Shown here: positions 1 through 39,385 of the stretch, one piece after another
Layout: every line of letters begins with the position of its first letter
Numbering within the stretch: position 1 is the stretch's first letter
Assembly: GCA_030695725.1 (NCBI GenBank)
Contig: JAUYPN010000032.1
Coordinates: 1 to 39,385 of the forward strand
DNA length: 39,385 nucleotides
Direction: 5' to 3'
Source of the DNA: Candidatus Omnitrophota bacterium
GTDB lineage: Bacteria > Omnitrophota > Gorgyraeia > 2-01-FULL-45-10
Translations under genes and position numbers: made by a program
The notes under the pieces: model-generated
The model's input: the letters and a program-made list of their open reading frames with translations, nothing else
Told to the model about the DNA's origin: nothing
The model's database searches: none

Positions 1-545
1 CTTTTTAAATAAGCATGAAGAGGCTTTATTTTTTTTGAAAGCATATATATATCAAACGCATCGCGCGCTTCCCTGCGGCCCTGCATAAATTGACGACCGA
101 CATCATCGACCTCTATTTTTGTGCCGGTAATAGTAGTTACCTTCTGCAGGTAAATGTTTTCCGCGCTATAGACACGAACGCCGCCTATTTTTTTTATATC
201 CGGCTCCTCAAAAAGCACATCTTCAACAAAATCAACCTTTACAGGGCGGTCCAATCCTTTAAAATACGCGCTGTAAAACCTGACCTTCGCGCGGCCGGTC
301 GCGATAAACTCATTCTCTAATTTTATTTTTATACTGCAGTATTTTTCAAATCCCGAGACTACAGATTCTATCTCTTTCTTGTCATATTCCGGCGAAAAAA
401 AGTCCAAATCCACAGAGAACCTGTGATGTAGATAATACAATTCCAGCGCCGTTCCTCCTGTTAAAGCAAAGTTTTTGGCATTTTTTGAAAACGCCTTCAA
501 AAGCTCTTTTTGCGCCTCTTTGATCTTTGATTGTTCTTTATCCAT
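1..545 (-). CDS. AbiEii/AbiGii-family nucleotidyltransferase toxin (type IV TA / abortive-infection type); C-terminus runs off the left edge
   Basis: My own translation of the minus strand from ATG at 545 (GAGG 6 nt upstream) gives MDKEQSKIKEAQKELLKAFSKNAKNFALTGGTALELYYLHHRFSVDLDFFSPEYDKKE... GGTAL plus RFSxDLDF are the N-terminal hallmark motifs of this toxin family. It is absent from the ORF track because it is open at the window edge. The 90..320 + ORF is its antisense shadow. Confidence 0.75.
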   Translation of the reverse strand, partial: MDKEQSKIKEAQKELLKAFSKNAKNFALTGGTALELYYLHHRFSVDLDFFSPEYDKKEIESVVSGFEKYCSIKIKLENEFIATGRAKVRFYSAYFKGLDRPVKVDFVEDVLFEEPDIKKIGGVRVYSAENIYLQKVTTITGTKIEVDDVGRQFMQGRREARDAFDIYMLSKKIKPLHAYLK

Positions 546-564
546 GCCGAGCCTCATAATAAAT

Positions 565-620
565 ATAGGTTATAACCTATTTCTGATATAGATTATAACC
601 TATAATATCACTGTTGTCAA
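565..620 (-). promoter_or_regulatory. sigma70-like promoter TTGACA-17-TATAAT overlapped by two 16-bp palindromic operator-like sites
   Basis: Read on the minus strand: TTGACA (615-620), 17-nt spacer, TATAAT (592-597). ATAGGTTATAACCTAT (565-580) is a perfect palindrome. ATAGATTATAACCTAT (588-603) differs at one base and covers the -10. The centres are 23 bp apart. Confidence 0.6.
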
Positions 621-648
621 GTGATGAAGCGCCTAGCCATCCTAACTT

Positions 649-1065
649 TTATTCGACTTTGTAGGAGAGGGATTTGAGGAGTTTTTTACCTAAGAATAGA
701 TCGACCTTATAAGAGCCCTGGGGCAGGGCCTTATCTTCGGGCATGGTGAGCGCGACGCTTCCCATGCCGTCTTTTTTGGGGATGTTGAAGTCGTAATCGA
801 GGATGGGGATGTCGTCAGTGATGTAGTGCCATTTCGCGCGGATCTGAGTATTGACTTTGGCGTCGCGCCATTTGAACCAGCAGGATACCTTGGATGCGCC
901 GGTTTGGAAGACGTCCATTACCCTTACCGGCAAGAGTTTGTCGTCAACATCAGTGACGACTTTTGCGTCAACTATCACTATATCTCTCTTTAAAAGAGAG
1001 CAGCCGCCGAGGCCTAAAAACGCGGCCAATAATAAGATCGTGACGATCCTTCTTTGAGACATCAT
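649..1065 (-). CDS. small lipoprotein, unknown function
   Basis: ORF track gives 649..1116. ATG at 1065 has GAAGGGG upstream and yields MMSQRRIVTILLLAAFLGLGGC, a signal peptide with lipobox L-G-G-C. Confidence 0.7.
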   Translation of the reverse strand: MMSQRRIVTILLLAAFLGLGGCSLLKRDIVIVDAKVVTDVDDKLLPVRVMDVFQTGASKVSCWFKWRDAKVNTQIRAKWHYITDDIPILDYDFNIPKKDGMGSVALTMPEDKALPQGSYKVDLFLGKKLLKSLSYKVE

Positions 1066-1087
1066 GAGCCCCTTCATAATTTCAATA

Positions 1088-1116
1088 AGTATACCATGTA
1101 AGACGGAGGCCAGCAA
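1088..1116 (-). promoter_or_regulatory. candidate promoter TTGCTG-17-TATACT for the lipoprotein gene
   Basis: Minus-strand TTGCTG (1111-1116), 17-nt spacer, TATACT (1088-1093), about 22 nt upstream of the ATG at 1065. Confidence 0.35.
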
Positions 1117-1131
1117 TATAAAGCGCCCAAT

Positions 1132-1183
1132 AAAAAGGGGTCAGACCCATTCACGGCTTAATAGACACGTTGGGTCAGACCCC
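1132..1183 (-). terminator. Rho-independent terminator after the TM-helix protein gene
   Basis: Minus strand GGGGTCTGACCCA (1171-1183) pairs with TGGGTCTGACCCC (1137-1149): 13-bp stem, one central T-T mismatch, 21-nt loop. It is followed by TTTTT (1132-1136) and starts 17 nt after the stop at 1201. Confidence 0.6.
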
Positions 1184-1200
1184 TCTATAGACTGCTATGC

Positions 1201-1875
1201 TTACTTTTTTATCTTGTCCAGCATCCCCTGCATCGCCTTTGCGGCAATATCCTTGCATCCTAAGCCGAAAGCGAGCGCCGCGCCCAATCCCACCGCCGCC
1301 AATATTATATTGACCGCGAAGGCTATGAATGCGGTCGCTATATTAAGCTGCTCAATAGCTATTATAACCGCGAATACGATAAGGATCGTCTGCGTGATCT
1401 TCGCGAGCAGTTTCGCGTTCCCTATTCCCGCGTTGCTTACCGTGGTGCGGACCACTCCGGCAACAAAGGTCGCCAAAAACGATCCCAGCACAAGCACAAA
1501 TATCGCGACTATTATATTCGGAATGTAGGCGACTAATCTCGATAACAGATCTCCCGCGACAGTCAGGTTCATAGCGCTGAGAGCGGACGCCAAAATCGAC
1601 AGCACGATCACCCAGTATACGATCACGCCTATGAGTTCGGATAGTGTCAGCTTTATGTCACCCTGCGCCAGCATATTGGCAAGGCCTGCCTTATCGCTTA
1701 CTACATCTAAGCGGACAGCCTTTAATGCTCTTACGACTATCGCCTCAACGAATTTGGCCACGATCCAACCAATAACCAATATCGCGATCGCGCCTAAAAT
1801 GGTAGGAACATAACTCCCTATTTTGACTAACATTGCCTTTACAGGATCGGCAACTATTAAAGTCAACTGGTTCAT
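1201..1875 (-). CDS. multi-pass membrane protein with conserved-TM-helix repeats (MscS N-terminal-like)
   Basis: ORF track gives 1201..1878 (GTG). ATG at 1875 lies 7 nt after GGAGG. The product is highly hydrophobic, with repeated helix pairs (GSYVPTILGAIAILVIGWIVAKFV..., LVAYIPNIIVAIFVLVLGSFLATFV...). Confidence 0.7.
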   Translation of the reverse strand: MNQLTLIVADPVKAMLVKIGSYVPTILGAIAILVIGWIVAKFVEAIVVRALKAVRLDVVSDKAGLANMLAQGDIKLTLSELIGVIVYWVIVLSILASALSAMNLTVAGDLLSRLVAYIPNIIVAIFVLVLGSFLATFVAGVVRTTVSNAGIGNAKLLAKITQTILIVFAVIIAIEQLNIATAFIAFAVNIILAAVGLGAALAFGLGCKDIAAKAMQGMLDKIKK

Positions 1876-1941
1876 CACGCCACCTCCCTTTCTTATACTT
1901 TAATGATATAAATACAACCAACACACCCCAGTATTAAGATA

Positions 1942-1969
1942 ATTCTACCATAGAAATTGATTTTTGCAA
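1942..1969 (-). promoter_or_regulatory. candidate promoter TTGCAA-16-(TGG)TAGAAT
   Basis: Minus strand TTGCAA (1964-1969), 16-nt spacer ending in TG-n (extended -10), TAGAAT (1942-1947). It sits upstream of the membrane protein gene. Confidence 0.4.
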
Positions 1970-1985
1970 GTGTTTGGAGAAAATA

Positions 1986-4900
1986 TTACCCGCACTTTGA
2001 ATAGCCGCAGGACTTACATACCATGCAGCCTTCTATGTGCCAGAGAGCTCCGCCGCAATCGGGACAGACCCCTACTATGTTCCCTGCCTTCTTCATAGTC
2101 CCTGTCTTTGGACTGCCGCCTGAAGCATCCGGCTGCGGTGAGTCTGTGGTTGTTTCGCTTGTGCTGACGGTGTTGTTGTTATTATTGGGGGTTTTCTTAT
2201 TCTTAGTATCCTGCGCCCTCTGTTCGATAGCCCGGGCTATCGCGTCACTGCACGAGAATATCCTTCCGCCCTTTTCCCAGCTGGGCGAAGGACAGCGTAT
2301 TCCGCGAAGCTGTTCGACTATGGATTCCACCTCTATGCCGCTGCGTAACGCCAGAGATACGAGGCGCCCTATCGCCTCTAACTGGCTCATGGCGCACCCG
2401 CCGGCCTTTCCCATATGCATGAATACCTCGAAAGGCTGGCTCTCTCCGTCTTCATTTATGGTTATATAGAGGTTGCCGCATCCTGTCGCGATCTTGGTGG
2501 TCGTTCCCACTATCACCGGCGGCCTCGGGCGCGGGCTTATCTTGACCCTTGTTTGGGTTTTTTGCTGTCCCTTAGTATCATCAGAAGGTATATTCAATAC
2601 CTGTTCATTGCGCGACTTGTCGCGGTATATGGTGACACCTTTGCATCCGCTCTTATAGGCCAGCATATAGATCGTCCTGACATCCTCTAAAGTGGCTTCG
2701 GACGGCAGATTGACAGTCTTTGAAACGGCGTTGTTCGTGTACTTCTGGAACGCGGCCTGCATCCTTATGTGCCATATGGCCTCTATGTCATGCGCGGTGA
2801 CGAAGAGCTCCTGCACATCGGCCGGCACTTCGGGCACGCCGTGTATCGAGCCCTTCTGAGCGATAAGGCTCATCGTCTCCGGCTTGTAGAAACCTCTTCT
2901 TTCGGCCACCTCCTGGAAATACGGATGCGCTTCTATCATCTTCGTATTATCCATGATGTTCCTTATATAGGTAATGGCGAATACGGGCTCGATGCCGCTT
3001 GAAGAGTTCGCGATTATCGAGAGCGTTCCGGTGGGGGCTATTGTAGTAAGGGTCGCGTTCCTTAAAGGCTTGGCGCTCTTTTTATCATATATGCTTCCTT
3101 TAAAGTTGGGGAACGCGCCCCTCTCTTTTGCCAGGGCCTCAGAGGCGCGGCGCGAGGTATACAGTATGAATTTCATCAGCTTTTCCGCCAGAGCGATCGC
3201 TTCTTCCGAGTCATATCTTATGCCCATCATGAGGAGCATGTCCGCAAACCCCATGACCCCGAGCCCGATCTTCCTGTTAGACTTCGTCATCTCGTCTATC
3301 TTCTTTATCGGATACAAATTCATGTCTATGACATTATCAAGAAAGTGTACCGATTTCTCGATTATTCCGGAAAGTTTATCCCAATCTATTTTTTTATCTT
3401 CGGTAACCATCTTCGCGAGATTTACGGAACCGAGGTTGCAGCTTTCATACGGCAAAAGAGGTTGCTCGCCGCAATTAGAAATACATAACCCATTACAAAT
3501 AAAGGAGCTAGAACAAGGTTCAGTTAAATCGTATACCTCCTCCTCTTTATTTTTTTCTACGCTCTTAATGCCTTCTAAAAATTCAGTCGAATAATACTGT
3601 TTAGTATAAAAATCTTTAATCTTTATACTATGTTTACCGCATAGAAAACCTATTTTATCAAGGAAATCCATAACAACATCTCTTGAAATCTCTAACTCAA
3701 AACAAATGCCATCTAATAAATAATTTCTCAAAACACCTGATTTCGAAGTATATTCGAATCCACGCCTTTCTTTTCTCGTTCTGTTGTATATTCTGGATTT
3801 TATTCCCATATTTAATAATAATATCTGCACGCCTTTTAAGAGCTTTTTGGATTTAGAAGTTAGCCTAACGTAAGAAGATTGGCCTGTCCTAAAATTAACT
3901 GTCCCATCCGCTGTAAATAAGCCCTGCAAAAATCCCGCCACAGCATCTTCTGTAGCTGTAAATATTGATTCCGGAACCTCTTTTTCATCCGCCTGCCACG
4001 GCTTCACTCCCAATTGCCTGAAGAAATCTACAAAGTACTTGCTGTGATACGACAAATGATATACGCCATTTTCCCTTACAACTTCTTTGACAGATAAGCC
4101 ATAGAATGTATTCATGACGTACTTAAGATAGGTAAGGATTTCTTCGTCTTGAGCGCTGAATGTTAATCCGATTCTGCAGTCTTTGTCTCCACCCCTAAGC
4201 CAACCGTCGCCTATTATATAGCCAACCGCCTGACCGAGCTGCCGTGTCCATCTATCCGGAAGATTCAATTTATACGTTTGTCCATTATCTCCTATATATT
4301 CATTTTTTACCTCAAATGGAAGCTTGCTATCCGGATTAAATCTTCCTTCACCGGACTGGATTAGTATTTTGTGGAAACCCGGCTTTAAATTTCTCATCAT
4401 GACCCATCCGCCTGTGGTCATTATCTTATGATCGGGCGTCGCAGTAATCTCATAGCCCGATTCTGTAGTAAGTTTCAGTGTTTCTTTGACACCAGATTTC
4501 CAGGCCTTTGATATAGTACTCAAGCCTACGCCCTGCTTGATTAAAGTCGACGCTGATCCTTCACTGCCGGATAGCGCTTCATATTTAATCTGAAGCACCC
4601 TGTCATCAGTAAGGACAGCTATGCCTCCATCGGAAAATTTCTTCGCGACATCCTTCATTCTCATGAGACCAAATTCTGTTGATATAAGCGATTCCCCGGA
4701 GATACATGGGTTCGTGGATTCGATCTGGCCCACCTTGGGCGTTGGATTATCTTTGTTAACTCTATCGATAAATATTATACCCGGTTCGCCGTTCTTCCAC
4801 GCCATCTGAATGATCATGTCGAAAACTTTTTTGGCGTTCATCTTCTGGACGGATTTTTTAGTTTTTGGGTCGATCAGATCATAATCTTCGCCGGCAAGAG

Positions 4901-6833
4901 CCTTCTTCATGAACTCTTCGGTGAGCGCCACGGATATGTTGAAGTTCGTTATATCTTTGTCGTTCTCTTTGCAGGAGATGAATTCGAGAATATCCGGATG
5001 GTCCACGCGCAATATTCCCATGTTAGCACCTCGACGAGTTCCGCCTTGAATTACAGCCTGGGTCGCGGCGTTAAATACCCTCATGAACGAGACCGGGCCG
5101 CTCGATACTCCGCCGGTGGAGCGCACTGGAGAGTTCTTCGCCCTCAGCCTCGAAAAACTGAACCCCGTCCCCCCTCCGGAATTATGGGTGATGAATCCGT
5201 TGGCTAAGTACGTATGCCTGCTGCGAACCGTGATATCATACGTGTCTCTTATCCCTAACGGGCTGACATCGGCAACCCTGGCAAAAAAGTATCCCTTATT
5301 TAAAAGGGTTTTCAGGAATTGCGGGCAGATCATCTTTTTATCCAGCACGGAAACGATTCTTTGTCTTGTTATCTCTCTCAGGTCCGATGGCCTGTTTATA
5401 ATATCTTCAAAATTAGAGCGGGCGTCGCGCCTGTCCCCAAAGCTGTCCAATTTTTCATACCATTCTTTGATCGGGATCCTCTGATTGGGAATGGCTTCCC
5501 CTCTTTTAAAGATCTCATTATGGTCAACCATGCATAATCTTGCCCGCTGTCTGGCAAGGAGAAACCCTATTTTTTTCTCAAATTTGATAAATCCTTCCTT
5601 CGCGCATATGGAGACCTGATAGCTGTCTGTGCAGTTTTGATAGCTCCTGCGGGTTGGTATACCGATGTAAAACATCAAAGACTGTAATTCTTCTGAAAGC
5701 GCTTTGGAAGCGGTCGACAGTGTTATGTGGCCGCTCTCTCTGATACAGCCGTCGGTGGAAAAGAGCCCTCTTAAAAACGCGCAGACGATATCTTCATCAG
5801 CCTTAAAAATAATTTCCGGGATACGCGCTTCTCTTGAAGAAAGTTTGGTGAAGCCCAGAAAGGCGAACCATGCCTTTATCATCACGCTCAGGATGCCTAC
5901 CTCATACCCCTTACCTGATTTGTGGGCAATTGTAGCTTTTTTATTAAAGACGGTTTTTGATAAATTCCCTATGATCCTGACCATCTCTATATCATCCGGC
6001 CCGACAGAAAATCTTATTCCGTCTCTGTGGTTCGATCCGTCGCCTGTATAAATCCCCACCAATTCCGCTAATTCACGGGTCAACTCAATAGGCAGATCTA
6101 TCTCCCGCGCTTTGAAACACCCGGAATTTAACTGCTTCTTCTTTTTATATTTAAAATCGGGCAGGCGCCTGTTCCCTCCGTGTAGTTTTTCGCATGGTTT
6201 CATCGCGACCCAATCGCCCTTATCGAGCTCCCCTATCTCGCGCCAGATAAACTCTCCGTTATCGTTCACGACTAAAAGCTTGTGTTCCGCCGTCCCCTTT
6301 ATCGTGTAGCCTCTGTCCGTCGAAACTTCATAAACAATCTGCTGCTTATTTTTATAAACTCCCTCTATTTTAAAATAACCTTCATCAGTCAGAATGGCGG
6401 CGCCGGTTTTCAGCTCATCCAGGCGTTTCATTCCGTCTTTTGTCGAGACGAGCGTTTCCGGAACAAGGCATTTATGAATTATGGCGGTATCTTTGATCGT
6501 TTCGAAGATCGCTTCCATCGAATCTTCTATCGGCAGGACAAAACACGCGGATAGCTGCTGCAGGTCGCGGCCCGCGTTCATGAGCGTCGGCGAGTTCGGC
6601 AAAAATTCGAGCCGCGCCATCATATCAAAAAATTCTTCCTCCGCCTTTTTTATATCCGCTTCGCTCTTACCGTAATATGAGTCCGCTGTAGCTATGTTCT
6701 TCGCGACGCGCCGGAATAATTCCTCCGGCGTCTCGATCAGCTTACCGGATGCGTCCTTCTTCAGGTATCTCTTCTCGAGAACCTTCATCGCGTTCGCCGA
6801 CAATTCCTTATTCACGTCCGCTTTACCGCCCAT
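1986..6833 (-). CDS. nrdJ: class II (adenosylcobalamin-dependent) ribonucleotide reductase, interrupted by two inteins
   Basis: 1615-aa ORF. Removing residues 122-551 and 710-1120 restores the class II RNR motifs ...AIIHK/SGGGTGFSFSRLR... and ...ESTNP/CGEQPLLPYESCNLGS... The C-terminus carries a Cys-rich ribbon, CPDCGG...CMVCKSCGYSKCG. The combined extein is 774 aa. Confidence 0.95.
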   Translation of the reverse strand: MGGKADVNKELSANAMKVLEKRYLKKDASGKLIETPEELFRRVAKNIATADSYYGKSEADIKKAEEEFFDMMARLEFLPNSPTLMNAGRDLQQLSACFVLPIEDSMEAIFETIKDTAIIHKCLVPETLVSTKDGMKRLDELKTGAAILTDEGYFKIEGVYKNKQQIVYEVSTDRGYTIKGTAEHKLLVVNDNGEFIWREIGELDKGDWVAMKPCEKLHGGNRRLPDFKYKKKKQLNSGCFKAREIDLPIELTRELAELVGIYTGDGSNHRDGIRFSVGPDDIEMVRIIGNLSKTVFNKKATIAHKSGKGYEVGILSVMIKAWFAFLGFTKLSSREARIPEIIFKADEDIVCAFLRGLFSTDGCIRESGHITLSTASKALSEELQSLMFYIGIPTRRSYQNCTDSYQVSICAKEGFIKFEKKIGFLLARQRARLCMVDHNEIFKRGEAIPNQRIPIKEWYEKLDSFGDRRDARSNFEDIINRPSDLREITRQRIVSVLDKKMICPQFLKTLLNKGYFFARVADVSPLGIRDTYDITVRSRHTYLANGFITHNSGGGTGFSFSRLRAKNSPVRSTGGVSSGPVSFMRVFNAATQAVIQGGTRRGANMGILRVDHPDILEFISCKENDKDITNFNISVALTEEFMKKALAGEDYDLIDPKTKKSVQKMNAKKVFDMIIQMAWKNGEPGIIFIDRVNKDNPTPKVGQIESTNPCISGESLISTEFGLMRMKDVAKKFSDGGIAVLTDDRVLQIKYEALSGSEGSASTLIKQGVGLSTISKAWKSGVKETLKLTTESGYEITATPDHKIMTTGGWVMMRNLKPGFHKILIQSGEGRFNPDSKLPFEVKNEYIGDNGQTYKLNLPDRWTRQLGQAVGYIIGDGWLRGGDKDCRIGLTFSAQDEEILTYLKYVMNTFYGLSVKEVVRENGVYHLSYHSKYFVDFFRQLGVKPWQADEKEVPESIFTATEDAVAGFLQGLFTADGTVNFRTGQSSYVRLTSKSKKLLKGVQILLLNMGIKSRIYNRTRKERRGFEYTSKSGVLRNYLLDGICFELEISRDVVMDFLDKIGFLCGKHSIKIKDFYTKQYYSTEFLEGIKSVEKNKEEEVYDLTEPCSSSFICNGLCISNCGEQPLLPYESCNLGSVNLAKMVTEDKKIDWDKLSGIIEKSVHFLDNVIDMNLYPIKKIDEMTKSNRKIGLGVMGFADMLLMMGIRYDSEEAIALAEKLMKFILYTSRRASEALAKERGAFPNFKGSIYDKKSAKPLRNATLTTIAPTGTLSIIANSSSGIEPVFAITYIRNIMDNTKMIEAHPYFQEVAERRGFYKPETMSLIAQKGSIHGVPEVPADVQELFVTAHDIEAIWHIRMQAAFQKYTNNAVSKTVNLPSEATLEDVRTIYMLAYKSGCKGVTIYRDKSRNEQVLNIPSDDTKGQQKTQTRVKISPRPRPPVIVGTTTKIATGCGNLYITINEDGESQPFEVFMHMGKAGGCAMSQLEAIGRLVSLALRSGIEVESIVEQLRGIRCPSPSWEKGGRIFSCSDAIARAIEQRAQDTKNKKTPNNNNNTVSTSETTTDSPQPDASGGSPKTGTMKKAGNIVGVCPDCGGALWHIEGCMVCKSCGYSKCG
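3474..4706 (-). mobile_element. intein 2 (411 aa) with LAGLIDADG homing-endonuclease domain
   Basis: Starts CISGESLI, has block B TPDHKIM, and ends ...GLCISN followed by Cys+1 of CGEQ. LAGLIDADG motifs are LGQAVGYIIGDGWL and AGFLQGLFTADGT. Boundary codons were checked (aca at 4704-4706, att at 3474-3476). It is visibly more AT-rich than the flanking extein. Confidence 0.9.
5181..6470 (-). mobile_element. intein 1 (430 aa) with LAGLIDADG homing-endonuclease domain
   Basis: Starts with Cys (CLVPETLV), has a TxxH block (TAEHKLL), and ends ...GFITHN followed by Ser+1. Two LAGLIDADG-type motifs are present (LAELVGIYTGDGS, AFLRGLFSTDGC). Boundary codons were checked on the sequence (gca at 6468-6470, att at 5181-5183). 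Confidence 0.9.
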
Positions 6834-6892
6834 TTTACGCCGCCTCCTCTATTTATAAATAATATCTATCCGTTCATATTAATGCTTCAGAA

Positions 6893-6973
6893 AGTATATC
6901 ATAATTGCGAAGCAAGTCAAGAGAAAACACTATATATTGTGGTTTTTTTATGCGGCAGCACAATTAGTAGTGG
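6893..6973 (-). promoter_or_regulatory. nrdJ promoter (TTGACT-16-TGaTATACT) with two NrdR-box-like palindromes upstream
   Basis: The -35 is at 6915-6920 and the -10 at 6893-6898. Box 1 (6927-6942, ACACTATATATTGTGG) is a close match to the NrdR consensus acaCwAtATaTwGtgt. Box 2 (6958-6973, GCACAATTAGTAGTGG) is weaker, about 11 of 16. Centre-to-centre distance is 31 bp, the usual tandem-box spacing. Confidence 0.6.
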
Positions 6974-6993
6974 TAGGAAGGCCGTATTCTATC

Positions 6994-7203
6994 TTATTTT
7001 TTTGAAGAGATCTCGTCTTTTATTTCGCTAAAAGCCGCTATCACGGCTATCGCTCCGCCCAATATGAAGACTAACGGCAGAGAGCCTCTCAGCACCGTGA
7101 GTAGATCGCCCCACCAGGAGATCAACCCCTTAAGCCCGAGAAGCACCGCGATGACCCCGATAACTATACCCAAGTATTTACTCATCACATTAGAATCTAT
7201 CAT
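6994..7203 (-). CDS. small two-helix membrane protein
   Basis: 69-aa ORF with two hydrophobic helices (YLGIVIGVIAVLLGL, LPLVFILGGAIAVIAAF). It is co-directional with and just downstream of the GT2 gene. Confidence 0.55.
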   Translation of the reverse strand: MIDSNVMSKYLGIVIGVIAVLLGLKGLISWWGDLLTVLRGSLPLVFILGGAIAVIAAFSEIKDEISSKK

Positions 7204-7236
7204 AAATCTTTTCTCAATGCAAGAAAAAACACAATC

Positions 7237-8748
7237 CTAGTTCGTCGTTATTTCGTGCCGGATCTTTTCCGTAACGTGAAAATGCATATATTTGCCGAGC
7301 ATGAGCCGCGTCTGCGCGTCTATGGCCGGCGTCGACCCCACGAACGCCGCCAATAGAGGCGCCAGGAGCCATTGAGTGAACATGACGAGCTTCTTCTGGC
7401 GCTTGACGTCCCTGGGCCTCGGCGGCAGGAGCTTTATGCTCATGAGCATGCATATAAATAAGGTGATCGTCGTGATCCTGAAGAGCGCGGCCGCGACGCT
7501 CGGGAGCGAATACCCCATAGTCGTCTGCCTGAAGATGCCGCCGCCGAATATCAGCGGCAGGGGCGCTATGAATGTCACGATGATGGCCCACACGGCCCAC
7601 GTATAATGGCTCTCGAAGAGATGGAAGCCGCGGCGTATCTTCTTAAAGAGCGGTATCTTTTTATTCTTCATGAACCCCATCATGAGATACGGGAAGTTCT
7701 CCACCCCCCACGCCCAGCGGCGCTTCTGTTTATACTGCTTTACTATCGTGGGGATTATCGCCTTCTCCGTGGCGACGTCGAGAGAGACGGTCACATACAT
7801 CGGTATCACGGAATAGTCCCCGTCGAAATGGAGGAAGCATTTCCAGTATATGACGGAATCGTCCGAGATCATATCGACAGGCCAGTATCCCACGTCCACG
7901 AGCGTCTTAAAGCTCATGCTGTGGCTTGAGAACGTGACGAACTTCTCTAATCTCATCGTCTCTATCATCTGCATGAAACTCGAGCCGAGCTCTATAACAC
8001 GGGCTATCGAGCGCGCGTACCATATATTATTGTTGTAGACGGGTATCGGCTGATAGCTTGAGCGCGTCCTCTTCGGATTAGTTATATAATGGTAGGTAAG
8101 GCAGGCGAAGTACTCCCGCTCGGCGCAGGTATCGGCGTCAAAGCACGACATGATTACATGCTCATGGTCTATTCTTTTTGAATCCACGAACTCACCTATG
8201 ACCACGGCGCCCCACGTGGCGTTCGCGCCCTTGGTCCTGGCTTCACCCTTTAAACCATCCGGATGCCTCGTTACGATAAACTCAAAAAACGCATCCTTAA
8301 ATCTTCTCTGAAGCTCTTTCGCGTTCTCCCAATAGGCATCGCCGGCCCTCTCCTCGATGGTGAGCGCCACTATCATCTTCTTTTTGTCATAATTGGAATC
8401 AATAAGCGCGTTTATTGACGCTGCCAGGACCTCCGGGCCCTCCTTGTAGGCCGGGAATAGTACGGCGTGGTATACGCTGTTGTAATTTAACGAGTTCAGG
8501 CCCTCGAGTGATTTACACCTTTTGAGCCAATCTATTTTCTTCTCCGCATTGAGCCTCCTGTAAGCGAAGACGAGCAGAGTCGTAAAATAGCCGACGCGTA
8601 TCACCCAATAAAGATCGAAGCATATTACGAAGACCGCGACCCACAGAGGTCTAAATACGGAAAATATTATGAGCCCCAGGATCGTAGACCATGTCATGAG
8701 CCCCGGCACTATCTCGAAGAACCTGCGAAGCCTCTCATCTTTTCTCAT
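7237..8748 (-). CDS. membrane-embedded family-2 glycosyltransferase (processive synthase type)
   Basis: 503 aa with N-terminal and C-terminal TM helices around a catalytic domain. Motifs: CFDADT (DxD), ISDDS, and QKRRWAWG (QxxRW). Confidence 0.8.
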   Translation of the reverse strand: MRKDERLRRFFEIVPGLMTWSTILGLIIFSVFRPLWVAVFVICFDLYWVIRVGYFTTLLVFAYRRLNAEKKIDWLKRCKSLEGLNSLNYNSVYHAVLFPAYKEGPEVLAASINALIDSNYDKKKMIVALTIEERAGDAYWENAKELQRRFKDAFFEFIVTRHPDGLKGEARTKGANATWGAVVIGEFVDSKRIDHEHVIMSCFDADTCAEREYFACLTYHYITNPKRTRSSYQPIPVYNNNIWYARSIARVIELGSSFMQMIETMRLEKFVTFSSHSMSFKTLVDVGYWPVDMISDDSVIYWKCFLHFDGDYSVIPMYVTVSLDVATEKAIIPTIVKQYKQKRRWAWGVENFPYLMMGFMKNKKIPLFKKIRRGFHLFESHYTWAVWAIIVTFIAPLPLIFGGGIFRQTTMGYSLPSVAAALFRITTITLFICMLMSIKLLPPRPRDVKRQKKLVMFTQWLLAPLLAAFVGSTPAIDAQTRLMLGKYMHFHVTEKIRHEITTN

Positions 8749-9685
8749 AAATTATATCGAATTCTTTCTTGATGCGTTCCATAAATTTTCCGAAAAACTT
8801 TTCCCTAAGGTCAAGCCTGTATAACTTACTCTTACCTCCCGGAGAATCATTAAAATAGAGCGAATCGTTATATACATCGTAGTACACGCCCTGGGGCTGG
8901 CGGCTGCACTTATTGAGTGTGACTATATTCTTGCCGCCGCCCTTGCCTATTTCCAGCACATTTATATCCCTACCGGCCGCAAAGATTATATGATTAGAGC
9001 CCGAATGCCAGAATACATCCTTTATGGTGTCCGGACTTTTTAAGACCTCTTCCACTTCCGCGATATCTTCACTCTTGATCAGCCTCAAGCCGTTCAAGTA
9101 GATGATCCATATGCCGTTTTCATTAAAATATAAGATCTTCTTTCCGTCAGGGGAGAGCTTCTTCCCCAGGATACCGGAAGGCCACCCCGAATAGGACGAA
9201 AGCTTCTTAGGATTCGTCCCGTCAATATTCGATCCGTAGAGGCCGGCTTTCGTCATATAATATATTTGGCTCCTGTCATCGGGTATGAAGAAGTTATCCG
9301 CTTCACGGTCGCCGACCTTCTCCGTTACCTGCAGCGTGGGAAAGAGGAGTATATTCTCCGCGCGGGTAACCATATTCGGCCGGACAGCCAGGTCCTTCTG
9401 CCATGGAAAGAGGCCCTCTCTCCTTACCTCTATAGAATAGGTACCCGGCCTCAGCTCCTCTATCCTGGCAGGCGTGATATCGGGATATAGCTTACCGTTT
9501 ACATAAATGGACGCGCCTGAGGGTGTGCTCCTTAAGGAGAGTATGCCCGTCTTATATATCACGAGCTTATGAAAATCTATATGATATCCGAGAGAGTAAG
9601 AGAGTATTATGGGTAGCAGCGTCAGATATAAGGCCAACGAAAAGAAGAATGCTATATGCCTTATTACGGCATCGCTTTTGTTCAT
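8735..9685 (-). CDS. membrane-anchored PEGA-domain protein with beta-propeller-like C-terminal region
   Basis: N-terminal TM helix, then LRSTPSGASIYVNGKLYPDITPARIEELRPGTYSIEVRREGLFPWQKDL (PEGA pattern), then TolB/PD40-like repeats. It has a 4-nt overlap with rlmN and a 14-nt overlap with the GT2 gene. Confidence 0.7.
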   Translation of the reverse strand: MNKSDAVIRHIAFFFSLALYLTLLPIILSYSLGYHIDFHKLVIYKTGILSLRSTPSGASIYVNGKLYPDITPARIEELRPGTYSIEVRREGLFPWQKDLAVRPNMVTRAENILLFPTLQVTEKVGDREADNFFIPDDRSQIYYMTKAGLYGSNIDGTNPKKLSSYSGWPSGILGKKLSPDGKKILYFNENGIWIIYLNGLRLIKSEDIAEVEEVLKSPDTIKDVFWHSGSNHIIFAAGRDINVLEIGKGGGKNIVTLNKCSRQPQGVYYDVYNDSLYFNDSPGGKSKLYRLDLREKFFGKFMERIKKEFDIIYEKR

Positions 9686-10749
9686 AATCTGGATATCCTC
9701 AGCTGACCGCAGCCGGCGTCTATATCCTCGCCCTTTGATTTACGCAGCATCGCATTTATACCGCGGCTCTTCAGCGTCCTGATAAAATTCTTTACACCAT
9801 CTATAGCAGGGGGCTCGTAACCTTTGGCCCTGATCTGATTATACGATATTACGTTCACCTTACACAAAAGCCCGGTCAGAAGCCTTGCCAGCTTGAACGC
9901 GTCGCCTTCGGAGGCGTTTATTCCTTTTATCAATATATATTCGAATGTTATTATCCTCTTGGTCTGTCTGGTATAATCTTTGCAGGCGGTCATGAGATCA
10001 CTTAGCGGATATCTCTTGTTTATGGGGACAAGTTTAGAGCGTATTTTGTCATCAGCTGAATGCAAAGAGACCGAGAGCTCTATCTGCAGCTTTTCGCCGG
10101 CCAGTTTTTCCATACCGGGGATTATCCCGCAGGTGGATATCGTTATCTTGCGGGCGCCTATCTTAAAGGCATCTTCGTCGTTCAATATCCTTATCGCTCT
10201 TATCACGTTATTATAATTATCCAATGGCTCGCCTATTCCCATAAATACAATATTTGTAATTGTACGGTCTTTGTTATGGGCTTTTATGAATAGCACTTCG
10301 TCCAGGATCTCCGAGGCCTTGAGGTTACGGACGAACCCGAACGGGGCGCTGGCGCAAAAGGAGCATCCGAACTTACATCCGACCTGCGATGAGAGGCAGA
10401 GCGTTGACCTCTCCTCTTCCGGAAGGAATACGGACTCTATCGTATGCGAGTCCTCTAATTTAAGCAGATACTTCGTGGCGCCGTCAGAGAAAGACCGTTT
10501 TGAATCCAGAAGGACGATCTTTGTGATATGAAATTTATCTTTCAGCTTTTCGCGCAATTCTTTGTTGAGATCCGTCATCTCATCGAAAGACTTCACGCTT
10601 GCCCTGTACCGCTCACTTCGTTCGGGTACAGGGCAAGCCTTATAGAGCCATCGGAAAATTTGAGCAGCCCTGTACGGCTTCTCGTCCATCCTGACGAGCT
10701 CTTTTATCAGCTCATCTTTCGAAATATTCTTTATATCGATCTTAGCCAT
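9682..10749 (-). CDS. rlmN: 23S rRNA/tRNA (adenine-C2)-methyltransferase, radical SAM
   Basis: N-terminal YRAAQIFRWLYK...FDEMTDLNKELREKL, the cluster motif CLSSQVGCKFGCSFCAS, and GEPLDN. It contains a 14-aa insertion (see the repeat at 10597-10638). Confidence 0.9.
   Translation of the reverse strand: MAKIDIKNISKDELIKELVRMDEKPYRAAQIFRWLYKACPVPERSERYRASVKSFDEMTDLNKELREKLKDKFHITKIVLLDSKRSFSDGATKYLLKLEDSHTIESVFLPEEERSTLCLSSQVGCKFGCSFCASAPFGFVRNLKASEILDEVLFIKAHNKDRTITNIVFMGIGEPLDNYNNVIRAIRILNDEDAFKIGARKITISTCGIIPGMEKLAGEKLQIELSVSLHSADDKIRSKLVPINKRYPLSDLMTACKDYTRQTKRIITFEYILIKGINASEGDAFKLARLLTGLLCKVNVISYNQIRAKGYEPPAIDGVKNFIRTLKSRGINAMLRKSKGEDIDAGCGQLRISRL
10597..10638. repeat. 42-nt perfect hairpin (14-bp stem, 14-nt loop) in-frame inside rlmN; minimal member of the tRNA-linked palindromic element family
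   Basis: GCTTGCCCTGTACC (10597-10610) pairs with GGTACAGGGCAAGC (10625-10638). The reverse complement of the core, CCCTGTACC-CGAAC-GAAG-TGAGC-GGTACAGGG, aligns with CCATGTACC-CGAAC-[33 nt]-TGAGT-GGTACATGG at 27501 and 28160. It encodes ACPVPERSERYRAS. Confidence 0.6.
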
Positions 10750-10827
10750 TTTCGTACAATCTATACCGTTGCATACCCTGGGGGTCTACGGGATTGTCAA
10801 GCGTGGAGACCTGACCCCGTTATTTTT

Positions 10828-10932
10828 TTAATCGATCTTCTTCTTTGTAAAGACTTTGTAGAAACAGAACGTGGTGAGGATCGATATGAGAGCCCATGAG
10901 GACACCAGAAAGATCCAGCCGGAAAGCCTCAT
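10828..10932 (-). CDS. 34-aa single-TM protein, candidate small subunit of the NSS transporter (MetS-like)
   Basis: ATG at 10932 overlaps the transporter stop in an ATGA arrangement. Product: MRLSGWIFLVSSWALISILTTFCFYKVFTKKKID. The upstream part of track ORF 10828..11220 is out-of-frame overlap with the transporter. Confidence 0.5.
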   Translation of the reverse strand: MRLSGWIFLVSSWALISILTTFCFYKVFTKKKID

Positions 10933-12485
10933 ATCTTTACCTCTCTTCTCTTTTTCCTCCACGCAACTTTGACTAAGATCGATAATATCACAAATAAGGC
11001 GATCAGGGAGAATCGGGTCGCGAGAACGAAAGGCTTGTCGGCCGCCGAAACACCCTTCATCATGATCAATGGCCACCACTCCTGATAGGCCCATGTTCCG
11101 AGTATCAATAATAGGAATAACGGAGTCACGTACTTTATTATAAATTTGTAGACCTTGGGAATATTCATGTCGGCGCCGTGATGTATCTCCTTCCATGCCC
11201 GCTCCATCCCGAATACCCATGCGAAGAGTATCGTCTCTATAGCGGCAAAGAGGACGAGGCAGAACGTCCCGCCCCAGAAATCGAGCTCATTAACCACGCC
11301 CTTACCGAGTAAAAATATCGCCGGCTGGCAAAGGATAAATAACGCCGCGGCCAGTATCGATACCGCTCTCTTTCTCGAGATATTGAATTCATCCTCCAGG
11401 AATGCCACCGCGGGTTGGGCAAGCGATACCGAAGATGTTATGCCGGCCAGAAATAATAGCAGAAACCAGACGCAGCCGAAGAATGCGCCATTTGAAATCC
11501 TGCTGAATATCAACGGCATCGTCACGAACCCCAGATTAAACGCGCCGCTCTTCGCTATCGCTTCTGTGCCGGCCGGCCCGAAGAAGATGAATGCCGCGGG
11601 TATTACTATACTTGCGCCTATTATGACCTCGGCAAATTCGTTTGTGCTTACGGCGGAGAGTCCCGACAGGACAACGTCATCCCCTTTTGATAAGTAACTC
11701 GCGTATGTAAGTATGACGCCTATGCCGACGCTCAAAGTAAAGAATATCTGTCCTGCCGCCGCAAGCCAGACCTTGGCGCTCTTGAGCGCGGAAAAATCGG
11801 GGTTCCACAAAAATCCCAACCCATTAACGATATTCCAGCCAGGCTTAGCCGGATCCGGCGCCCCTAAAGTGAGTACGCGCGCCATAACTATCACGCCGCA
11901 TATGAAAAGGAGCGGCATCGCGATCTTGCAGAGCTTCTCTATGCCGCCCTTTATTCCGTAGTATATGACCGCTATGTTCGCCAGTAATGTCAGGATAAAG
12001 AATGTGTACGCGGGAGCGAGGCTTGAGAAGAAATTATTCTTCTCCAACCCCTGAAATCCGCTTAAGAAAGATTTCATCGAGTTTTCGGTGGCAGCGGAGG
12101 CGTATCTTCCTGTAATGGCAAACCAACTGTAGGCAAGCGTCCAGGATTCTACATATGTGTAATAGATCAATATAACGAGGGGCCCGAATATGCCTATGAC
12201 GCCGAAATATTTCATGAACCGGCTCTTCTCCCACATGGTGTGGAATATCCCCGGAGCCGTGCCGTGTCCAAAACCGCCGCCGTATCGCCCGAGAGTCCAT
12301 TCTATCCACATTAGCGGGATGCCGAGAAGGAAGAGCGAGATGAAGTAAGGTATCATAAAGGCTCCGCCGCCATTCGACGCGGCCTGCACAGGGAAACGGA
12401 GGAAGTTCCCCAATCCGATCGCGCTTCCCGCAACGGCCATTATGATCCCGAACCTCGTCCCCCACGCCTGTCTCGTCTTCGCCAT
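10929..12485 (-). CDS. sodium-dependent transporter, neurotransmitter:sodium symporter (SNF/NSS) family
   Basis: 518 aa. The N-terminus WGTRFGIIMAVAGSAIGLGNFLRFP is the NSS signature, and there are about 12 hydrophobic segments. Confidence 0.9.
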   Translation of the reverse strand: MAKTRQAWGTRFGIIMAVAGSAIGLGNFLRFPVQAASNGGGAFMIPYFISLFLLGIPLMWIEWTLGRYGGGFGHGTAPGIFHTMWEKSRFMKYFGVIGIFGPLVILIYYTYVESWTLAYSWFAITGRYASAATENSMKSFLSGFQGLEKNNFFSSLAPAYTFFILTLLANIAVIYYGIKGGIEKLCKIAMPLLFICGVIVMARVLTLGAPDPAKPGWNIVNGLGFLWNPDFSALKSAKVWLAAAGQIFFTLSVGIGVILTYASYLSKGDDVVLSGLSAVSTNEFAEVIIGASIVIPAAFIFFGPAGTEAIAKSGAFNLGFVTMPLIFSRISNGAFFGCVWFLLLFLAGITSSVSLAQPAVAFLEDEFNISRKRAVSILAAALFILCQPAIFLLGKGVVNELDFWGGTFCLVLFAAIETILFAWVFGMERAWKEIHHGADMNIPKVYKFIIKYVTPLFLLLILGTWAYQEWWPLIMMKGVSAADKPFVLATRFSLIALFVILSILVKVAWRKKRREVKI

Positions 12486-12493
12486 AAGCCCTT

Positions 12494-12522
12494 ATTATAG
12501 ACAAACCCGGCGATATTTTCAA
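12494..12522 (-). promoter_or_regulatory. promoter TTGAAA-17-TATAAT ending 8 nt before the NSS start codon
   Basis: Minus strand TTGAAA (12517-12522), 17-nt spacer, TATAAT (12494-12499), then AAGGGCTT and ATG (12485). A tandem 9-bp repeat ACAACGGGC x2 lies at 12532-12549, just upstream. Confidence 0.5.
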
Positions 12523-12660
12523 GACATAGCTACAACGGGCACAACGGGCAAGCGTGGACCTTGCGGGGTACCGCCTTCCGCGAACACTTTCCCCGCCACT
12601 ACAAGTCTTTTTGTGATAGACTATATGATGTGATAAAGATACAGTAAAAAAGGAGCCGGA

Positions 12661-13050
12661 TTGAGCCTTGTAGACCTTATAGTCGCTTGTCTAATAATCG
12701 CCATAATGGTAGTCAGTTCATCAGCTATTCTTGAATATACCAAAGACAAGCTGGTTGATTCGGAGAATTACTATGAAGCGACCAAGTTTTCGATGGCCAC
12801 GCTGGAAGAGCTTCGGCCGCTTGACTATACGGATCCCGCGCTGGACATTACCCCTCCAGACCAGCGCCACGCCGCGGATCTGCCATTTCCATGCAATTTA
12901 AGAGACAGGTATAGCGGCAACAGGTCGTACGTGGTTAGCGAACAAAACTGGGACGTAGCCAGCAGCTATAAAGAGATAATCGTGGCCACCTCATGGGTAT
13001 ATAAAGGCCAAAACAAATCGGTTTCATTAGGCGTAGTAAAAAGACAATGA
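12661..13050 (+). CDS. pseudopilin/minor-pilin-like protein (GspI/PilV-like size), no leader peptide
   Basis: TTG start 5 nt after AGGAG. The N-terminus MSLVDLIVACLIIAIMVVSSSAIL resembles the mature hydrophobic N-terminus of type IV pilins, with an acidic residue at position 5. The stop overlaps the next gene (ATGA). Confidence 0.5.
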   Translation: MSLVDLIVACLIIAIMVVSSSAILEYTKDKLVDSENYYEATKFSMATLEELRPLDYTDPALDITPPDQRHAADLPFPCNLRDRYSGNRSYVVSEQNWDVASSYKEIIVATSWVYKGQNKSVSLGVVKRQ

Positions 13051-13451
13051 TCAGCCTTGACACTAAAAAGGGATTTTCTTTAACGCTGATAGCGGTTTTC
13101 GTCACCATAGTCGCGGCCGCTTTGGTGCCGGCTTTCTGCAACGTCATGTTTTTCACTACGCGCGCGCCAGCCACCGATGCCTTATTCCAGCAGGCATATT
13201 ACAACGCAAACTGTGGGGTTGAATATGCCATGTTTATAATAGAGCATCGCGATCCGCTTGATCCTGCTACTTGGCCGCAAGGAAATTCTATCCCATGCAA
13301 CTTCCCGGCAGGCGCAGGAAATTTTACGATTACCATAACGTCTGACCCAGTAGCCGGTTTCAACATAAGATCGATAGGTACCGCGGGAACGATGACAGCG
13401 ACCATCAACAGAGTCCATGTTGCCGCAGGAAGGATAGAGGAGTGGCAATAA
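13047..13451 (+). CDS. minor-pilin-like protein (PilX/GspK-like N-terminus)
   Basis: MISLDTKKG/FSLTLIAVFVTIVAAALV is a class III signal-peptide-like leader with Gly at -1 and no Glu5. It is followed by QQAYYNANCGVEYA, as in PilX-type minor pilins. Confidence 0.55.
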   Translation: MISLDTKKGFSLTLIAVFVTIVAAALVPAFCNVMFFTTRAPATDALFQQAYYNANCGVEYAMFIIEHRDPLDPATWPQGNSIPCNFPAGAGNFTITITSDPVAGFNIRSIGTAGTMTATINRVHVAAGRIEEWQ

Positions 13452-16144
13452 ATCTTACTTTGAAGAAGGCCGTTACTATCGTAGAGCTCATAATAGTCAT
13501 GGCAGCGTCCTCAGTAATCCTCCTAGCCGCATTCTCTATCCTGATAAGCCAGTTTGGATATGTAGCCGTATTCAGAATAGAGTCCGAGCTTAAGGGCGAG
13601 GCGGCCTATATTATAGAAAGGATGAAGAAGATCGTAGCAAATTCCGAGCACGTCAATATTATAGTCGGCGGCGCTTCAGTAGATGTTTATGATAGAACAG
13701 GGATCAATGTCACAGGCGCTTTTACGGTAGCTGCCCCGAATCTAACCTATACACCTGCAGCAAGCGGTATGCCAGAGACGATATCGAATAAAATAGGCGG
13801 CCTCACATTTGCCGATGCCCGCAGCATCACCGGCAATCTTACCGACATAACCGTGCTAAGCGTAGCTCTTAGAACTCGAGATCCGAGATACCAGAGCGCC
13901 TCAAACTCCAATATAATAACAAGCATGGCCTGCCGCCTCGCGCCTAATCCCGTAACGGTCGAAAACATTGGAGACAGTCATGGAATTAATATTAGAGGTA
14001 ACAGATTCTACAGAAGCATACAGGCCGCTCTCAACGATGCTTTTTTCCAGGCAAACGATGAGATAAGGTGCGTTGGAAGGGTATCGGGTTTTTTCGACGG
14101 GATATTCCTGGAAAACGTTGTTATAAGCAGATCGGTTATATTGAGAGGCGGCTTCGACAGGACTTTTGATGCTCAGACCTTTAATCCCAACGATCCCAAT
14201 GCCGGCACTCCCTCAACGATAGACGGCAACGGCAGCCCGACAAACAACAGAAGAGTGATATCCTGTGCCGCTAATTCCGTGCCAAATTTTACTATAAACG
14301 GATTCATCATACAAAATGGCAGAATGGCGGGGGGTGGCGGTGGGGGTATAAATTTTTATTCATGGGGCGCTGGCGCTACCAACGTTATCATTACCGACAA
14401 TATCGTAAGAAATAATACTGCTGACAACGGCGCCGGAATAAATGTTGGACAAAAAGGGCCCTTATCCACACTTGTAATTCAAAATAATCAAATATCAGGA
14501 AACCAAGCCGGCTGGGATGGTGGTGGAATATCTGGCGACATCTGGCTCTCCTCTAACGTTACCATTGCAAACAACCTTATAGCAGGAAATAGCGGCGGCC
14601 GTATGGGTGCGGGAATAAATATCAGAACCAACGAAACCGCCACTAACTTGACCATAGCCAACAATATCATAAGAAACAACGCGTTAATGGGCGGTTGGCC
14701 GGGAGGCGGGATAAATGCCGGCATCGGGGACGCTTCTTCCTGTATCATCATCAATAATATCATAGCGGGAAATGCTGCCCCAGAAGGCCATGGCGGCGGG
14801 ATATTTATTGACTCATACGGTACGGCCTTGGCCGTGATAGCCAATAATCATATAGGTGAATACGGGACAGCGACAGGCTACCCTGGCTTAAGCATATATG
14901 GGACAGCGACAGGCAACACAGGCCAGAGAGGAGGCGGCATACGGGCTGTAAATAATTTGACTATCGCTAATAATACTCTGTTTAGAAATCGTACTTTAGG
15001 CGATAGTGATAGTGGAGGGATCTTTGCAACTACCGGCAATCTCACGAATATTACTAACAATATGGTAGAAGAAAACGCAACTGACGGCGTTGGCGGCGGG
15101 ATATCCTGTTTTTCGTTGTCCCAGGGGGGAGTGATCTCCAATTGCAATGTTACCAATAATATCGTAAACGCCAATATCGGGGGCGGGATAAGTGCCGCAT
15201 CCCAAACTACCAGCCTGGAGAGCGTGGTCAATATTGATAACAATACCGTAAGGGGTAATTTCGGCGGAGGGATAACTCTTAATAGCAGCATCCCCGCCAG
15301 CCCCCTTGCAACCCTTAGAGTTACTAACAATACTGTAACAGAAAATATACCCCTCGTCGCTACCGGCAGCGGAGGCGCAGGAATATTTATTAATAATCAG
15401 GGCGATGGTTCTACCGTAGCTAAAAATATTATAAGCCTTAATAGAACCAACGGCAACGGCGGCGGGATATTAGTCGACCTCAACAGACTCCGTCTTGACA
15501 TAAACAATAATATCATAGCGGGAAACACTGCTGCAAGATTTGGCGGCGGCATATCTGCCAATGGTGACCTCACTGGTCCAGTAAATCTGACCAACAACAC
15601 TATAGTGGAAAATAGCGCCGGCACGAATGGCGGCGGAATTTACACTGTTACTCAAGCAATTACAGCTGGCCCAGTCAATATCATAAATTCTATAAGTTTT
15701 GGCAACATTAACCGTGATCTATTCGCCGGGGGCACTTCACAAGACACTAATGTTAGTTTTTCAGACATAGGTGTAAGTAACGGCCTAATTAACTGGGACA
15801 TACCCATATCCTTCACCAACATAACCGACCCGCCTTGGTTCGTAAATGCGGCAGCCGGCGATTACCGTTTGCAAGATGTCGTTGGAAACAATGACATAAT
15901 AGACGGCGGCAACCCTATATTTACCGATATTAGTAGGCCGCCAGGCCTGAGGCTCCCAACGAGCGACATGGGCGCTTATGGCGGCCCCGGCGCCACTGTA
16001 ACGATCGGCTTTCTGATGCCTGCCGCCGACATTCCTGGCACACAATGGATAACAGAGAATAGGATAGGCTTTTTGGCGCCCGCCGCGGATGATGGAGCTA
16101 CCGCAAACATAAGGGAAGATATTATAGGCACATATACGCCATAG
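13442..16144 (+). CDS. 900-aa protein: pilin-like N-terminus fused to a right-handed parallel beta-helix (PbH1) repeat domain
   Basis: N-terminus MAINLTLKKA/VTIVELIIVMAASSVILLAAF (Glu5 present, Ala at -1). About 15 consecutive repeats of the form (I/V)xNNxIxxNxaxxGGGI follow. The end is DPPWFVNAAAGDYRLQ...IIDGGNP...SDMGAYGGPG. A 10-nt overlap links it to the preceding gene. Confidence 0.75.
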   Translation: MAINLTLKKAVTIVELIIVMAASSVILLAAFSILISQFGYVAVFRIESELKGEAAYIIERMKKIVANSEHVNIIVGGASVDVYDRTGINVTGAFTVAAPNLTYTPAASGMPETISNKIGGLTFADARSITGNLTDITVLSVALRTRDPRYQSASNSNIITSMACRLAPNPVTVENIGDSHGINIRGNRFYRSIQAALNDAFFQANDEIRCVGRVSGFFDGIFLENVVISRSVILRGGFDRTFDAQTFNPNDPNAGTPSTIDGNGSPTNNRRVISCAANSVPNFTINGFIIQNGRMAGGGGGGINFYSWGAGATNVIITDNIVRNNTADNGAGINVGQKGPLSTLVIQNNQISGNQAGWDGGGISGDIWLSSNVTIANNLIAGNSGGRMGAGINIRTNETATNLTIANNIIRNNALMGGWPGGGINAGIGDASSCIIINNIIAGNAAPEGHGGGIFIDSYGTALAVIANNHIGEYGTATGYPGLSIYGTATGNTGQRGGGIRAVNNLTIANNTLFRNRTLGDSDSGGIFATTGNLTNITNNMVEENATDGVGGGISCFSLSQGGVISNCNVTNNIVNANIGGGISAASQTTSLESVVNIDNNTVRGNFGGGITLNSSIPASPLATLRVTNNTVTENIPLVATGSGGAGIFINNQGDGSTVAKNIISLNRTNGNGGGILVDLNRLRLDINNNIIAGNTAARFGGGISANGDLTGPVNLTNNTIVENSAGTNGGGIYTVTQAITAGPVNIINSISFGNINRDLFAGGTSQDTNVSFSDIGVSNGLINWDIPISFTNITDPPWFVNAAAGDYRLQDVVGNNDIIDGGNPIFTDISRPPGLRLPTSDMGAYGGPGATVTIGFLMPAADIPGTQWITENRIGFLAPAADDGATANIREDIIGTYTP

Positions 16145-16198
16145 CACGCCATAGCGCTTGGCTTGACCATTGAACCGCAACGGGTATATAATACCGGC

Positions 16199-16864
16199 AT
16201 GCAAGCCGTAAAGGGAATCGTGAAAAATTTTCTGAACCTGATCTACCCGCTCCATTGCTTGGGCTGCGAGACTGCGCTCGAGGCTATTAATGAGCTTCGT
16301 CTGTGCGGGCACTGCATAGCCTCCATAAATCGCAACGCGATGCCGCCTTTCGAACTCGACTCCTCTCCGGTCCTCGCGTACTCGGCATGTCTCTATGACA
16401 GCGGACTGAAAGAGCTCGTCCACCGGTTTAAATATAAAGGTAAGACGATCCTCGCTAAGATATTTTCAAAGCTCATGATCGATTATATAAAAGATAACCC
16501 CGAGATCGCGGATGTCGATCTGGTAACGGTCGTCCCCCTGCATAGGGAGCGCCTTAAAGCAAGAGAGTTTAACCAGTCTCTCATGATCGCCAATCCCATA
16601 TCGAAAGAATACTCCCTTATGCTTACAAACACTCTGGAGAAGACGCGTAAGACGCGATATCAAAATGAGCTATTGAAGGGCGAGAGGATTAAGAATCTTA
16701 AGAGCGCTTTCAGGGTTTCGCCCAAGGCGGATATCAAAGATAAAAGGATACTCCTGATAGACGACGTGATGACGACCGGTTCCACGCTCGGAGAATGCGC
16801 GAAGACTCTTTTAAACGGCGGCGCTCGATGCGTGACATGCTTTACACTGGCGCGGGGAATATAA
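16199..16864 (+). CDS. comF: ComF-family protein (phosphoribosyltransferase-like, competence-associated)
   Basis: N-terminal Cys pairs HCLGC...CGHC and the PRT motif ILLIDDVMTTGST. The track ORF starts at 16163 (TTG). ATG at 16199 is preferred. Confidence 0.8.
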   Translation: MQAVKGIVKNFLNLIYPLHCLGCETALEAINELRLCGHCIASINRNAMPPFELDSSPVLAYSACLYDSGLKELVHRFKYKGKTILAKIFSKLMIDYIKDNPEIADVDLVTVVPLHRERLKAREFNQSLMIANPISKEYSLMLTNTLEKTRKTRYQNELLKGERIKNLKSAFRVSPKADIKDKRILLIDDVMTTGSTLGECAKTLLNGGARCVTCFTLARGI

Positions 16865-16865
16865 A

Positions 16866-17957
16866 GTGAAAATAATAGACAGGTACATGATCAGGGGTTT
16901 TTTAAGCTCTTTTCTATGGTGCCTCTTCGTATTTGTTATAATGGCCGTCATCATAGATATATTCTCGTTTATCGATGACATCGTCAAGTACAAGATCCCT
17001 CTGCAATCCGTAATAGCTTTCTATTTTTATTATATCCCCACTATGTTCGTGCAGATCATACCCATGGCGGCATTGCTCTCCACCATATATATGCTGAGTA
17101 ACCTTAATAAGAATAATGAGATCATAGCCATGAAGTCAAGCGGCGTCAGCCTGTGGCGCATACTTACGCCGCTGTTGGTACTGGGATTTTTGATAAGCGC
17201 GTTCACTTTCATGATCAATGACAGGATCATACCGCTTACGTCCAAAGTATCCCAGATGATCCGCCGCGAGGAGCTGGAGAAGTACAAGGCCGGGGATAAA
17301 CAGCTGAAGGTGCTGGAAAATGTCGCGGTATACGGTACGGGCAACAGGATAGTCTTCGCCAGGACCTATGACACCGTGGAGAAGAAATTGAGCGACATCA
17401 TAATCCATGAACACGACGTGGGCGAAAATCTTATATCGAAGATCACGGCAAAAAACGCGATATGGACGGGGTCGGAATGGAAGTTCCTTAAGGTCATAAT
17501 GTATAAGGTGGATAATTCGGGAAAGATGCTATCCTCCCCGGAATTCCACAGCGAAAAGATAATACCGCTGAAAGAGAGGCCCAGGGATTTCGCCAACAAG
17601 GAGTTGAAAGCGGAATTTATGAGCTATAGGGAACTGCTGAGCTACATAGGTAATTTCCGAGGCTCGGATATGAAAATAACCAGAAATCTCCTGGTAGATC
17701 TCCATTACAAGCTGGCATTCCCTTTCATCAGCCTCATCATCATCATGGTGGCGGCCCCCTTCGCCCTGCTGACTATGCGCGGAGGGGTGATGGTAGGCAT
17801 AGGAATGAGTATAGTGATAGGATTGCTCTACTACGCGGTAATAGCTATATCTCTTGCTTTCGGAAAATCCGGCCTACTTCCGCCCGTCATAGCCGCATGG
17901 GCGGGCAACATAATATTTACCGGAATCGGAATATATCTTCTGAACAAGCGGGCTTAG
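16866..17957 (+). CDS. LptF/LptG-family LPS export permease
   Basis: 363 aa. MKIIDRYMIRGFLSSFLWCLFVFVIM... is the YjgP/YjgQ-type N-terminus. The layout is 3 TM + periplasmic domain + 3 TM. GTG start at 16866. Confidence 0.8.
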   Translation: MKIIDRYMIRGFLSSFLWCLFVFVIMAVIIDIFSFIDDIVKYKIPLQSVIAFYFYYIPTMFVQIIPMAALLSTIYMLSNLNKNNEIIAMKSSGVSLWRILTPLLVLGFLISAFTFMINDRIIPLTSKVSQMIRREELEKYKAGDKQLKVLENVAVYGTGNRIVFARTYDTVEKKLSDIIIHEHDVGENLISKITAKNAIWTGSEWKFLKVIMYKVDNSGKMLSSPEFHSEKIIPLKERPRDFANKELKAEFMSYRELLSYIGNFRGSDMKITRNLLVDLHYKLAFPFISLIIIMVAAPFALLTMRGGVMVGIGMSIVIGLLYYAVIAISLAFGKSGLLPPVIAAWAGNIIFTGIGIYLLNKRA

Positions 17958-19282
17958 TCAGCGCCTTCTCCGCTTAATTCTACGTGTTCCGAAGGGCCCC
18001 TCTTCCTCGATATCACCCTCTTTAAGGTCACATGTTTTGAGGTGAGGTCTCTCGTCCCCCTGACATTGAGCTTTTCGAAGAGAAACTCGAACTTCTTCTC
18101 AATCTCCGATGCTATCGCGTCTTTAGCCTCTTTAGGCAAGCTCATTATGTCTTTCTTGAATTGTCCCAACGCCTTCTTCCTGGTAGAGTACAGGAACTGC
18201 TCCTCGGTCTGATCCGCTTTTTTCTCCGAAATCAGAGTCTTCTTCAGCCAATCGTAGATCCTCTCCTTAAGCTCCTTCGGGAAGTGGCTCGACTCATATA
18301 CCATATTCTGGAACTCCGTAGCCAGATGCACTTCGGCCGCGCCAACTTCCGGGAACTTTCCGAACGCCTCAGCCGGCAGGGTCGATGCCCCGTGCTGGAC
18401 CGCTCCCGCCATGCCGTACTCCTCGACCGCTATTTTGGATAGATTCTTCAGAGTATCGAAATCTAGCTTAACCTTCGCTATCGTTCCGTCCGGCAGGACG
18501 ACCCCGCCGTGGGAAGTGCCCGTCTGTATGCTGATCTTGCTTATTCCGGTCCGCCCTTTCCTGAGTTTGCTCTTGAATCCTTCCATGAAGGCTCTCAGGT
18601 CCTCGGGCGTGGAGTTCTGATGGCCGACCTCGCCGATCTCTCCCCCGACTGAAACCTCTATACCCTTAGGCTGATTCTTCCTTATAAAGTTGGTGAGGAT
18701 GGCGCATGCCTCGTAATTATCTTTCTGCTGTTTCTTTATGTTAGATTTCGTCAGATCGACGAGGGTTGATGAATCTATGTCTATGTTGTAGAAACCGGCT
18801 TCCATGGCTTTAGTGATTATCGATCTCAAGGCGTCGAGTTCGATTTGGGGGTTCTCTTTATAATTTTTGGCGTTAACCTGGAAATGGTCGCCCTGCACGA
18901 ATACGGACCCCGTCCATCCTTCCTTGACCGCCGCGGCAAGACAGACGGCCGCATATTCCACCGGCGGCTGGTCCGTATATCCCATTTCCGATTTCGCTAT
19001 TTCAAAAATAAAAGCGCCGGCGTTGTTCTTCTTTGCCACCCTGAAGATCGCCTTGGCAAGGTCGTAAGTCAGCGTCCTTAAGTTTATAGCCGGCGCAGTG
19101 AAAGTCCCGGGGAACTCTCCCTTACCACGGGCCATGTATAATCCGTTTATACTCGAAGAGTATATGCCGTTCTTATAAGCTATGCTGGTTATCTTCTTTG
19201 CCGCTCTGTTCTTCTCGTCCATATCCGCGGCCAGGACCAGGTCCATCACCAGAACATCCATATCGATCGCTCTCCTGCCCAT
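17954..19282 (-). CDS. class II aldolase-family protein (ketose-bisphosphate aldolase-like)
   Basis: Motifs FVQGDHFQV, SHGGV and AVQHGASTLP resemble long-form class II fructose/tagatose-bisphosphate aldolases. ATG at 19282 (AGGAG 8 nt upstream) avoids the overlap with ahcY that the track start at 19324 would create. The family assignment comes from motif recall only. Confidence 0.55.
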   Translation of the reverse strand: MGRRAIDMDVLVMDLVLAADMDEKNRAAKKITSIAYKNGIYSSSINGLYMARGKGEFPGTFTAPAINLRTLTYDLAKAIFRVAKKNNAGAFIFEIAKSEMGYTDQPPVEYAAVCLAAAVKEGWTGSVFVQGDHFQVNAKNYKENPQIELDALRSIITKAMEAGFYNIDIDSSTLVDLTKSNIKKQQKDNYEACAILTNFIRKNQPKGIEVSVGGEIGEVGHQNSTPEDLRAFMEGFKSKLRKGRTGISKISIQTGTSHGGVVLPDGTIAKVKLDFDTLKNLSKIAVEEYGMAGAVQHGASTLPAEAFGKFPEVGAAEVHLATEFQNMVYESSHFPKELKERIYDWLKKTLISEKKADQTEEQFLYSTRKKALGQFKKDIMSLPKEAKDAIASEIEKKFEFLFEKLNVRGTRDLTSKHVTLKRVISRKRGPSEHVELSGEGAD

Positions 19283-19305
19283 CGCAATGACTCCTTCTTT
19301 AAAAT

Positions 19306-20562
19306 TTACGTTCCTATTTCCCAACTATCCAGATATTCTTTTTGTTCTTTAGTCAGCATATCTATCTTTAGACCTAAAGATCCCAATTTTAATTTCGCGA
19401 TCCTTTTGTCCAGAAGATCAGGCACTTTATAAACCTTTTTCTCCAGCTTCTTATAATTTTTAGCCATATATTCGCACGAGAGCGCCTGGTTCGCGAAGCT
19501 CATATCCATGACGCTCGCCGGATGGCCTTCCGCCGCGGCCAGGTTGATGAGCCTTCCGGCGCCCAAAAGGTTTACGCGCTTGCCTCCCTTTAGCGTGTAC
19601 TCTTCCACAAATTCCCGAACCACTCTCTTCTTTACCGACATCTTCTCGAGGCCGGTAATATCAATCTCAACATTGAAGTGCCCGGAATTCGCTACTATAG
19701 CTCCGTCCTTCATAACCTCAAAATGTTCTTTTCGTATTACATTTATATCGCCGGTGAGAGTGACGAATACGTCCCCTTTTCTTGCCGCCTCTTTGATAGG
19801 CATCACGCTGTAGCCGTCCATAACTGCCTCAAGAGCCTTCAAAGGATCGACCTCTATTATTATCACATTCGCGCCCATGCCTCTGGCGCGCATCGCCACT
19901 CCCCTGCCGCACCATCCGTAGCCGCATACGACAAAGCTGGATCCGCAAATAAGGACATTCGTTGCTCTTATGATACCGTCCAGAGTAGACTGGCCGGTGC
20001 CGTATCTGTTATCGAACAGGTGTTTTGTGGAGGCATCGTTAACGGCGATTATCGGGTACATGAGAAGCCCCTGCCTCTCGAGGCTCCTTAATCTTATCAC
20101 GCCGGTAGTCGTCTCCTCGGTCCCGCCTATTATGTTTTTGGCAAGATGTTTTTTGGTCTTATGTATCATAGATACGAGATCCGCGCCGTCGTCCATAGTG
20201 ACATGCACATTCGCTTCCAGGACGCTCTCGATATGTTTGTAGTACGTCTTGTTGTCTTCTCCTTTGATAGCGAACGTTGGTATTCCCATATCCTTGACCA
20301 TGGAGGCCGCCACGTCATCCTGGGTGCTCAGAGGATTGGACGCGCATACGAATACGTTGGCGCCGCCTTCCTTCAATGTAAGGGCCAGGTTGGCCGTCTC
20401 TGTCGTCACGTGCAGGCAGCACGCCACGTTCAATCCCTTTAACGGCTTCTCCGTCTTAAAGTGTTTGCGAATGAGTTGAAGCACTTTCATATATTCGTTC
20501 GCCCACTCTATGCGCAGCTTGCCTTTTTTCGCCAGCTTTAAATCCTTAACATCGTACTTCAT
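19306..20562 (-). CDS. ahcY: adenosylhomocysteinase
   Basis: [21 protein letters not shown]..., the NAD-binding stretch [20 protein letters not shown], and HFNVEID. ATG at 20562 follows GGAG. The track's 33-aa N-terminal extension is Arg-rich and overlaps the metK 3' region. Confidence 0.9.
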
Positions 20563-20587
20563 CGTATTCTCCACTTTTAGCTTTAAG

Positions 20588-21760
20588 CTATTTAATGTAT
20601 TTTCCCAGATCTTTCGCCTGGTCCGTCTTCTCCCACGTAAACCCTTCTTCGTTCCTGCCAAAATGGCCGTAGGCCGCGGTCTTCTGGAACCTTTCGCCGT
20701 CCGATTCGCGCAATTTCAGTTCAGCTATGATGCCGTGCGGAGTAAGCTCAAAGTGGTCCCTTATTATCTTTATGAGCTTGTCATCCGAAACTTTTCCCGT
20801 GCCGTATGTATTCACCATTATAGAGACAGGATCGGCGACACCTATAGCGTAGGCAAGCTGCACCATCAATTTATCCGCAAGGCCCGCTTTTACAGTATTC
20901 TTGGCAATATATCGGCCCATGTAGGCGGCAGACCTGTCAACTTTCGTGGCATCTTTACCCGAGAAGGCACCCCCGCCATGCGGGACCGTCCCGCCGTATG
21001 TATCCACTATTATCTTCCTGCCTGTCATGCCAGTATCCGACTGTGGGCCGCCTATGACGAATTTGCCCGTGGCATTTATCAAAAACTTCGTCTCTTTGTC
21101 GATCCAGCCCTTCAATACCGGCTTGGCCACTTTCTCTATTATCTCTCTTCTGGCCTCCTCGCAAAGCATATCCTTTTTCTTGTCCAGAACATCCTCCGTG
21201 TGCTGGCTGGCCAATATCACGGTAGTGACCCTTTTGGGTTTTCCGTCATGATACTCTACGGTGACCTGAGATTTCCCATCGGGCCCGAGGTACTTTAGAA
21301 CGTTCTTCTTCCTGACCTCAGCCAGTTTGCGGGAAAGCTGATGAGCCAGCATTATGGGCAGCGGCATCAATTCCGGCGTCTCGCGGCACGCATATCCCAT
21401 CATCATGCCCTGGTCCCCGGCGCCGCCCGAATCAACGCCCTTGGCTATATCTGGCGACTGAGTATGTATCGCGTTCAATATGGCGCATGTATGGTAATCG
21501 AACCCATATTTGGGATGCGTGTAGCCTATCCTCCTTAAGAGATCCCTGCACAGGCTGTGCATATCGACATACGCGGTCGTCGTCAGCTCTCCGCCTATTA
21601 TGAGCAATCCCATCGTCACATATGTTTCACAGGCGACCCTGCCCGCGGGATCCTGCTTCAACACGCTGTCAAGCACCGCATCGGATACCTGATCGCAAAC
21701 TTTATCGGGGTGACCCTCTGTCACGCTCTCCGAGGTAAAGAGATATTTATGCATCGACAT
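20588..21760 (-). CDS. metK: S-adenosylmethionine synthetase
   Basis: [28 protein letters not shown] and the TAAYGHFGR end are canonical MetK motifs. Confidence 0.95.
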
Positions 21761-21764
21761 GCCT

Positions 21765-22514
21765 CTACTCCTCCTTCTTTTTGTACTCTTCGTCCGCTCT
21801 CTTGTACGATTCCAGATCGCCTATATCATACCATTTTTCAGAGAACGGAAAACCATAAACCTTATCGTTGACGCTCAACCATCTTATGTAGTAACCGGGC
21901 GCGTCGAGCTTTGCGCCCTCCAGATCGACATATTCGCCGAGACCGGGCACCTTCTTCTTCGGGAAAAAATATATCCCCGTAGATATCAGAGTGGAGTTAG
22001 GGCTTTGAGGCTTCTCTTCGAAATCCGTCACAAGGCCGTTCTTGTCAATGCGGACCACGCCGAACTTCTTCGCCGCCTCGATGCTTCCGACATCATATAA
22101 GGCCACAGAGACGCCGTCATTGTGGCCTTTAGCGAACTTTAAGAATGCCGTCAGGTCGAGATCGAACAGGTTATCTCCGGCTATGACGAGCAGATCGTCG
22201 TCTATCGAGCCCTCTCTTACGGCAAGATCCATGTCGCGTATTGCGCCGAGCCTCGAGTCGTTGGTCATAGTGCCGTCGTCGATTAAGAAGATCCTTGACG
22301 TATCCTTGCGCGCGCTCTTCCACTCTACAAAATTCCGGAAAAACTTATGGTTCGACACCACATGTACGGCATCTACGTTCTTTAAGGAAGCCGTCTTGGC
22401 AAGTATTCTGTCTATTATCGGCACGCCGCCTACAGACAGAAGGGGTTTTGGCGTGTTCGAGGTGAGAGGCTGCAATCTAACCGCATATCCCGCCGCTAAT
22501 ACTAATAACTTCAT
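21765..22514 (-). CDS. sugar-phosphate nucleotidyltransferase
   Basis: [26 protein letters not shown] is the G-x-G-t-R-L NTP-transferase N-terminal motif. 249 aa. Confidence 0.75.
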
Positions 22515-23581
22515 GTCTTAGCCAGCTCCTTTTTGAGATACGTTATCTTCTCTACGGGCGTAGGGTCTATGCCGTTCAATATCGCCAGATAGAAACTTAC
22601 GAAGTCTCCGATGTAAACAAGCGAGAAGATCCTGGCGAGGAGCTCTTTTCCCGAAGAAGAGACCTCCAGAACTTTCACTTCATTCTTCTTAAGAATATTT
22701 TTTGTCACATCCATCCTTTTGGATATCCTCGGATGGTCGGCGGCATCTCTTAAGATCACGGCAACGCAATCCTTCAGCACTTTTTTGGGGTTCTCCCACC
22801 CGACTATTTCGTTATGATTCATCTCCGGAAAGAGGTGCCCGGATGAGAGCGTCTTGGAATTTTCCGCAAGCTGCCCTCTCCATCTGGTCACAACGGCATC
22901 GGTGTGATCGGAACTTGCGTAGATCACTGGAAGCCTGCCAAAGATCTCCGCGGCTATCTTTTTCGCGGGATTGTCCTTGTGTGAAACTTTGTATCCTATT
23001 CTGGAGTCTTTCAATTTCCTTAAATTATGTATAGCGTCATCTATCGACCCGACCTGGTCCTTTACGATGCCTATCTTGGCCAATATCGCCAGGAGCGGAA
23101 AGAATGAGTACCCTAACGCGCACCTGGGCGGGAAGCCTTCGGGTATCGTCAGGCACGGAAGGCCGTCCTCTTCGGCCGCTTTCTCAAGTTTGCCGCCCGA
23201 GGTGACGGCTATTATACTGGAGCCTCTCGATACGGCTTCGCGATAGGCGCTCAAGGTCTCTTCGGTGTCACCGGAGTAACTCGACACTATGACAAGGGTA
23301 TCTTCGGTGACGAAATTAGGAAGGCCGTAGTTCCTGTTGACCGATACCGGGACTTGAGCGTCTTGGGCTATGTAGGATCTCACAAGATCCGCCCCTATAG
23401 CCGAGCCTCCGAGGCCCGTACAGACTATATTTTTGTAGGAACGCTTAAACTCCTGAGGCAGCTCGAATCCATCGCCTATGCGCTGGGCGTCCTGACACTG
23501 CTCGGGAAAAGATTCGATGAGCTCGAGCATGCTCGACTCATCGCACTTCTCTATTTTCTTGAAACTATCCAATTCTATCAT
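22511..23581 (-). CDS. bifunctional phosphoglucose/phosphomannose isomerase (SIS domains)
   Basis: 356 aa with CTGLGGSAIGADL and VIVSSYSGDTEETL SIS motifs. A 4-nt overlap links it to the nucleotidyltransferase gene. Confidence 0.75.
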   Translation of the reverse strand: MIELDSFKKIEKCDESSMLELIESFPEQCQDAQRIGDGFELPQEFKRSYKNIVCTGLGGSAIGADLVRSYIAQDAQVPVSVNRNYGLPNFVTEDTLVIVSSYSGDTEETLSAYREAVSRGSSIIAVTSGGKLEKAAEEDGLPCLTIPEGFPPRCALGYSFFPLLAILAKIGIVKDQVGSIDDAIHNLRKLKDSRIGYKVSHKDNPAKKIAAEIFGRLPVIYASSDHTDAVVTRWRGQLAENSKTLSSGHLFPEMNHNEIVGWENPKKVLKDCVAVILRDAADHPRISKRMDVTKNILKKNEVKVLEVSSSGKELLARIFSLVYIGDFVSFYLAILNGIDPTPVEKITYLKKELAKT

Positions 23582-23585
23582 CAGC

Positions 23586-25352
23586 TTATTCTATCTCTAT
23601 AGCGAGATCCGGAATTATCTCTTTGAGCTTTCTTCTGGCAAATTTCTCTATCTCCTTACCGGTAGAGAGCGTAAGGGCCTGCTGGGCGACCTCTTTTGCC
23701 TGCTCCATGCTGACCGATCTTATTATCCTCTTGACCTCCGGGATCGCGATCGGCGATGTGGAGAATTCGTCGAGGCCGAGCCCTAAAAGTATGAGGGTCA
23801 TCACTATGTCCCCGGACATCTCCCCGCATAGGCCGACCCATATTCCCGCCCTATGGCCGGCCTCTATCACGTTCTTTATCAGAAGCAGTACCGCGGGGTG
23901 CGCCGGCTCGTATAGATAGGCTATCTTCTCATTTACCCTATCGACAGCCAGAGAGTACTGGATAAGGTCGTTCGTTCCTATGGAAAAGAAGTCGGCTTCC
24001 CTGGCCAGAATATCGGCCGTCAATGCCGCCGATGGGACTTCTATCATGGCGCCTACTTCCATATTTTCGTCGAACGATATGCCCTCTTTTCTCAGGTCTT
24101 TCTTTGTCTCTTCTAATATGGCATTGGCCTGTTTCAGCTCCTCGATGCCCGATATCATCGGATACATCATCTTCAGCTTCCCGAAAGCGGAGGCTCTCAA
24201 TATGGCGCGCAGCTGTGTCTTGAATATGTCCGGCCTTGCCAGGCAAAATCTTATGGCGCGCCATCCCATAAAAGGATTCATCTCCTGCGGGATCTCAAGC
24301 TGCGACAGAAATTTATCCCCGCCCAGATCGAGCGTCCTTATGACCACGGTATAAGGCCTGATCTTCCTGGCGACCACCGAATACTCCTTGAACTGCTCCT
24401 CTTCGGTCGGCAGGTCTTTGCGGTTCATGTAAAAGTATTCTGTCCTGTACAATCCTATCCCCTCGGCGCCGTGGGCGATAACGGAGGCGACGTCTTCCTG
24501 CAATTCTATGTTTGCCATCAGCCCTATCTTCCTGCCGTCTAAGGTCTCGCACGGAAGGCCCTTCATCTCCAGAAGGGTCTTTCCGAAAGCCACTAATTTT
24601 TTGCGGCTCGATTCGTAATGCTTAAGCGTCGCCGGCGTCGGATTCAGCACCACCACGCCGTGAGTTCCGTCGACTATCACGGTATCGCCGTTTTGAACTT
24701 CTTTGGTGACCGTCTCCAAGCCCACGACCGCCGGTATCTCCAAAGACTTGGCCATGATGGCGGTGTGTGAAGTGCGGCTCCCTATGTCTGTAGCAAAGCC
24801 TATGACATTTTTTTTGTGCATAGTGGCCGTGTCGGAGGGTGAAAGATCATAAGAGATCACCACGGCCTTGTCCTTTAGCGTGGAGAGCGCGTCTTCTCTT
24901 GCGCCGATGAGGTTCTTCAATATCCTCTTACCTATGTCATTAATATCGCTTATCCGCTCTTTTAAGTATTCATCGTCCATCTCCGAGAATACCTTTATAT
25001 ATTTCTTCAATACATCCTGGAATGTGTATTCTGCGGAAAGCTTGTCCTTCTTTATCTTGGATACAACCTCTTCTATAAGCATGCTGTCTTCTATGACTAA
25101 GAGGTGCGCGCTGAATATCTGGCCGTGCTCCGCGGAGAGTTCCTCGGATATGCGCTTCTTTATCTCCATAACCTCCTGCTTCGTCTGGATAAGCGCGTCC
25201 TTGAAATGCTTTATCTCGTTAGCGATCTGATCGTCCTTTAGCGGGCGTTTAGGTATCACATACTGCTCTCTGTCAAGAAGCAGCACTCTACCCGTAACTA
25301 TTCCGGGAGCGGCCGGTATACCTCTTAAGACAAGCTCTTTACCTTTAGTCAT
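23586..25352 (-). CDS. ptsI: phosphoenolpyruvate-protein phosphotransferase (PTS enzyme I)
   Basis: 588 aa. GSRTSHTAIMA is the active-site His region. GIGLYRTEY and SIGTNDLIQY are also present. Confidence 0.9.
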   Translation of the reverse strand: MTKGKELVLRGIPAAPGIVTGRVLLLDREQYVIPKRPLKDDQIANEIKHFKDALIQTKQEVMEIKKRISEELSAEHGQIFSAHLLVIEDSMLIEEVVSKIKKDKLSAEYTFQDVLKKYIKVFSEMDDEYLKERISDINDIGKRILKNLIGAREDALSTLKDKAVVISYDLSPSDTATMHKKNVIGFATDIGSRTSHTAIMAKSLEIPAVVGLETVTKEVQNGDTVIVDGTHGVVVLNPTPATLKHYESSRKKLVAFGKTLLEMKGLPCETLDGRKIGLMANIELQEDVASVIAHGAEGIGLYRTEYFYMNRKDLPTEEEQFKEYSVVARKIRPYTVVIRTLDLGGDKFLSQLEIPQEMNPFMGWRAIRFCLARPDIFKTQLRAILRASAFGKLKMMYPMISGIEELKQANAILEETKKDLRKEGISFDENMEVGAMIEVPSAALTADILAREADFFSIGTNDLIQYSLAVDRVNEKIAYLYEPAHPAVLLLIKNVIEAGHRAGIWVGLCGEMSGDIVMTLILLGLGLDEFSTSPIAIPEVKRIIRSVSMEQAKEVAQQALTLSTGKEIEKFARRKLKEIIPDLAIEIE

Positions 25353-25425
25353 GGTTCGACTCCTTCCAGTCGCTCACCATGACCCCGAGCAAAGCCGCCT
25401 ATAACGAGATGGCTGCGTCGAGGGG

Positions 25426-25713
25426 TCATTTTATGATATCCTCGATATCGCTTGAGAGAAGGTTCTCCAACTCCGTAATGGCCTGCTGGGCGTCTTCGCC
25501 TTTCGTAGTGATGGTGACCCTGGACCCCCTGCCCGCCTCCAGCATCATTATACCCATTATGGATTTACCGTTAACTTTTGCCTTACCCTTGGAAACTATA
25601 ACATCGGAATCGAACTTATTCGCGATCTGGACAAATAACGCCGCCGGCCGGGCATGCAGTCCCTGCTTATTTTTTATTATTACGGTCTTCTCTACTATTA
25701 TGACTTCTTTCAT
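25426..25713 (-). CDS. ptsH: phosphocarrier protein HPr
   Basis: GLHARPAA (His15 region) and GKSIMGIMML (Ser46 region). 95 aa. Confidence 0.9.
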   Translation of the reverse strand: MKEVIIVEKTVIIKNKQGLHARPAALFVQIANKFDSDVIVSKGKAKVNGKSIMGIMMLEAGRGSRVTITTKGEDAQQAITELENLLSSDIEDIIK

Positions 25714-25714
25714 C

Positions 25715-26962
25715 CTAAGTTTTGGCTTTCTTTAAGCTTCCTATAAGGTCCACCGCGATCTTTGCGAGCTTTCCGGCGTCATGCCTCACGTAGTCCTTAG
25801 TGGTGATTATATGCGCTTCTATAACTTTGCATTTCATCTTCTTTATATTCTCCGAGTCGGCCGCGACAGGACTGGCGCCTTCGGTCTTGTATCTCTCGAC
25901 CATACTATCCGGTATCTTCGCGGTGTTCACGACACAGTAGTCGACTATCCCTTGAGAGGTATGCTTCACTATGGCTTCCAGATGGTCGCTCGCCTTATAA
26001 CCGTCGGTCTCGCCTTTCTGGGTCATCACGTTGCAGACATACATCTTTACGGCCCTGGACGCGATTATCTCCTTATAGATCTTTTCCACAAGGAGGTTCG
26101 GTATTATGCTCGTGTACAGGCTTCCCGGTCCCAGTATTATTCCGTCGGCCTTCTTTATCGCCTCGATGGCTTCGCTTGTGGGCCTTGAGCCCGCGGGCCT
26201 TAAAAGGATCCTTTTTATCGGCTTCTGGGCCTTCGGTATCTGGCTCTCCCCCACGCTCTCCGTCCCGTCGTCATGCTGGGCGACGAGCGTAACTTTATTG
26301 AGCGTGGACGGCACGACGCTCCCTCTTATAGCAAGGACTTTGCTCGATTCTTTTATGGCCGCGTCAAACCCGCCTGCGACTTTCGACATCGCCGTAATGA
26401 AGAGGTTGCCGAAATTATGCCCCTTTAGCTCCGTCCCCTCTCCGAACCTGAACTGGAAGAGCTTAGCCATCAGCGGCTCGGCATCCGCCAGCGCCACAAG
26501 GCAATTTCTTATATCGCCGGGCGGCAGCATATCGAAATCCTGCCTCAGGCGCCCGCTCGATCCGCCGTCATCCGCCACGGTAACTACGGCGGTTATATTG
26601 CTCGTATACTCCTTTAAACCGTGCAGAAGCATCGAAAGGCCCGTTCCGCCTCCCACCACCACCATTTTGGGCCCTCTCTCCAATATAAGCTTGTTGTACA
26701 CCTTGTCCACAAGATCCCCTTCCCTTGAGGGAAGGAGTATTGTGACGAAAGATTTTATTATGCGCTTTATCCCCGTGACGATAGCAAGTATGCCCGCTAT
26801 TATTATCATCGCGGCGAAAGTCTTGTTTTTAGAGGCGTTCTCCGATATCACCATGACGAATCCCATCGAGACCATGATCACGCCAAAGACGGCTAAGAAA
26901 CTCCATCTCTTGACTCTCATGCCGGGATAAAGCCACTTAAAAGCTTTTAGTATTTTTAGCAT
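25715..26962 (-). CDS. yvcK: YvcK/CofD-family (gluconeogenesis factor) protein with N-terminal membrane segment
   Basis: VVVGGGTGLSMLLHGLK and the GPGSLYTSIIPNLL motifs. Two N-terminal hydrophobic helices. Confidence 0.8.
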   Translation of the reverse strand: MLKILKAFKWLYPGMRVKRWSFLAVFGVIMVSMGFVMVISENASKNKTFAAMIIIAGILAIVTGIKRIIKSFVTILLPSREGDLVDKVYNKLILERGPKMVVVGGGTGLSMLLHGLKEYTSNITAVVTVADDGGSSGRLRQDFDMLPPGDIRNCLVALADAEPLMAKLFQFRFGEGTELKGHNFGNLFITAMSKVAGGFDAAIKESSKVLAIRGSVVPSTLNKVTLVAQHDDGTESVGESQIPKAQKPIKRILLRPAGSRPTSEAIEAIKKADGIILGPGSLYTSIIPNLLVEKIYKEIIASRAVKMYVCNVMTQKGETDGYKASDHLEAIVKHTSQGIVDYCVVNTAKIPDSMVERYKTEGASPVAADSENIKKMKCKVIEAHIITTKDYVRHDAGKLAKIAVDLIGSLKKAKT

Positions 26963-26981
26963 TTTGGATCGACTCTGCGCG

Positions 26982-27446
26982 TTAGTACTTCTTGGAATCT
27001 TCGTCCTGGATTATTCTCAGGATCTCACTCTCGTCTTTAGCTTTTCTGAGGAGCTCTCTGAAATATTTGTCCTTGAGCATGCGGGATATCCTGGCAAGCG
27101 CCTTGAGGTGAGGGCCTGCGGATTCTTCCGGGGCTATAAGGAGGAAGAATATATGGACCAGCTCGCCGTCAAGGGAATCAAAGTTTACGCCTTCCTTTGA
27201 AAGCCCAAATGCGGCCACCAGCTCTTTGGCCGCCTGGCTTTTGGCATGCGGGATACCCACGCCCTGTCCTATACCGGTTGAGCCCAACGATTCCCTTGCA
27301 AGAACAGCGCTGATAAGCTCTTCCTTGTTCTTCATGCCGGTGGCGCCGGCGAGAAGATCCGCAAGCTCGCGTATCACGCCTTCTTTATCGGTGGCTTTGA
27401 TGTCCATCGATATGGCCTTCTTGTTCAAAAAATCCATAATCTTCAT
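26982..27446 (-). CDS. ptsN: PTS EIIA(Ntr)-type regulatory protein
   Basis: 154 aa. GIGQGVGIPHAK is the EIIA type-2 phosphorylation-site His region. Confidence 0.75.
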   Translation of the reverse strand: MKIMDFLNKKAISMDIKATDKEGVIRELADLLAGATGMKNKEELISAVLARESLGSTGIGQGVGIPHAKSQAAKELVAAFGLSKEGVNFDSLDGELVHIFFLLIAPEESAGPHLKALARISRMLKDKYFRELLRKAKDESEILRIIQDEDSKKY

Positions 27447-27500
27447 CTGTCAATTTCTCCTTATGTAATGCCAAGCATTCTACCGCATATTATGGCTGTG

Positions 27501-27564
27501 CCATGTACCCGAACCCCGCTGCTTTCTTGCGAAAGCAAGAAGCGGGGTGAGTGGTACATGGTGC
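27501..27564. repeat. copy A of a 64-nt identical repeat; 61-nt bipartite hairpin overlapping the CCA end of tRNA-Lys
   Basis: CCATGTACC CGAAC CCCCGCT GCTT TCTTGC GAAA GCAAGA AGCGGGG TGAGT GGTACATGG (+TGC). Identical over 64 nt to 28160-28223. Confidence 0.9.
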
Positions 27565-27634
27565 CCGCACCAAGAATCGAACTTGGAACCTTGACATTAA
27601 GAGTGTCCTGCTCTGCCAATTGAGCTATGCGGGC
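27559..27634 (-). tRNA. tRNA-Lys (anticodon CUU), CCA encoded
   Basis: Hand-folded cloverleaf of 76 nt: GCCCGCA-TA-GCTC-AATTGGCA-GAGC-A-GGACA-CTCTTAA-TGTCA-AGGTT-CCAAG-TTCGATT-CTTGG-TGCGGGC-A-CCA. Confidence 0.9.
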
Positions 27635-27636
27635 AT

Positions 27637-27711
27637 TGGAGCGGCGGATGGGGTTCGAACCCACGACATCGACCTTGGCAAGGTCGCATTCTACCACTGA
27701 ATTACCGCCGC
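27637..27711 (-). tRNA. tRNA-Gly (anticodon GCC), CCA encoded
   Basis: Hand-folded, 75 nt: GCGGCGG-TA-ATTC-AGTGGTA-GAAT-G-CGACC-TTGCCAA-GGTCG-ATGTC-GTGGG-TTCGAAC-CCCAT-CCGCCGC-T-CCA. Confidence 0.9.
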
Positions 27712-27717
27712 TGGTCA

Positions 27718-27758
27718 TAAAAAGCTCACTGCGACCAACTATAAATAGACGCAGTAAG
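27718..27758 (-). terminator. terminator-like hairpin 7 nt upstream of tRNA-Gly
   Basis: Minus strand: CTTACTGCG (27750-27758) pairs with CGCAGTGAG (27725-27733). 9 bp including one G-U, 16-nt loop, followed by CTTTTTAT. Confidence 0.4.
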
Positions 27759-27913
27759 TCTTGTTCGCTTTTTATTCCTCATAGGGGGAACCCAAGGTTC
27801 CCCCTGATGACGCTCGGCCTTACAGGCCTCGCTGTCACCCCTTCCTATAGCCACGCATTAGCCATTGTTTCAAGAAATAGCCTTGTGTGTCTATATGCTA
27901 TAGAGGTACGAAA
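27719..27913 (-). ncRNA. candidate ~190-nt non-coding RNA of unknown class
   Basis: Bounded by the promoter at 27920-27948 and the hairpin/U-tract at 27718-27758, with no credible ORF. It contains a perfect 9-bp hairpin GGGGGAACC-TTG-GGTTCCCCC (27783-27805). A second hairpin, GAC-A-GC-GA-GGCC/GGCC-GA-GC-GTC, has tandem G-A pairs (27809-27838). End coordinates are estimates. Confidence 0.3.
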
Positions 27914-27919
27914 GTGATG

Positions 27920-27948
27920 ATTATATCAAAGGACGCCGGGGAAATCAA
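27920..27948 (-). promoter_or_regulatory. near-consensus sigma70 promoter TTGATT-17-(TGa)TATAAT
   Basis: Minus strand TTGATT (27943-27948), 17-nt spacer ending in TG-n, TATAAT (27920-27925). Confidence 0.6.
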
Positions 27949-27974
27949 TGAGAAACACGCTGATGCCTGATGCC

Positions 27975-28136
27975 CTACAGCTGCTTTTCGTTTATCTTTA
28001 TGAGGCACTGCTTCATCTCTTTGAGCTCTTTAAGCAGGTCTTTCTCAACGATCGCCATATCTTTCATAAATCTCTGCAGTATTACAACGCTCGCGAGGAT
28101 CAAAACGACTATTATCCCCAAGACTACGATCATCAT
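27975..28136 (-). CDS. 53-aa single-TM plus coiled-coil-like protein, unknown function
   Basis: ATG-ATG at 28136/28133 lies 5 nt after AGGAGG. Product: MMIVVLGIIVVLILASVVILQRFMKDMAIVEKDLLKELKEMKQCLIKINEKQL. The N-terminal part of track ORF 27975..28259 runs through the repeat and tRNA-Leu and is rejected. Confidence 0.45.
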   Translation of the reverse strand: MMIVVLGIIVVLILASVVILQRFMKDMAIVEKDLLKELKEMKQCLIKINEKQL

Positions 28137-28159
28137 ACGCCTCCTGTAAAAATGGCCCG

Positions 28160-28223
28160 CCATGTACCCGAACCCCGCTGCTTTCTTGCGAAAGCAAGAA
28201 GCGGGGTGAGTGGTACATGGTGC
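28160..28223. repeat. copy B of the 64-nt identical repeat; hairpin overlapping the CCA end of tRNA-Leu
   Basis: Identical to 27501-27564. The hairpin proper spans 28160-28220. Confidence 0.9.
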
Positions 28224-28302
28224 GGACGGGGGGATTTGAACCCTCAAGCCTTTCGGCATACGGTCCTAAGCCGTAAACGTTTGCCAGTTTCGTCACGTCC
28301 GC
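28218..28302 (-). tRNA. tRNA-Leu (anticodon UAG), class II with long variable arm, CCA encoded
   Basis: Hand-folded, 85 nt: GCGGACG-TG-ACG-AAACTGGCAAA-CGT-T-TACGG-CTTAGGA-CCGTA-TGCCGAAAGGCTT-GAGGG-TTCAAAT-CCCCC-CGTCCGC-A-CCA. Confidence 0.85.
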
Positions 28303-28350
28303 ACGAATGATATTTAATGCTCCCTTTGTCCCTCGCCTAAACATATGTAC

Positions 28351-28415
28351 TACCCCCTTGATTTTAAATTTGCCACTCATAAATTACATCAAATTTCAAA
28401 TCAAAGCAGGGGGTA
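28351..28415. repeat. bipartite hairpin in the tRNA-Arg/tRNA-Leu spacer; diverged, oppositely oriented relative of the 64-nt element
   Basis: TACCCCCT (28351-28358) pairs with AGGGGGTA (28408-28415). TGATTT (28359-28364) pairs with AAATCA (28398-28403). A 4-nt AAGC bulge sits at 28404-28407. The string AAGCAGGGGG mirrors AAGCAGCGGGG of the 64-nt element read on the opposite strand. Confidence 0.4.
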
Positions 28416-28451
28416 CAAATTTTGCTACTACCTTTCAACAGCAAAATTTAG

Positions 28452-28528
28452 TGGCGCGCCTGGGGTGAATCGAACACCCAACCTACTGGTTCGAAGCCAG
28501 CCACTCTATCCAATTGAGCTACAGGCGC
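28452..28528 (-). tRNA. tRNA-Arg (anticodon UCG), CCA encoded
   Basis: Hand-folded, 77 nt: GCGCCTG-TA-GCTC-AATTGGATA-GAGT-G-GCTGG-CTTCGAA-CCAGT-AGGTT-GGGTG-TTCGATT-CACCC-CAGGCGC-G-CCA. Confidence 0.9.
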
Positions 28529-28593
28529 GTATATTTTTCGCCGCTTCCTTAATGCTCAATTGGATGCCTACTGCGTGTCTATAACACGGCGGG

Positions 28594-28616
28594 CTATCCA
28601 ATTGAGCTACAGGCGC
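28594..28616 (-). repeat. 23-nt exact duplicate of the 5' end (acceptor + D arm) of tRNA-Arg
   Basis: CTATCCAATTGAGCTACAGGCGC at 28594-28616 equals 28506-28528. The intervening 65 nt also contains GCTCAATTGGAT (D-arm-like) but no foldable cloverleaf. Confidence 0.8.
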
Positions 28617-28744
28617 TTAAAAAAATTATTTATAATTTTTTTAACTGATCTTTTCCTATCTCTCGTATTAGTCACCATCTCAAGCAATAGGCTTAGGGGT
28701 ATTAATACATATTCTCGGCAGGACCTATGATACTACAAAACTCT

Positions 28745-30982
28745 CTATTCTTCAACACGTAGATTTATGAACAATAATACCAGCGCTGACAGGTTGATAA
28801 GCGCAATGGCGAAGCATGTTTTTGGTATTCCCAGTATCGGAATCAAGAATATGCCCGTTAAGAGCGCTCCTAAAAATGAGCCGAAGAGGTCTATACCGTA
28901 ACTCAATCCGCCCACCCTGCCCGCATCCTTCTTTTGACCGAGCAATACCCTGCTGGCGAGAGCGAATTGGGCGCCGCCTATCGATCCGGCTATTACGGAT
29001 AAGACCGGAAATAAGGGATCCGGACAAAATCTTGAGAATACCGCGCCCAATAGTACGGAGAAAATTATGAAATCACCCTGCACCGCCATAAGAAATATCC
29101 TGTCGCGTTTCGTTTCAGGTATAAATTTTATGACAAAGACAGCGCCCAGGGCCAGGCCCGCCATAAAAGCGGTGAGGATAATGCCCAATTTATAGAAGAG
29201 GTACCCGTACATCGTCTGAAATGTGAGCAGTATGAGCAGCTGGAAAGCCATAGAGCTAAAGCCGCCGGTCATCACCGCCATAAGCGAGGATCTCTTAAAA
29301 GACCACCTGCGCGTTATGGAGATAACCGCGAGCAGGATCATAAAGATGCCTATGAAGCGCCATATTACAGATTCGGTGACCGATCTTAAGATATTTGAAA
29401 ATACGGAATTCCTGAATAGCGTCGTCCAGAATATGAGCCCGTAATAATACGCGACGGGCCTCGAATCATGATTTATTACCGCGCCGTTGCCGCCCTTTAT
29501 GATCTTTTCGGAATAAGCTATTTCTTCCGGGGAAAGCTTTGAGAAGAGGTAATAATCCCGCACATACTGCGTATCGAGCGCTCTGGCGAGAGTCCTCTCT
29601 TCTAATATTTTATGATCATAAGTTAGACTGCCGATCGAATCCGACGCCAGGAAGTACGCGGTTTCACCCGGTATCACGATCACTTCGCTGAATACAGATC
29701 TTAAAGTAGCGTAGATGGATCTTAAAAATTCCGCCAGGGACTTGCTTATATAGCTCTCGCTTGATGTAAGCCCGAAAGATACGAGGCCGCTTTCCTTAAG
29801 CGCCTTCTTGACCTCATTGAAAAATTCTGACGTGTAATATCTATTAACCTCTGCCGTATAGGGATCGCCGGTGTGAATTATGATACAATCGTATAATTCT
29901 ATTGCGTTTTTGACAAAAAATCTTCCGTCCGTGTTTTTTATCGAGACTCTGGTGTCTTTGAGCGCTTTATAATAACTTTCGGGCAGATTATTTTCCGATA
30001 TCTTTATTATGGACGGGTCGAGCTCAACATAGTCCACTTTCTCGACGCGGTGTTTCAGTATCTCTCCCACCAGTCCGCCGGAGCCTCCGCCTATTAAAAG
30101 CACTCTCCTTGGATCCTTATGTTCCAACAGCGCCAGATGTACGGCCTCTTCCGAGTTCGGCTTATCCGGTATCGTGTAAAGACGAAGCCCATTATTGAAT
30201 AAGGAATAATCTTCCCCTCTCCTGGCTATCAGGATATTCCCATATATCGAATTTTTGGTGTCCAGGATCTCGTAGCCCTGCCACTGCTTCTGAAGCGAGT
30301 AACGTTCTATCGCTTTCAAGCCGCCGAAAGACCACAGCGCAATGATTACAACTGAAAGAAATAAACCGGTTGCTTTAAAAATTTTGTCATTGCGAGCAAT
30401 GACGGACCTCAATAAAAACGCGGCCATGATATTTAACAGCGCAAGTATGGCTGCGATATGGAGCGCATCGAATGATCTGATAAGTATAAAACTTGTGACG
30501 GTACCGCCTATTATCGAACCTATGGCCTCGAGAATATAGACGGTTCCTATTCCCCGCGCGCCGTCACTTTGCCGGGAAGCATATATACTGCAGCCAAGCG
30601 GGAAGATAAAACCCATCAATACACAGATAGGCGCCAGAATCGCAAAGCTCGCGGCCATTATCGGAAATAGCCCTACGATCTCTCCGGGGTTGACCCCGAG
30701 GAAGACCTTAATGAATTTTACCGCCGCGATCCCCGCTATAAGCAGTGATCCTAAAGTCATCTGACATAGAGAAAAGGCCTCTGCATTCGGCCTTATCCTG
30801 TCCGCGTACTTTCCGAATACGGCGCTGCCCAAGGCCCCGCTGATGAGCCAGCCGGCAAGTATGAAACTTATCGATAGCTCATTCCCGTAAAATACGACCA
30901 AGAGCTCCCGCATATAAACTATCTGCGAGGCCATCGCCGTGGCGCCTGCCAGGATTATCGATAACGATATAATTTTTTTCAT
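28745..30982 (-). CDS. membrane-embedded spermidine-synthase-like (aminopropyltransferase fold) fusion protein
   Basis: ATG at 30982 overlaps the upstream stop (ATGA). An N-terminal block of about 7-8 TM helices is followed by a central SpeE-like domain (VLLIGGGSGGLVGEILKH..VEKVDYVELDP...IIHTGDP) and a C-terminal block of about 5-6 TM helices. Confidence 0.8.
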   Translation of the reverse strand: MKKIISLSIILAGATAMASQIVYMRELLVVFYGNELSISFILAGWLISGALGSAVFGKYADRIRPNAEAFSLCQMTLGSLLIAGIAAVKFIKVFLGVNPGEIVGLFPIMAASFAILAPICVLMGFIFPLGCSIYASRQSDGARGIGTVYILEAIGSIIGGTVTSFILIRSFDALHIAAILALLNIMAAFLLRSVIARNDKIFKATGLFLSVVIIALWSFGGLKAIERYSLQKQWQGYEILDTKNSIYGNILIARRGEDYSLFNNGLRLYTIPDKPNSEEAVHLALLEHKDPRRVLLIGGGSGGLVGEILKHRVEKVDYVELDPSIIKISENNLPESYYKALKDTRVSIKNTDGRFFVKNAIELYDCIIIHTGDPYTAEVNRYYTSEFFNEVKKALKESGLVSFGLTSSESYISKSLAEFLRSIYATLRSVFSEVIVIPGETAYFLASDSIGSLTYDHKILEERTLARALDTQYVRDYYLFSKLSPEEIAYSEKIIKGGNGAVINHDSRPVAYYYGLIFWTTLFRNSVFSNILRSVTESVIWRFIGIFMILLAVISITRRWSFKRSSLMAVMTGGFSSMAFQLLILLTFQTMYGYLFYKLGIILTAFMAGLALGAVFVIKFIPETKRDRIFLMAVQGDFIIFSVLLGAVFSRFCPDPLFPVLSVIAGSIGGAQFALASRVLLGQKKDAGRVGGLSYGIDLFGSFLGALLTGIFLIPILGIPKTCFAIALINLSALVLLFINLRVEE

Positions 30983-31641
30983 ATTCTTTTTAATATCAGT
31001 CCCAGCCCCAGCATCAACAATAATAACGCGCACATTGTCTTAAATATGACAGTAGCGGTCTTTGACCTTACAAGCGCGGCGGGAATGCGCGTCAAAAGCC
31101 CTGTGATCACGCCGATGGTGATCAGTCCCGATAGAAACGTCCCCAGTCCGAAGAAGAACGCATAGAGAGCGCCGTCGAGAAGGCCTTTTGACATAAGGGC
31201 TATGTCGAAGAGAAGCGCCAGAAGCGGAGCGCACGGACTTATGCCTATCAGAAAACCGAAAGCGAACATTCCGCCGAAATTGAGCATTTTACTTCGGGCG
31301 GTCGGACAAGCGCAGTTACCGCTATTTTTGCCCGTAAATAAGATAATCGCGAAGAGGATAGTCACCGCCCCGGCAAGCGGCTCGAGATATGATGAAAAAT
31401 GGAGGTCGGTGAATTTTTTTAAAACAGCGCCGGAGAGCCCGGCCAACACCCCCAACAATACATAAGCAAGCAGTCTGCCGGAAAGAAACGTGAATACATC
31501 TCTGAATATCGCCGTCGGACCTTTCCCGCTTCCGACTATATAAGTGACGAGGACAGGCGCGCAGATCAAAAGACACGGCCCGGCGAGGCCGAAACTGAAG
31601 CCAATCCCGAAGATCTGCAGATAAGTTACTAAGGTGCCCAT
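30979..31641 (-). CDS. CcdA/DsbD_2-like thiol-disulfide membrane protein
   Basis: Six hydrophobic helices, with Cys in P-C contexts (GLAGPCLLICAPVL and GISPCAPLL) as in CcdA/DsbD cores. ATG at 31641 is preferred over the track's TTG at 31665. Confidence 0.55.
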   Translation of the reverse strand: MGTLVTYLQIFGIGFSFGLAGPCLLICAPVLVTYIVGSGKGPTAIFRDVFTFLSGRLLAYVLLGVLAGLSGAVLKKFTDLHFSSYLEPLAGAVTILFAIILFTGKNSGNCACPTARSKMLNFGGMFAFGFLIGISPCAPLLALLFDIALMSKGLLDGALYAFFFGLGTFLSGLITIGVITGLLTRIPAALVRSKTATVIFKTMCALLLLMLGLGLILKRI

Positions 31642-32741
31642 ATGCCTGATATCGACCTGCCGCAAAACTTACATCTCTTGTCCTTGATATTGTTCTCTGT
31701 TATGCGGTAGCCGATCCTGCCGACTATAAGTTTTTTACACTGGGGGCAATATGTGTTTTCACCGGCATGGCCGGGAACGTTCCCTATGTAGACATAATCG
31801 AGCCCGGCATCTTTGGCTATTTTGTAAGCTTCTTCCAATTTCGAAACGGGTGTGGGCGGCAGGTTCTGAAGCCGAAAAGAAGGCATGAAGCGCGAAAAAT
31901 GCACCGGCGTATCGGCTCCCAGATTATCCCTTATCCACTCGCACATCGATCTTATCTCTTTAGGATCGTCGTTCAACCCGGGTATTATCAGATTTGTGAT
32001 CTCCAGCCACACCCCTTCTTTTTTTACGGTCTTAAGCGTATTTAATACCGGTTCGAGGGACGCGAAAGCCCCCATCTTCTGATAAAATTTTTCATTGAAA
32101 CCTTTCAGGTCGACATTGACGGCATCCATATACTTTAGCAGCTCTTTAAGCGGTTCCTGATTGATGTAGCCGCAGGTGTGCATGCCGTTCTTCAGTCCTT
32201 TAGACCTTGCAAGTTTCGAGATGTCGAGCATGTATTCATAAAATACGGTGGGCTCAGTGTAGGTGTACACTATGAACGGGCAGTCGTTCTTTATCGCTTC
32301 GGATACAACCATCTCCGGAGGCATGTCATATACGGTAACCTCATCGGGTCTGGCCTGGGAGATCTGCCAGTTCTGGCAGAAGAGACAGCGCATGTTGCAG
32401 CCCGCCACCGCTATGGAGAACGCGCTTGTACCCGGCAGGACATTAAAGAACGGTTTCTTCTCTATGGGGTCGATATGGACCGCGACCGGGTTGCCGTAGC
32501 CGAGAGTGTAGAGAACTCCGTCTTTATTCACCCGAACGGTGCACAGGCCTCTCTGGCCGTTATCTATAACGCATTTACGCGGGCACAGGACGCACTGAAT
32601 AATCTTGTCTTTAATCTTATTCCAGAAACTGGCGACTCTCGGGACCGGTTTGTCAGCGTAGGAAAAATGCGCTGGAAGAATAGATATAAGAAACAAGATT
32701 GTGGCGACTGATATGAGTTTACGCATAATGAGTAGCCTCAC
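31629..32741 (-). CDS. AmmeMemoRadiSam-system-type radical SAM enzyme (PflA-like) with extra N-terminal signal-anchor
   Basis: CVLCPRKCVIDNGQRGLCTVRVNKDGVLYTLGYGNPVAVHIDPIEKKPFFNVLPGTSAFSIAVAGCNMRCLFCQNWQISQ matches the family's N-terminal Cys motif plus CxxxCxxC. A hydrophobic segment MRKLISVATILFLISILPAHFSYA precedes it. An alternative ATG start lies at 32726. Confidence 0.8.
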   Translation of the reverse strand: MRLLIMRKLISVATILFLISILPAHFSYADKPVPRVASFWNKIKDKIIQCVLCPRKCVIDNGQRGLCTVRVNKDGVLYTLGYGNPVAVHIDPIEKKPFFNVLPGTSAFSIAVAGCNMRCLFCQNWQISQARPDEVTVYDMPPEMVVSEAIKNDCPFIVYTYTEPTVFYEYMLDISKLARSKGLKNGMHTCGYINQEPLKELLKYMDAVNVDLKGFNEKFYQKMGAFASLEPVLNTLKTVKKEGVWLEITNLIIPGLNDDPKEIRSMCEWIRDNLGADTPVHFSRFMPSFRLQNLPPTPVSKLEEAYKIAKDAGLDYVYIGNVPGHAGENTYCPQCKKLIVGRIGYRITENNIKDKRCKFCGRSISGIWAP

Positions 32742-32756
32742 CTGCGAAGCGGGTTT

Positions 32757-33779
32757 TTACCCACCTCGCAGGCGGGATTCCTGTCCTATGTTGAACTCTC
32801 TGCCTTCCAGATCTTTAAAAGCGTGCCCTTCGGAATCGCAGGGGTTGCAGAAGCCGTAATCATGGCACAGGAAGAAATCCTGCGGCATGACTATACGAAG
32901 ATCTTTATCCATCCCTCGACGCACTTCGTTTGCTCGGGATGGACCCTGAGCTTTTGTCGAAGGGTCCAATATATTGCCGAACTTTTCTTTGTGGCCCGTA
33001 TAAAGCTTATAGTGGCAGTTATATATATCTCCGTTCGGGGCGAAGAGGACTTTCTTCATGCGGCAATAGATATCTTTTTTCCCGGACTGGTTGAATCCCT
33101 CGCGATACGCTTCATAATTTCTTATGCCGTCTTCCTGCTCGCATACGACATCATAGGCGTCTTCCACCGGATACAGATCGTCTTCATGCCGTCCGAAAAA
33201 TCTCTGAAGCTTTACTATCTTGTGTATTTTCAACAATCTATTTTTATACTCCTCTATCTCTTTCATGTGCGCCGGATGCGCGACAAGAAATATGCTATGG
33301 ACAAAAAAACCCGCCTTTTTCATCTTCTTCACATTTTCGATGAATTTATCTATATCCGCGTACATAAAATGATACGAGGCGTTGAATTTAATACTACGTC
33401 TTCTTTTGATCTGCTTTAAGAATTTTACATCCCTGTTGAAAAATGGCGAGGTGAAGTTCGAGGTAACGGTTATCTTCCAATCCTTGTCGAGGTTATTGAG
33501 GATATACATAAAGTCAGGATGCAATGATGGCTCGCCGCCAGTGATCGATATCTTTTTTCTCTTTGGGTACCTTAGGAATCTTTTTTTGGTCCTTCCCGTG
33601 ATACTATTGAGGGACTCGACCCACTCTTTGCCGGAAATAAGCGGGTAATGCGCGATCGGCTGATTGGGAAGCGTTATCTTCTGCACGCAGTATTCGCACG
33701 GCAGGCTGCAGCTTAAATTGAGAAAGGCCCCGAAGTAATAATCGAACGGCGCCTCGATCACCCAGGTGTATTCAGGCAT
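32757..33779 (-). CDS. radical SAM enzyme with C-terminal SPASM/twitch-like Cys motifs
   Basis: CSLPCEYC (CxxxCxxC), ISITGGEPSLHPDF (GGE SAM motif), C-x10-G-x4-C (CRMKKVLFAPNGDIYNC), and C-x5-C-x2-C (CHDYGFCNPC). Confidence 0.8.
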   Translation of the reverse strand: MPEYTWVIEAPFDYYFGAFLNLSCSLPCEYCVQKITLPNQPIAHYPLISGKEWVESLNSITGRTKKRFLRYPKRKKISITGGEPSLHPDFMYILNNLDKDWKITVTSNFTSPFFNRDVKFLKQIKRRRSIKFNASYHFMYADIDKFIENVKKMKKAGFFVHSIFLVAHPAHMKEIEEYKNRLLKIHKIVKLQRFFGRHEDDLYPVEDAYDVVCEQEDGIRNYEAYREGFNQSGKKDIYCRMKKVLFAPNGDIYNCHYKLYTGHKEKFGNILDPSTKAQGPSRANEVRRGMDKDLRIVMPQDFFLCHDYGFCNPCDSEGHAFKDLEGREFNIGQESRLRGG

Positions 33780-33786
33780 GCATGGT

Positions 33787-33815
33787 ATTATAGGCCGGGC
33801 GGAGCGTTATATCAA
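33787..33815 (-). promoter_or_regulatory. promoter TTGATA-17-TATAAT ending 7 nt before the radical-SAM start codon (leaderless configuration)
   Basis: Minus strand TTGATA (33810-33815), 17-nt spacer, TATAAT (33787-33792), then ACCATGC and ATG (33779). No Shine-Dalgarno sequence is possible. Confidence 0.55.
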
Positions 33816-33848
33816 GAATTTTTGGCTTGACAGTTTGGATTAAAAGTA

Positions 33849-33876
33849 TGGACTTATATTTTGATTTTGCTATAAT
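33849..33876 (+). promoter_or_regulatory. promoter TGGACT-16-TATAAT ending 9 nt before the dedA-like ATG
   Basis: TGGACT (33849-33854), 16-nt spacer, TATAAT (33871-33876), ATG at 33886. Confidence 0.4.
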
Positions 33877-33885
33877 GTGTCCCTT

Positions 33886-34512
33886 ATGGAGAAGGGTCTA
33901 CTCTGCGCTTTAAAAGCGCCGCTTCGCTGGATACGCCGCCTGTACGACTGGACGCTCCACTGGGCCAGGACAAAACAGGCCCCTTACGCCCTCTTTTTAA
34001 TAGCTTTTATCGAAAGCTCATTCTTCCCTATCCCGCCCGACGTGCTTCTTGTAGCGATGGTTGTGGCTCACCGGAAAAACTGGATCCGCAATGCCGCCAT
34101 CTGCACGCTCGGATCGGTCCTGGGAGCCCTCTTGGGCTACTTTATAGGATGGGGTTTATTTGAAACGGTAGGAAAATTTATCGTCACCACGTATCATCTC
34201 GAGGCCATCGTGAAGATGCTCGGTGAGAAATATGCCCAGAACGCGTTTCTTGTGGTATTCACCGCCGCATTCACTCCGATACCTTATAAGGCCATCACCA
34301 TTACCGCGGGGCTCTTTAAGATATCACTGACGACGCTTGTGATAGCTTCTATCGTAGGCCGGGCCGGCAGGTTTTTCTTAGTAGCGGCAGCGCTGCGCGT
34401 ATTCGGCAAGAAGATATCGGATTCTATTGAAAAATATTTCGATATATTCTCGATCGTCTTTCTTCTATTGGTCGTCAGCGGATTCCTCGCCCTGAAATAT
34501 TTTATAAAGTAA
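33886..34512 (+). CDS. DedA/YqaA-family (VTT domain) membrane protein
   Basis: YALFLIAFIESSFFPIPPDVLLVAMV is the family signature. The track start GTG at 33877 abuts the -10 hexamer, so ATG at 33886 is preferred. Confidence 0.8.
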   Translation: MEKGLLCALKAPLRWIRRLYDWTLHWARTKQAPYALFLIAFIESSFFPIPPDVLLVAMVVAHRKNWIRNAAICTLGSVLGALLGYFIGWGLFETVGKFIVTTYHLEAIVKMLGEKYAQNAFLVVFTAAFTPIPYKAITITAGLFKISLTTLVIASIVGRAGRFFLVAAALRVFGKKISDSIEKYFDIFSIVFLLLVVSGFLALKYFIK

Positions 34513-34516
34513 CTCT

Positions 34517-34822
34517 TCACTTCCCGCTTATCATCTGAATAACAATGCCCGCGACGACGCTTATTCCTATCAACAGGCCGATAATTGAAATGGTGTCCTT
34601 CGTATCCTTGTTCTCTTTTACAAGCACAAGCATCCCCAGTCCCGCTCCGGCGCATAGCCCCGCCACCATCGAACCAAAACTGATGGCGCCCTTGGCGAAG
34701 AGCCCTGCTAAGAGAACCGAGGCAAAACAGTTCGGTATGAGCTCTGAGACAAAAAAATAGACGGCCGCCAGTATTGGCAGCAGTCTTATTGTATCCGTGA
34801 AAGCATCCGTTAACAGATACAT
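34517..34822 (-). CDS. 101-aa three-helix membrane protein; resembles only the C-terminal end of ~400-aa ArsP_2/putative-metal-transporter proteins
   Basis: IPNCFASVLLAGLFAKGAISFGSMVAGLCAGAGLGMLVLVKENKDTKDT... recalls the C-terminal module of that family (from recall, not searched). The start lies 1 nt after the B12-rSAM stop. Confidence 0.5.
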   Translation of the reverse strand: MYLLTDAFTDTIRLLPILAAVYFFVSELIPNCFASVLLAGLFAKGAISFGSMVAGLCAGAGLGMLVLVKENKDTKDTISIIGLLIGISVVAGIVIQMISGK

Positions 34823-34823
34823 T

Positions 34824-36143
34824 TTACGCTTTTTTTAAACTCGTCCCGCAGCGTGGATTGGGTTGCGCCAGCCACGTCATGTTGCAGTTATGTTTCACCC
34901 ATTCCTTGATGGTGAAATGACCTATGAAGCGGAACATGGCGTTCCTGAAGTGCAGCTGAATGAGCGAGGCGAGCGCCCTGCGCAGAGAATAAAATTTTAT
35001 ATACGCCTGGAGAGCGGTCGTCTGCAGGTCTTTTGCCGATAACAATTTCGGGTTGAACACGACGTGCTGGCCGTCATAAAGGCTCCAGTCCTTTGTGAAG
35101 ATCCTCTTCTGCTCGTCCAAAGATTCATAGACTTTCGTGCCCGGGAACGGAGTAAGTATCGCCATCTGTATGGTATCTATCTTATGTTTTATGGTGAACT
35201 TTAATGTCTCCCATATGGCGCTCTTGCCGTCATCCTCTCCCCCCAATATGAACATGCCGTGGATCTTTATCTTTCTTCTGTGAAAAGAACGTATGGCGCT
35301 CACGATCTCATCAAGGGTCTGCCGCTTCTTGTAGGCCTGCAATGTCGCGGGATTTATGGATTCGAAGCCGATGCAGACCGCCCTGCACCCCGAGTCGGCC
35401 ATGAGCCTCAGGAGCCCCTTGTCTTTGGCGGCGTCACAACGCACCTGGCAGTTCCAGTGATTCATCCTATTCTTCCGCAGAAGCTCCAAGAGAAGCCTTG
35501 TACGCTTCGGATCGGCTGTGAAATTATCGTCCACGAAGAAGAACGATCTCGTGCGCCTGGACTTCATCTCTTCGATGATATTTTCGGCGCTGCGGAAACG
35601 GTATTTGCGCCCGAAGATCTTTGTGACCGAGCAAAAACTACAGTCAAAAGGGCATCCTCTTGATGTGGAGATAGGCATGGTAAGGAACGAAGGCCAAAAG
35701 CCTTTGACTAATGTGAAGTCGGGATTAGGCAGGGTGTCTAAGTCCTCTACCGGAGTGCCATAAACGATAGGCTCTCTTCTCCTGCCCTCGGCCACATCTA
35801 CGATAGCATCATCGGCCTCTCCCACCACGACCTGTCTGCAGAACGGAAGCGCCTCCTCCGGAAGCAGACTCGCGTGAACGCCGCCGATGATCACTTTATC
35901 TTTGGGGAATTGCCTGGCTATCTCGTAGCCGCGCTTGGCCGTTGAAGTCAGAATGGAAATGCCGATAAGATCCGCGCCGAGCTTCGAATAGTTGGGCTTA
36001 TGAATGTCTTCGTTGTAGATCTCGACCTTGTGCCCTCTCTTCTTTAGGATGGTCCCGAGGTAGACCGGACCCAATAGAGGCATGGACGACTTGCTGTAGA
36101 CATTTCCTTCTGAAGCGGTAGGCTCTATGAGGACTATCTTCAT
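34824..36143 (-). CDS. B12-binding-domain radical SAM enzyme
   Basis: The N-terminus MKIVLIEPT...PLLGPVYLGTILKKRGHKVEIYNEDI has a cobalamin-binding Rossmann pattern, and STSRGCPFDCSFCSV is the rSAM cluster motif. 439 aa. Confidence 0.85.
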   Translation of the reverse strand: MKIVLIEPTASEGNVYSKSSMPLLGPVYLGTILKKRGHKVEIYNEDIHKPNYSKLGADLIGISILTSTAKRGYEIARQFPKDKVIIGGVHASLLPEEALPFCRQVVVGEADDAIVDVAEGRRREPIVYGTPVEDLDTLPNPDFTLVKGFWPSFLTMPISTSRGCPFDCSFCSVTKIFGRKYRFRSAENIIEEMKSRRTRSFFFVDDNFTADPKRTRLLLELLRKNRMNHWNCQVRCDAAKDKGLLRLMADSGCRAVCIGFESINPATLQAYKKRQTLDEIVSAIRSFHRRKIKIHGMFILGGEDDGKSAIWETLKFTIKHKIDTIQMAILTPFPGTKVYESLDEQKRIFTKDWSLYDGQHVVFNPKLLSAKDLQTTALQAYIKFYSLRRALASLIQLHFRNAMFRFIGHFTIKEWVKHNCNMTWLAQPNPRCGTSLKKA

Positions 36144-36305
36144 TCAGCGCCTTGTAAGCGACGCAGAGGAGATCTGCATCATGGTGAACTGCTGATGGAC
36201 GTGGCAGTAGGTCTCGGGATTATATATGCTCAAAATATGTCCGCACCCTGAAAATTTACAGATCCTGCGCTTCTTGTTCGTCTTTATCTTTCCTTTATAC
36301 ACCAT
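36144..36305 (-). CDS. 53-aa Cys/His zinc-ribbon-like protein (not in ORF track)
   Basis: My own translation: MVYKGKIKTNKKRRICKFSGCGHILSIYNPETYCHVHQQFTMMQISSASLTRR. GGGGG lies 8 nt upstream of the ATG at 36305. The TGA stop (36144-36146) abuts the ATG of the B12-rSAM gene. Confidence 0.55.
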   Translation of the reverse strand: MVYKGKIKTNKKRRICKFSGCGHILSIYNPETYCHVHQQFTMMQISSASLTRR

Positions 36306-36324
36306 TAGCTACCCCCTTGACGCT

Positions 36325-36353
36325 ATTATACTCTCAGCCCGGCCGTTTGTCCA
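36325..36353 (-). promoter_or_regulatory. promoter TGGACA-17-TATAAT for the zinc-ribbon/B12-rSAM operon
   Basis: Minus strand TGGACA (36348-36353), 17-nt spacer, TATAAT (36325-36330), 19 nt before the ATG. Confidence 0.5.
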
Positions 36354-36450
36354 TCGGTATATTACGCCGCTTGCTGTTTAGCGCTTTTAGGAGTATAATG
36401 ACGGCTCTGAGATTTACTCGGGTTAAAAGCCGGCAGGCGGGGAGGATGTA

Positions 36451-36615
36451 TTGGCAAGAGATAATTATTCATATAAGAAGTACGCCAGGGAGCTGGCAAA
36501 GAAGAAGAAGAAAGAAGAGAAACTGCAGCGCAAGCTCGATAAGAAGAATGCTAAGTCCGACGGAGAGCCGGGGCAGGTTTCCAGTGAGGCGACAGGCGCT
36601 GCCGGCAGCCTTTAA
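36451..36615 (+). CDS. possible 54-aa lysine-rich small protein
   Basis: TTG start 5 nt after GGAGG. Product: (M)ARDNYSYKKYARELAKKKKKEEKLQRKLDKKNAKSDGEPGQVSSEATGAAGSL. It overlaps track ORF 36317..36652 in another frame, so only one (or neither) can be real. Confidence 0.3.
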   Translation: MARDNYSYKKYARELAKKKKKEEKLQRKLDKKNAKSDGEPGQVSSEATGAAGSL

Positions 36616-36782
36616 GGCTCCCTTGCCGGAATCGAAGGCTTTTTGTAAATAGTTGTGGCTAATCGCTAAAAAAAGCGGTATAATACCACGCGATAGTAAA
36701 TGTAGCTGGGAATCTTAAACCTTGAGGTTTTTTTCTTTAGCTGTTATTTGCTATTATTTTAGATGGAAGGAGGTAGCAGGCA

Positions 36783-36986
36783 ATGGTAAAAGGAAAAGTG
36801 AAATGGTTCAACGACGCTAAAGGATACGGCTTCATCACTCCTGATGATGGCAAGGATGTATTTGTGCATCACAGCGTTATTCAGGGTGATGGTTTTAAGT
36901 CTTTGAAGGAAGGCGAGGAAGTGGAGTTCGAGATCACGCAGGGACCCAAAGGCGAGCAGGCCACTAACGTAAAGAAGATAGCGTAA
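36783..36986 (+). CDS. cspA: cold-shock protein (CspA family)
   Basis: [31 protein letters not shown] contains the RNP1/RNP2 motifs. GGAGG is upstream. A TATAAT at 36679-36684 implies a ~100-nt leader, as is usual for csp genes. Confidence 0.95.
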
Positions 36987-37022
36987 ATAAGCTGTAAAGA
37001 GTAGTGCTGCAATATGTCAACG

Positions 37023-37053
37023 AGACCCGCATTAAGTGCGGGTTTCGTCTTTT
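37023..37053 (+). terminator. Rho-independent terminator after cspA
   Basis: ACCCGCA (37025-37031) pairs with TGCGGGT (37037-37043), 5-nt loop, followed by TTCGTCTTTT. Confidence 0.65.
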
Positions 37054-37126
37054 CATATTACCTGAACCAACAGGGATAAGATCAACTTCTCAATTTACCT
37101 ATTGCATAACGACCGTGAACAGACCC

Positions 37127-37417
37127 TTATATTGTTTGGGCTTTGGTATAGTTGGCCAGAGTCGGATTTGACCTGTTCATAACAACTGATATATACCAAC
37201 CTACAAAAATAACGACTGTAATGGCTACTCCCAACATTAGATCACTAATTATATTTTTGGAAATGAGAAACAGCTCACCATTCCAAAGGTGATCTATAAC
37301 GCCAAAAATGGCCCCTCCCCATAGTAGCAGGTTGAGCCACCATATCTTGACGCTTTTTGTCTTACCCCATACTGCGGATGTAATCACAGCCCCTACTGCC
37401 GGAACAGCATAACACAT
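37127..37417 (-). CDS. 96-aa three-helix membrane protein, unknown function
   Basis: GGAGGTG is upstream of the ATG. The product is hydrophobic (AVPAVGAVITSAVW, WWLNLLLWGGAIFGVI, LMLGVAITVVIFVGWYI). It sits in a visibly AT-richer stretch. Confidence 0.6.
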   Translation of the reverse strand: MCYAVPAVGAVITSAVWGKTKSVKIWWLNLLLWGGAIFGVIDHLWNGELFLISKNIISDLMLGVAITVVIFVGWYISVVMNRSNPTLANYTKAQTI

Positions 37418-37620
37418 ATTTTTTCACCTCCTTTATCGCGCCGCTTTAATACCTCGTTCGTGCTACCCATAAAATACTCATGAACTCACGAGGAGAAGAC
37501 TGGGATCCCTCTCGTATGAGCCGAGGGGAAACCTTTCTGTTTACATAAGTATCTATTATAGACCAATTAATGCCGGAAACAAGCGAATTTTGCTGTTTAG
37601 ATAGTTGCAATTATTCGCGG

Positions 37621-37797
37621 TCACATTTTATAAGCTTTTATATTTGCACATACCGCTGATGGATGTCCTGTACGGGCATTGCGGCATTTAGAGATGAATT
37701 TAATGTTTTTAAATCCTGCTTTCTCCATAAGAGCCAAGAAATCCTTTTCCACCAATGCGCCTCCAATACACCTTAAGCCCTGAGCCTGCCGAAGGGC
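37621..37797 (-). pseudogene. start-less C-terminal remnant of a class I SAM methyltransferase (ArsM-like end)
   Basis: My own translation, directly after and in frame with the porin TAA: ALRQAQGLRCIGGALVEKDFLALMEKAGFKNIKFISKCRNARTGHPSAVCANIKAYKM*. The pattern C-I-G-G-A...AGF..I......SA...A.K matches methyltransferase C-termini. There is no start codon or RBS. Confidence 0.4.
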
Positions 37798-39102
37798 TTA
37801 ATAGCTGTAACGTAAACGGCTGTAAACATTAGAATCGCCCTTATACTGACCCCAATCCGCATTGTCCTGGTTTCCGAGAAATATATTACCGCCAATGATA
37901 AGACTCCACGCATCTGCAGCCTTCCATGAGAGTGAAGGCCTGAGATACACATCCTTGTCTACTGGGCTATAGAAGACAAAGAGAGAAGCATTGACCGTCT
38001 GATTCGCGAAGAGTTTCGTAAACCGTAACGTGTACTGTTGATACGCCTTGTCATCCTGGAGGTCGCCGGGCAGAAGGCTGTTCTTGTAGGCAGTATAATG
38101 CAGCATCTGAATAATGTAGTATTGGAGACCCGCTTCAAAGTCGTTCTTGAATCCGCGCTTATACCCAATGAGATACTGCATGGTCGAACCTTGCACCAAG
38201 CGGTTCTTGGCGTAATCGTCTTCCTTTGAATCCAGAAAGCCTGCTTCAAAATTAGCTATGCCTCCAACGGCCGGAACAGGTCCCTGGACGCTTGCGCCAT
38301 ATACATCGAGCTCGGGATAATAGAGCTCTCCCGTCTGCTGATTCTTGTATCCTACGGGACTTTTATAGAAACCATGGTTATAGTAGAAAGCCCATTCGTA
38401 GCTATTCACTGTCTCATAGAGCCTCGCCGCTACTTCAGTATTATTGATCTTCATCGGAGGCTCGCGAAAAAATCGATCTGACTGTGCGCCGACCACCCGG
38501 CCGAACAACGGATCAAAGAAAGAGATCCTTCTTCCCTTCGGCACATTATTAGATGTAAATGCCGGTATGGCCACAAGGTCGAGTGACGCTAACTTCCCGG
38601 AGAGTGTAAGGCGCCCCGCATACGACGGCAGTTTAAGGTATTCGTCGTCCCTTCCTATGATGAACGATACGTAGTCTTTCGGAAACTGGTCATTTATGAA
38701 TATGTAGTCCCCCGTGCCCCAAGTCAGTATCTGCTCGCCGATCTTGACATCCGCAAAACTGAATGGCGTAAAAGCTATATAGAGTTCCCGCGGGCCCCAC
38801 CACTTTGGCTGTTCCGTATACTCATCTATGAGGACATCGGTCTTGAAGAAGATCTCGGTGTTCCATTGCTTAAGGATGGCGAACTCGTCAGGAAAATACC
38901 GTAGCTTGAACTGTGAGCGCTGCTCTGCCATGTTGTAGCCATTCTTCGACGCCAGCTTGTCATCATTCACTTTCAACCCAATGTCGGCCTCGACAAAGCC
39001 GTGCAGCTTTGGCACTTCGGCGGCAGGCACTGCGACGGACGCGCACATACTTACCGTCGCTGTCGCCGCCAGAATTACCAATATTTTATTAATATTCGTC
39101 AT
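37798..39102 (-). CDS. outer-membrane beta-barrel protein (porin-like)
   Basis: ATG at 39102 gives MTNINKILVILAATATVSMCASVAVPAAE (signal peptide). The body has alternating-hydrophobicity strands rich in Y/G/N/D. The C-terminus ...SRLRYSY has the aromatic residue typical of OMPs. Confidence 0.75.
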   Translation of the reverse strand: MTNINKILVILAATATVSMCASVAVPAAEVPKLHGFVEADIGLKVNDDKLASKNGYNMAEQRSQFKLRYFPDEFAILKQWNTEIFFKTDVLIDEYTEQPKWWGPRELYIAFTPFSFADVKIGEQILTWGTGDYIFINDQFPKDYVSFIIGRDDEYLKLPSYAGRLTLSGKLASLDLVAIPAFTSNNVPKGRRISFFDPLFGRVVGAQSDRFFREPPMKINNTEVAARLYETVNSYEWAFYYNHGFYKSPVGYKNQQTGELYYPELDVYGASVQGPVPAVGGIANFEAGFLDSKEDDYAKNRLVQGSTMQYLIGYKRGFKNDFEAGLQYYIIQMLHYTAYKNSLLPGDLQDDKAYQQYTLRFTKLFANQTVNASLFVFYSPVDKDVYLRPSLSWKAADAWSLIIGGNIFLGNQDNADWGQYKGDSNVYSRLRYSY

Positions 39103-39131
39103 AATCGGCCTTAACAAGAATAAAGTTCTTC

Positions 39132-39385
39132 TTAATCTCCAACCCATTGTCTGGGGGGCCTGCGCAACAGTCTCTCTTGAAAGATATCCGAAGTGATCCC
39201 CGCATTATAGGAGACCTCTTTCATAGTAATCTCGGTATACCGTTCACCCTCAAGATCCTTCATCACCGCTTTGGCGATTGTCGGTGCACCTTGAATAGTT
39301 TGAATCTCCCGGGTTTCGTAAACCTTGTAAAGCTTTCCTTTAAGATCATAGTGCTCTACTTTAAGCGGGAGATGTGTCGCTTTAT
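39132..39385 (-). CDS. LolA-like outer-membrane lipoprotein-sorting family protein; N-terminus off the right edge
   Basis: My own translation: ...KATHLPLKVEHYDLKGKLYKVYETREIQTIQGAPTIAKAVMKDLEGERYTEITMKEVSYNAGITSDIFQERLLRRPPRQWVGD*. The stop is at 39132-39134. The family call is from recall of the LolA-like C-terminal pattern and its frequent pairing with a porin-like OMP. Confidence 0.5.
   Translation of the reverse strand, partial: KATHLPLKVEHYDLKGKLYKVYETREIQTIQGAPTIAKAVMKDLEGERYTEITMKEVSYNAGITSDIFQERLLRRPPRQWVGD

Follow-up and report, generated by a model that had tools for sequence, protein, structure and literature searches.

A pilin-beta-helix fusion encoded with two small pilin-like partners: a probable type IV pilus tip set in a Candidatus Omnitrophota bacterium

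What is the function of a 900-residue protein that begins like a type IV pilin, continues as a beta-helix, and is encoded with two small pilin-like proteins and no pilus machinery in sight? The question is raised by three genes, here called P1, P2 and P3, on the plus strand of a 39,385-nt stretch of DNA from a Candidatus Omnitrophota bacterium (GCA_030695725.1 JAUYPN010000032.1:1-39385), which was analysed at its full length and is referred to below as the window. With MetK as the marker (83% identity), the window falls in Omnitrophota.

The three ORFs and their overlaps, as originally predicted from the sequence, are real. P1 (12,661-13,050; 129 aa) starts at a TTG that lies 3' of a Shine-Dalgarno sequence, AAGGAG (12,650-12,655, plus strand, read from the sequence), at a distance of 5 nt; P2 (13,047-13,451; 134 aa) overlaps P1 through ATGA, and P3 (13,442-16,144; 900 aa) starts at a GTG within a 10-nt overlap with P2. 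The P2/P3 overlap, (A/G)TGGCAAT(A/G)A, codes at once for the W-Q-stop that ends P2 and for the M-A-I/M that begins P3; it is kept in four loci, and the full-length P3 proteins compared are only ~35-38% identical. In a fifth locus (L087) the 10-nt overlap is kept with a different sequence, and the ATGA overlap of P1 and P2 is kept in two loci. P1, P2 and P3 are a conserved, translationally coupled unit.

The trio is present in every related locus that could be checked, flanked each time by different housekeeping genes, and all the P3 homologues keep both the pilin-type start and the neighbouring P1/P2 genes, which passes the refutation tests set with the original prediction. In the window and in L001/L002, L003/L004, L005, L006, L088, L092 and L095, the large pilin is immediately preceded by P1-like and P2-like genes; L087 and L096 have at least the P2-like gene, the contig of P0003 has only a 150-aa gene (sequence not given) that overlaps P3 by 10 nt, and P0130 is a P2-P3 read-through. 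Downstream of the small genes there are one to five large pilin fusions per locus, with five tandem heads after a single P2/P1 pair in L001. This tandem diversification of heads is a minor curiosity.

The N-terminus of P3 reads as predicted, MAINLTLKKA/VTIVELIIVMA, with Ala at -1 and Glu5; the leader MAINLTLKKA occupies 13,442-13,471 (plus strand), with predicted prepilin-peptidase cleavage after Ala10. A leader with the motif [A/G/S]/x-T-L-[IV]-E5 and a hydrophobic helix was found in 42 of 44 P3 relatives, with Ala (21), Gly (11) or Ser (10) at -1 and Glu at +5 in all 42; the family-wide form of the signal is [KR]-[AGS]/x-[ST]-L-[IV]-E. A site with Ala or Ser at -1 departs from the canonical one of bacterial prepilin peptidases, and this counts against a pilin-tip reading. 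Window P3 itself scores 12-15 bits against Pfam N_methyl (PF07963; cut-off 21.2) and 11.9 bits against TIGR02532 (cut-off 16.3). Since its own score is below the N_methyl cut-off, the pilin nature of window P3 rests on family-level evidence: N_methyl matches 10/10 P3-family N-termini (best E=1.7e-4), the relatives P0175 and P0193 pass its cut-off, and the relative P0148 is already named a prepilin-type protein by NCBI.

The rest of the module points in the same direction. A profile search with it gave 4446 relatives, many of 150-200 aa and several aligned over nearly its whole length, and 8 of 10 small homologues tested pass the N_methyl cut-off. A small homologue of the module is the third gene of a four-gene operon whose best NCBIfam matches are, in order, ComGD/GspH, ComGE/GspI and ComGF/PpdB, all below curated cut-offs. 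Every solved structure matched by the profiles is a pilin (PilE1, geopilin, Thermus PilA and MshA). The AF2 model of P3 residues 1-181 is lollipop-like, with a helix (residues 3-66) and a beta-sheet of 8 strands (pLDDT 77.8); a Foldseek search with this model gave no significant PDB match. Judged by sequence and model together, the first ~170 residues of P3 (13,442-13,951, plus strand), which end at an invariant Cys164-Arg165, are best described as a genuine pilin module.

The same data bear on the possibility that the trio are not pilins at all, but a secreted beta-helix enzyme and two small accessory proteins whose N-termini are ordinary Sec signal peptides or signal anchors. Such a reading draws on the sub-threshold N_methyl score of window P3, on the Foldseek result and on P1 and P2, neither of which has a Pfam or NCBIfam match of its own in the window. 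We consider it extremely unlikely, as the hydrophobic stretches measure 23-33 residues, with an acidic residue at position 5 and no AxA-type site; the signal motif runs across the P3 family; N_methyl recognizes the P3-family N-termini as well as three leader-bearing P1 orthologues; the profiles retrieve no solved structures other than pilins; and the homology of the P3 module to small proteins above the N_methyl cut-off extends from one end of the module to the other.

A short polar segment had been predicted at the N-terminus of P1, and it is absent: the protein begins M-S-L-V-D-L-I-V-A, so that M-S-L-V-D5, with Asp at position 5 from Met1, opens the hydrophobic helix and there is no leader. 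Only the TTG can serve as the start, since the stretch between it and the in-frame stops 24-30 nt upstream holds no start codon, and P1 therefore starts at the hydrophobic helix. The two closest orthologues (L006 and L088), whose ATG is preceded by GGGAG, are also leaderless, while P1 has a canonical leader in L001, L003, L005 and L095; leaders of distant orthologues include MKLQYSSRKA/FTIVE, MRAPFLSKRG/VSMIE and MLLSFRSKRA/LGMIE. N_methyl matches three of the five P1 orthologues scanned, namely the three with leaders, a profile built from the P1 family alignment A1 matches PDB pilin N-termini (E=1.4e-3), and one orthologue matches PilV below the cut-off (E=1.4e-3). P1 is pilin-like, and its position and these weak profile matches make it GspI/PilV-like. 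With the leader absent in the window clade and basic residues after the helix, it is uncertain which topology P1 has and whether it enters a filament. A leaderless pilin is a minor curiosity of the trio.

For P2, the translation agrees with the predicted reading: MISLDTKKG/FSLTL, with Gly at -1 and Glu5 absent, followed by QQAYYNANCGVEYA. Its helix carries the motif AYYxAxxGVEYA and its C-terminus is W-Q. The P2 orthologue P0269 bears the JGI name 'Tfp pilus assembly protein PilX' and matches GspK below the cut-off (E=0.029), and the P2 profile aligns by hhalign with the last gene of the four-gene pilin-like operon (E=6e-5, probability 65%, 115 columns). The AF2 model of P2 is poor and unreliable (pLDDT 45.7, with a helix at 6-67 only). 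P2 is pilin-like and, by these comparisons, GspK/PilX-like. None of the window proteins matches the curated GspI, GspJ, GspK, PilV, PilW or PilX models, the PilV, GspK, ComGF and PpdB matches (for PpdB, E=0.011 among orthologues) all lie below curated cut-offs, and hhalign alignments with E. coli GspI/J/K are limited to signal and helix.

Beyond its pilin module, P3 forms a right-handed parallel beta-helix of about 14-15 coils (13,994-15,841, plus strand; Pfam Beta_helix E=7e-18). The prediction of about 15 PbH1-type repeats and a GDYRL/DMGAYGG ending is borne out, with about 14 coils found: residues 300-745 hold 14 G[GA]GI and 12 NNxIxxN coil motifs (GGGI/NNxIxxN motifs at 14,327-15,676, plus strand, by motif count), and the C-terminal cap region (15,857-15,985, plus strand), with GDYRL at residues 806-810 and DMGAYGG at 842-848, is common to generic secreted beta-helix proteins. 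P3 homologues carry PF13229 (Beta_helix), PF05048 (NosD) and PF02415 (Chlam_PMP-type repeats), and some are annotated 'choice-of-anchor Q'. P3 itself matches the generic Beta_helix model and none of the catalytic beta-helix families (pectate lyase, GH28, polysaccharide lyases); it has no signature of catalysis or ligand binding that would tell adhesin from enzyme, so that it may still be active, and no PilY1 domain was matched in Pfam or NCBIfam. Across the family the same pilin module bears Beta_helix, Beta_helix plus LVIVD propeller, Ig-like or unknown repeats, and heads are thus exchanged in modular fashion on one pilin module. At the extreme C-terminus, P3 has a duplicated tail motif, ITENRIGF ... 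IREDIIGTY (16,049-16,135, plus strand); of the 44 family members, 18 have a tail of the form [IVLYF][RKN]E[DNS]x[IV]G[TR][YF], which in each of them falls among the last ~20 residues. This conserved tail is a further minor curiosity.

A link to competence had been suggested by comF, which begins at 16,199, 55 nt 3' of P3. By analogy with ComZ/PilA2, the trio would then act with ComF as the DNA receptor at the end of a Com-type pilus; the pilin ComZ has a beta-solenoid module that takes part in DNA binding (PMC8179133, discussion), and the related small pilins match ComGD/E/F models best, below the cut-off. Of the P1-P2-P3-comF order, whose conservation was to be checked for the original prediction, the first three members recur; comF follows them in the window only. 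At none of the six other loci with a readable downstream gene does comF follow the trio, the downstream neighbours being paralogues, HisG, H+-PPase, TyrRS or a transposase, and comF has a strong promoter-like site of its own, TTGACC-18-TATAAT (16,163-16,192; 11/12 match). In addition, no PDB chain, ComZ included, matches the sequence of P3 at E<=1, the beta-helix of P3 comes after the pilin module and is not inserted in it, and no DNA-binding signature was found. The competence hint thus falls away, and we regard a competence tip as very unlikely.

The absence of PilB, PilC, PilD and secretin genes from the window was correctly noted: none of its 20 other large ORFs matches PilB/C/D/Q or Gsp families, the class III signal motif is absent from all its other ORFs, and the 39-kb contig lacks genes for a filament machine, a major pilin or a peptidase. 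In Omnitrophota, T4aP genes are reported in most genomes of every class, with 135 of 141 in Velamenicoccia and 4 of 9 in the least-covered class (PMC10066038). The missing machinery is normal: every trio locus lies among housekeeping genes, and members of the phylum almost always encode T4aP elsewhere. On the precedent of the phylum only, in which this is almost always so, the type IV filament machinery of the window's genome would be encoded elsewhere.

Another explanation is that the pilin-type signal is an anchor or export tag only and that the trio stays an inner-membrane, periplasmic or short-pseudopilus complex, which may serve a T2SS-like system of Omnitrophota without display on an extended pilus. 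PVC bacteria (Planctomycetes, Verrucomicrobia and relatives, a group related to Omnitrophota) have hundreds of prepilin-type proteins, too many for all of them to be pilus subunits. In the loci checked the trio never adjoins pilus genes, P1 is leaderless in the window clade, and Omnitrophota have several type IV filament-class systems, with many small class III-signal genes near T2SS-like loci (bioRxiv 10.1101/2023.11.21.568195). However, Glu5, present in 42/42 P3 relatives, serves filament docking and not anchoring, and an I/J/K-like set with a Glu5-less member is typical of tip or priming complexes. The interchangeable surface-type heads (beta-helix, LVIVD propeller, Ig-like) also make more sense outside the cell. 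We consider that a role confined to anchoring or export is unlikely.

The data show pilin-type N-termini, the pilin module and beta-helix of P3, clustered and coupled genes in a conserved order, a Glu5-less member, P2, and the exchange of heads. We favour, with a probability of about 0.55, the reading of P1, P2 and P3 as three minor type IV pilins that form a GspI/J/K-like tip set, the "J" member of which bears a beta-helix adhesin. We infer the complex, its tip location, the I/J/K assignment and an adhesive rather than catalytic function. The N-terminal hydrophobic helices would insert the three proteins in the inner membrane, prepilin peptidase would trim P3 after Ala10 and P2 after Gly9, and the trio would join in a small complex of the GspI/J/K (PilV/W/X) kind that primes the filament or forms its tip, with P1 as the I/V-like, the P3 pilin module as the J/W/ComGF-like and P2 as the K/X-like member. 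As P2 lacks Glu5, it would be the topmost subunit. A filament machine encoded elsewhere would then add major pilin beneath the complex and, as the pilin extends underneath, the ~700-residue beta-helix of P3 would be shown at the tip, where it most likely would act as an adhesin that binds the surface of a host or a substrate. Against this tip reading count the lack of machinery genes on the contig, the family matches below cut-off, the E. coli GspI/J/K alignments limited to signal and helix, the Foldseek result, the unreliable P2 model, the leaderless P1, the lack of a signature that tells adhesin from enzyme, and the rigid head of 700 residues, which must pass the secretin or assemble outside. 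The trio is most likely a ready-made type IV pilus tip.

How does such a tip compare with known systems? The compact tip module of the original prediction stands as the best reading; the accompanying claim that large tip proteins are never themselves pilins does not, since modular pilins are known (S. sanguinis PilB/PilC, CofB, GspK and ComZ). The combination IPR012902-IPR039448, an N-methyl motif with a right-handed beta-helix, is listed with 3 proteins in Dataset S1 of Raynaud et al. 2021 (PMC8179133). In S. sanguinis, PilC forms a working complex with PilA, a small minor pilin that is its partner (PMC8179133, PMC9934059). Like P3, PilB (vWA module) and PilC (lectin module) join a pilin module to a bulky functional one; P3 differs in its diderm host, an Omnitrophota bacterium, in its beta-helix of ~700 aa and the conserved tail at its C-terminus, and in always having two dedicated small partners away from a pilus locus, and it is known here from sequence.

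The solenoid of ComZ lies inside the pilin fold, whereas the beta-helix of P3 follows the pilin module; no sequence similarity was detected, and the competence link is unsupported. The likeness lies in a pilin with a beta-solenoid domain and a small minor-pilin partner, ComZ of Thermus thermophilus pairing with PilA2 at the pilus tip (PMC8179133). The PilY1/PilC tip adhesins likewise place a large, variable-headed adhesin at the T4P tip via a minor-pilin complex, as proposed for P3; however, PilY1 is not a pilin and docks by its C-terminal beta-propeller (IPR008707), while P3 has its own pilin module. Among T4bP initiators, V. cholerae TcpB is a large minor pilin thought to lie at the tip, priming assembly. 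The same is thought of ETEC CofB (PMC8179133). Both have extra beta-rich C-terminal domains, as P3 does, but they belong to T4b systems, are encoded within the pilus operon, have C-terminal folds different from that of P3 and act as homotrimers without dedicated I/K-like partners.

The NCBIfam 'Verru_Chthon cassette proteins A-D' of PVC bacteria are repeated small pilin-signal cassettes with one large member, away from machinery, and in being repeated, scattered and off-machinery they resemble the trio. P1, P2 and P3 do not match the cassette models at E<=1; a distant small relative matches cassette proteins C/D (TIGR02599, E=7e-5; TIGR02596, E=0.024), both far below the cut-off.

GspI-GspJ-GspK of the T2SS and PilV-PilW-PilX of T4aP are, like the trio, encoded by adjacent co-translated minor-pilin genes with one Glu5-less member; GspK lacks Glu5, as P2 does. 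The best below-cut-off matches pair P1 with PilV/GspI, the P3 pilin module with ComGF/PpdB and P2 with GspK/PilX. In contrast to these sets, the trio has no GspH/FimU-type fourth member and no PilY1, passes no curated family model, sits outside a machinery operon, has a leaderless P1 in the window clade, and carries its extra domain on the J-like and not the K-like member. P3 joins a pilin module to a further domain that has no particular tie to pilus biology (Beta_helix), which is the definition of a modular pilin, and the trio is a tidy new example of that known design, not a new kind of system.

The three pilin-like genes lie exactly where the original prediction had placed them, all on the + strand: P1 at 12661-13050 (TTG start, with AAGGAG 5 nt upstream), P2 at 13047-13451 (ATGA overlap with P1) and P3 at 13442-16144 (GTG start, 10-nt overlap with P2). 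The N-termini read at that stage for P2 (MISLDTKKG/FSLTLIAV, without Glu5) and P3 (MAINLTLKKA/VTIVELIIVMA) were likewise confirmed. In the P2/P3 overlap, (A/G)TGGCAAT(A/G)A, the same bases encode W-Q-stop of P2 and M-A-I/M of P3, and this sequence is conserved in four loci (13442-13451 in the window and, among related loci, 10001-10010 in L003, 3363-3372 in L006 and 1712-1721 in L088); in a fifth, L087, the overlap is also 10 nt but of different sequence. Since the overlap is kept although the full-length P3 proteins compared share only ~35-38% identity, it argues for an obligatory co-production.

Taken alone, the window P3 falls under the N_methyl cut-off (12-15 bits versus 21.2); it is nevertheless clear from sequence comparison that its family carries a pilin module. 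The best five homologues (database proteins P0002-P0006, 29-38% identity) have a leader, a small residue at -1, the motif xTL[IV]E and a hydrophobic helix, followed by a ~170-residue domain with an invariant Cys-Arg end and then by the beta-helix. A full HMMER search of 1.84 billion representatives with a profile of the N-terminal module returned 4446 proteins at E<=1e-3; among the matches listed were ~40 large fusions of 480-1270 aa, together with many 150-200-aa proteins, several of them aligned across almost the whole module. The Pfam N_methyl cut-off was passed by 8 of 10 small homologues tested, and one relative, P0148, is already named a prepilin-type N-terminal cleavage/methylation protein by NCBI. 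When 44 large family members were examined, the residue at -1 was Ala in 21, Gly in 11 and Ser in 10, and Glu occupied +5 in all 42 in which the motif was located. Against the PDB, the module profile matched pilins only (PilE1 at 6e-3, plus geopilin and MshA). An AlphaFold2 model of the module (pLDDT 77.8) shows a helix at 3-66 and then eight strands; Foldseek found no PDB match for it under E=0.3, probably because the solved pilins are without the N-terminal helix, and this outcome carries no information against a pilin fold. Scanning of genome contigs with the P3 alignment gave no relative, and a metagenome scan gave two short contigs only. The module closes with the invariant Cys164 (motif IACR, 13925-13939), and at the start of the head Cys210 (motif IRC[MV]G, about 14069) is conserved in most relatives; a Cys164-Cys210 disulfide may clamp the pilin module to the head.

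The beta-helix coils and the GDYRL/DMGAYGG ending described for the rest of this 900-aa protein were borne out by a Pfam Beta_helix match (E=7e-18), by 14 G[GA]GI and 12 NNxIxxN motifs at residues 300-745, and by the cap motifs that follow the coils (GDYRL at 806-810, DMGAYGG at 842-848). The similarity of the head is to generic Beta_helix only, with GGxI/NNxI coils that are Pmp/choice-of-anchor-Q-like, and adhesion is weakly favoured over catalysis. No catalytic beta-helix family matches the head; these families, PilY1 and the Verru_Chthon cassette were rejected as identities for the window proteins, which match none of them. At the extreme C-terminus, 18 of the 44 family members carry the tail motif [IV]RED x IGTY, whose fuller form, (D/N)xxTxxI-R-E-D-x-I-G-T-Y, is duplicated in the window P3 (16049-16135, aa 870-898); a minority have another ending, GYIGS...DYIE. 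Possible roles for this tail are as a strand for docking, as a cap or as a signal for sorting.

P1 and P2 match nothing in Pfam or NCBIfam, and alignments of their relatives (A1 and A2, respectively) define two conserved families, both adjoining P3-like genes. Members of the P2 family lack Glu5; their basic leader has a final Gly or Ala, the AYYxAxxGVEYA helix is conserved, and the protein ends in W-Q. The P2 orthologue in L003 was named PilX by JGI and gives a weak GspK match (0.029), and an AF2 model of P2, built from 6 sequences, reached a pLDDT of 45.7, too poor for a fold search. For P1, the A1 profile matches pilin N-termini in the PDB (E=1.4e-3), and one orthologue gives a sub-threshold PilV match (1.4e-3).

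Of what the original prediction had described, the polar leader of P1 proved to be wrong, while the rest is essentially right. The in-frame sequence before the gene reads ATG ATG TGA TAA AGA TAC AGT AAA AAA GGA GCC GGA TTG (12625-12663), and no codon from its stops to this TTG could serve as a start, so that P1 begins M-S-L-V-D-L-I-V-A. The lack of a leader is shared by the P1 proteins of three related loci, the window (MSLVDL, 12661-12680) and its closest orthologues in L006 (MNIIDL, 2553-2575) and L088 (MNIVDL, 866-890), and in these proteins Met occupies pilin position +1 and Asp +5. Each of the three genes has a Shine-Dalgarno site and an in-frame stop upstream; a non-canonical start further upstream, which would restore a leader, was ruled out by these stops and by the lack of an upstream start codon in all three. 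Orthologues at a greater distance still have a normal leader and Glu5, in textbook prepilin form in L005 (MKLQYSSRKA/FTIVE) and L001 (MAARIALNRKS/LTLLE), and also in L003 (MLLSFRSKRA/LGMIE) and L095 (MRAPFLSKRG/VSMIE), where the gene caller had chosen an internal ATG. In the P1 frame, 12625-12663 translates as M-M-stop-stop-R-Y-S-K-K-G-A-G/L-S-L-V-D, which looks like a relic prepilin leader severed by two stop codons; on that reading, the present AAGGAG sits within former leader codons. Leaderless P1 is possibly a pilin that can do without prepilin peptidase, and it would then offer a useful natural experiment on whether leader and peptidase are necessary for a pilin at all. A full-text search of the literature did not find the phrase 'leaderless pilin'.

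In every related locus having upstream sequence, a pilin-like gene lies directly upstream of the large pilin gene. Both P1-like and P2-like genes are present in L001/L002, L003/L004, L005, L006, L088, L092 and L095, while L087 and L096 have at least the P2-like one; for the contig of P0003, known from its annotation without the DNA, the record shows a 150-aa upstream gene with a 10-nt overlap with P3. The possibility raised beforehand, that P3 homologues elsewhere lack the pilin N-terminus or the P1/P2 neighbours, does not hold, as both are kept. The genes run P1-P2-P3 in the clade of the window and P2-P1-P3 at L001 and L092; the flanks are housekeeping genes, different at each locus. One relative, P0130 (551 aa), continues in frame from a P2-like sequence into a pilin::beta-helix of the P3 kind; it is either a true fusion of the two partners or a call produced by read-through or a frameshift. 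On the 378-kb contig of L001, one P2-like/P1-like pair precedes five tandem pilin::large-head genes (10001-22113; 756, 786, 806, 874 and 798 aa), paralogues whose divergence is far greater in the heads than in the pilin modules; L006 has trios in tandem and L093 large genes in tandem. The heads carried on P3-type modules are Beta_helix, Beta_helix with an LVIVD propeller, an Ig-like domain, or unassigned SDGGYII-type repeats. The trio is a conserved unit of three co-translated pilin-type proteins, one with a large beta-helix, and its heads are exchangeable.

No pilus machinery was found near the trio at any locus checked, in about 20 kb around each match. Its absence from the window, which takes up the entire contig, was confirmed as first reported: the other 20 large ORFs are housekeeping (including an intein-bearing ribonucleotide reductase, RlmN, an SNF transporter, ComF, LptF/G, aldolase, AhcY, MetK and PTS components) and have no type IV filament or T2SS family match, and no class III signal motif was found in the other window ORFs. 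MetK is 83% identical to that of Candidatus Omnitrophota MAGs, which places the window in this phylum. The ribonucleotide reductase large subunit (1986-6833, - strand; 1615 aa, C-terminal TSCPD domain) has intein sequences inserted in it (one Intein_splicing match and two to LAGLIDADG_3), and a 762-aa protein (28745-31033, - strand) has a central spermidine-synthase domain (aa 294-420) with long unassigned flanks, next to a DsbD_2-like membrane protein and three radical-SAM genes. The neighbouring comF had been taken as a hint of a competence pseudopilus. Among the loci checked, comF lies downstream of the trio in the window only, and it is preceded by a sigma-70-like site (TTGACC-18 nt-TATAAT, 11/12, at 16163-16192) that ends 7 nt upstream of its ATG at 16199. 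Given this strong promoter-like site, comF probably has a transcript of its own, and this mRNA may have almost no leader. Synteny and the same site led to rejection of the competence link, and the adjacency is coincidental.

Hints as to which minor pilins the trio resembles come from P0165, a small P3-module homologue whose gene stands third in an operon of four. NCBIfam matches, all under curated cut-offs, were best to ComGD/GspH for gene 1, and were to ComGE/GspI for gene 2 and to ComGF and PpdB for gene 3; gene 4 aligns with the P2 profile (hhalign E=6e-5, 115 columns). Together with the PilV, GspK and PilX hints, this operon points to P1 as GspI/PilV-like, the P3 N-terminal module as GspJ/PilW-like and P2 as GspK/PilX-like, an assignment that is a lead and not a demonstration. 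When the three profiles were compared by hhalign with E. coli GspI/J/K, only the signal and helix aligned, so that orthology is not demonstrable by sequence. We infer that P1, P2 and P3 would assemble as a small priming or tip complex, with the Glu5-less P2 uppermost, the P3 beta-helix exposed at the filament tip, and the fibre beneath extended by a type IV filament machine whose genes lie elsewhere. T4aP genes are reported for 135/141 genomes of the Velamenicoccia and for the majority in the other Omnitrophota classes, the least-covered class having 4/9 (PMC10066038). The compact tip module first proposed is a reasonable reading and is better supported than before.

A joint reading, to which we give roughly one chance in four, is that of a plug-in Omnitrophota tip cassette with swappable heads and a peptidase-independent, leaderless P1. 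The trio would form a minimal GspI/J/K-type priming complex whose J subunit bears exchangeable surface-recognition heads; one P2/P1 pair would serve as many as five heads in tandem, the alternative heads would include beta-helix, LVIVD propeller and Ig-like modules, and ultra-small, host-dependent cells would latch onto different hosts by means of the cassette. P1 of the window's clade would be the first leaderless pilin, starting at +1 with Asp5 and joining the complex without prepilin-peptidase processing, and the IREDxIGTY tail would be a docking or quality-control element. If true, this provides a concrete candidate for surface recognition by ultra-small Omnitrophota, which are thought to be attached to, or predators of, other cells: a pilus tip whose beta-helix adhesin is built in and can be swapped, accompanied by two partner pilins of its own. 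The modular-pilin idea, developed with streptococci, would also come to apply in a diderm phylum that is uncultivated, and the trio is a compact three-protein set suited to expression and testing.

Large tip proteins may themselves be pilins, and the premise to the contrary is incorrect. Modular pilins were defined by Raynaud et al. 2021 (>1,200 proteins, 264 architectures), whose discussion takes in CofB, GspK and ComZ, a pilin with a beta-solenoid, and the architecture IPR012902-IPR039448 (N-methyl motif and right-handed beta-helix) is listed three times in their Dataset S1 (PMC8179133). The distance from known systems was therefore overstated, and the trio is an uncharacterised example of the modular pilins already described, which leaves current views of type IV filaments standing. 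Seemingly undescribed are the fixed three-gene cassette, which stands apart from machinery, the clade in which P1 has no leader, a position -1 occupied mostly by Ala or Ser, and the tail conserved at the extreme C-terminus. The exchange of heads on the P3-type module matches the behaviour described for modular pilins, and S. sanguinis PilC, too, works together with a small partner pilin (PMC9934059).

Follow-up and report, generated by a model that had tools for sequence, protein, structure and literature searches.

The stretch of DNA analysed here (the window) comprises 39,385 nt of an Omnitrophota genome, and all relatives compared with it are MAGs or metagenome contigs. Four tightly packed ORFs, named g1 to g4 below, lie on the minus strand at 32757-33779, 31629-32741, 30979-31665, and 28745-31033 in the ORF listing. 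The domain classes assigned to them in the preliminary description were confirmed by profile matches (Radical_SAM, TIGR04337, DsbD_2, and Spermine_synth). With start codons chosen from homologue N-termini and the sequence, the features are as follows.

33787-33815, minus strand: sigma-70-type promoter TTGATA-17-TATAAT, 11/12 positions by consensus scoring, with the -10 box ending 7 nt 5' of the g1 ATG
32757-33779, minus strand: g1, cytoplasmic radical SAM enzyme, 340 aa (domain profile and Cys motifs)
31629-32726, minus strand: g2, AmmeMemoRadiSam-type (PflA-like) radical SAM enzyme, 365 aa (TIGR04337)
32655-32726, minus strand: g2 N-terminal signal or anchor segment MRKLISVATILFLISILPAHFSYA, outside the TIGR04337 model
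30979-31641, minus strand: g3, CcdA-like DsbD_2 membrane protein, 220 aa (DsbD_2 profile and P-C motifs)
28745-30982, minus strand: g4, MFS-like protein of 745 aa with 14 TM segments and a SpeE-fold domain between TM7 and TM8 (profiles, AF2, Foldseek)
30329-30982, minus strand: g4 TM1-TM7, aa 1-218, with TM1-6 as the first MFS-like repeat (AF2 helices and hhalign)
29483-30271, minus strand: nucleoside-binding SpeE-fold domain of g4, aa 238-500, with a predicted periplasmic orientation (Foldseek, motif statistics, positive-inside rule)
28766-29374, minus strand: g4 TM8-TM14, aa 537-739, with TM9-14 as the second MFS-like repeat (AF2, positive-inside rule, hhalign)

The likely g1 start is ATG 33779 (340 aa), and that of g2 is ATG 32726, preceded by AGGTGAGG, which gives 365 rather than 370 aa. 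The g1-g2 gap is then 30 nt, and the 15 nt reported earlier applies only if an upstream GTG serves as the g2 start; the 13-nt overlap of g3 (ATG 31641, 220 aa) with g2 and the ATGA overlap of g4 (ATG 30982, 745 aa) with g3 stood. As had been noted, a precursor-peptide ORF is absent: the sequence and ORF listing of the cluster show no space for one and no small ORFs. metK (20588-21760) and ahcY (19306-20661) lie approximately 7-8 kb from the cluster, near the distance first given, but this nearness is common only to close relatives and gives no evidence of function. Promoter-like sites in the region did not exceed those in shuffled sequences (13 vs 9.3 +/- 2.6). All six syntenic sequences (the window, L008, L010, L011, L012, and L013) share TATAAT at 6-7 nt from the ATG; the complete -35 hexamer TTGATA recurs in five, and L010 has TTGCCC. 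Between the -10 box and the g1 ATG there is no space for a Shine-Dalgarno sequence. Given that the -10 box stands so close to the start codon in all six of these loci, g1 is probably translated from a leaderless mRNA, as had been suspected, and the picture of four genes behind one near-consensus promoter was likewise upheld.

Comparison of gene neighbourhoods, which the preliminary description had suggested, supported the four-gene unit only in part. The order g2-g3-g4 is kept in 35 Omnitrophota GTDB species-level loci, and g2 adjoins g4, also in different orientations, in 35/39 loci with adequate flank from Omnitrophota, Thermodesulfobacteriota, Acidobacteriota, and Calditrichaceae. Furthermore, g3- and g2-type domains are joined in DsbD_2-rSAM fusion proteins (P0245, P0246, and P0255), and the P0245 gene overlaps by 11 nt with the next gene, which encodes a g4 homologue of 753 aa. 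Adjacency of g2, g3, and g4 by chance, with unrelated functions, has in its favour only how often operon neighbours are unrelated in general and is effectively refuted by these contexts and fusions, which show, as comparative evidence, that the trio forms a conserved functional unit. We found no published description of the g2-g3-g4 combination in the literature searched, in line with the earlier remark that the four-gene combination was not recognised as any described pathway.

In contrast, g1 is linked to g2-g4 only in a narrow clade (L008 and L010-L014; g1 identity 69-83%). Its homologues at 30%, 47%, 53%, and 62% identity, together with P0032 (64%), stand in unrelated contexts without g2-g4, namely pur genes, pabB/CCA, and LPS-glycan clusters. 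Approximately 30 other Omnitrophota loci have other genes, such as a RecJ-like one, 5' of g2-g3-g4, and outside this phylum g2 and g4 were found with no g1 homologue nearby. A single clade-specific pathway, in which g1 would make or modify a precursor that g2-g4 process at the membrane, would fit the shared conserved leaderless promoter, the tight junctions (30, -13, and -4 nt), and the gene order kept within the clade, but the contexts outside it make this reading improbable. Judged from these alignments and neighbourhoods, the four genes are not one pathway unit but a composite of g1 and a g2-g3-g4 module, and g1 is co-transcribed here but outside that module. The comparison shows g1 to be an unrelated cytoplasmic twitch/SPASM-like radical SAM enzyme placed 5' of the module, with a leaderless promoter, in one Omnitrophota sub-clade, and thus only a recent neighbour.

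Radical_SAM is the only Pfam-level domain of g1. Its CxxxCxxC motif (C24, C28, and C31) and five auxiliary Cys (C239-x10-G-x4-C255 and C305-x5-C311-x2-C314), motifs correctly recognized at the outset, are invariant in 109-110/110 homologues. In the HMM- and structure-based classification of this enzyme, the domain search gave no SPASM Pfam match and the PDB no sequence match; the best Foldseek matches were anSME 4K36, SuiB 5V1S, and DesII 8HZY (E = 1e-6 to 1e-5), with TM-scores of only 0.3-0.48. Like these enzymes, g1 has C-x10-G-x4-C and further C-terminal Cys, but its auxiliary Cys number five, not seven. Because of this number, the missing SPASM Pfam match, and the distant homologues in glycan clusters, the peptide- or protein-modifying class proposed for g1 is not indicated. 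One distant homologue, P0102, is flanked by genes for a DegT aminotransferase and for an NDP-sugar epimerase, a setting that resembles that of DesII, whose gene is found together with DesI. Modification of a ribosomal peptide by g1 and/or g2, as part of a RiPP or protein-maturation cluster, would be consistent with the C-x10-G-x4-C motif and with SuiB and anSME among the best structural matches. We nevertheless consider it very unlikely, since the cluster has no room for a peptide gene, no protease, transporter, or RiPP recognition element is present, and the g1 contexts are variable and partly glycan-related.

The second gene, g2, matched TIGR04337 at 381 bits (cutoff 220) over residues 38-368. 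Its rSAM Cys are C110, C114, and C117, and additional Cys occur in the N-terminal part (three invariant) and the C-terminal part (four). The only solved sequence relative is PflA (3C8F; E = 8e-12 over the rSAM core), from which g2 differs in these extra Cys and in its signal sequence; no glycyl-radical enzyme partner for g2 was identified. The AmmeMemoRadiSam system combines a TIGR04337 rSAM with partners of the AMMECR1 and Memo families; Memo-AMMECR1-rSAM gene contexts were reportedly treated by Burroughs and colleagues in J Biol Chem in 2019. In keeping with this family, g2 relatives also occur as rSAM-AMMECR1-Memo fusions. The g2/g4 system of Acidobacteria and Thermodesulfobacteriota also includes Memo-AMMECR1 fusions that bear signals, and the g4-linked rSAM gene adjoins Memo-AMMECR1 there. 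The window, however, contains neither Memo nor AMMECR1, and AMMECR1 stands beside none of the Omnitrophota trios. The partners of g2 here are a DsbD_2 protein and an MFS-SpeE fusion, and its branch bears, outside the family model, N-terminal Tat/Sec signals or membrane-conduit fusions.

The preliminary description took g2 to be anchored. An N-terminal segment is indeed present, but a simple anchor does not describe an rSAM branch with Tat or Sec signals. The window g2 has RK, not RR, and is Sec-like in appearance; in Omnitrophota, the mean net charge of this segment is +2.2 in the N-flank and +0.3 in the C-flank. Canonical (S/T)RRxFLK Tat motifs occur in orthologues from other phyla and in 21/53 classified g4-linked g2 homologues, the others carrying a K/R, hydrophobic region, and AxA-type signal with the single exception of L067, which has no signal. 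Tat/Sec-like signals are likewise found in nearly all of 80 metagenomic g2 relatives. Among signal-bearing relatives with enough flank, g4 is nearby in only 13/28 (~46%), and therefore g4 is not obligatory. Some g2 relatives are fused to DsbD_2, flavinylatable FMN_bind domains, or PF12801 NapH-like modules. In particular, a single N-terminal TM in P0258 and P0264 precedes both the rSAM domain and an FMN_bind domain with the flavinylation motif DxxSGAT, and no TM lies between these two domains, while six TM segments separate FMN_bind from rSAM in P0244 and P0255.

With 66 bits against DsbD_2, g3 resembles CcdA/DsbD conduits in fold and in its P-C motifs in TM1 and TM4 (P22-C23-x3-C27-x-P29 and P136-C137-x-P139), which are present in 36/36 sequences. 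Besides the DsbD_2-rSAM fusions, the L091 context also bears on g3. No thioredoxin-like partner is found in the window; TlpA-like genes adjoin g4 in 6 other loci. g3 and DUF362 never occur together (0 overlap; 35 vs 13 loci and 5 vs 24 loci), a pattern confounded with phylogeny. In the survey of Meheust et al. (2021; PMC8238504), FMN_bind/NapH-like and DsbD modules serve as conduits for extracytosolic electron transfer, and the DsbD_2, FMN_bind, and NapH-like modules fused to g2 relatives are the same modular conduits. The client here, however, would be a radical SAM enzyme, which the survey does not mention.

g4 matched Spermine_synth (100 bits, with TM blocks on both sides) and NF037959, the fused MFS/spermidine synthase family (65 bits; cutoff of 40 passed), but scored 174 bits against the cutoff of 472 for PRK03612 (membrane-type SpeE) and fell below the cutoff of every SpeE equivalog HMM. 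Its SpeE-fold domain gave Foldseek TM-scores of 0.70-0.75 (target-normalised) to SpeE structures, and it shares with SpeE (1UIR, 7XIF, 2O06, and 1INL) the fold and the nucleoside-binding residues E320 (ribose) and D352 (adenine N6). The catalytic motifs differ, reading GGGSGG at 298 and HTGDP at 370: the acid of GGG(D/E)G is found in 0/76 g4 homologues, which have V/A/I/S there, and at the first Asp position of DxxDP most carry N (33) or H (22) and few D (7). Because the acidic residues that define aminopropyltransferases are missing and the equivalog cutoffs were missed, we rejected g4 as a spermidine synthase or other aminopropyltransferase; the dcSAM dependence first proposed is unsupported.

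Aligned by hhalign, aa 2-197 and aa 563-743 of g4 match with 99% probability (E = 8e-18), and MFS_1 matches occur in 7/39 g4 members. By this repeat and the AF2 model, g4 is a parallel 6+6 MFS-like duplication with the SpeE-fold domain in a central TM7-TM8 hairpin. The SpeE fold and the 6+6 region are shared with NF037959/PRK03612, whereas in g4 the domain is inserted between the TM blocks rather than terminal and lacks the catalytic and dcSAM-selecting acids; the literature searched yielded no account of the NF037959 family, whether experimental or contextual. Across 76 homologues, K+R sums are ~19 on alternate loops and ~5 on the others. The TM blocks described around the domain were recovered, and the domain itself is predicted to face outward into the periplasm, unlike SpeE. 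Weak PADLOC matches (both g1 and g2 to pVip, 21-26 bits; the methyltransferase-fold domain of g4 to mad2, 57 bits) might suggest viperin-like or MADS-like anti-phage defence. Because they remain at the generic fold level, other pVip/MADS components are absent, the module is vertically conserved across the phylum in housekeeping neighbourhoods, and mobile-element signatures were not found, we regard such a role as highly improbable.

Several independent lines of evidence strongly suggest that the module is located at the outer face of the cytoplasmic membrane: the Tat/Sec signals of the g2 family, the FMN_bind-rSAM fusions (P0258, P0264, P0244, and P0255) with modules known as extracytosolic conduits, the positive-inside pattern of g4, its 6+6 duplication with the central hairpin, and the signals of partner proteins (signal peptides in Memo-AMMECR1 fusions and RRDFLK in DUF362), among which TlpA-like thioredoxins are also present. 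Topology was derived from the positive-inside rule, simple hydropathy, and regex signal calls, the AF2 model carrying no orientation. A tethered system facing the cytoplasm, with g2 anchored and the g4 domain inside as a membrane-bound polyamine or related aminopropyl transferase using dcSAM, would agree with the SpeE fold, the PRK03612 score, the RR-less g2 signal of the window, and the cytoplasmic location of SpeE enzymes, SAM, and dcSAM, radical SAM enzymes being normally strictly cytoplasmic as well. It is unlikely given the canonical Tat motifs in g2 orthologues, the fusions to flavinylated FMN_bind domains and to the DsbD_2 C-terminus, the outward placement of the g4 domain by charge pattern as well as repeat, the loss of the acids for dcSAM selectivity and catalysis, and the SpeE equivalog cutoffs that g4 failed to reach. 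Taking these results together, we lean, by a modest preponderance, towards a composite of g1 and a conserved g2-g3-g4 module that acts at the outer face of the membrane.

In such an outer-face system, g2 is very probably exported or tethered outside via its N-terminal signal, and the nucleoside-binding domain of g4 very probably sits in the outward TM7-TM8 hairpin. The invariant Cys of g3 would pass reducing equivalents across the membrane, and g3 would keep the many Cys/Fe-S ligands of g2 reduced or supply it with electrons; other lineages appear to rely instead on NapH-like/FMN_bind fusions, or on Tat-DUF362 together with polyferredoxin. To our knowledge, Fe-S cluster reduction by CcdA-type thiol-disulfide conduits, a route for Fe-S cluster insertion after Sec export, and periplasmic SAM are all without precedent. 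More speculatively, the transporter-like body of g4 might export SAM, or re-import 5'-deoxyadenosine/MTA, and its outward domain might hold the adenosyl compound beside g2. Without the SpeE acids for dcSAM specificity and amine deprotonation, this domain could hand SAM over or alkylate the substrate, which would probably be either a partner protein or some component of the envelope. If this is true, a radical SAM enzyme would work outside the cytoplasm, beside an electron shuttle and a transporter-like protein with an outward SAM-binding domain.

Four genes lie packed on the minus strand, and an ORF scan, with starts set from homologue N-termini and sequence, gave the following layout.

28745-33779, minus strand: four-ORF cluster
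ATG at 33779, minus strand: start of gene 1 (g1), a 340-aa radical SAM enzyme (rSAM)
ATG at 32726, minus strand: start of gene 2 (g2), a 365-aa AmmeMemoRadiSam-type (PflA-like) rSAM; AGGTGAGG 8-15 nt upstream; 30 nt past the g1 stop
ATG at 31641, minus strand: start of gene 3 (g3), a 220-aa CcdA-like DsbD_2 protein; 13-nt overlap
ATG at 30982, minus strand: start of gene 4 (g4), a 745-aa MFS-like protein with a SpeE-fold domain; ATGA overlap

The domain classes assigned in the preliminary description agreed with the Pfam and NCBIfam matches, and metK and ahcY, which it put about 8 kb away, were found 7-8 kb from the cluster. Both of its overlaps were correct, whereas its 15-nt gap between g1 and g2 became 30 nt with the g2 ATG fixed. 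As it had also remarked, no precursor-peptide gene for RiPP maturation was adjacent: the junctions (30, -13, and -4 nt) are too tight and small ORFs are absent from the cluster. PADLOC gave only generic fold-level matches on the cluster genes.

A tRNA cluster (Lys-CTT, Gly-GCC, Leu-TAG, Arg-TCG; 27559-28528, minus strand) lies directly downstream of g4, with no obvious terminator between g4 and the first tRNA; an Rfam search returned four tRNAs and nothing else. A 101-aa ORF (34517-34822, minus strand) is what remains of a 10-TM permease of the ArsP_2 type. Of the 297-aa orthologue in the homologous locus L008, it retains only the N- and C-terminal ends (92% identity over the last 74 aa), which points to the loss of about 600 nt from within the gene in this genome. 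Just past a divergent VTT/DedA gene, a B12-binding radical SAM enzyme of 439 aa is encoded (34824-36143, minus strand); its gene holds the same place in L008 (5028-6359), so that three radical SAM genes share a small region. The window also encodes the large subunit of a ribonucleotide reductase (1,615 aa; 1986-6833, minus strand), which has a TSCPD domain at its end and is interrupted by intein sequences, with two stretches each of Intein_splicing and LAGLIDADG_3. A 449-aa ORF (37798-39147, minus strand) had no Pfam matches at E ≤ 0.001.

The cluster had been proposed as a four-gene operon, and this synteny broke down beyond a narrow clade. Among eight g1-homologue loci inspected, the four-gene order was kept at g1 identities of 83% and 69% (L008 and L010), and in a third locus (P0013, 76%) the contig stops right after g1. 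Homologues at 64%, 62%, 53%, 47%, and 30% identity are encoded elsewhere, at sites that include the neighborhood of purB/purL, the interval between a pabB-like gene and that of a CCA enzyme, and LPS/glycan clusters. These contexts rule out the four genes as one conserved unit. Furthermore, of the 80 species-level loci that the g4 search supplied, only L011-L014 have g1 adjacent. With the order lost at 64% identity and below and g1 adjacent in so few loci, we conclude that g1 joined the cluster in one sub-clade, bringing its promoter.

The remaining three genes form a conserved module of which g1 is independent. An anchor search with a g4 alignment (A1) against GTDB species representatives confirmed 568 relatives, 80 of which were kept. 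In 35 Omnitrophota loci, g2, g3, and g4 were collinear (g4 identities of 77% down to 42%), and g2 stood next to g4 without g3 in eight more; in Thermodesulfobacteriota, Acidobacteriota, and one Calditrichaceae MAG, g2 was convergent to g4. Where at least 2 kb upstream and at least 3.5 kb downstream were available, g2 was present in 35 of 39 g4 loci. In the reverse test, metagenomic g2 relatives of the Tat type served as the anchor (A5), and g4 was in reach at only 13 of the 28 loci with at least 3 kb of flank on both sides, and Memo/AMMECR1 at 12. Thus, g4 seems to depend on a g2-type rSAM more than the reverse. Judged from gene structure, the g2-g3 link is independently proven by DsbD_2-rSAM fusions (P0245 and P0246, and P0255 in the form DsbD_2-FMN_bind-Fer4_5-rSAM). 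The P0245 gene is followed, with an 11-nt overlap, by the gene of a 753-aa Spermine_synth protein (L091), and in L094 a DsbD_2 gene lies two genes downstream of a propeller-rSAM fusion. A search for rSAM-g4 fusions among representatives of 1,000-1,150 aa found none, those proteins being rSAM-AMMECR1-Memo fusions; the informative partners of g2-type enzymes were instead DsbD_2, FMN_bind, and Fer4_5. In two Thermodesulfobacteriota loci (L061 and L070), a TlpA/AhpC-like thioredoxin separates tandem g4 paralogues (820 and 778 aa).

The g1 family comprised 483 matches, all named ones from Omnitrophota. The top homologues of both g1 and g4 likewise all belong to this phylum, the window being part of an Omnitrophota (Candidatus Omnitrophica) genome. 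Upstream of g1, a TTGATA-17-TATAAT site stops 7 nt short of the ATG. The region held 13 promoter-like sites against 9.3 +/- 2.6 in shuffles, a single-site match thus being weak by itself. However, TATAAT and a 6-7 nt spacing to the start codon were kept in six of six syntenic sequences; since this distance leaves no space for a Shine-Dalgarno sequence, conservation supports a leaderless g1, as had been suspected. The enzyme matched only Radical_SAM in Pfam. Eight cysteines, in the motifs C24, C28, C31; C239-x10-G250-x4-C255; and C305-x5-C311-x2-C314, were invariant in 109-110 of 110 homologues. The twitch half-motif C-x9-15-G-x4-C is present, with enough cysteines for one putative auxiliary cluster. 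The SPASM domain (PF13186) gave no Pfam match, and the five invariant auxiliary cysteines do not make up the seven-Cys motif. The best NCBIfam matches (ArsS, twitch) were far under cutoff (NF033640, 24.7 bits vs 170). Of the SPASM/twitch class first suggested for g1, the invariant motifs and the twitch-like character therefore stood and the SPASM assignment did not; the pattern fits a twitch-like enzyme whose five auxiliary cysteines would hold one cluster. The structure model (pLDDT 89.6) had SuiB, anSME, and DesII as its nearest structures, all weak (TM-scores 0.3-0.48), and a PDB sequence search found no relative (best E = 0.88, meaningless). An insertion of about 20 residues (the SRANEVRRGMDKDLRI region, residues ~277-296, window 32892-32951), with pLDDT below 50 at residues 281-288, is missing from most homologues and shared by P0002 alone. 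Because g1 has no signal peptide, it is predicted to be cytoplasmic. The gene of a distant homologue (P0102, 47%; L005 6895-9967, and L006) lies in an LPS-type cluster, where it overlaps a DegT/DnrJ/EryC1 aminotransferase gene at that gene's end and precedes a gene for an NDP-sugar epimerase/dehydratase. This order resembles the DesI-DesII pairing, and together with the DesII match it hints, as only a lead, at a sugar nucleotide as the substrate of g1.

We then considered where the g2 enzyme acts. It matched TIGR04337, the AmmeMemoRadiSam rSAM model, with 381.1 bits (cutoff 220; residues 38-368 on model positions 2-333 of 349), so that residues 1-37 precede the match as an add-on. Among 60 g4-linked g2 homologues, 53 were classifiable by simple rules for signal and TM calls, and all 53 had a hydrophobic N-terminal segment. 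Canonical twin-arginine motifs (for example, DRRSFLKCALASGAALG...AWA and SRREFLK) occurred in 21 of them; 30, all from Omnitrophota and including that of the window, had K/R, a hydrophobic region, and an AxA-type signal; and two had the hydrophobic segment alone. The signal was absent from the homologue in L067. Canonical RR or KR motifs were thus present in 21 g4-linked orthologues, and also in most of 80 metagenomic relatives, whereas the window protein has MRK, a hydrophobic region, and SYA, that is, RK and not RR. In Omnitrophota, the net charge of g2 is +2.2 on the N-flank vs +0.3 past the helix, which predicts an N-in/C-out orientation. The g2 family has 8,713 detectable members. When the 150 representatives of 50%-identity clusters nearest to g2 were ranked, signal-bearing or membrane-fused forms dominated the top 30 (10 Tat-like, 4 Sec-like, and 10 long fusions) and gave way to forms without extension below rank 60. 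This concentration marks the signal-bearing g2 rSAMs as a distinct branch.

Fusions of g2-type enzymes point to the same side of the membrane. In P0258 and P0264, a single N-terminal TM segment precedes FMN_bind and the rSAM, which follow each other in this order without a TM segment between them, and FMN_bind carries the ApbE flavinylation motif (DTVSGAT, DAVSGAT). In P0244 and P0255, six TM segments separate FMN_bind and rSAM, and in P0255 the six-TM DsbD_2 block is immediately followed by FMN_bind. The contigs L092 and L093 were too short to reveal what surrounds the NapH-like fusions. Modules of the FMN_bind/NapH-like and DsbD kinds are known to serve redox enzymes outside the cytosol as conduits, and the survey describing them mentions neither radical SAM enzymes nor Memo, AMMECR1, or spermidine synthase (PMC8238504). 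Two other g2-type enzymes lie behind a PorZ/Reg_prop-like beta-propeller (P0243, 919 aa, L094 6001-8760) and a CBM11 carbohydrate-binding module (P0251, 681 aa). PorZ-like propellers and CBM11 are typical of exported proteins. For some members, these fusions hint that the substrate is a polysaccharide or lies on the cell surface.

The human homologues of Memo and AMMECR1 are linked to disease, and their biochemistry is unexplained. In the window, Memo gave no match, and AMMECR1 was found neither by Pfam on the ORFs nor by tblastn; AMMECR1 was also missing from the Omnitrophota loci, and a signal-less Memo lay 2-7 kb away in only three of them (L030, L039, and L071). The Acidobacteria layout is G4 -> <- [Memo-AMMECR1 fusion] <- G2 <- DUF362 <- polyferredoxin, which reads as a complete AmmeMemoRadiSam triad adjoining g4. 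In other phyla the partners carry signals too, namely Memo-AMMECR1 fusions with signal peptides and DUF362 with SRRDFLK. L070 encodes such a signal-bearing fusion plus separate signal-less AMMECR1 and Memo genes, which suggests that exported and cytoplasmic versions coexist. Triple fusions of 1,019-1,152 aa in the order rSAM-AMMECR1-Memo (P0304, P0307, P0318, P0329, P0332, P0344, P0351, P0357, P0362, P0371, and P0373), with P0269 and P0254 in other orders, provide strong independent confirmation, at the level of single polypeptides, that the three families act together.

In the confident g4 model (AF2; pLDDT 83.7, pTM 0.81), the SpeE-fold domain (aa 238-500) is flanked by seven TM helices on either side, with a linker helix ahead of the domain and two short helices behind it. 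Foldseek with the full model returned aminopropyltransferases only (1UIR, 2O06, 3O4F, and others; target TM-scores 0.70-0.76) and left the TM part unclassified; accordingly, hhalign was used, which detected a parallel internal duplication of TM1-6 and TM9-14 (99% probability, E = 8e-18). MFS_1 matched seven of 39 homologues (best E = 1.5e-5), and g4 scored 65.4 bits against NF037959, fused MFS/spermidine synthase (cutoff 40). The repeat and the MFS_1 matches indicate an MFS-like core of 6+6 helices, in the middle of which TM7, the domain, and TM8 form a hairpin, the same arrangement as in 14-TM MFS proteins. MFS halves start and finish in the cytoplasm, so the tip of the hairpin, and hence the SpeE-fold domain, should lie outside. 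Loops 2-3, 4-5, 6-7, 8-9, 10-11, and 12-13 carried a mean of 2.3-4.0 K+R (sum ~19) vs 0-2.1 in the alternate loops (sum ~5) in 76 homologues, and this positive-inside pattern independently predicts the same topology.

A spermidine-synthase fold between TM blocks, as first described, was borne out (Spermine_synth, 100 bits), but the identity as a spermidine synthase was not, and the active site of g4 is non-canonical. E320, the ribose-binding Glu, was kept in 75 of 76 homologues and D352, the adenine-binding Asp, in all 76. The acid of GGG(D/E)G, which selects dcSAM and is E in 1UIR and 7XIF, is Ser in the window protein and never D/E in the 76 homologues (V35, A12, I10, M5, L5, S3). In place of the catalytic base, the leading Asp of the D-(S/L)-(S/T)-D-P box, the window protein has His, and the set as a whole mostly Asn or His (N33, H22, D7, S6). 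The SpeE equivalog cutoffs were missed (NF002956, 174 vs 472; NF002010, 120 vs 260; TIGR00417, 104 vs 249.55). With both nucleoside-binding residues kept, both acids lost, and the equivalogs missed, g4 is predicted to bind an adenosyl compound without being a canonical dcSAM-specific aminopropyltransferase, and g4-type proteins of ~750 aa should not be named spermidine synthases. PADLOC matched mad2, a methylation-associated component of MADS defence, on residues 278-438 (57 bits). The match probably reflects a generic resemblance among class-I methyltransferase folds, but it agrees with g4 motif I being methyltransferase-like rather than aminopropyltransferase-like.

As for electron supply, g3 matched DsbD_2 (PF13386) with 66.4 bits (cutoff 24.9), and its motifs P22-C23-x3-C27-x-P29 (TM1) and P136-C137-x-P139 (TM4), invariant in 36 of 36 sequences, are as in CcdA/DsbD cores. 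TlpA/AhpC-like genes, candidates for a thioredoxin-like acceptor, lie beside g4 in L048, L051, L053, L061, L070, and L072, and none is in the window. The direct fusion of DsbD_2 to rSAM in P0245, P0246, and P0255 suggests that the rSAM may itself take the acceptor role; g2 has invariant cysteines outside the cluster ligands, three N-terminal and four C-terminal. g3 and the DUF362/polyferredoxin set never occurred together (35 vs 13 loci, and 5 vs 24 loci; overlap 0), which fits alternative solutions for one need, in a pattern confounded with phylogeny.

Radical SAM enzymes are regarded as cytoplasmic; they depend on SAM, on a reductant of low potential, and on a cluster that is labile to oxygen. 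The signals, fusions, and topology strongly suggest that g2, g3, and g4 act on the outer face of the cytoplasmic membrane. There, g3 would pass reducing power across the membrane to g2, a role that NapH-like/flavinylated FMN_bind or Tat-DUF362/polyferredoxin conduits would take in other lineages. More speculatively, g4 might move SAM out or 5'-deoxyadenosine/MTA in, and its outward domain might offer an adenosyl compound to g2 or alkylate the substrate. The substrate may be a partner protein, namely Memo/AMMECR1 in systems that have them or else g4, or it may be an envelope lipid or glycan. An equally speculative alternative to supply by g4 is that a Tat-exported g2 takes SAM out with itself and acts once as an activase. 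The outer-face reading is weakened by the window g2 having RK in place of RR, by a signal-bearing rSAM being accompanied by g4 in only about half of cases, and because we know of no route for Fe-S insertion after Sec export, no precedent for periplasmic SAM, and no CcdA-type carrier feeding an Fe-S enzyme. On balance, we hold it possible, at slightly less than even confidence, that an exported PflA-like rSAM, transmembrane electron conduits, and an MFS-like g4 supplying or relieving adenosyl compounds make up an extracytoplasmic rSAM system. That it would be the first rSAM system acting outside the cytoplasm is a comparably tentative claim.

In the literature covered, which did not extend to Burroughs et al. 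2019, the likeliest paper to touch on the SpeE-fusion context, we found no description of the g2-g4 association, the export signals, or the extracytosolic-conduit fusions. The g2 and g4 families are already named but uncharacterised, and their association, the signals, and the conduit fusions thus appear to be new. A large and phylogenetically broad rSAM branch with Tat signals, fusions to extracytosolic flavinylated modules, and a constant partner whose SAM-type binding domain is predicted to point outward would overturn the cytoplasmic assumption, and it raises the testable questions of how SAM and electrons get to the periplasm. It would open a first way into the function of two widespread families, that of the AmmeMemoRadiSam rSAM and that of 'fused MFS/spermidine synthase' proteins, and it bears indirectly on Memo and AMMECR1. 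If true, the enigmatic Memo/AMMECR1/rSAM chemistry would be placed at the cell envelope in many anaerobes.
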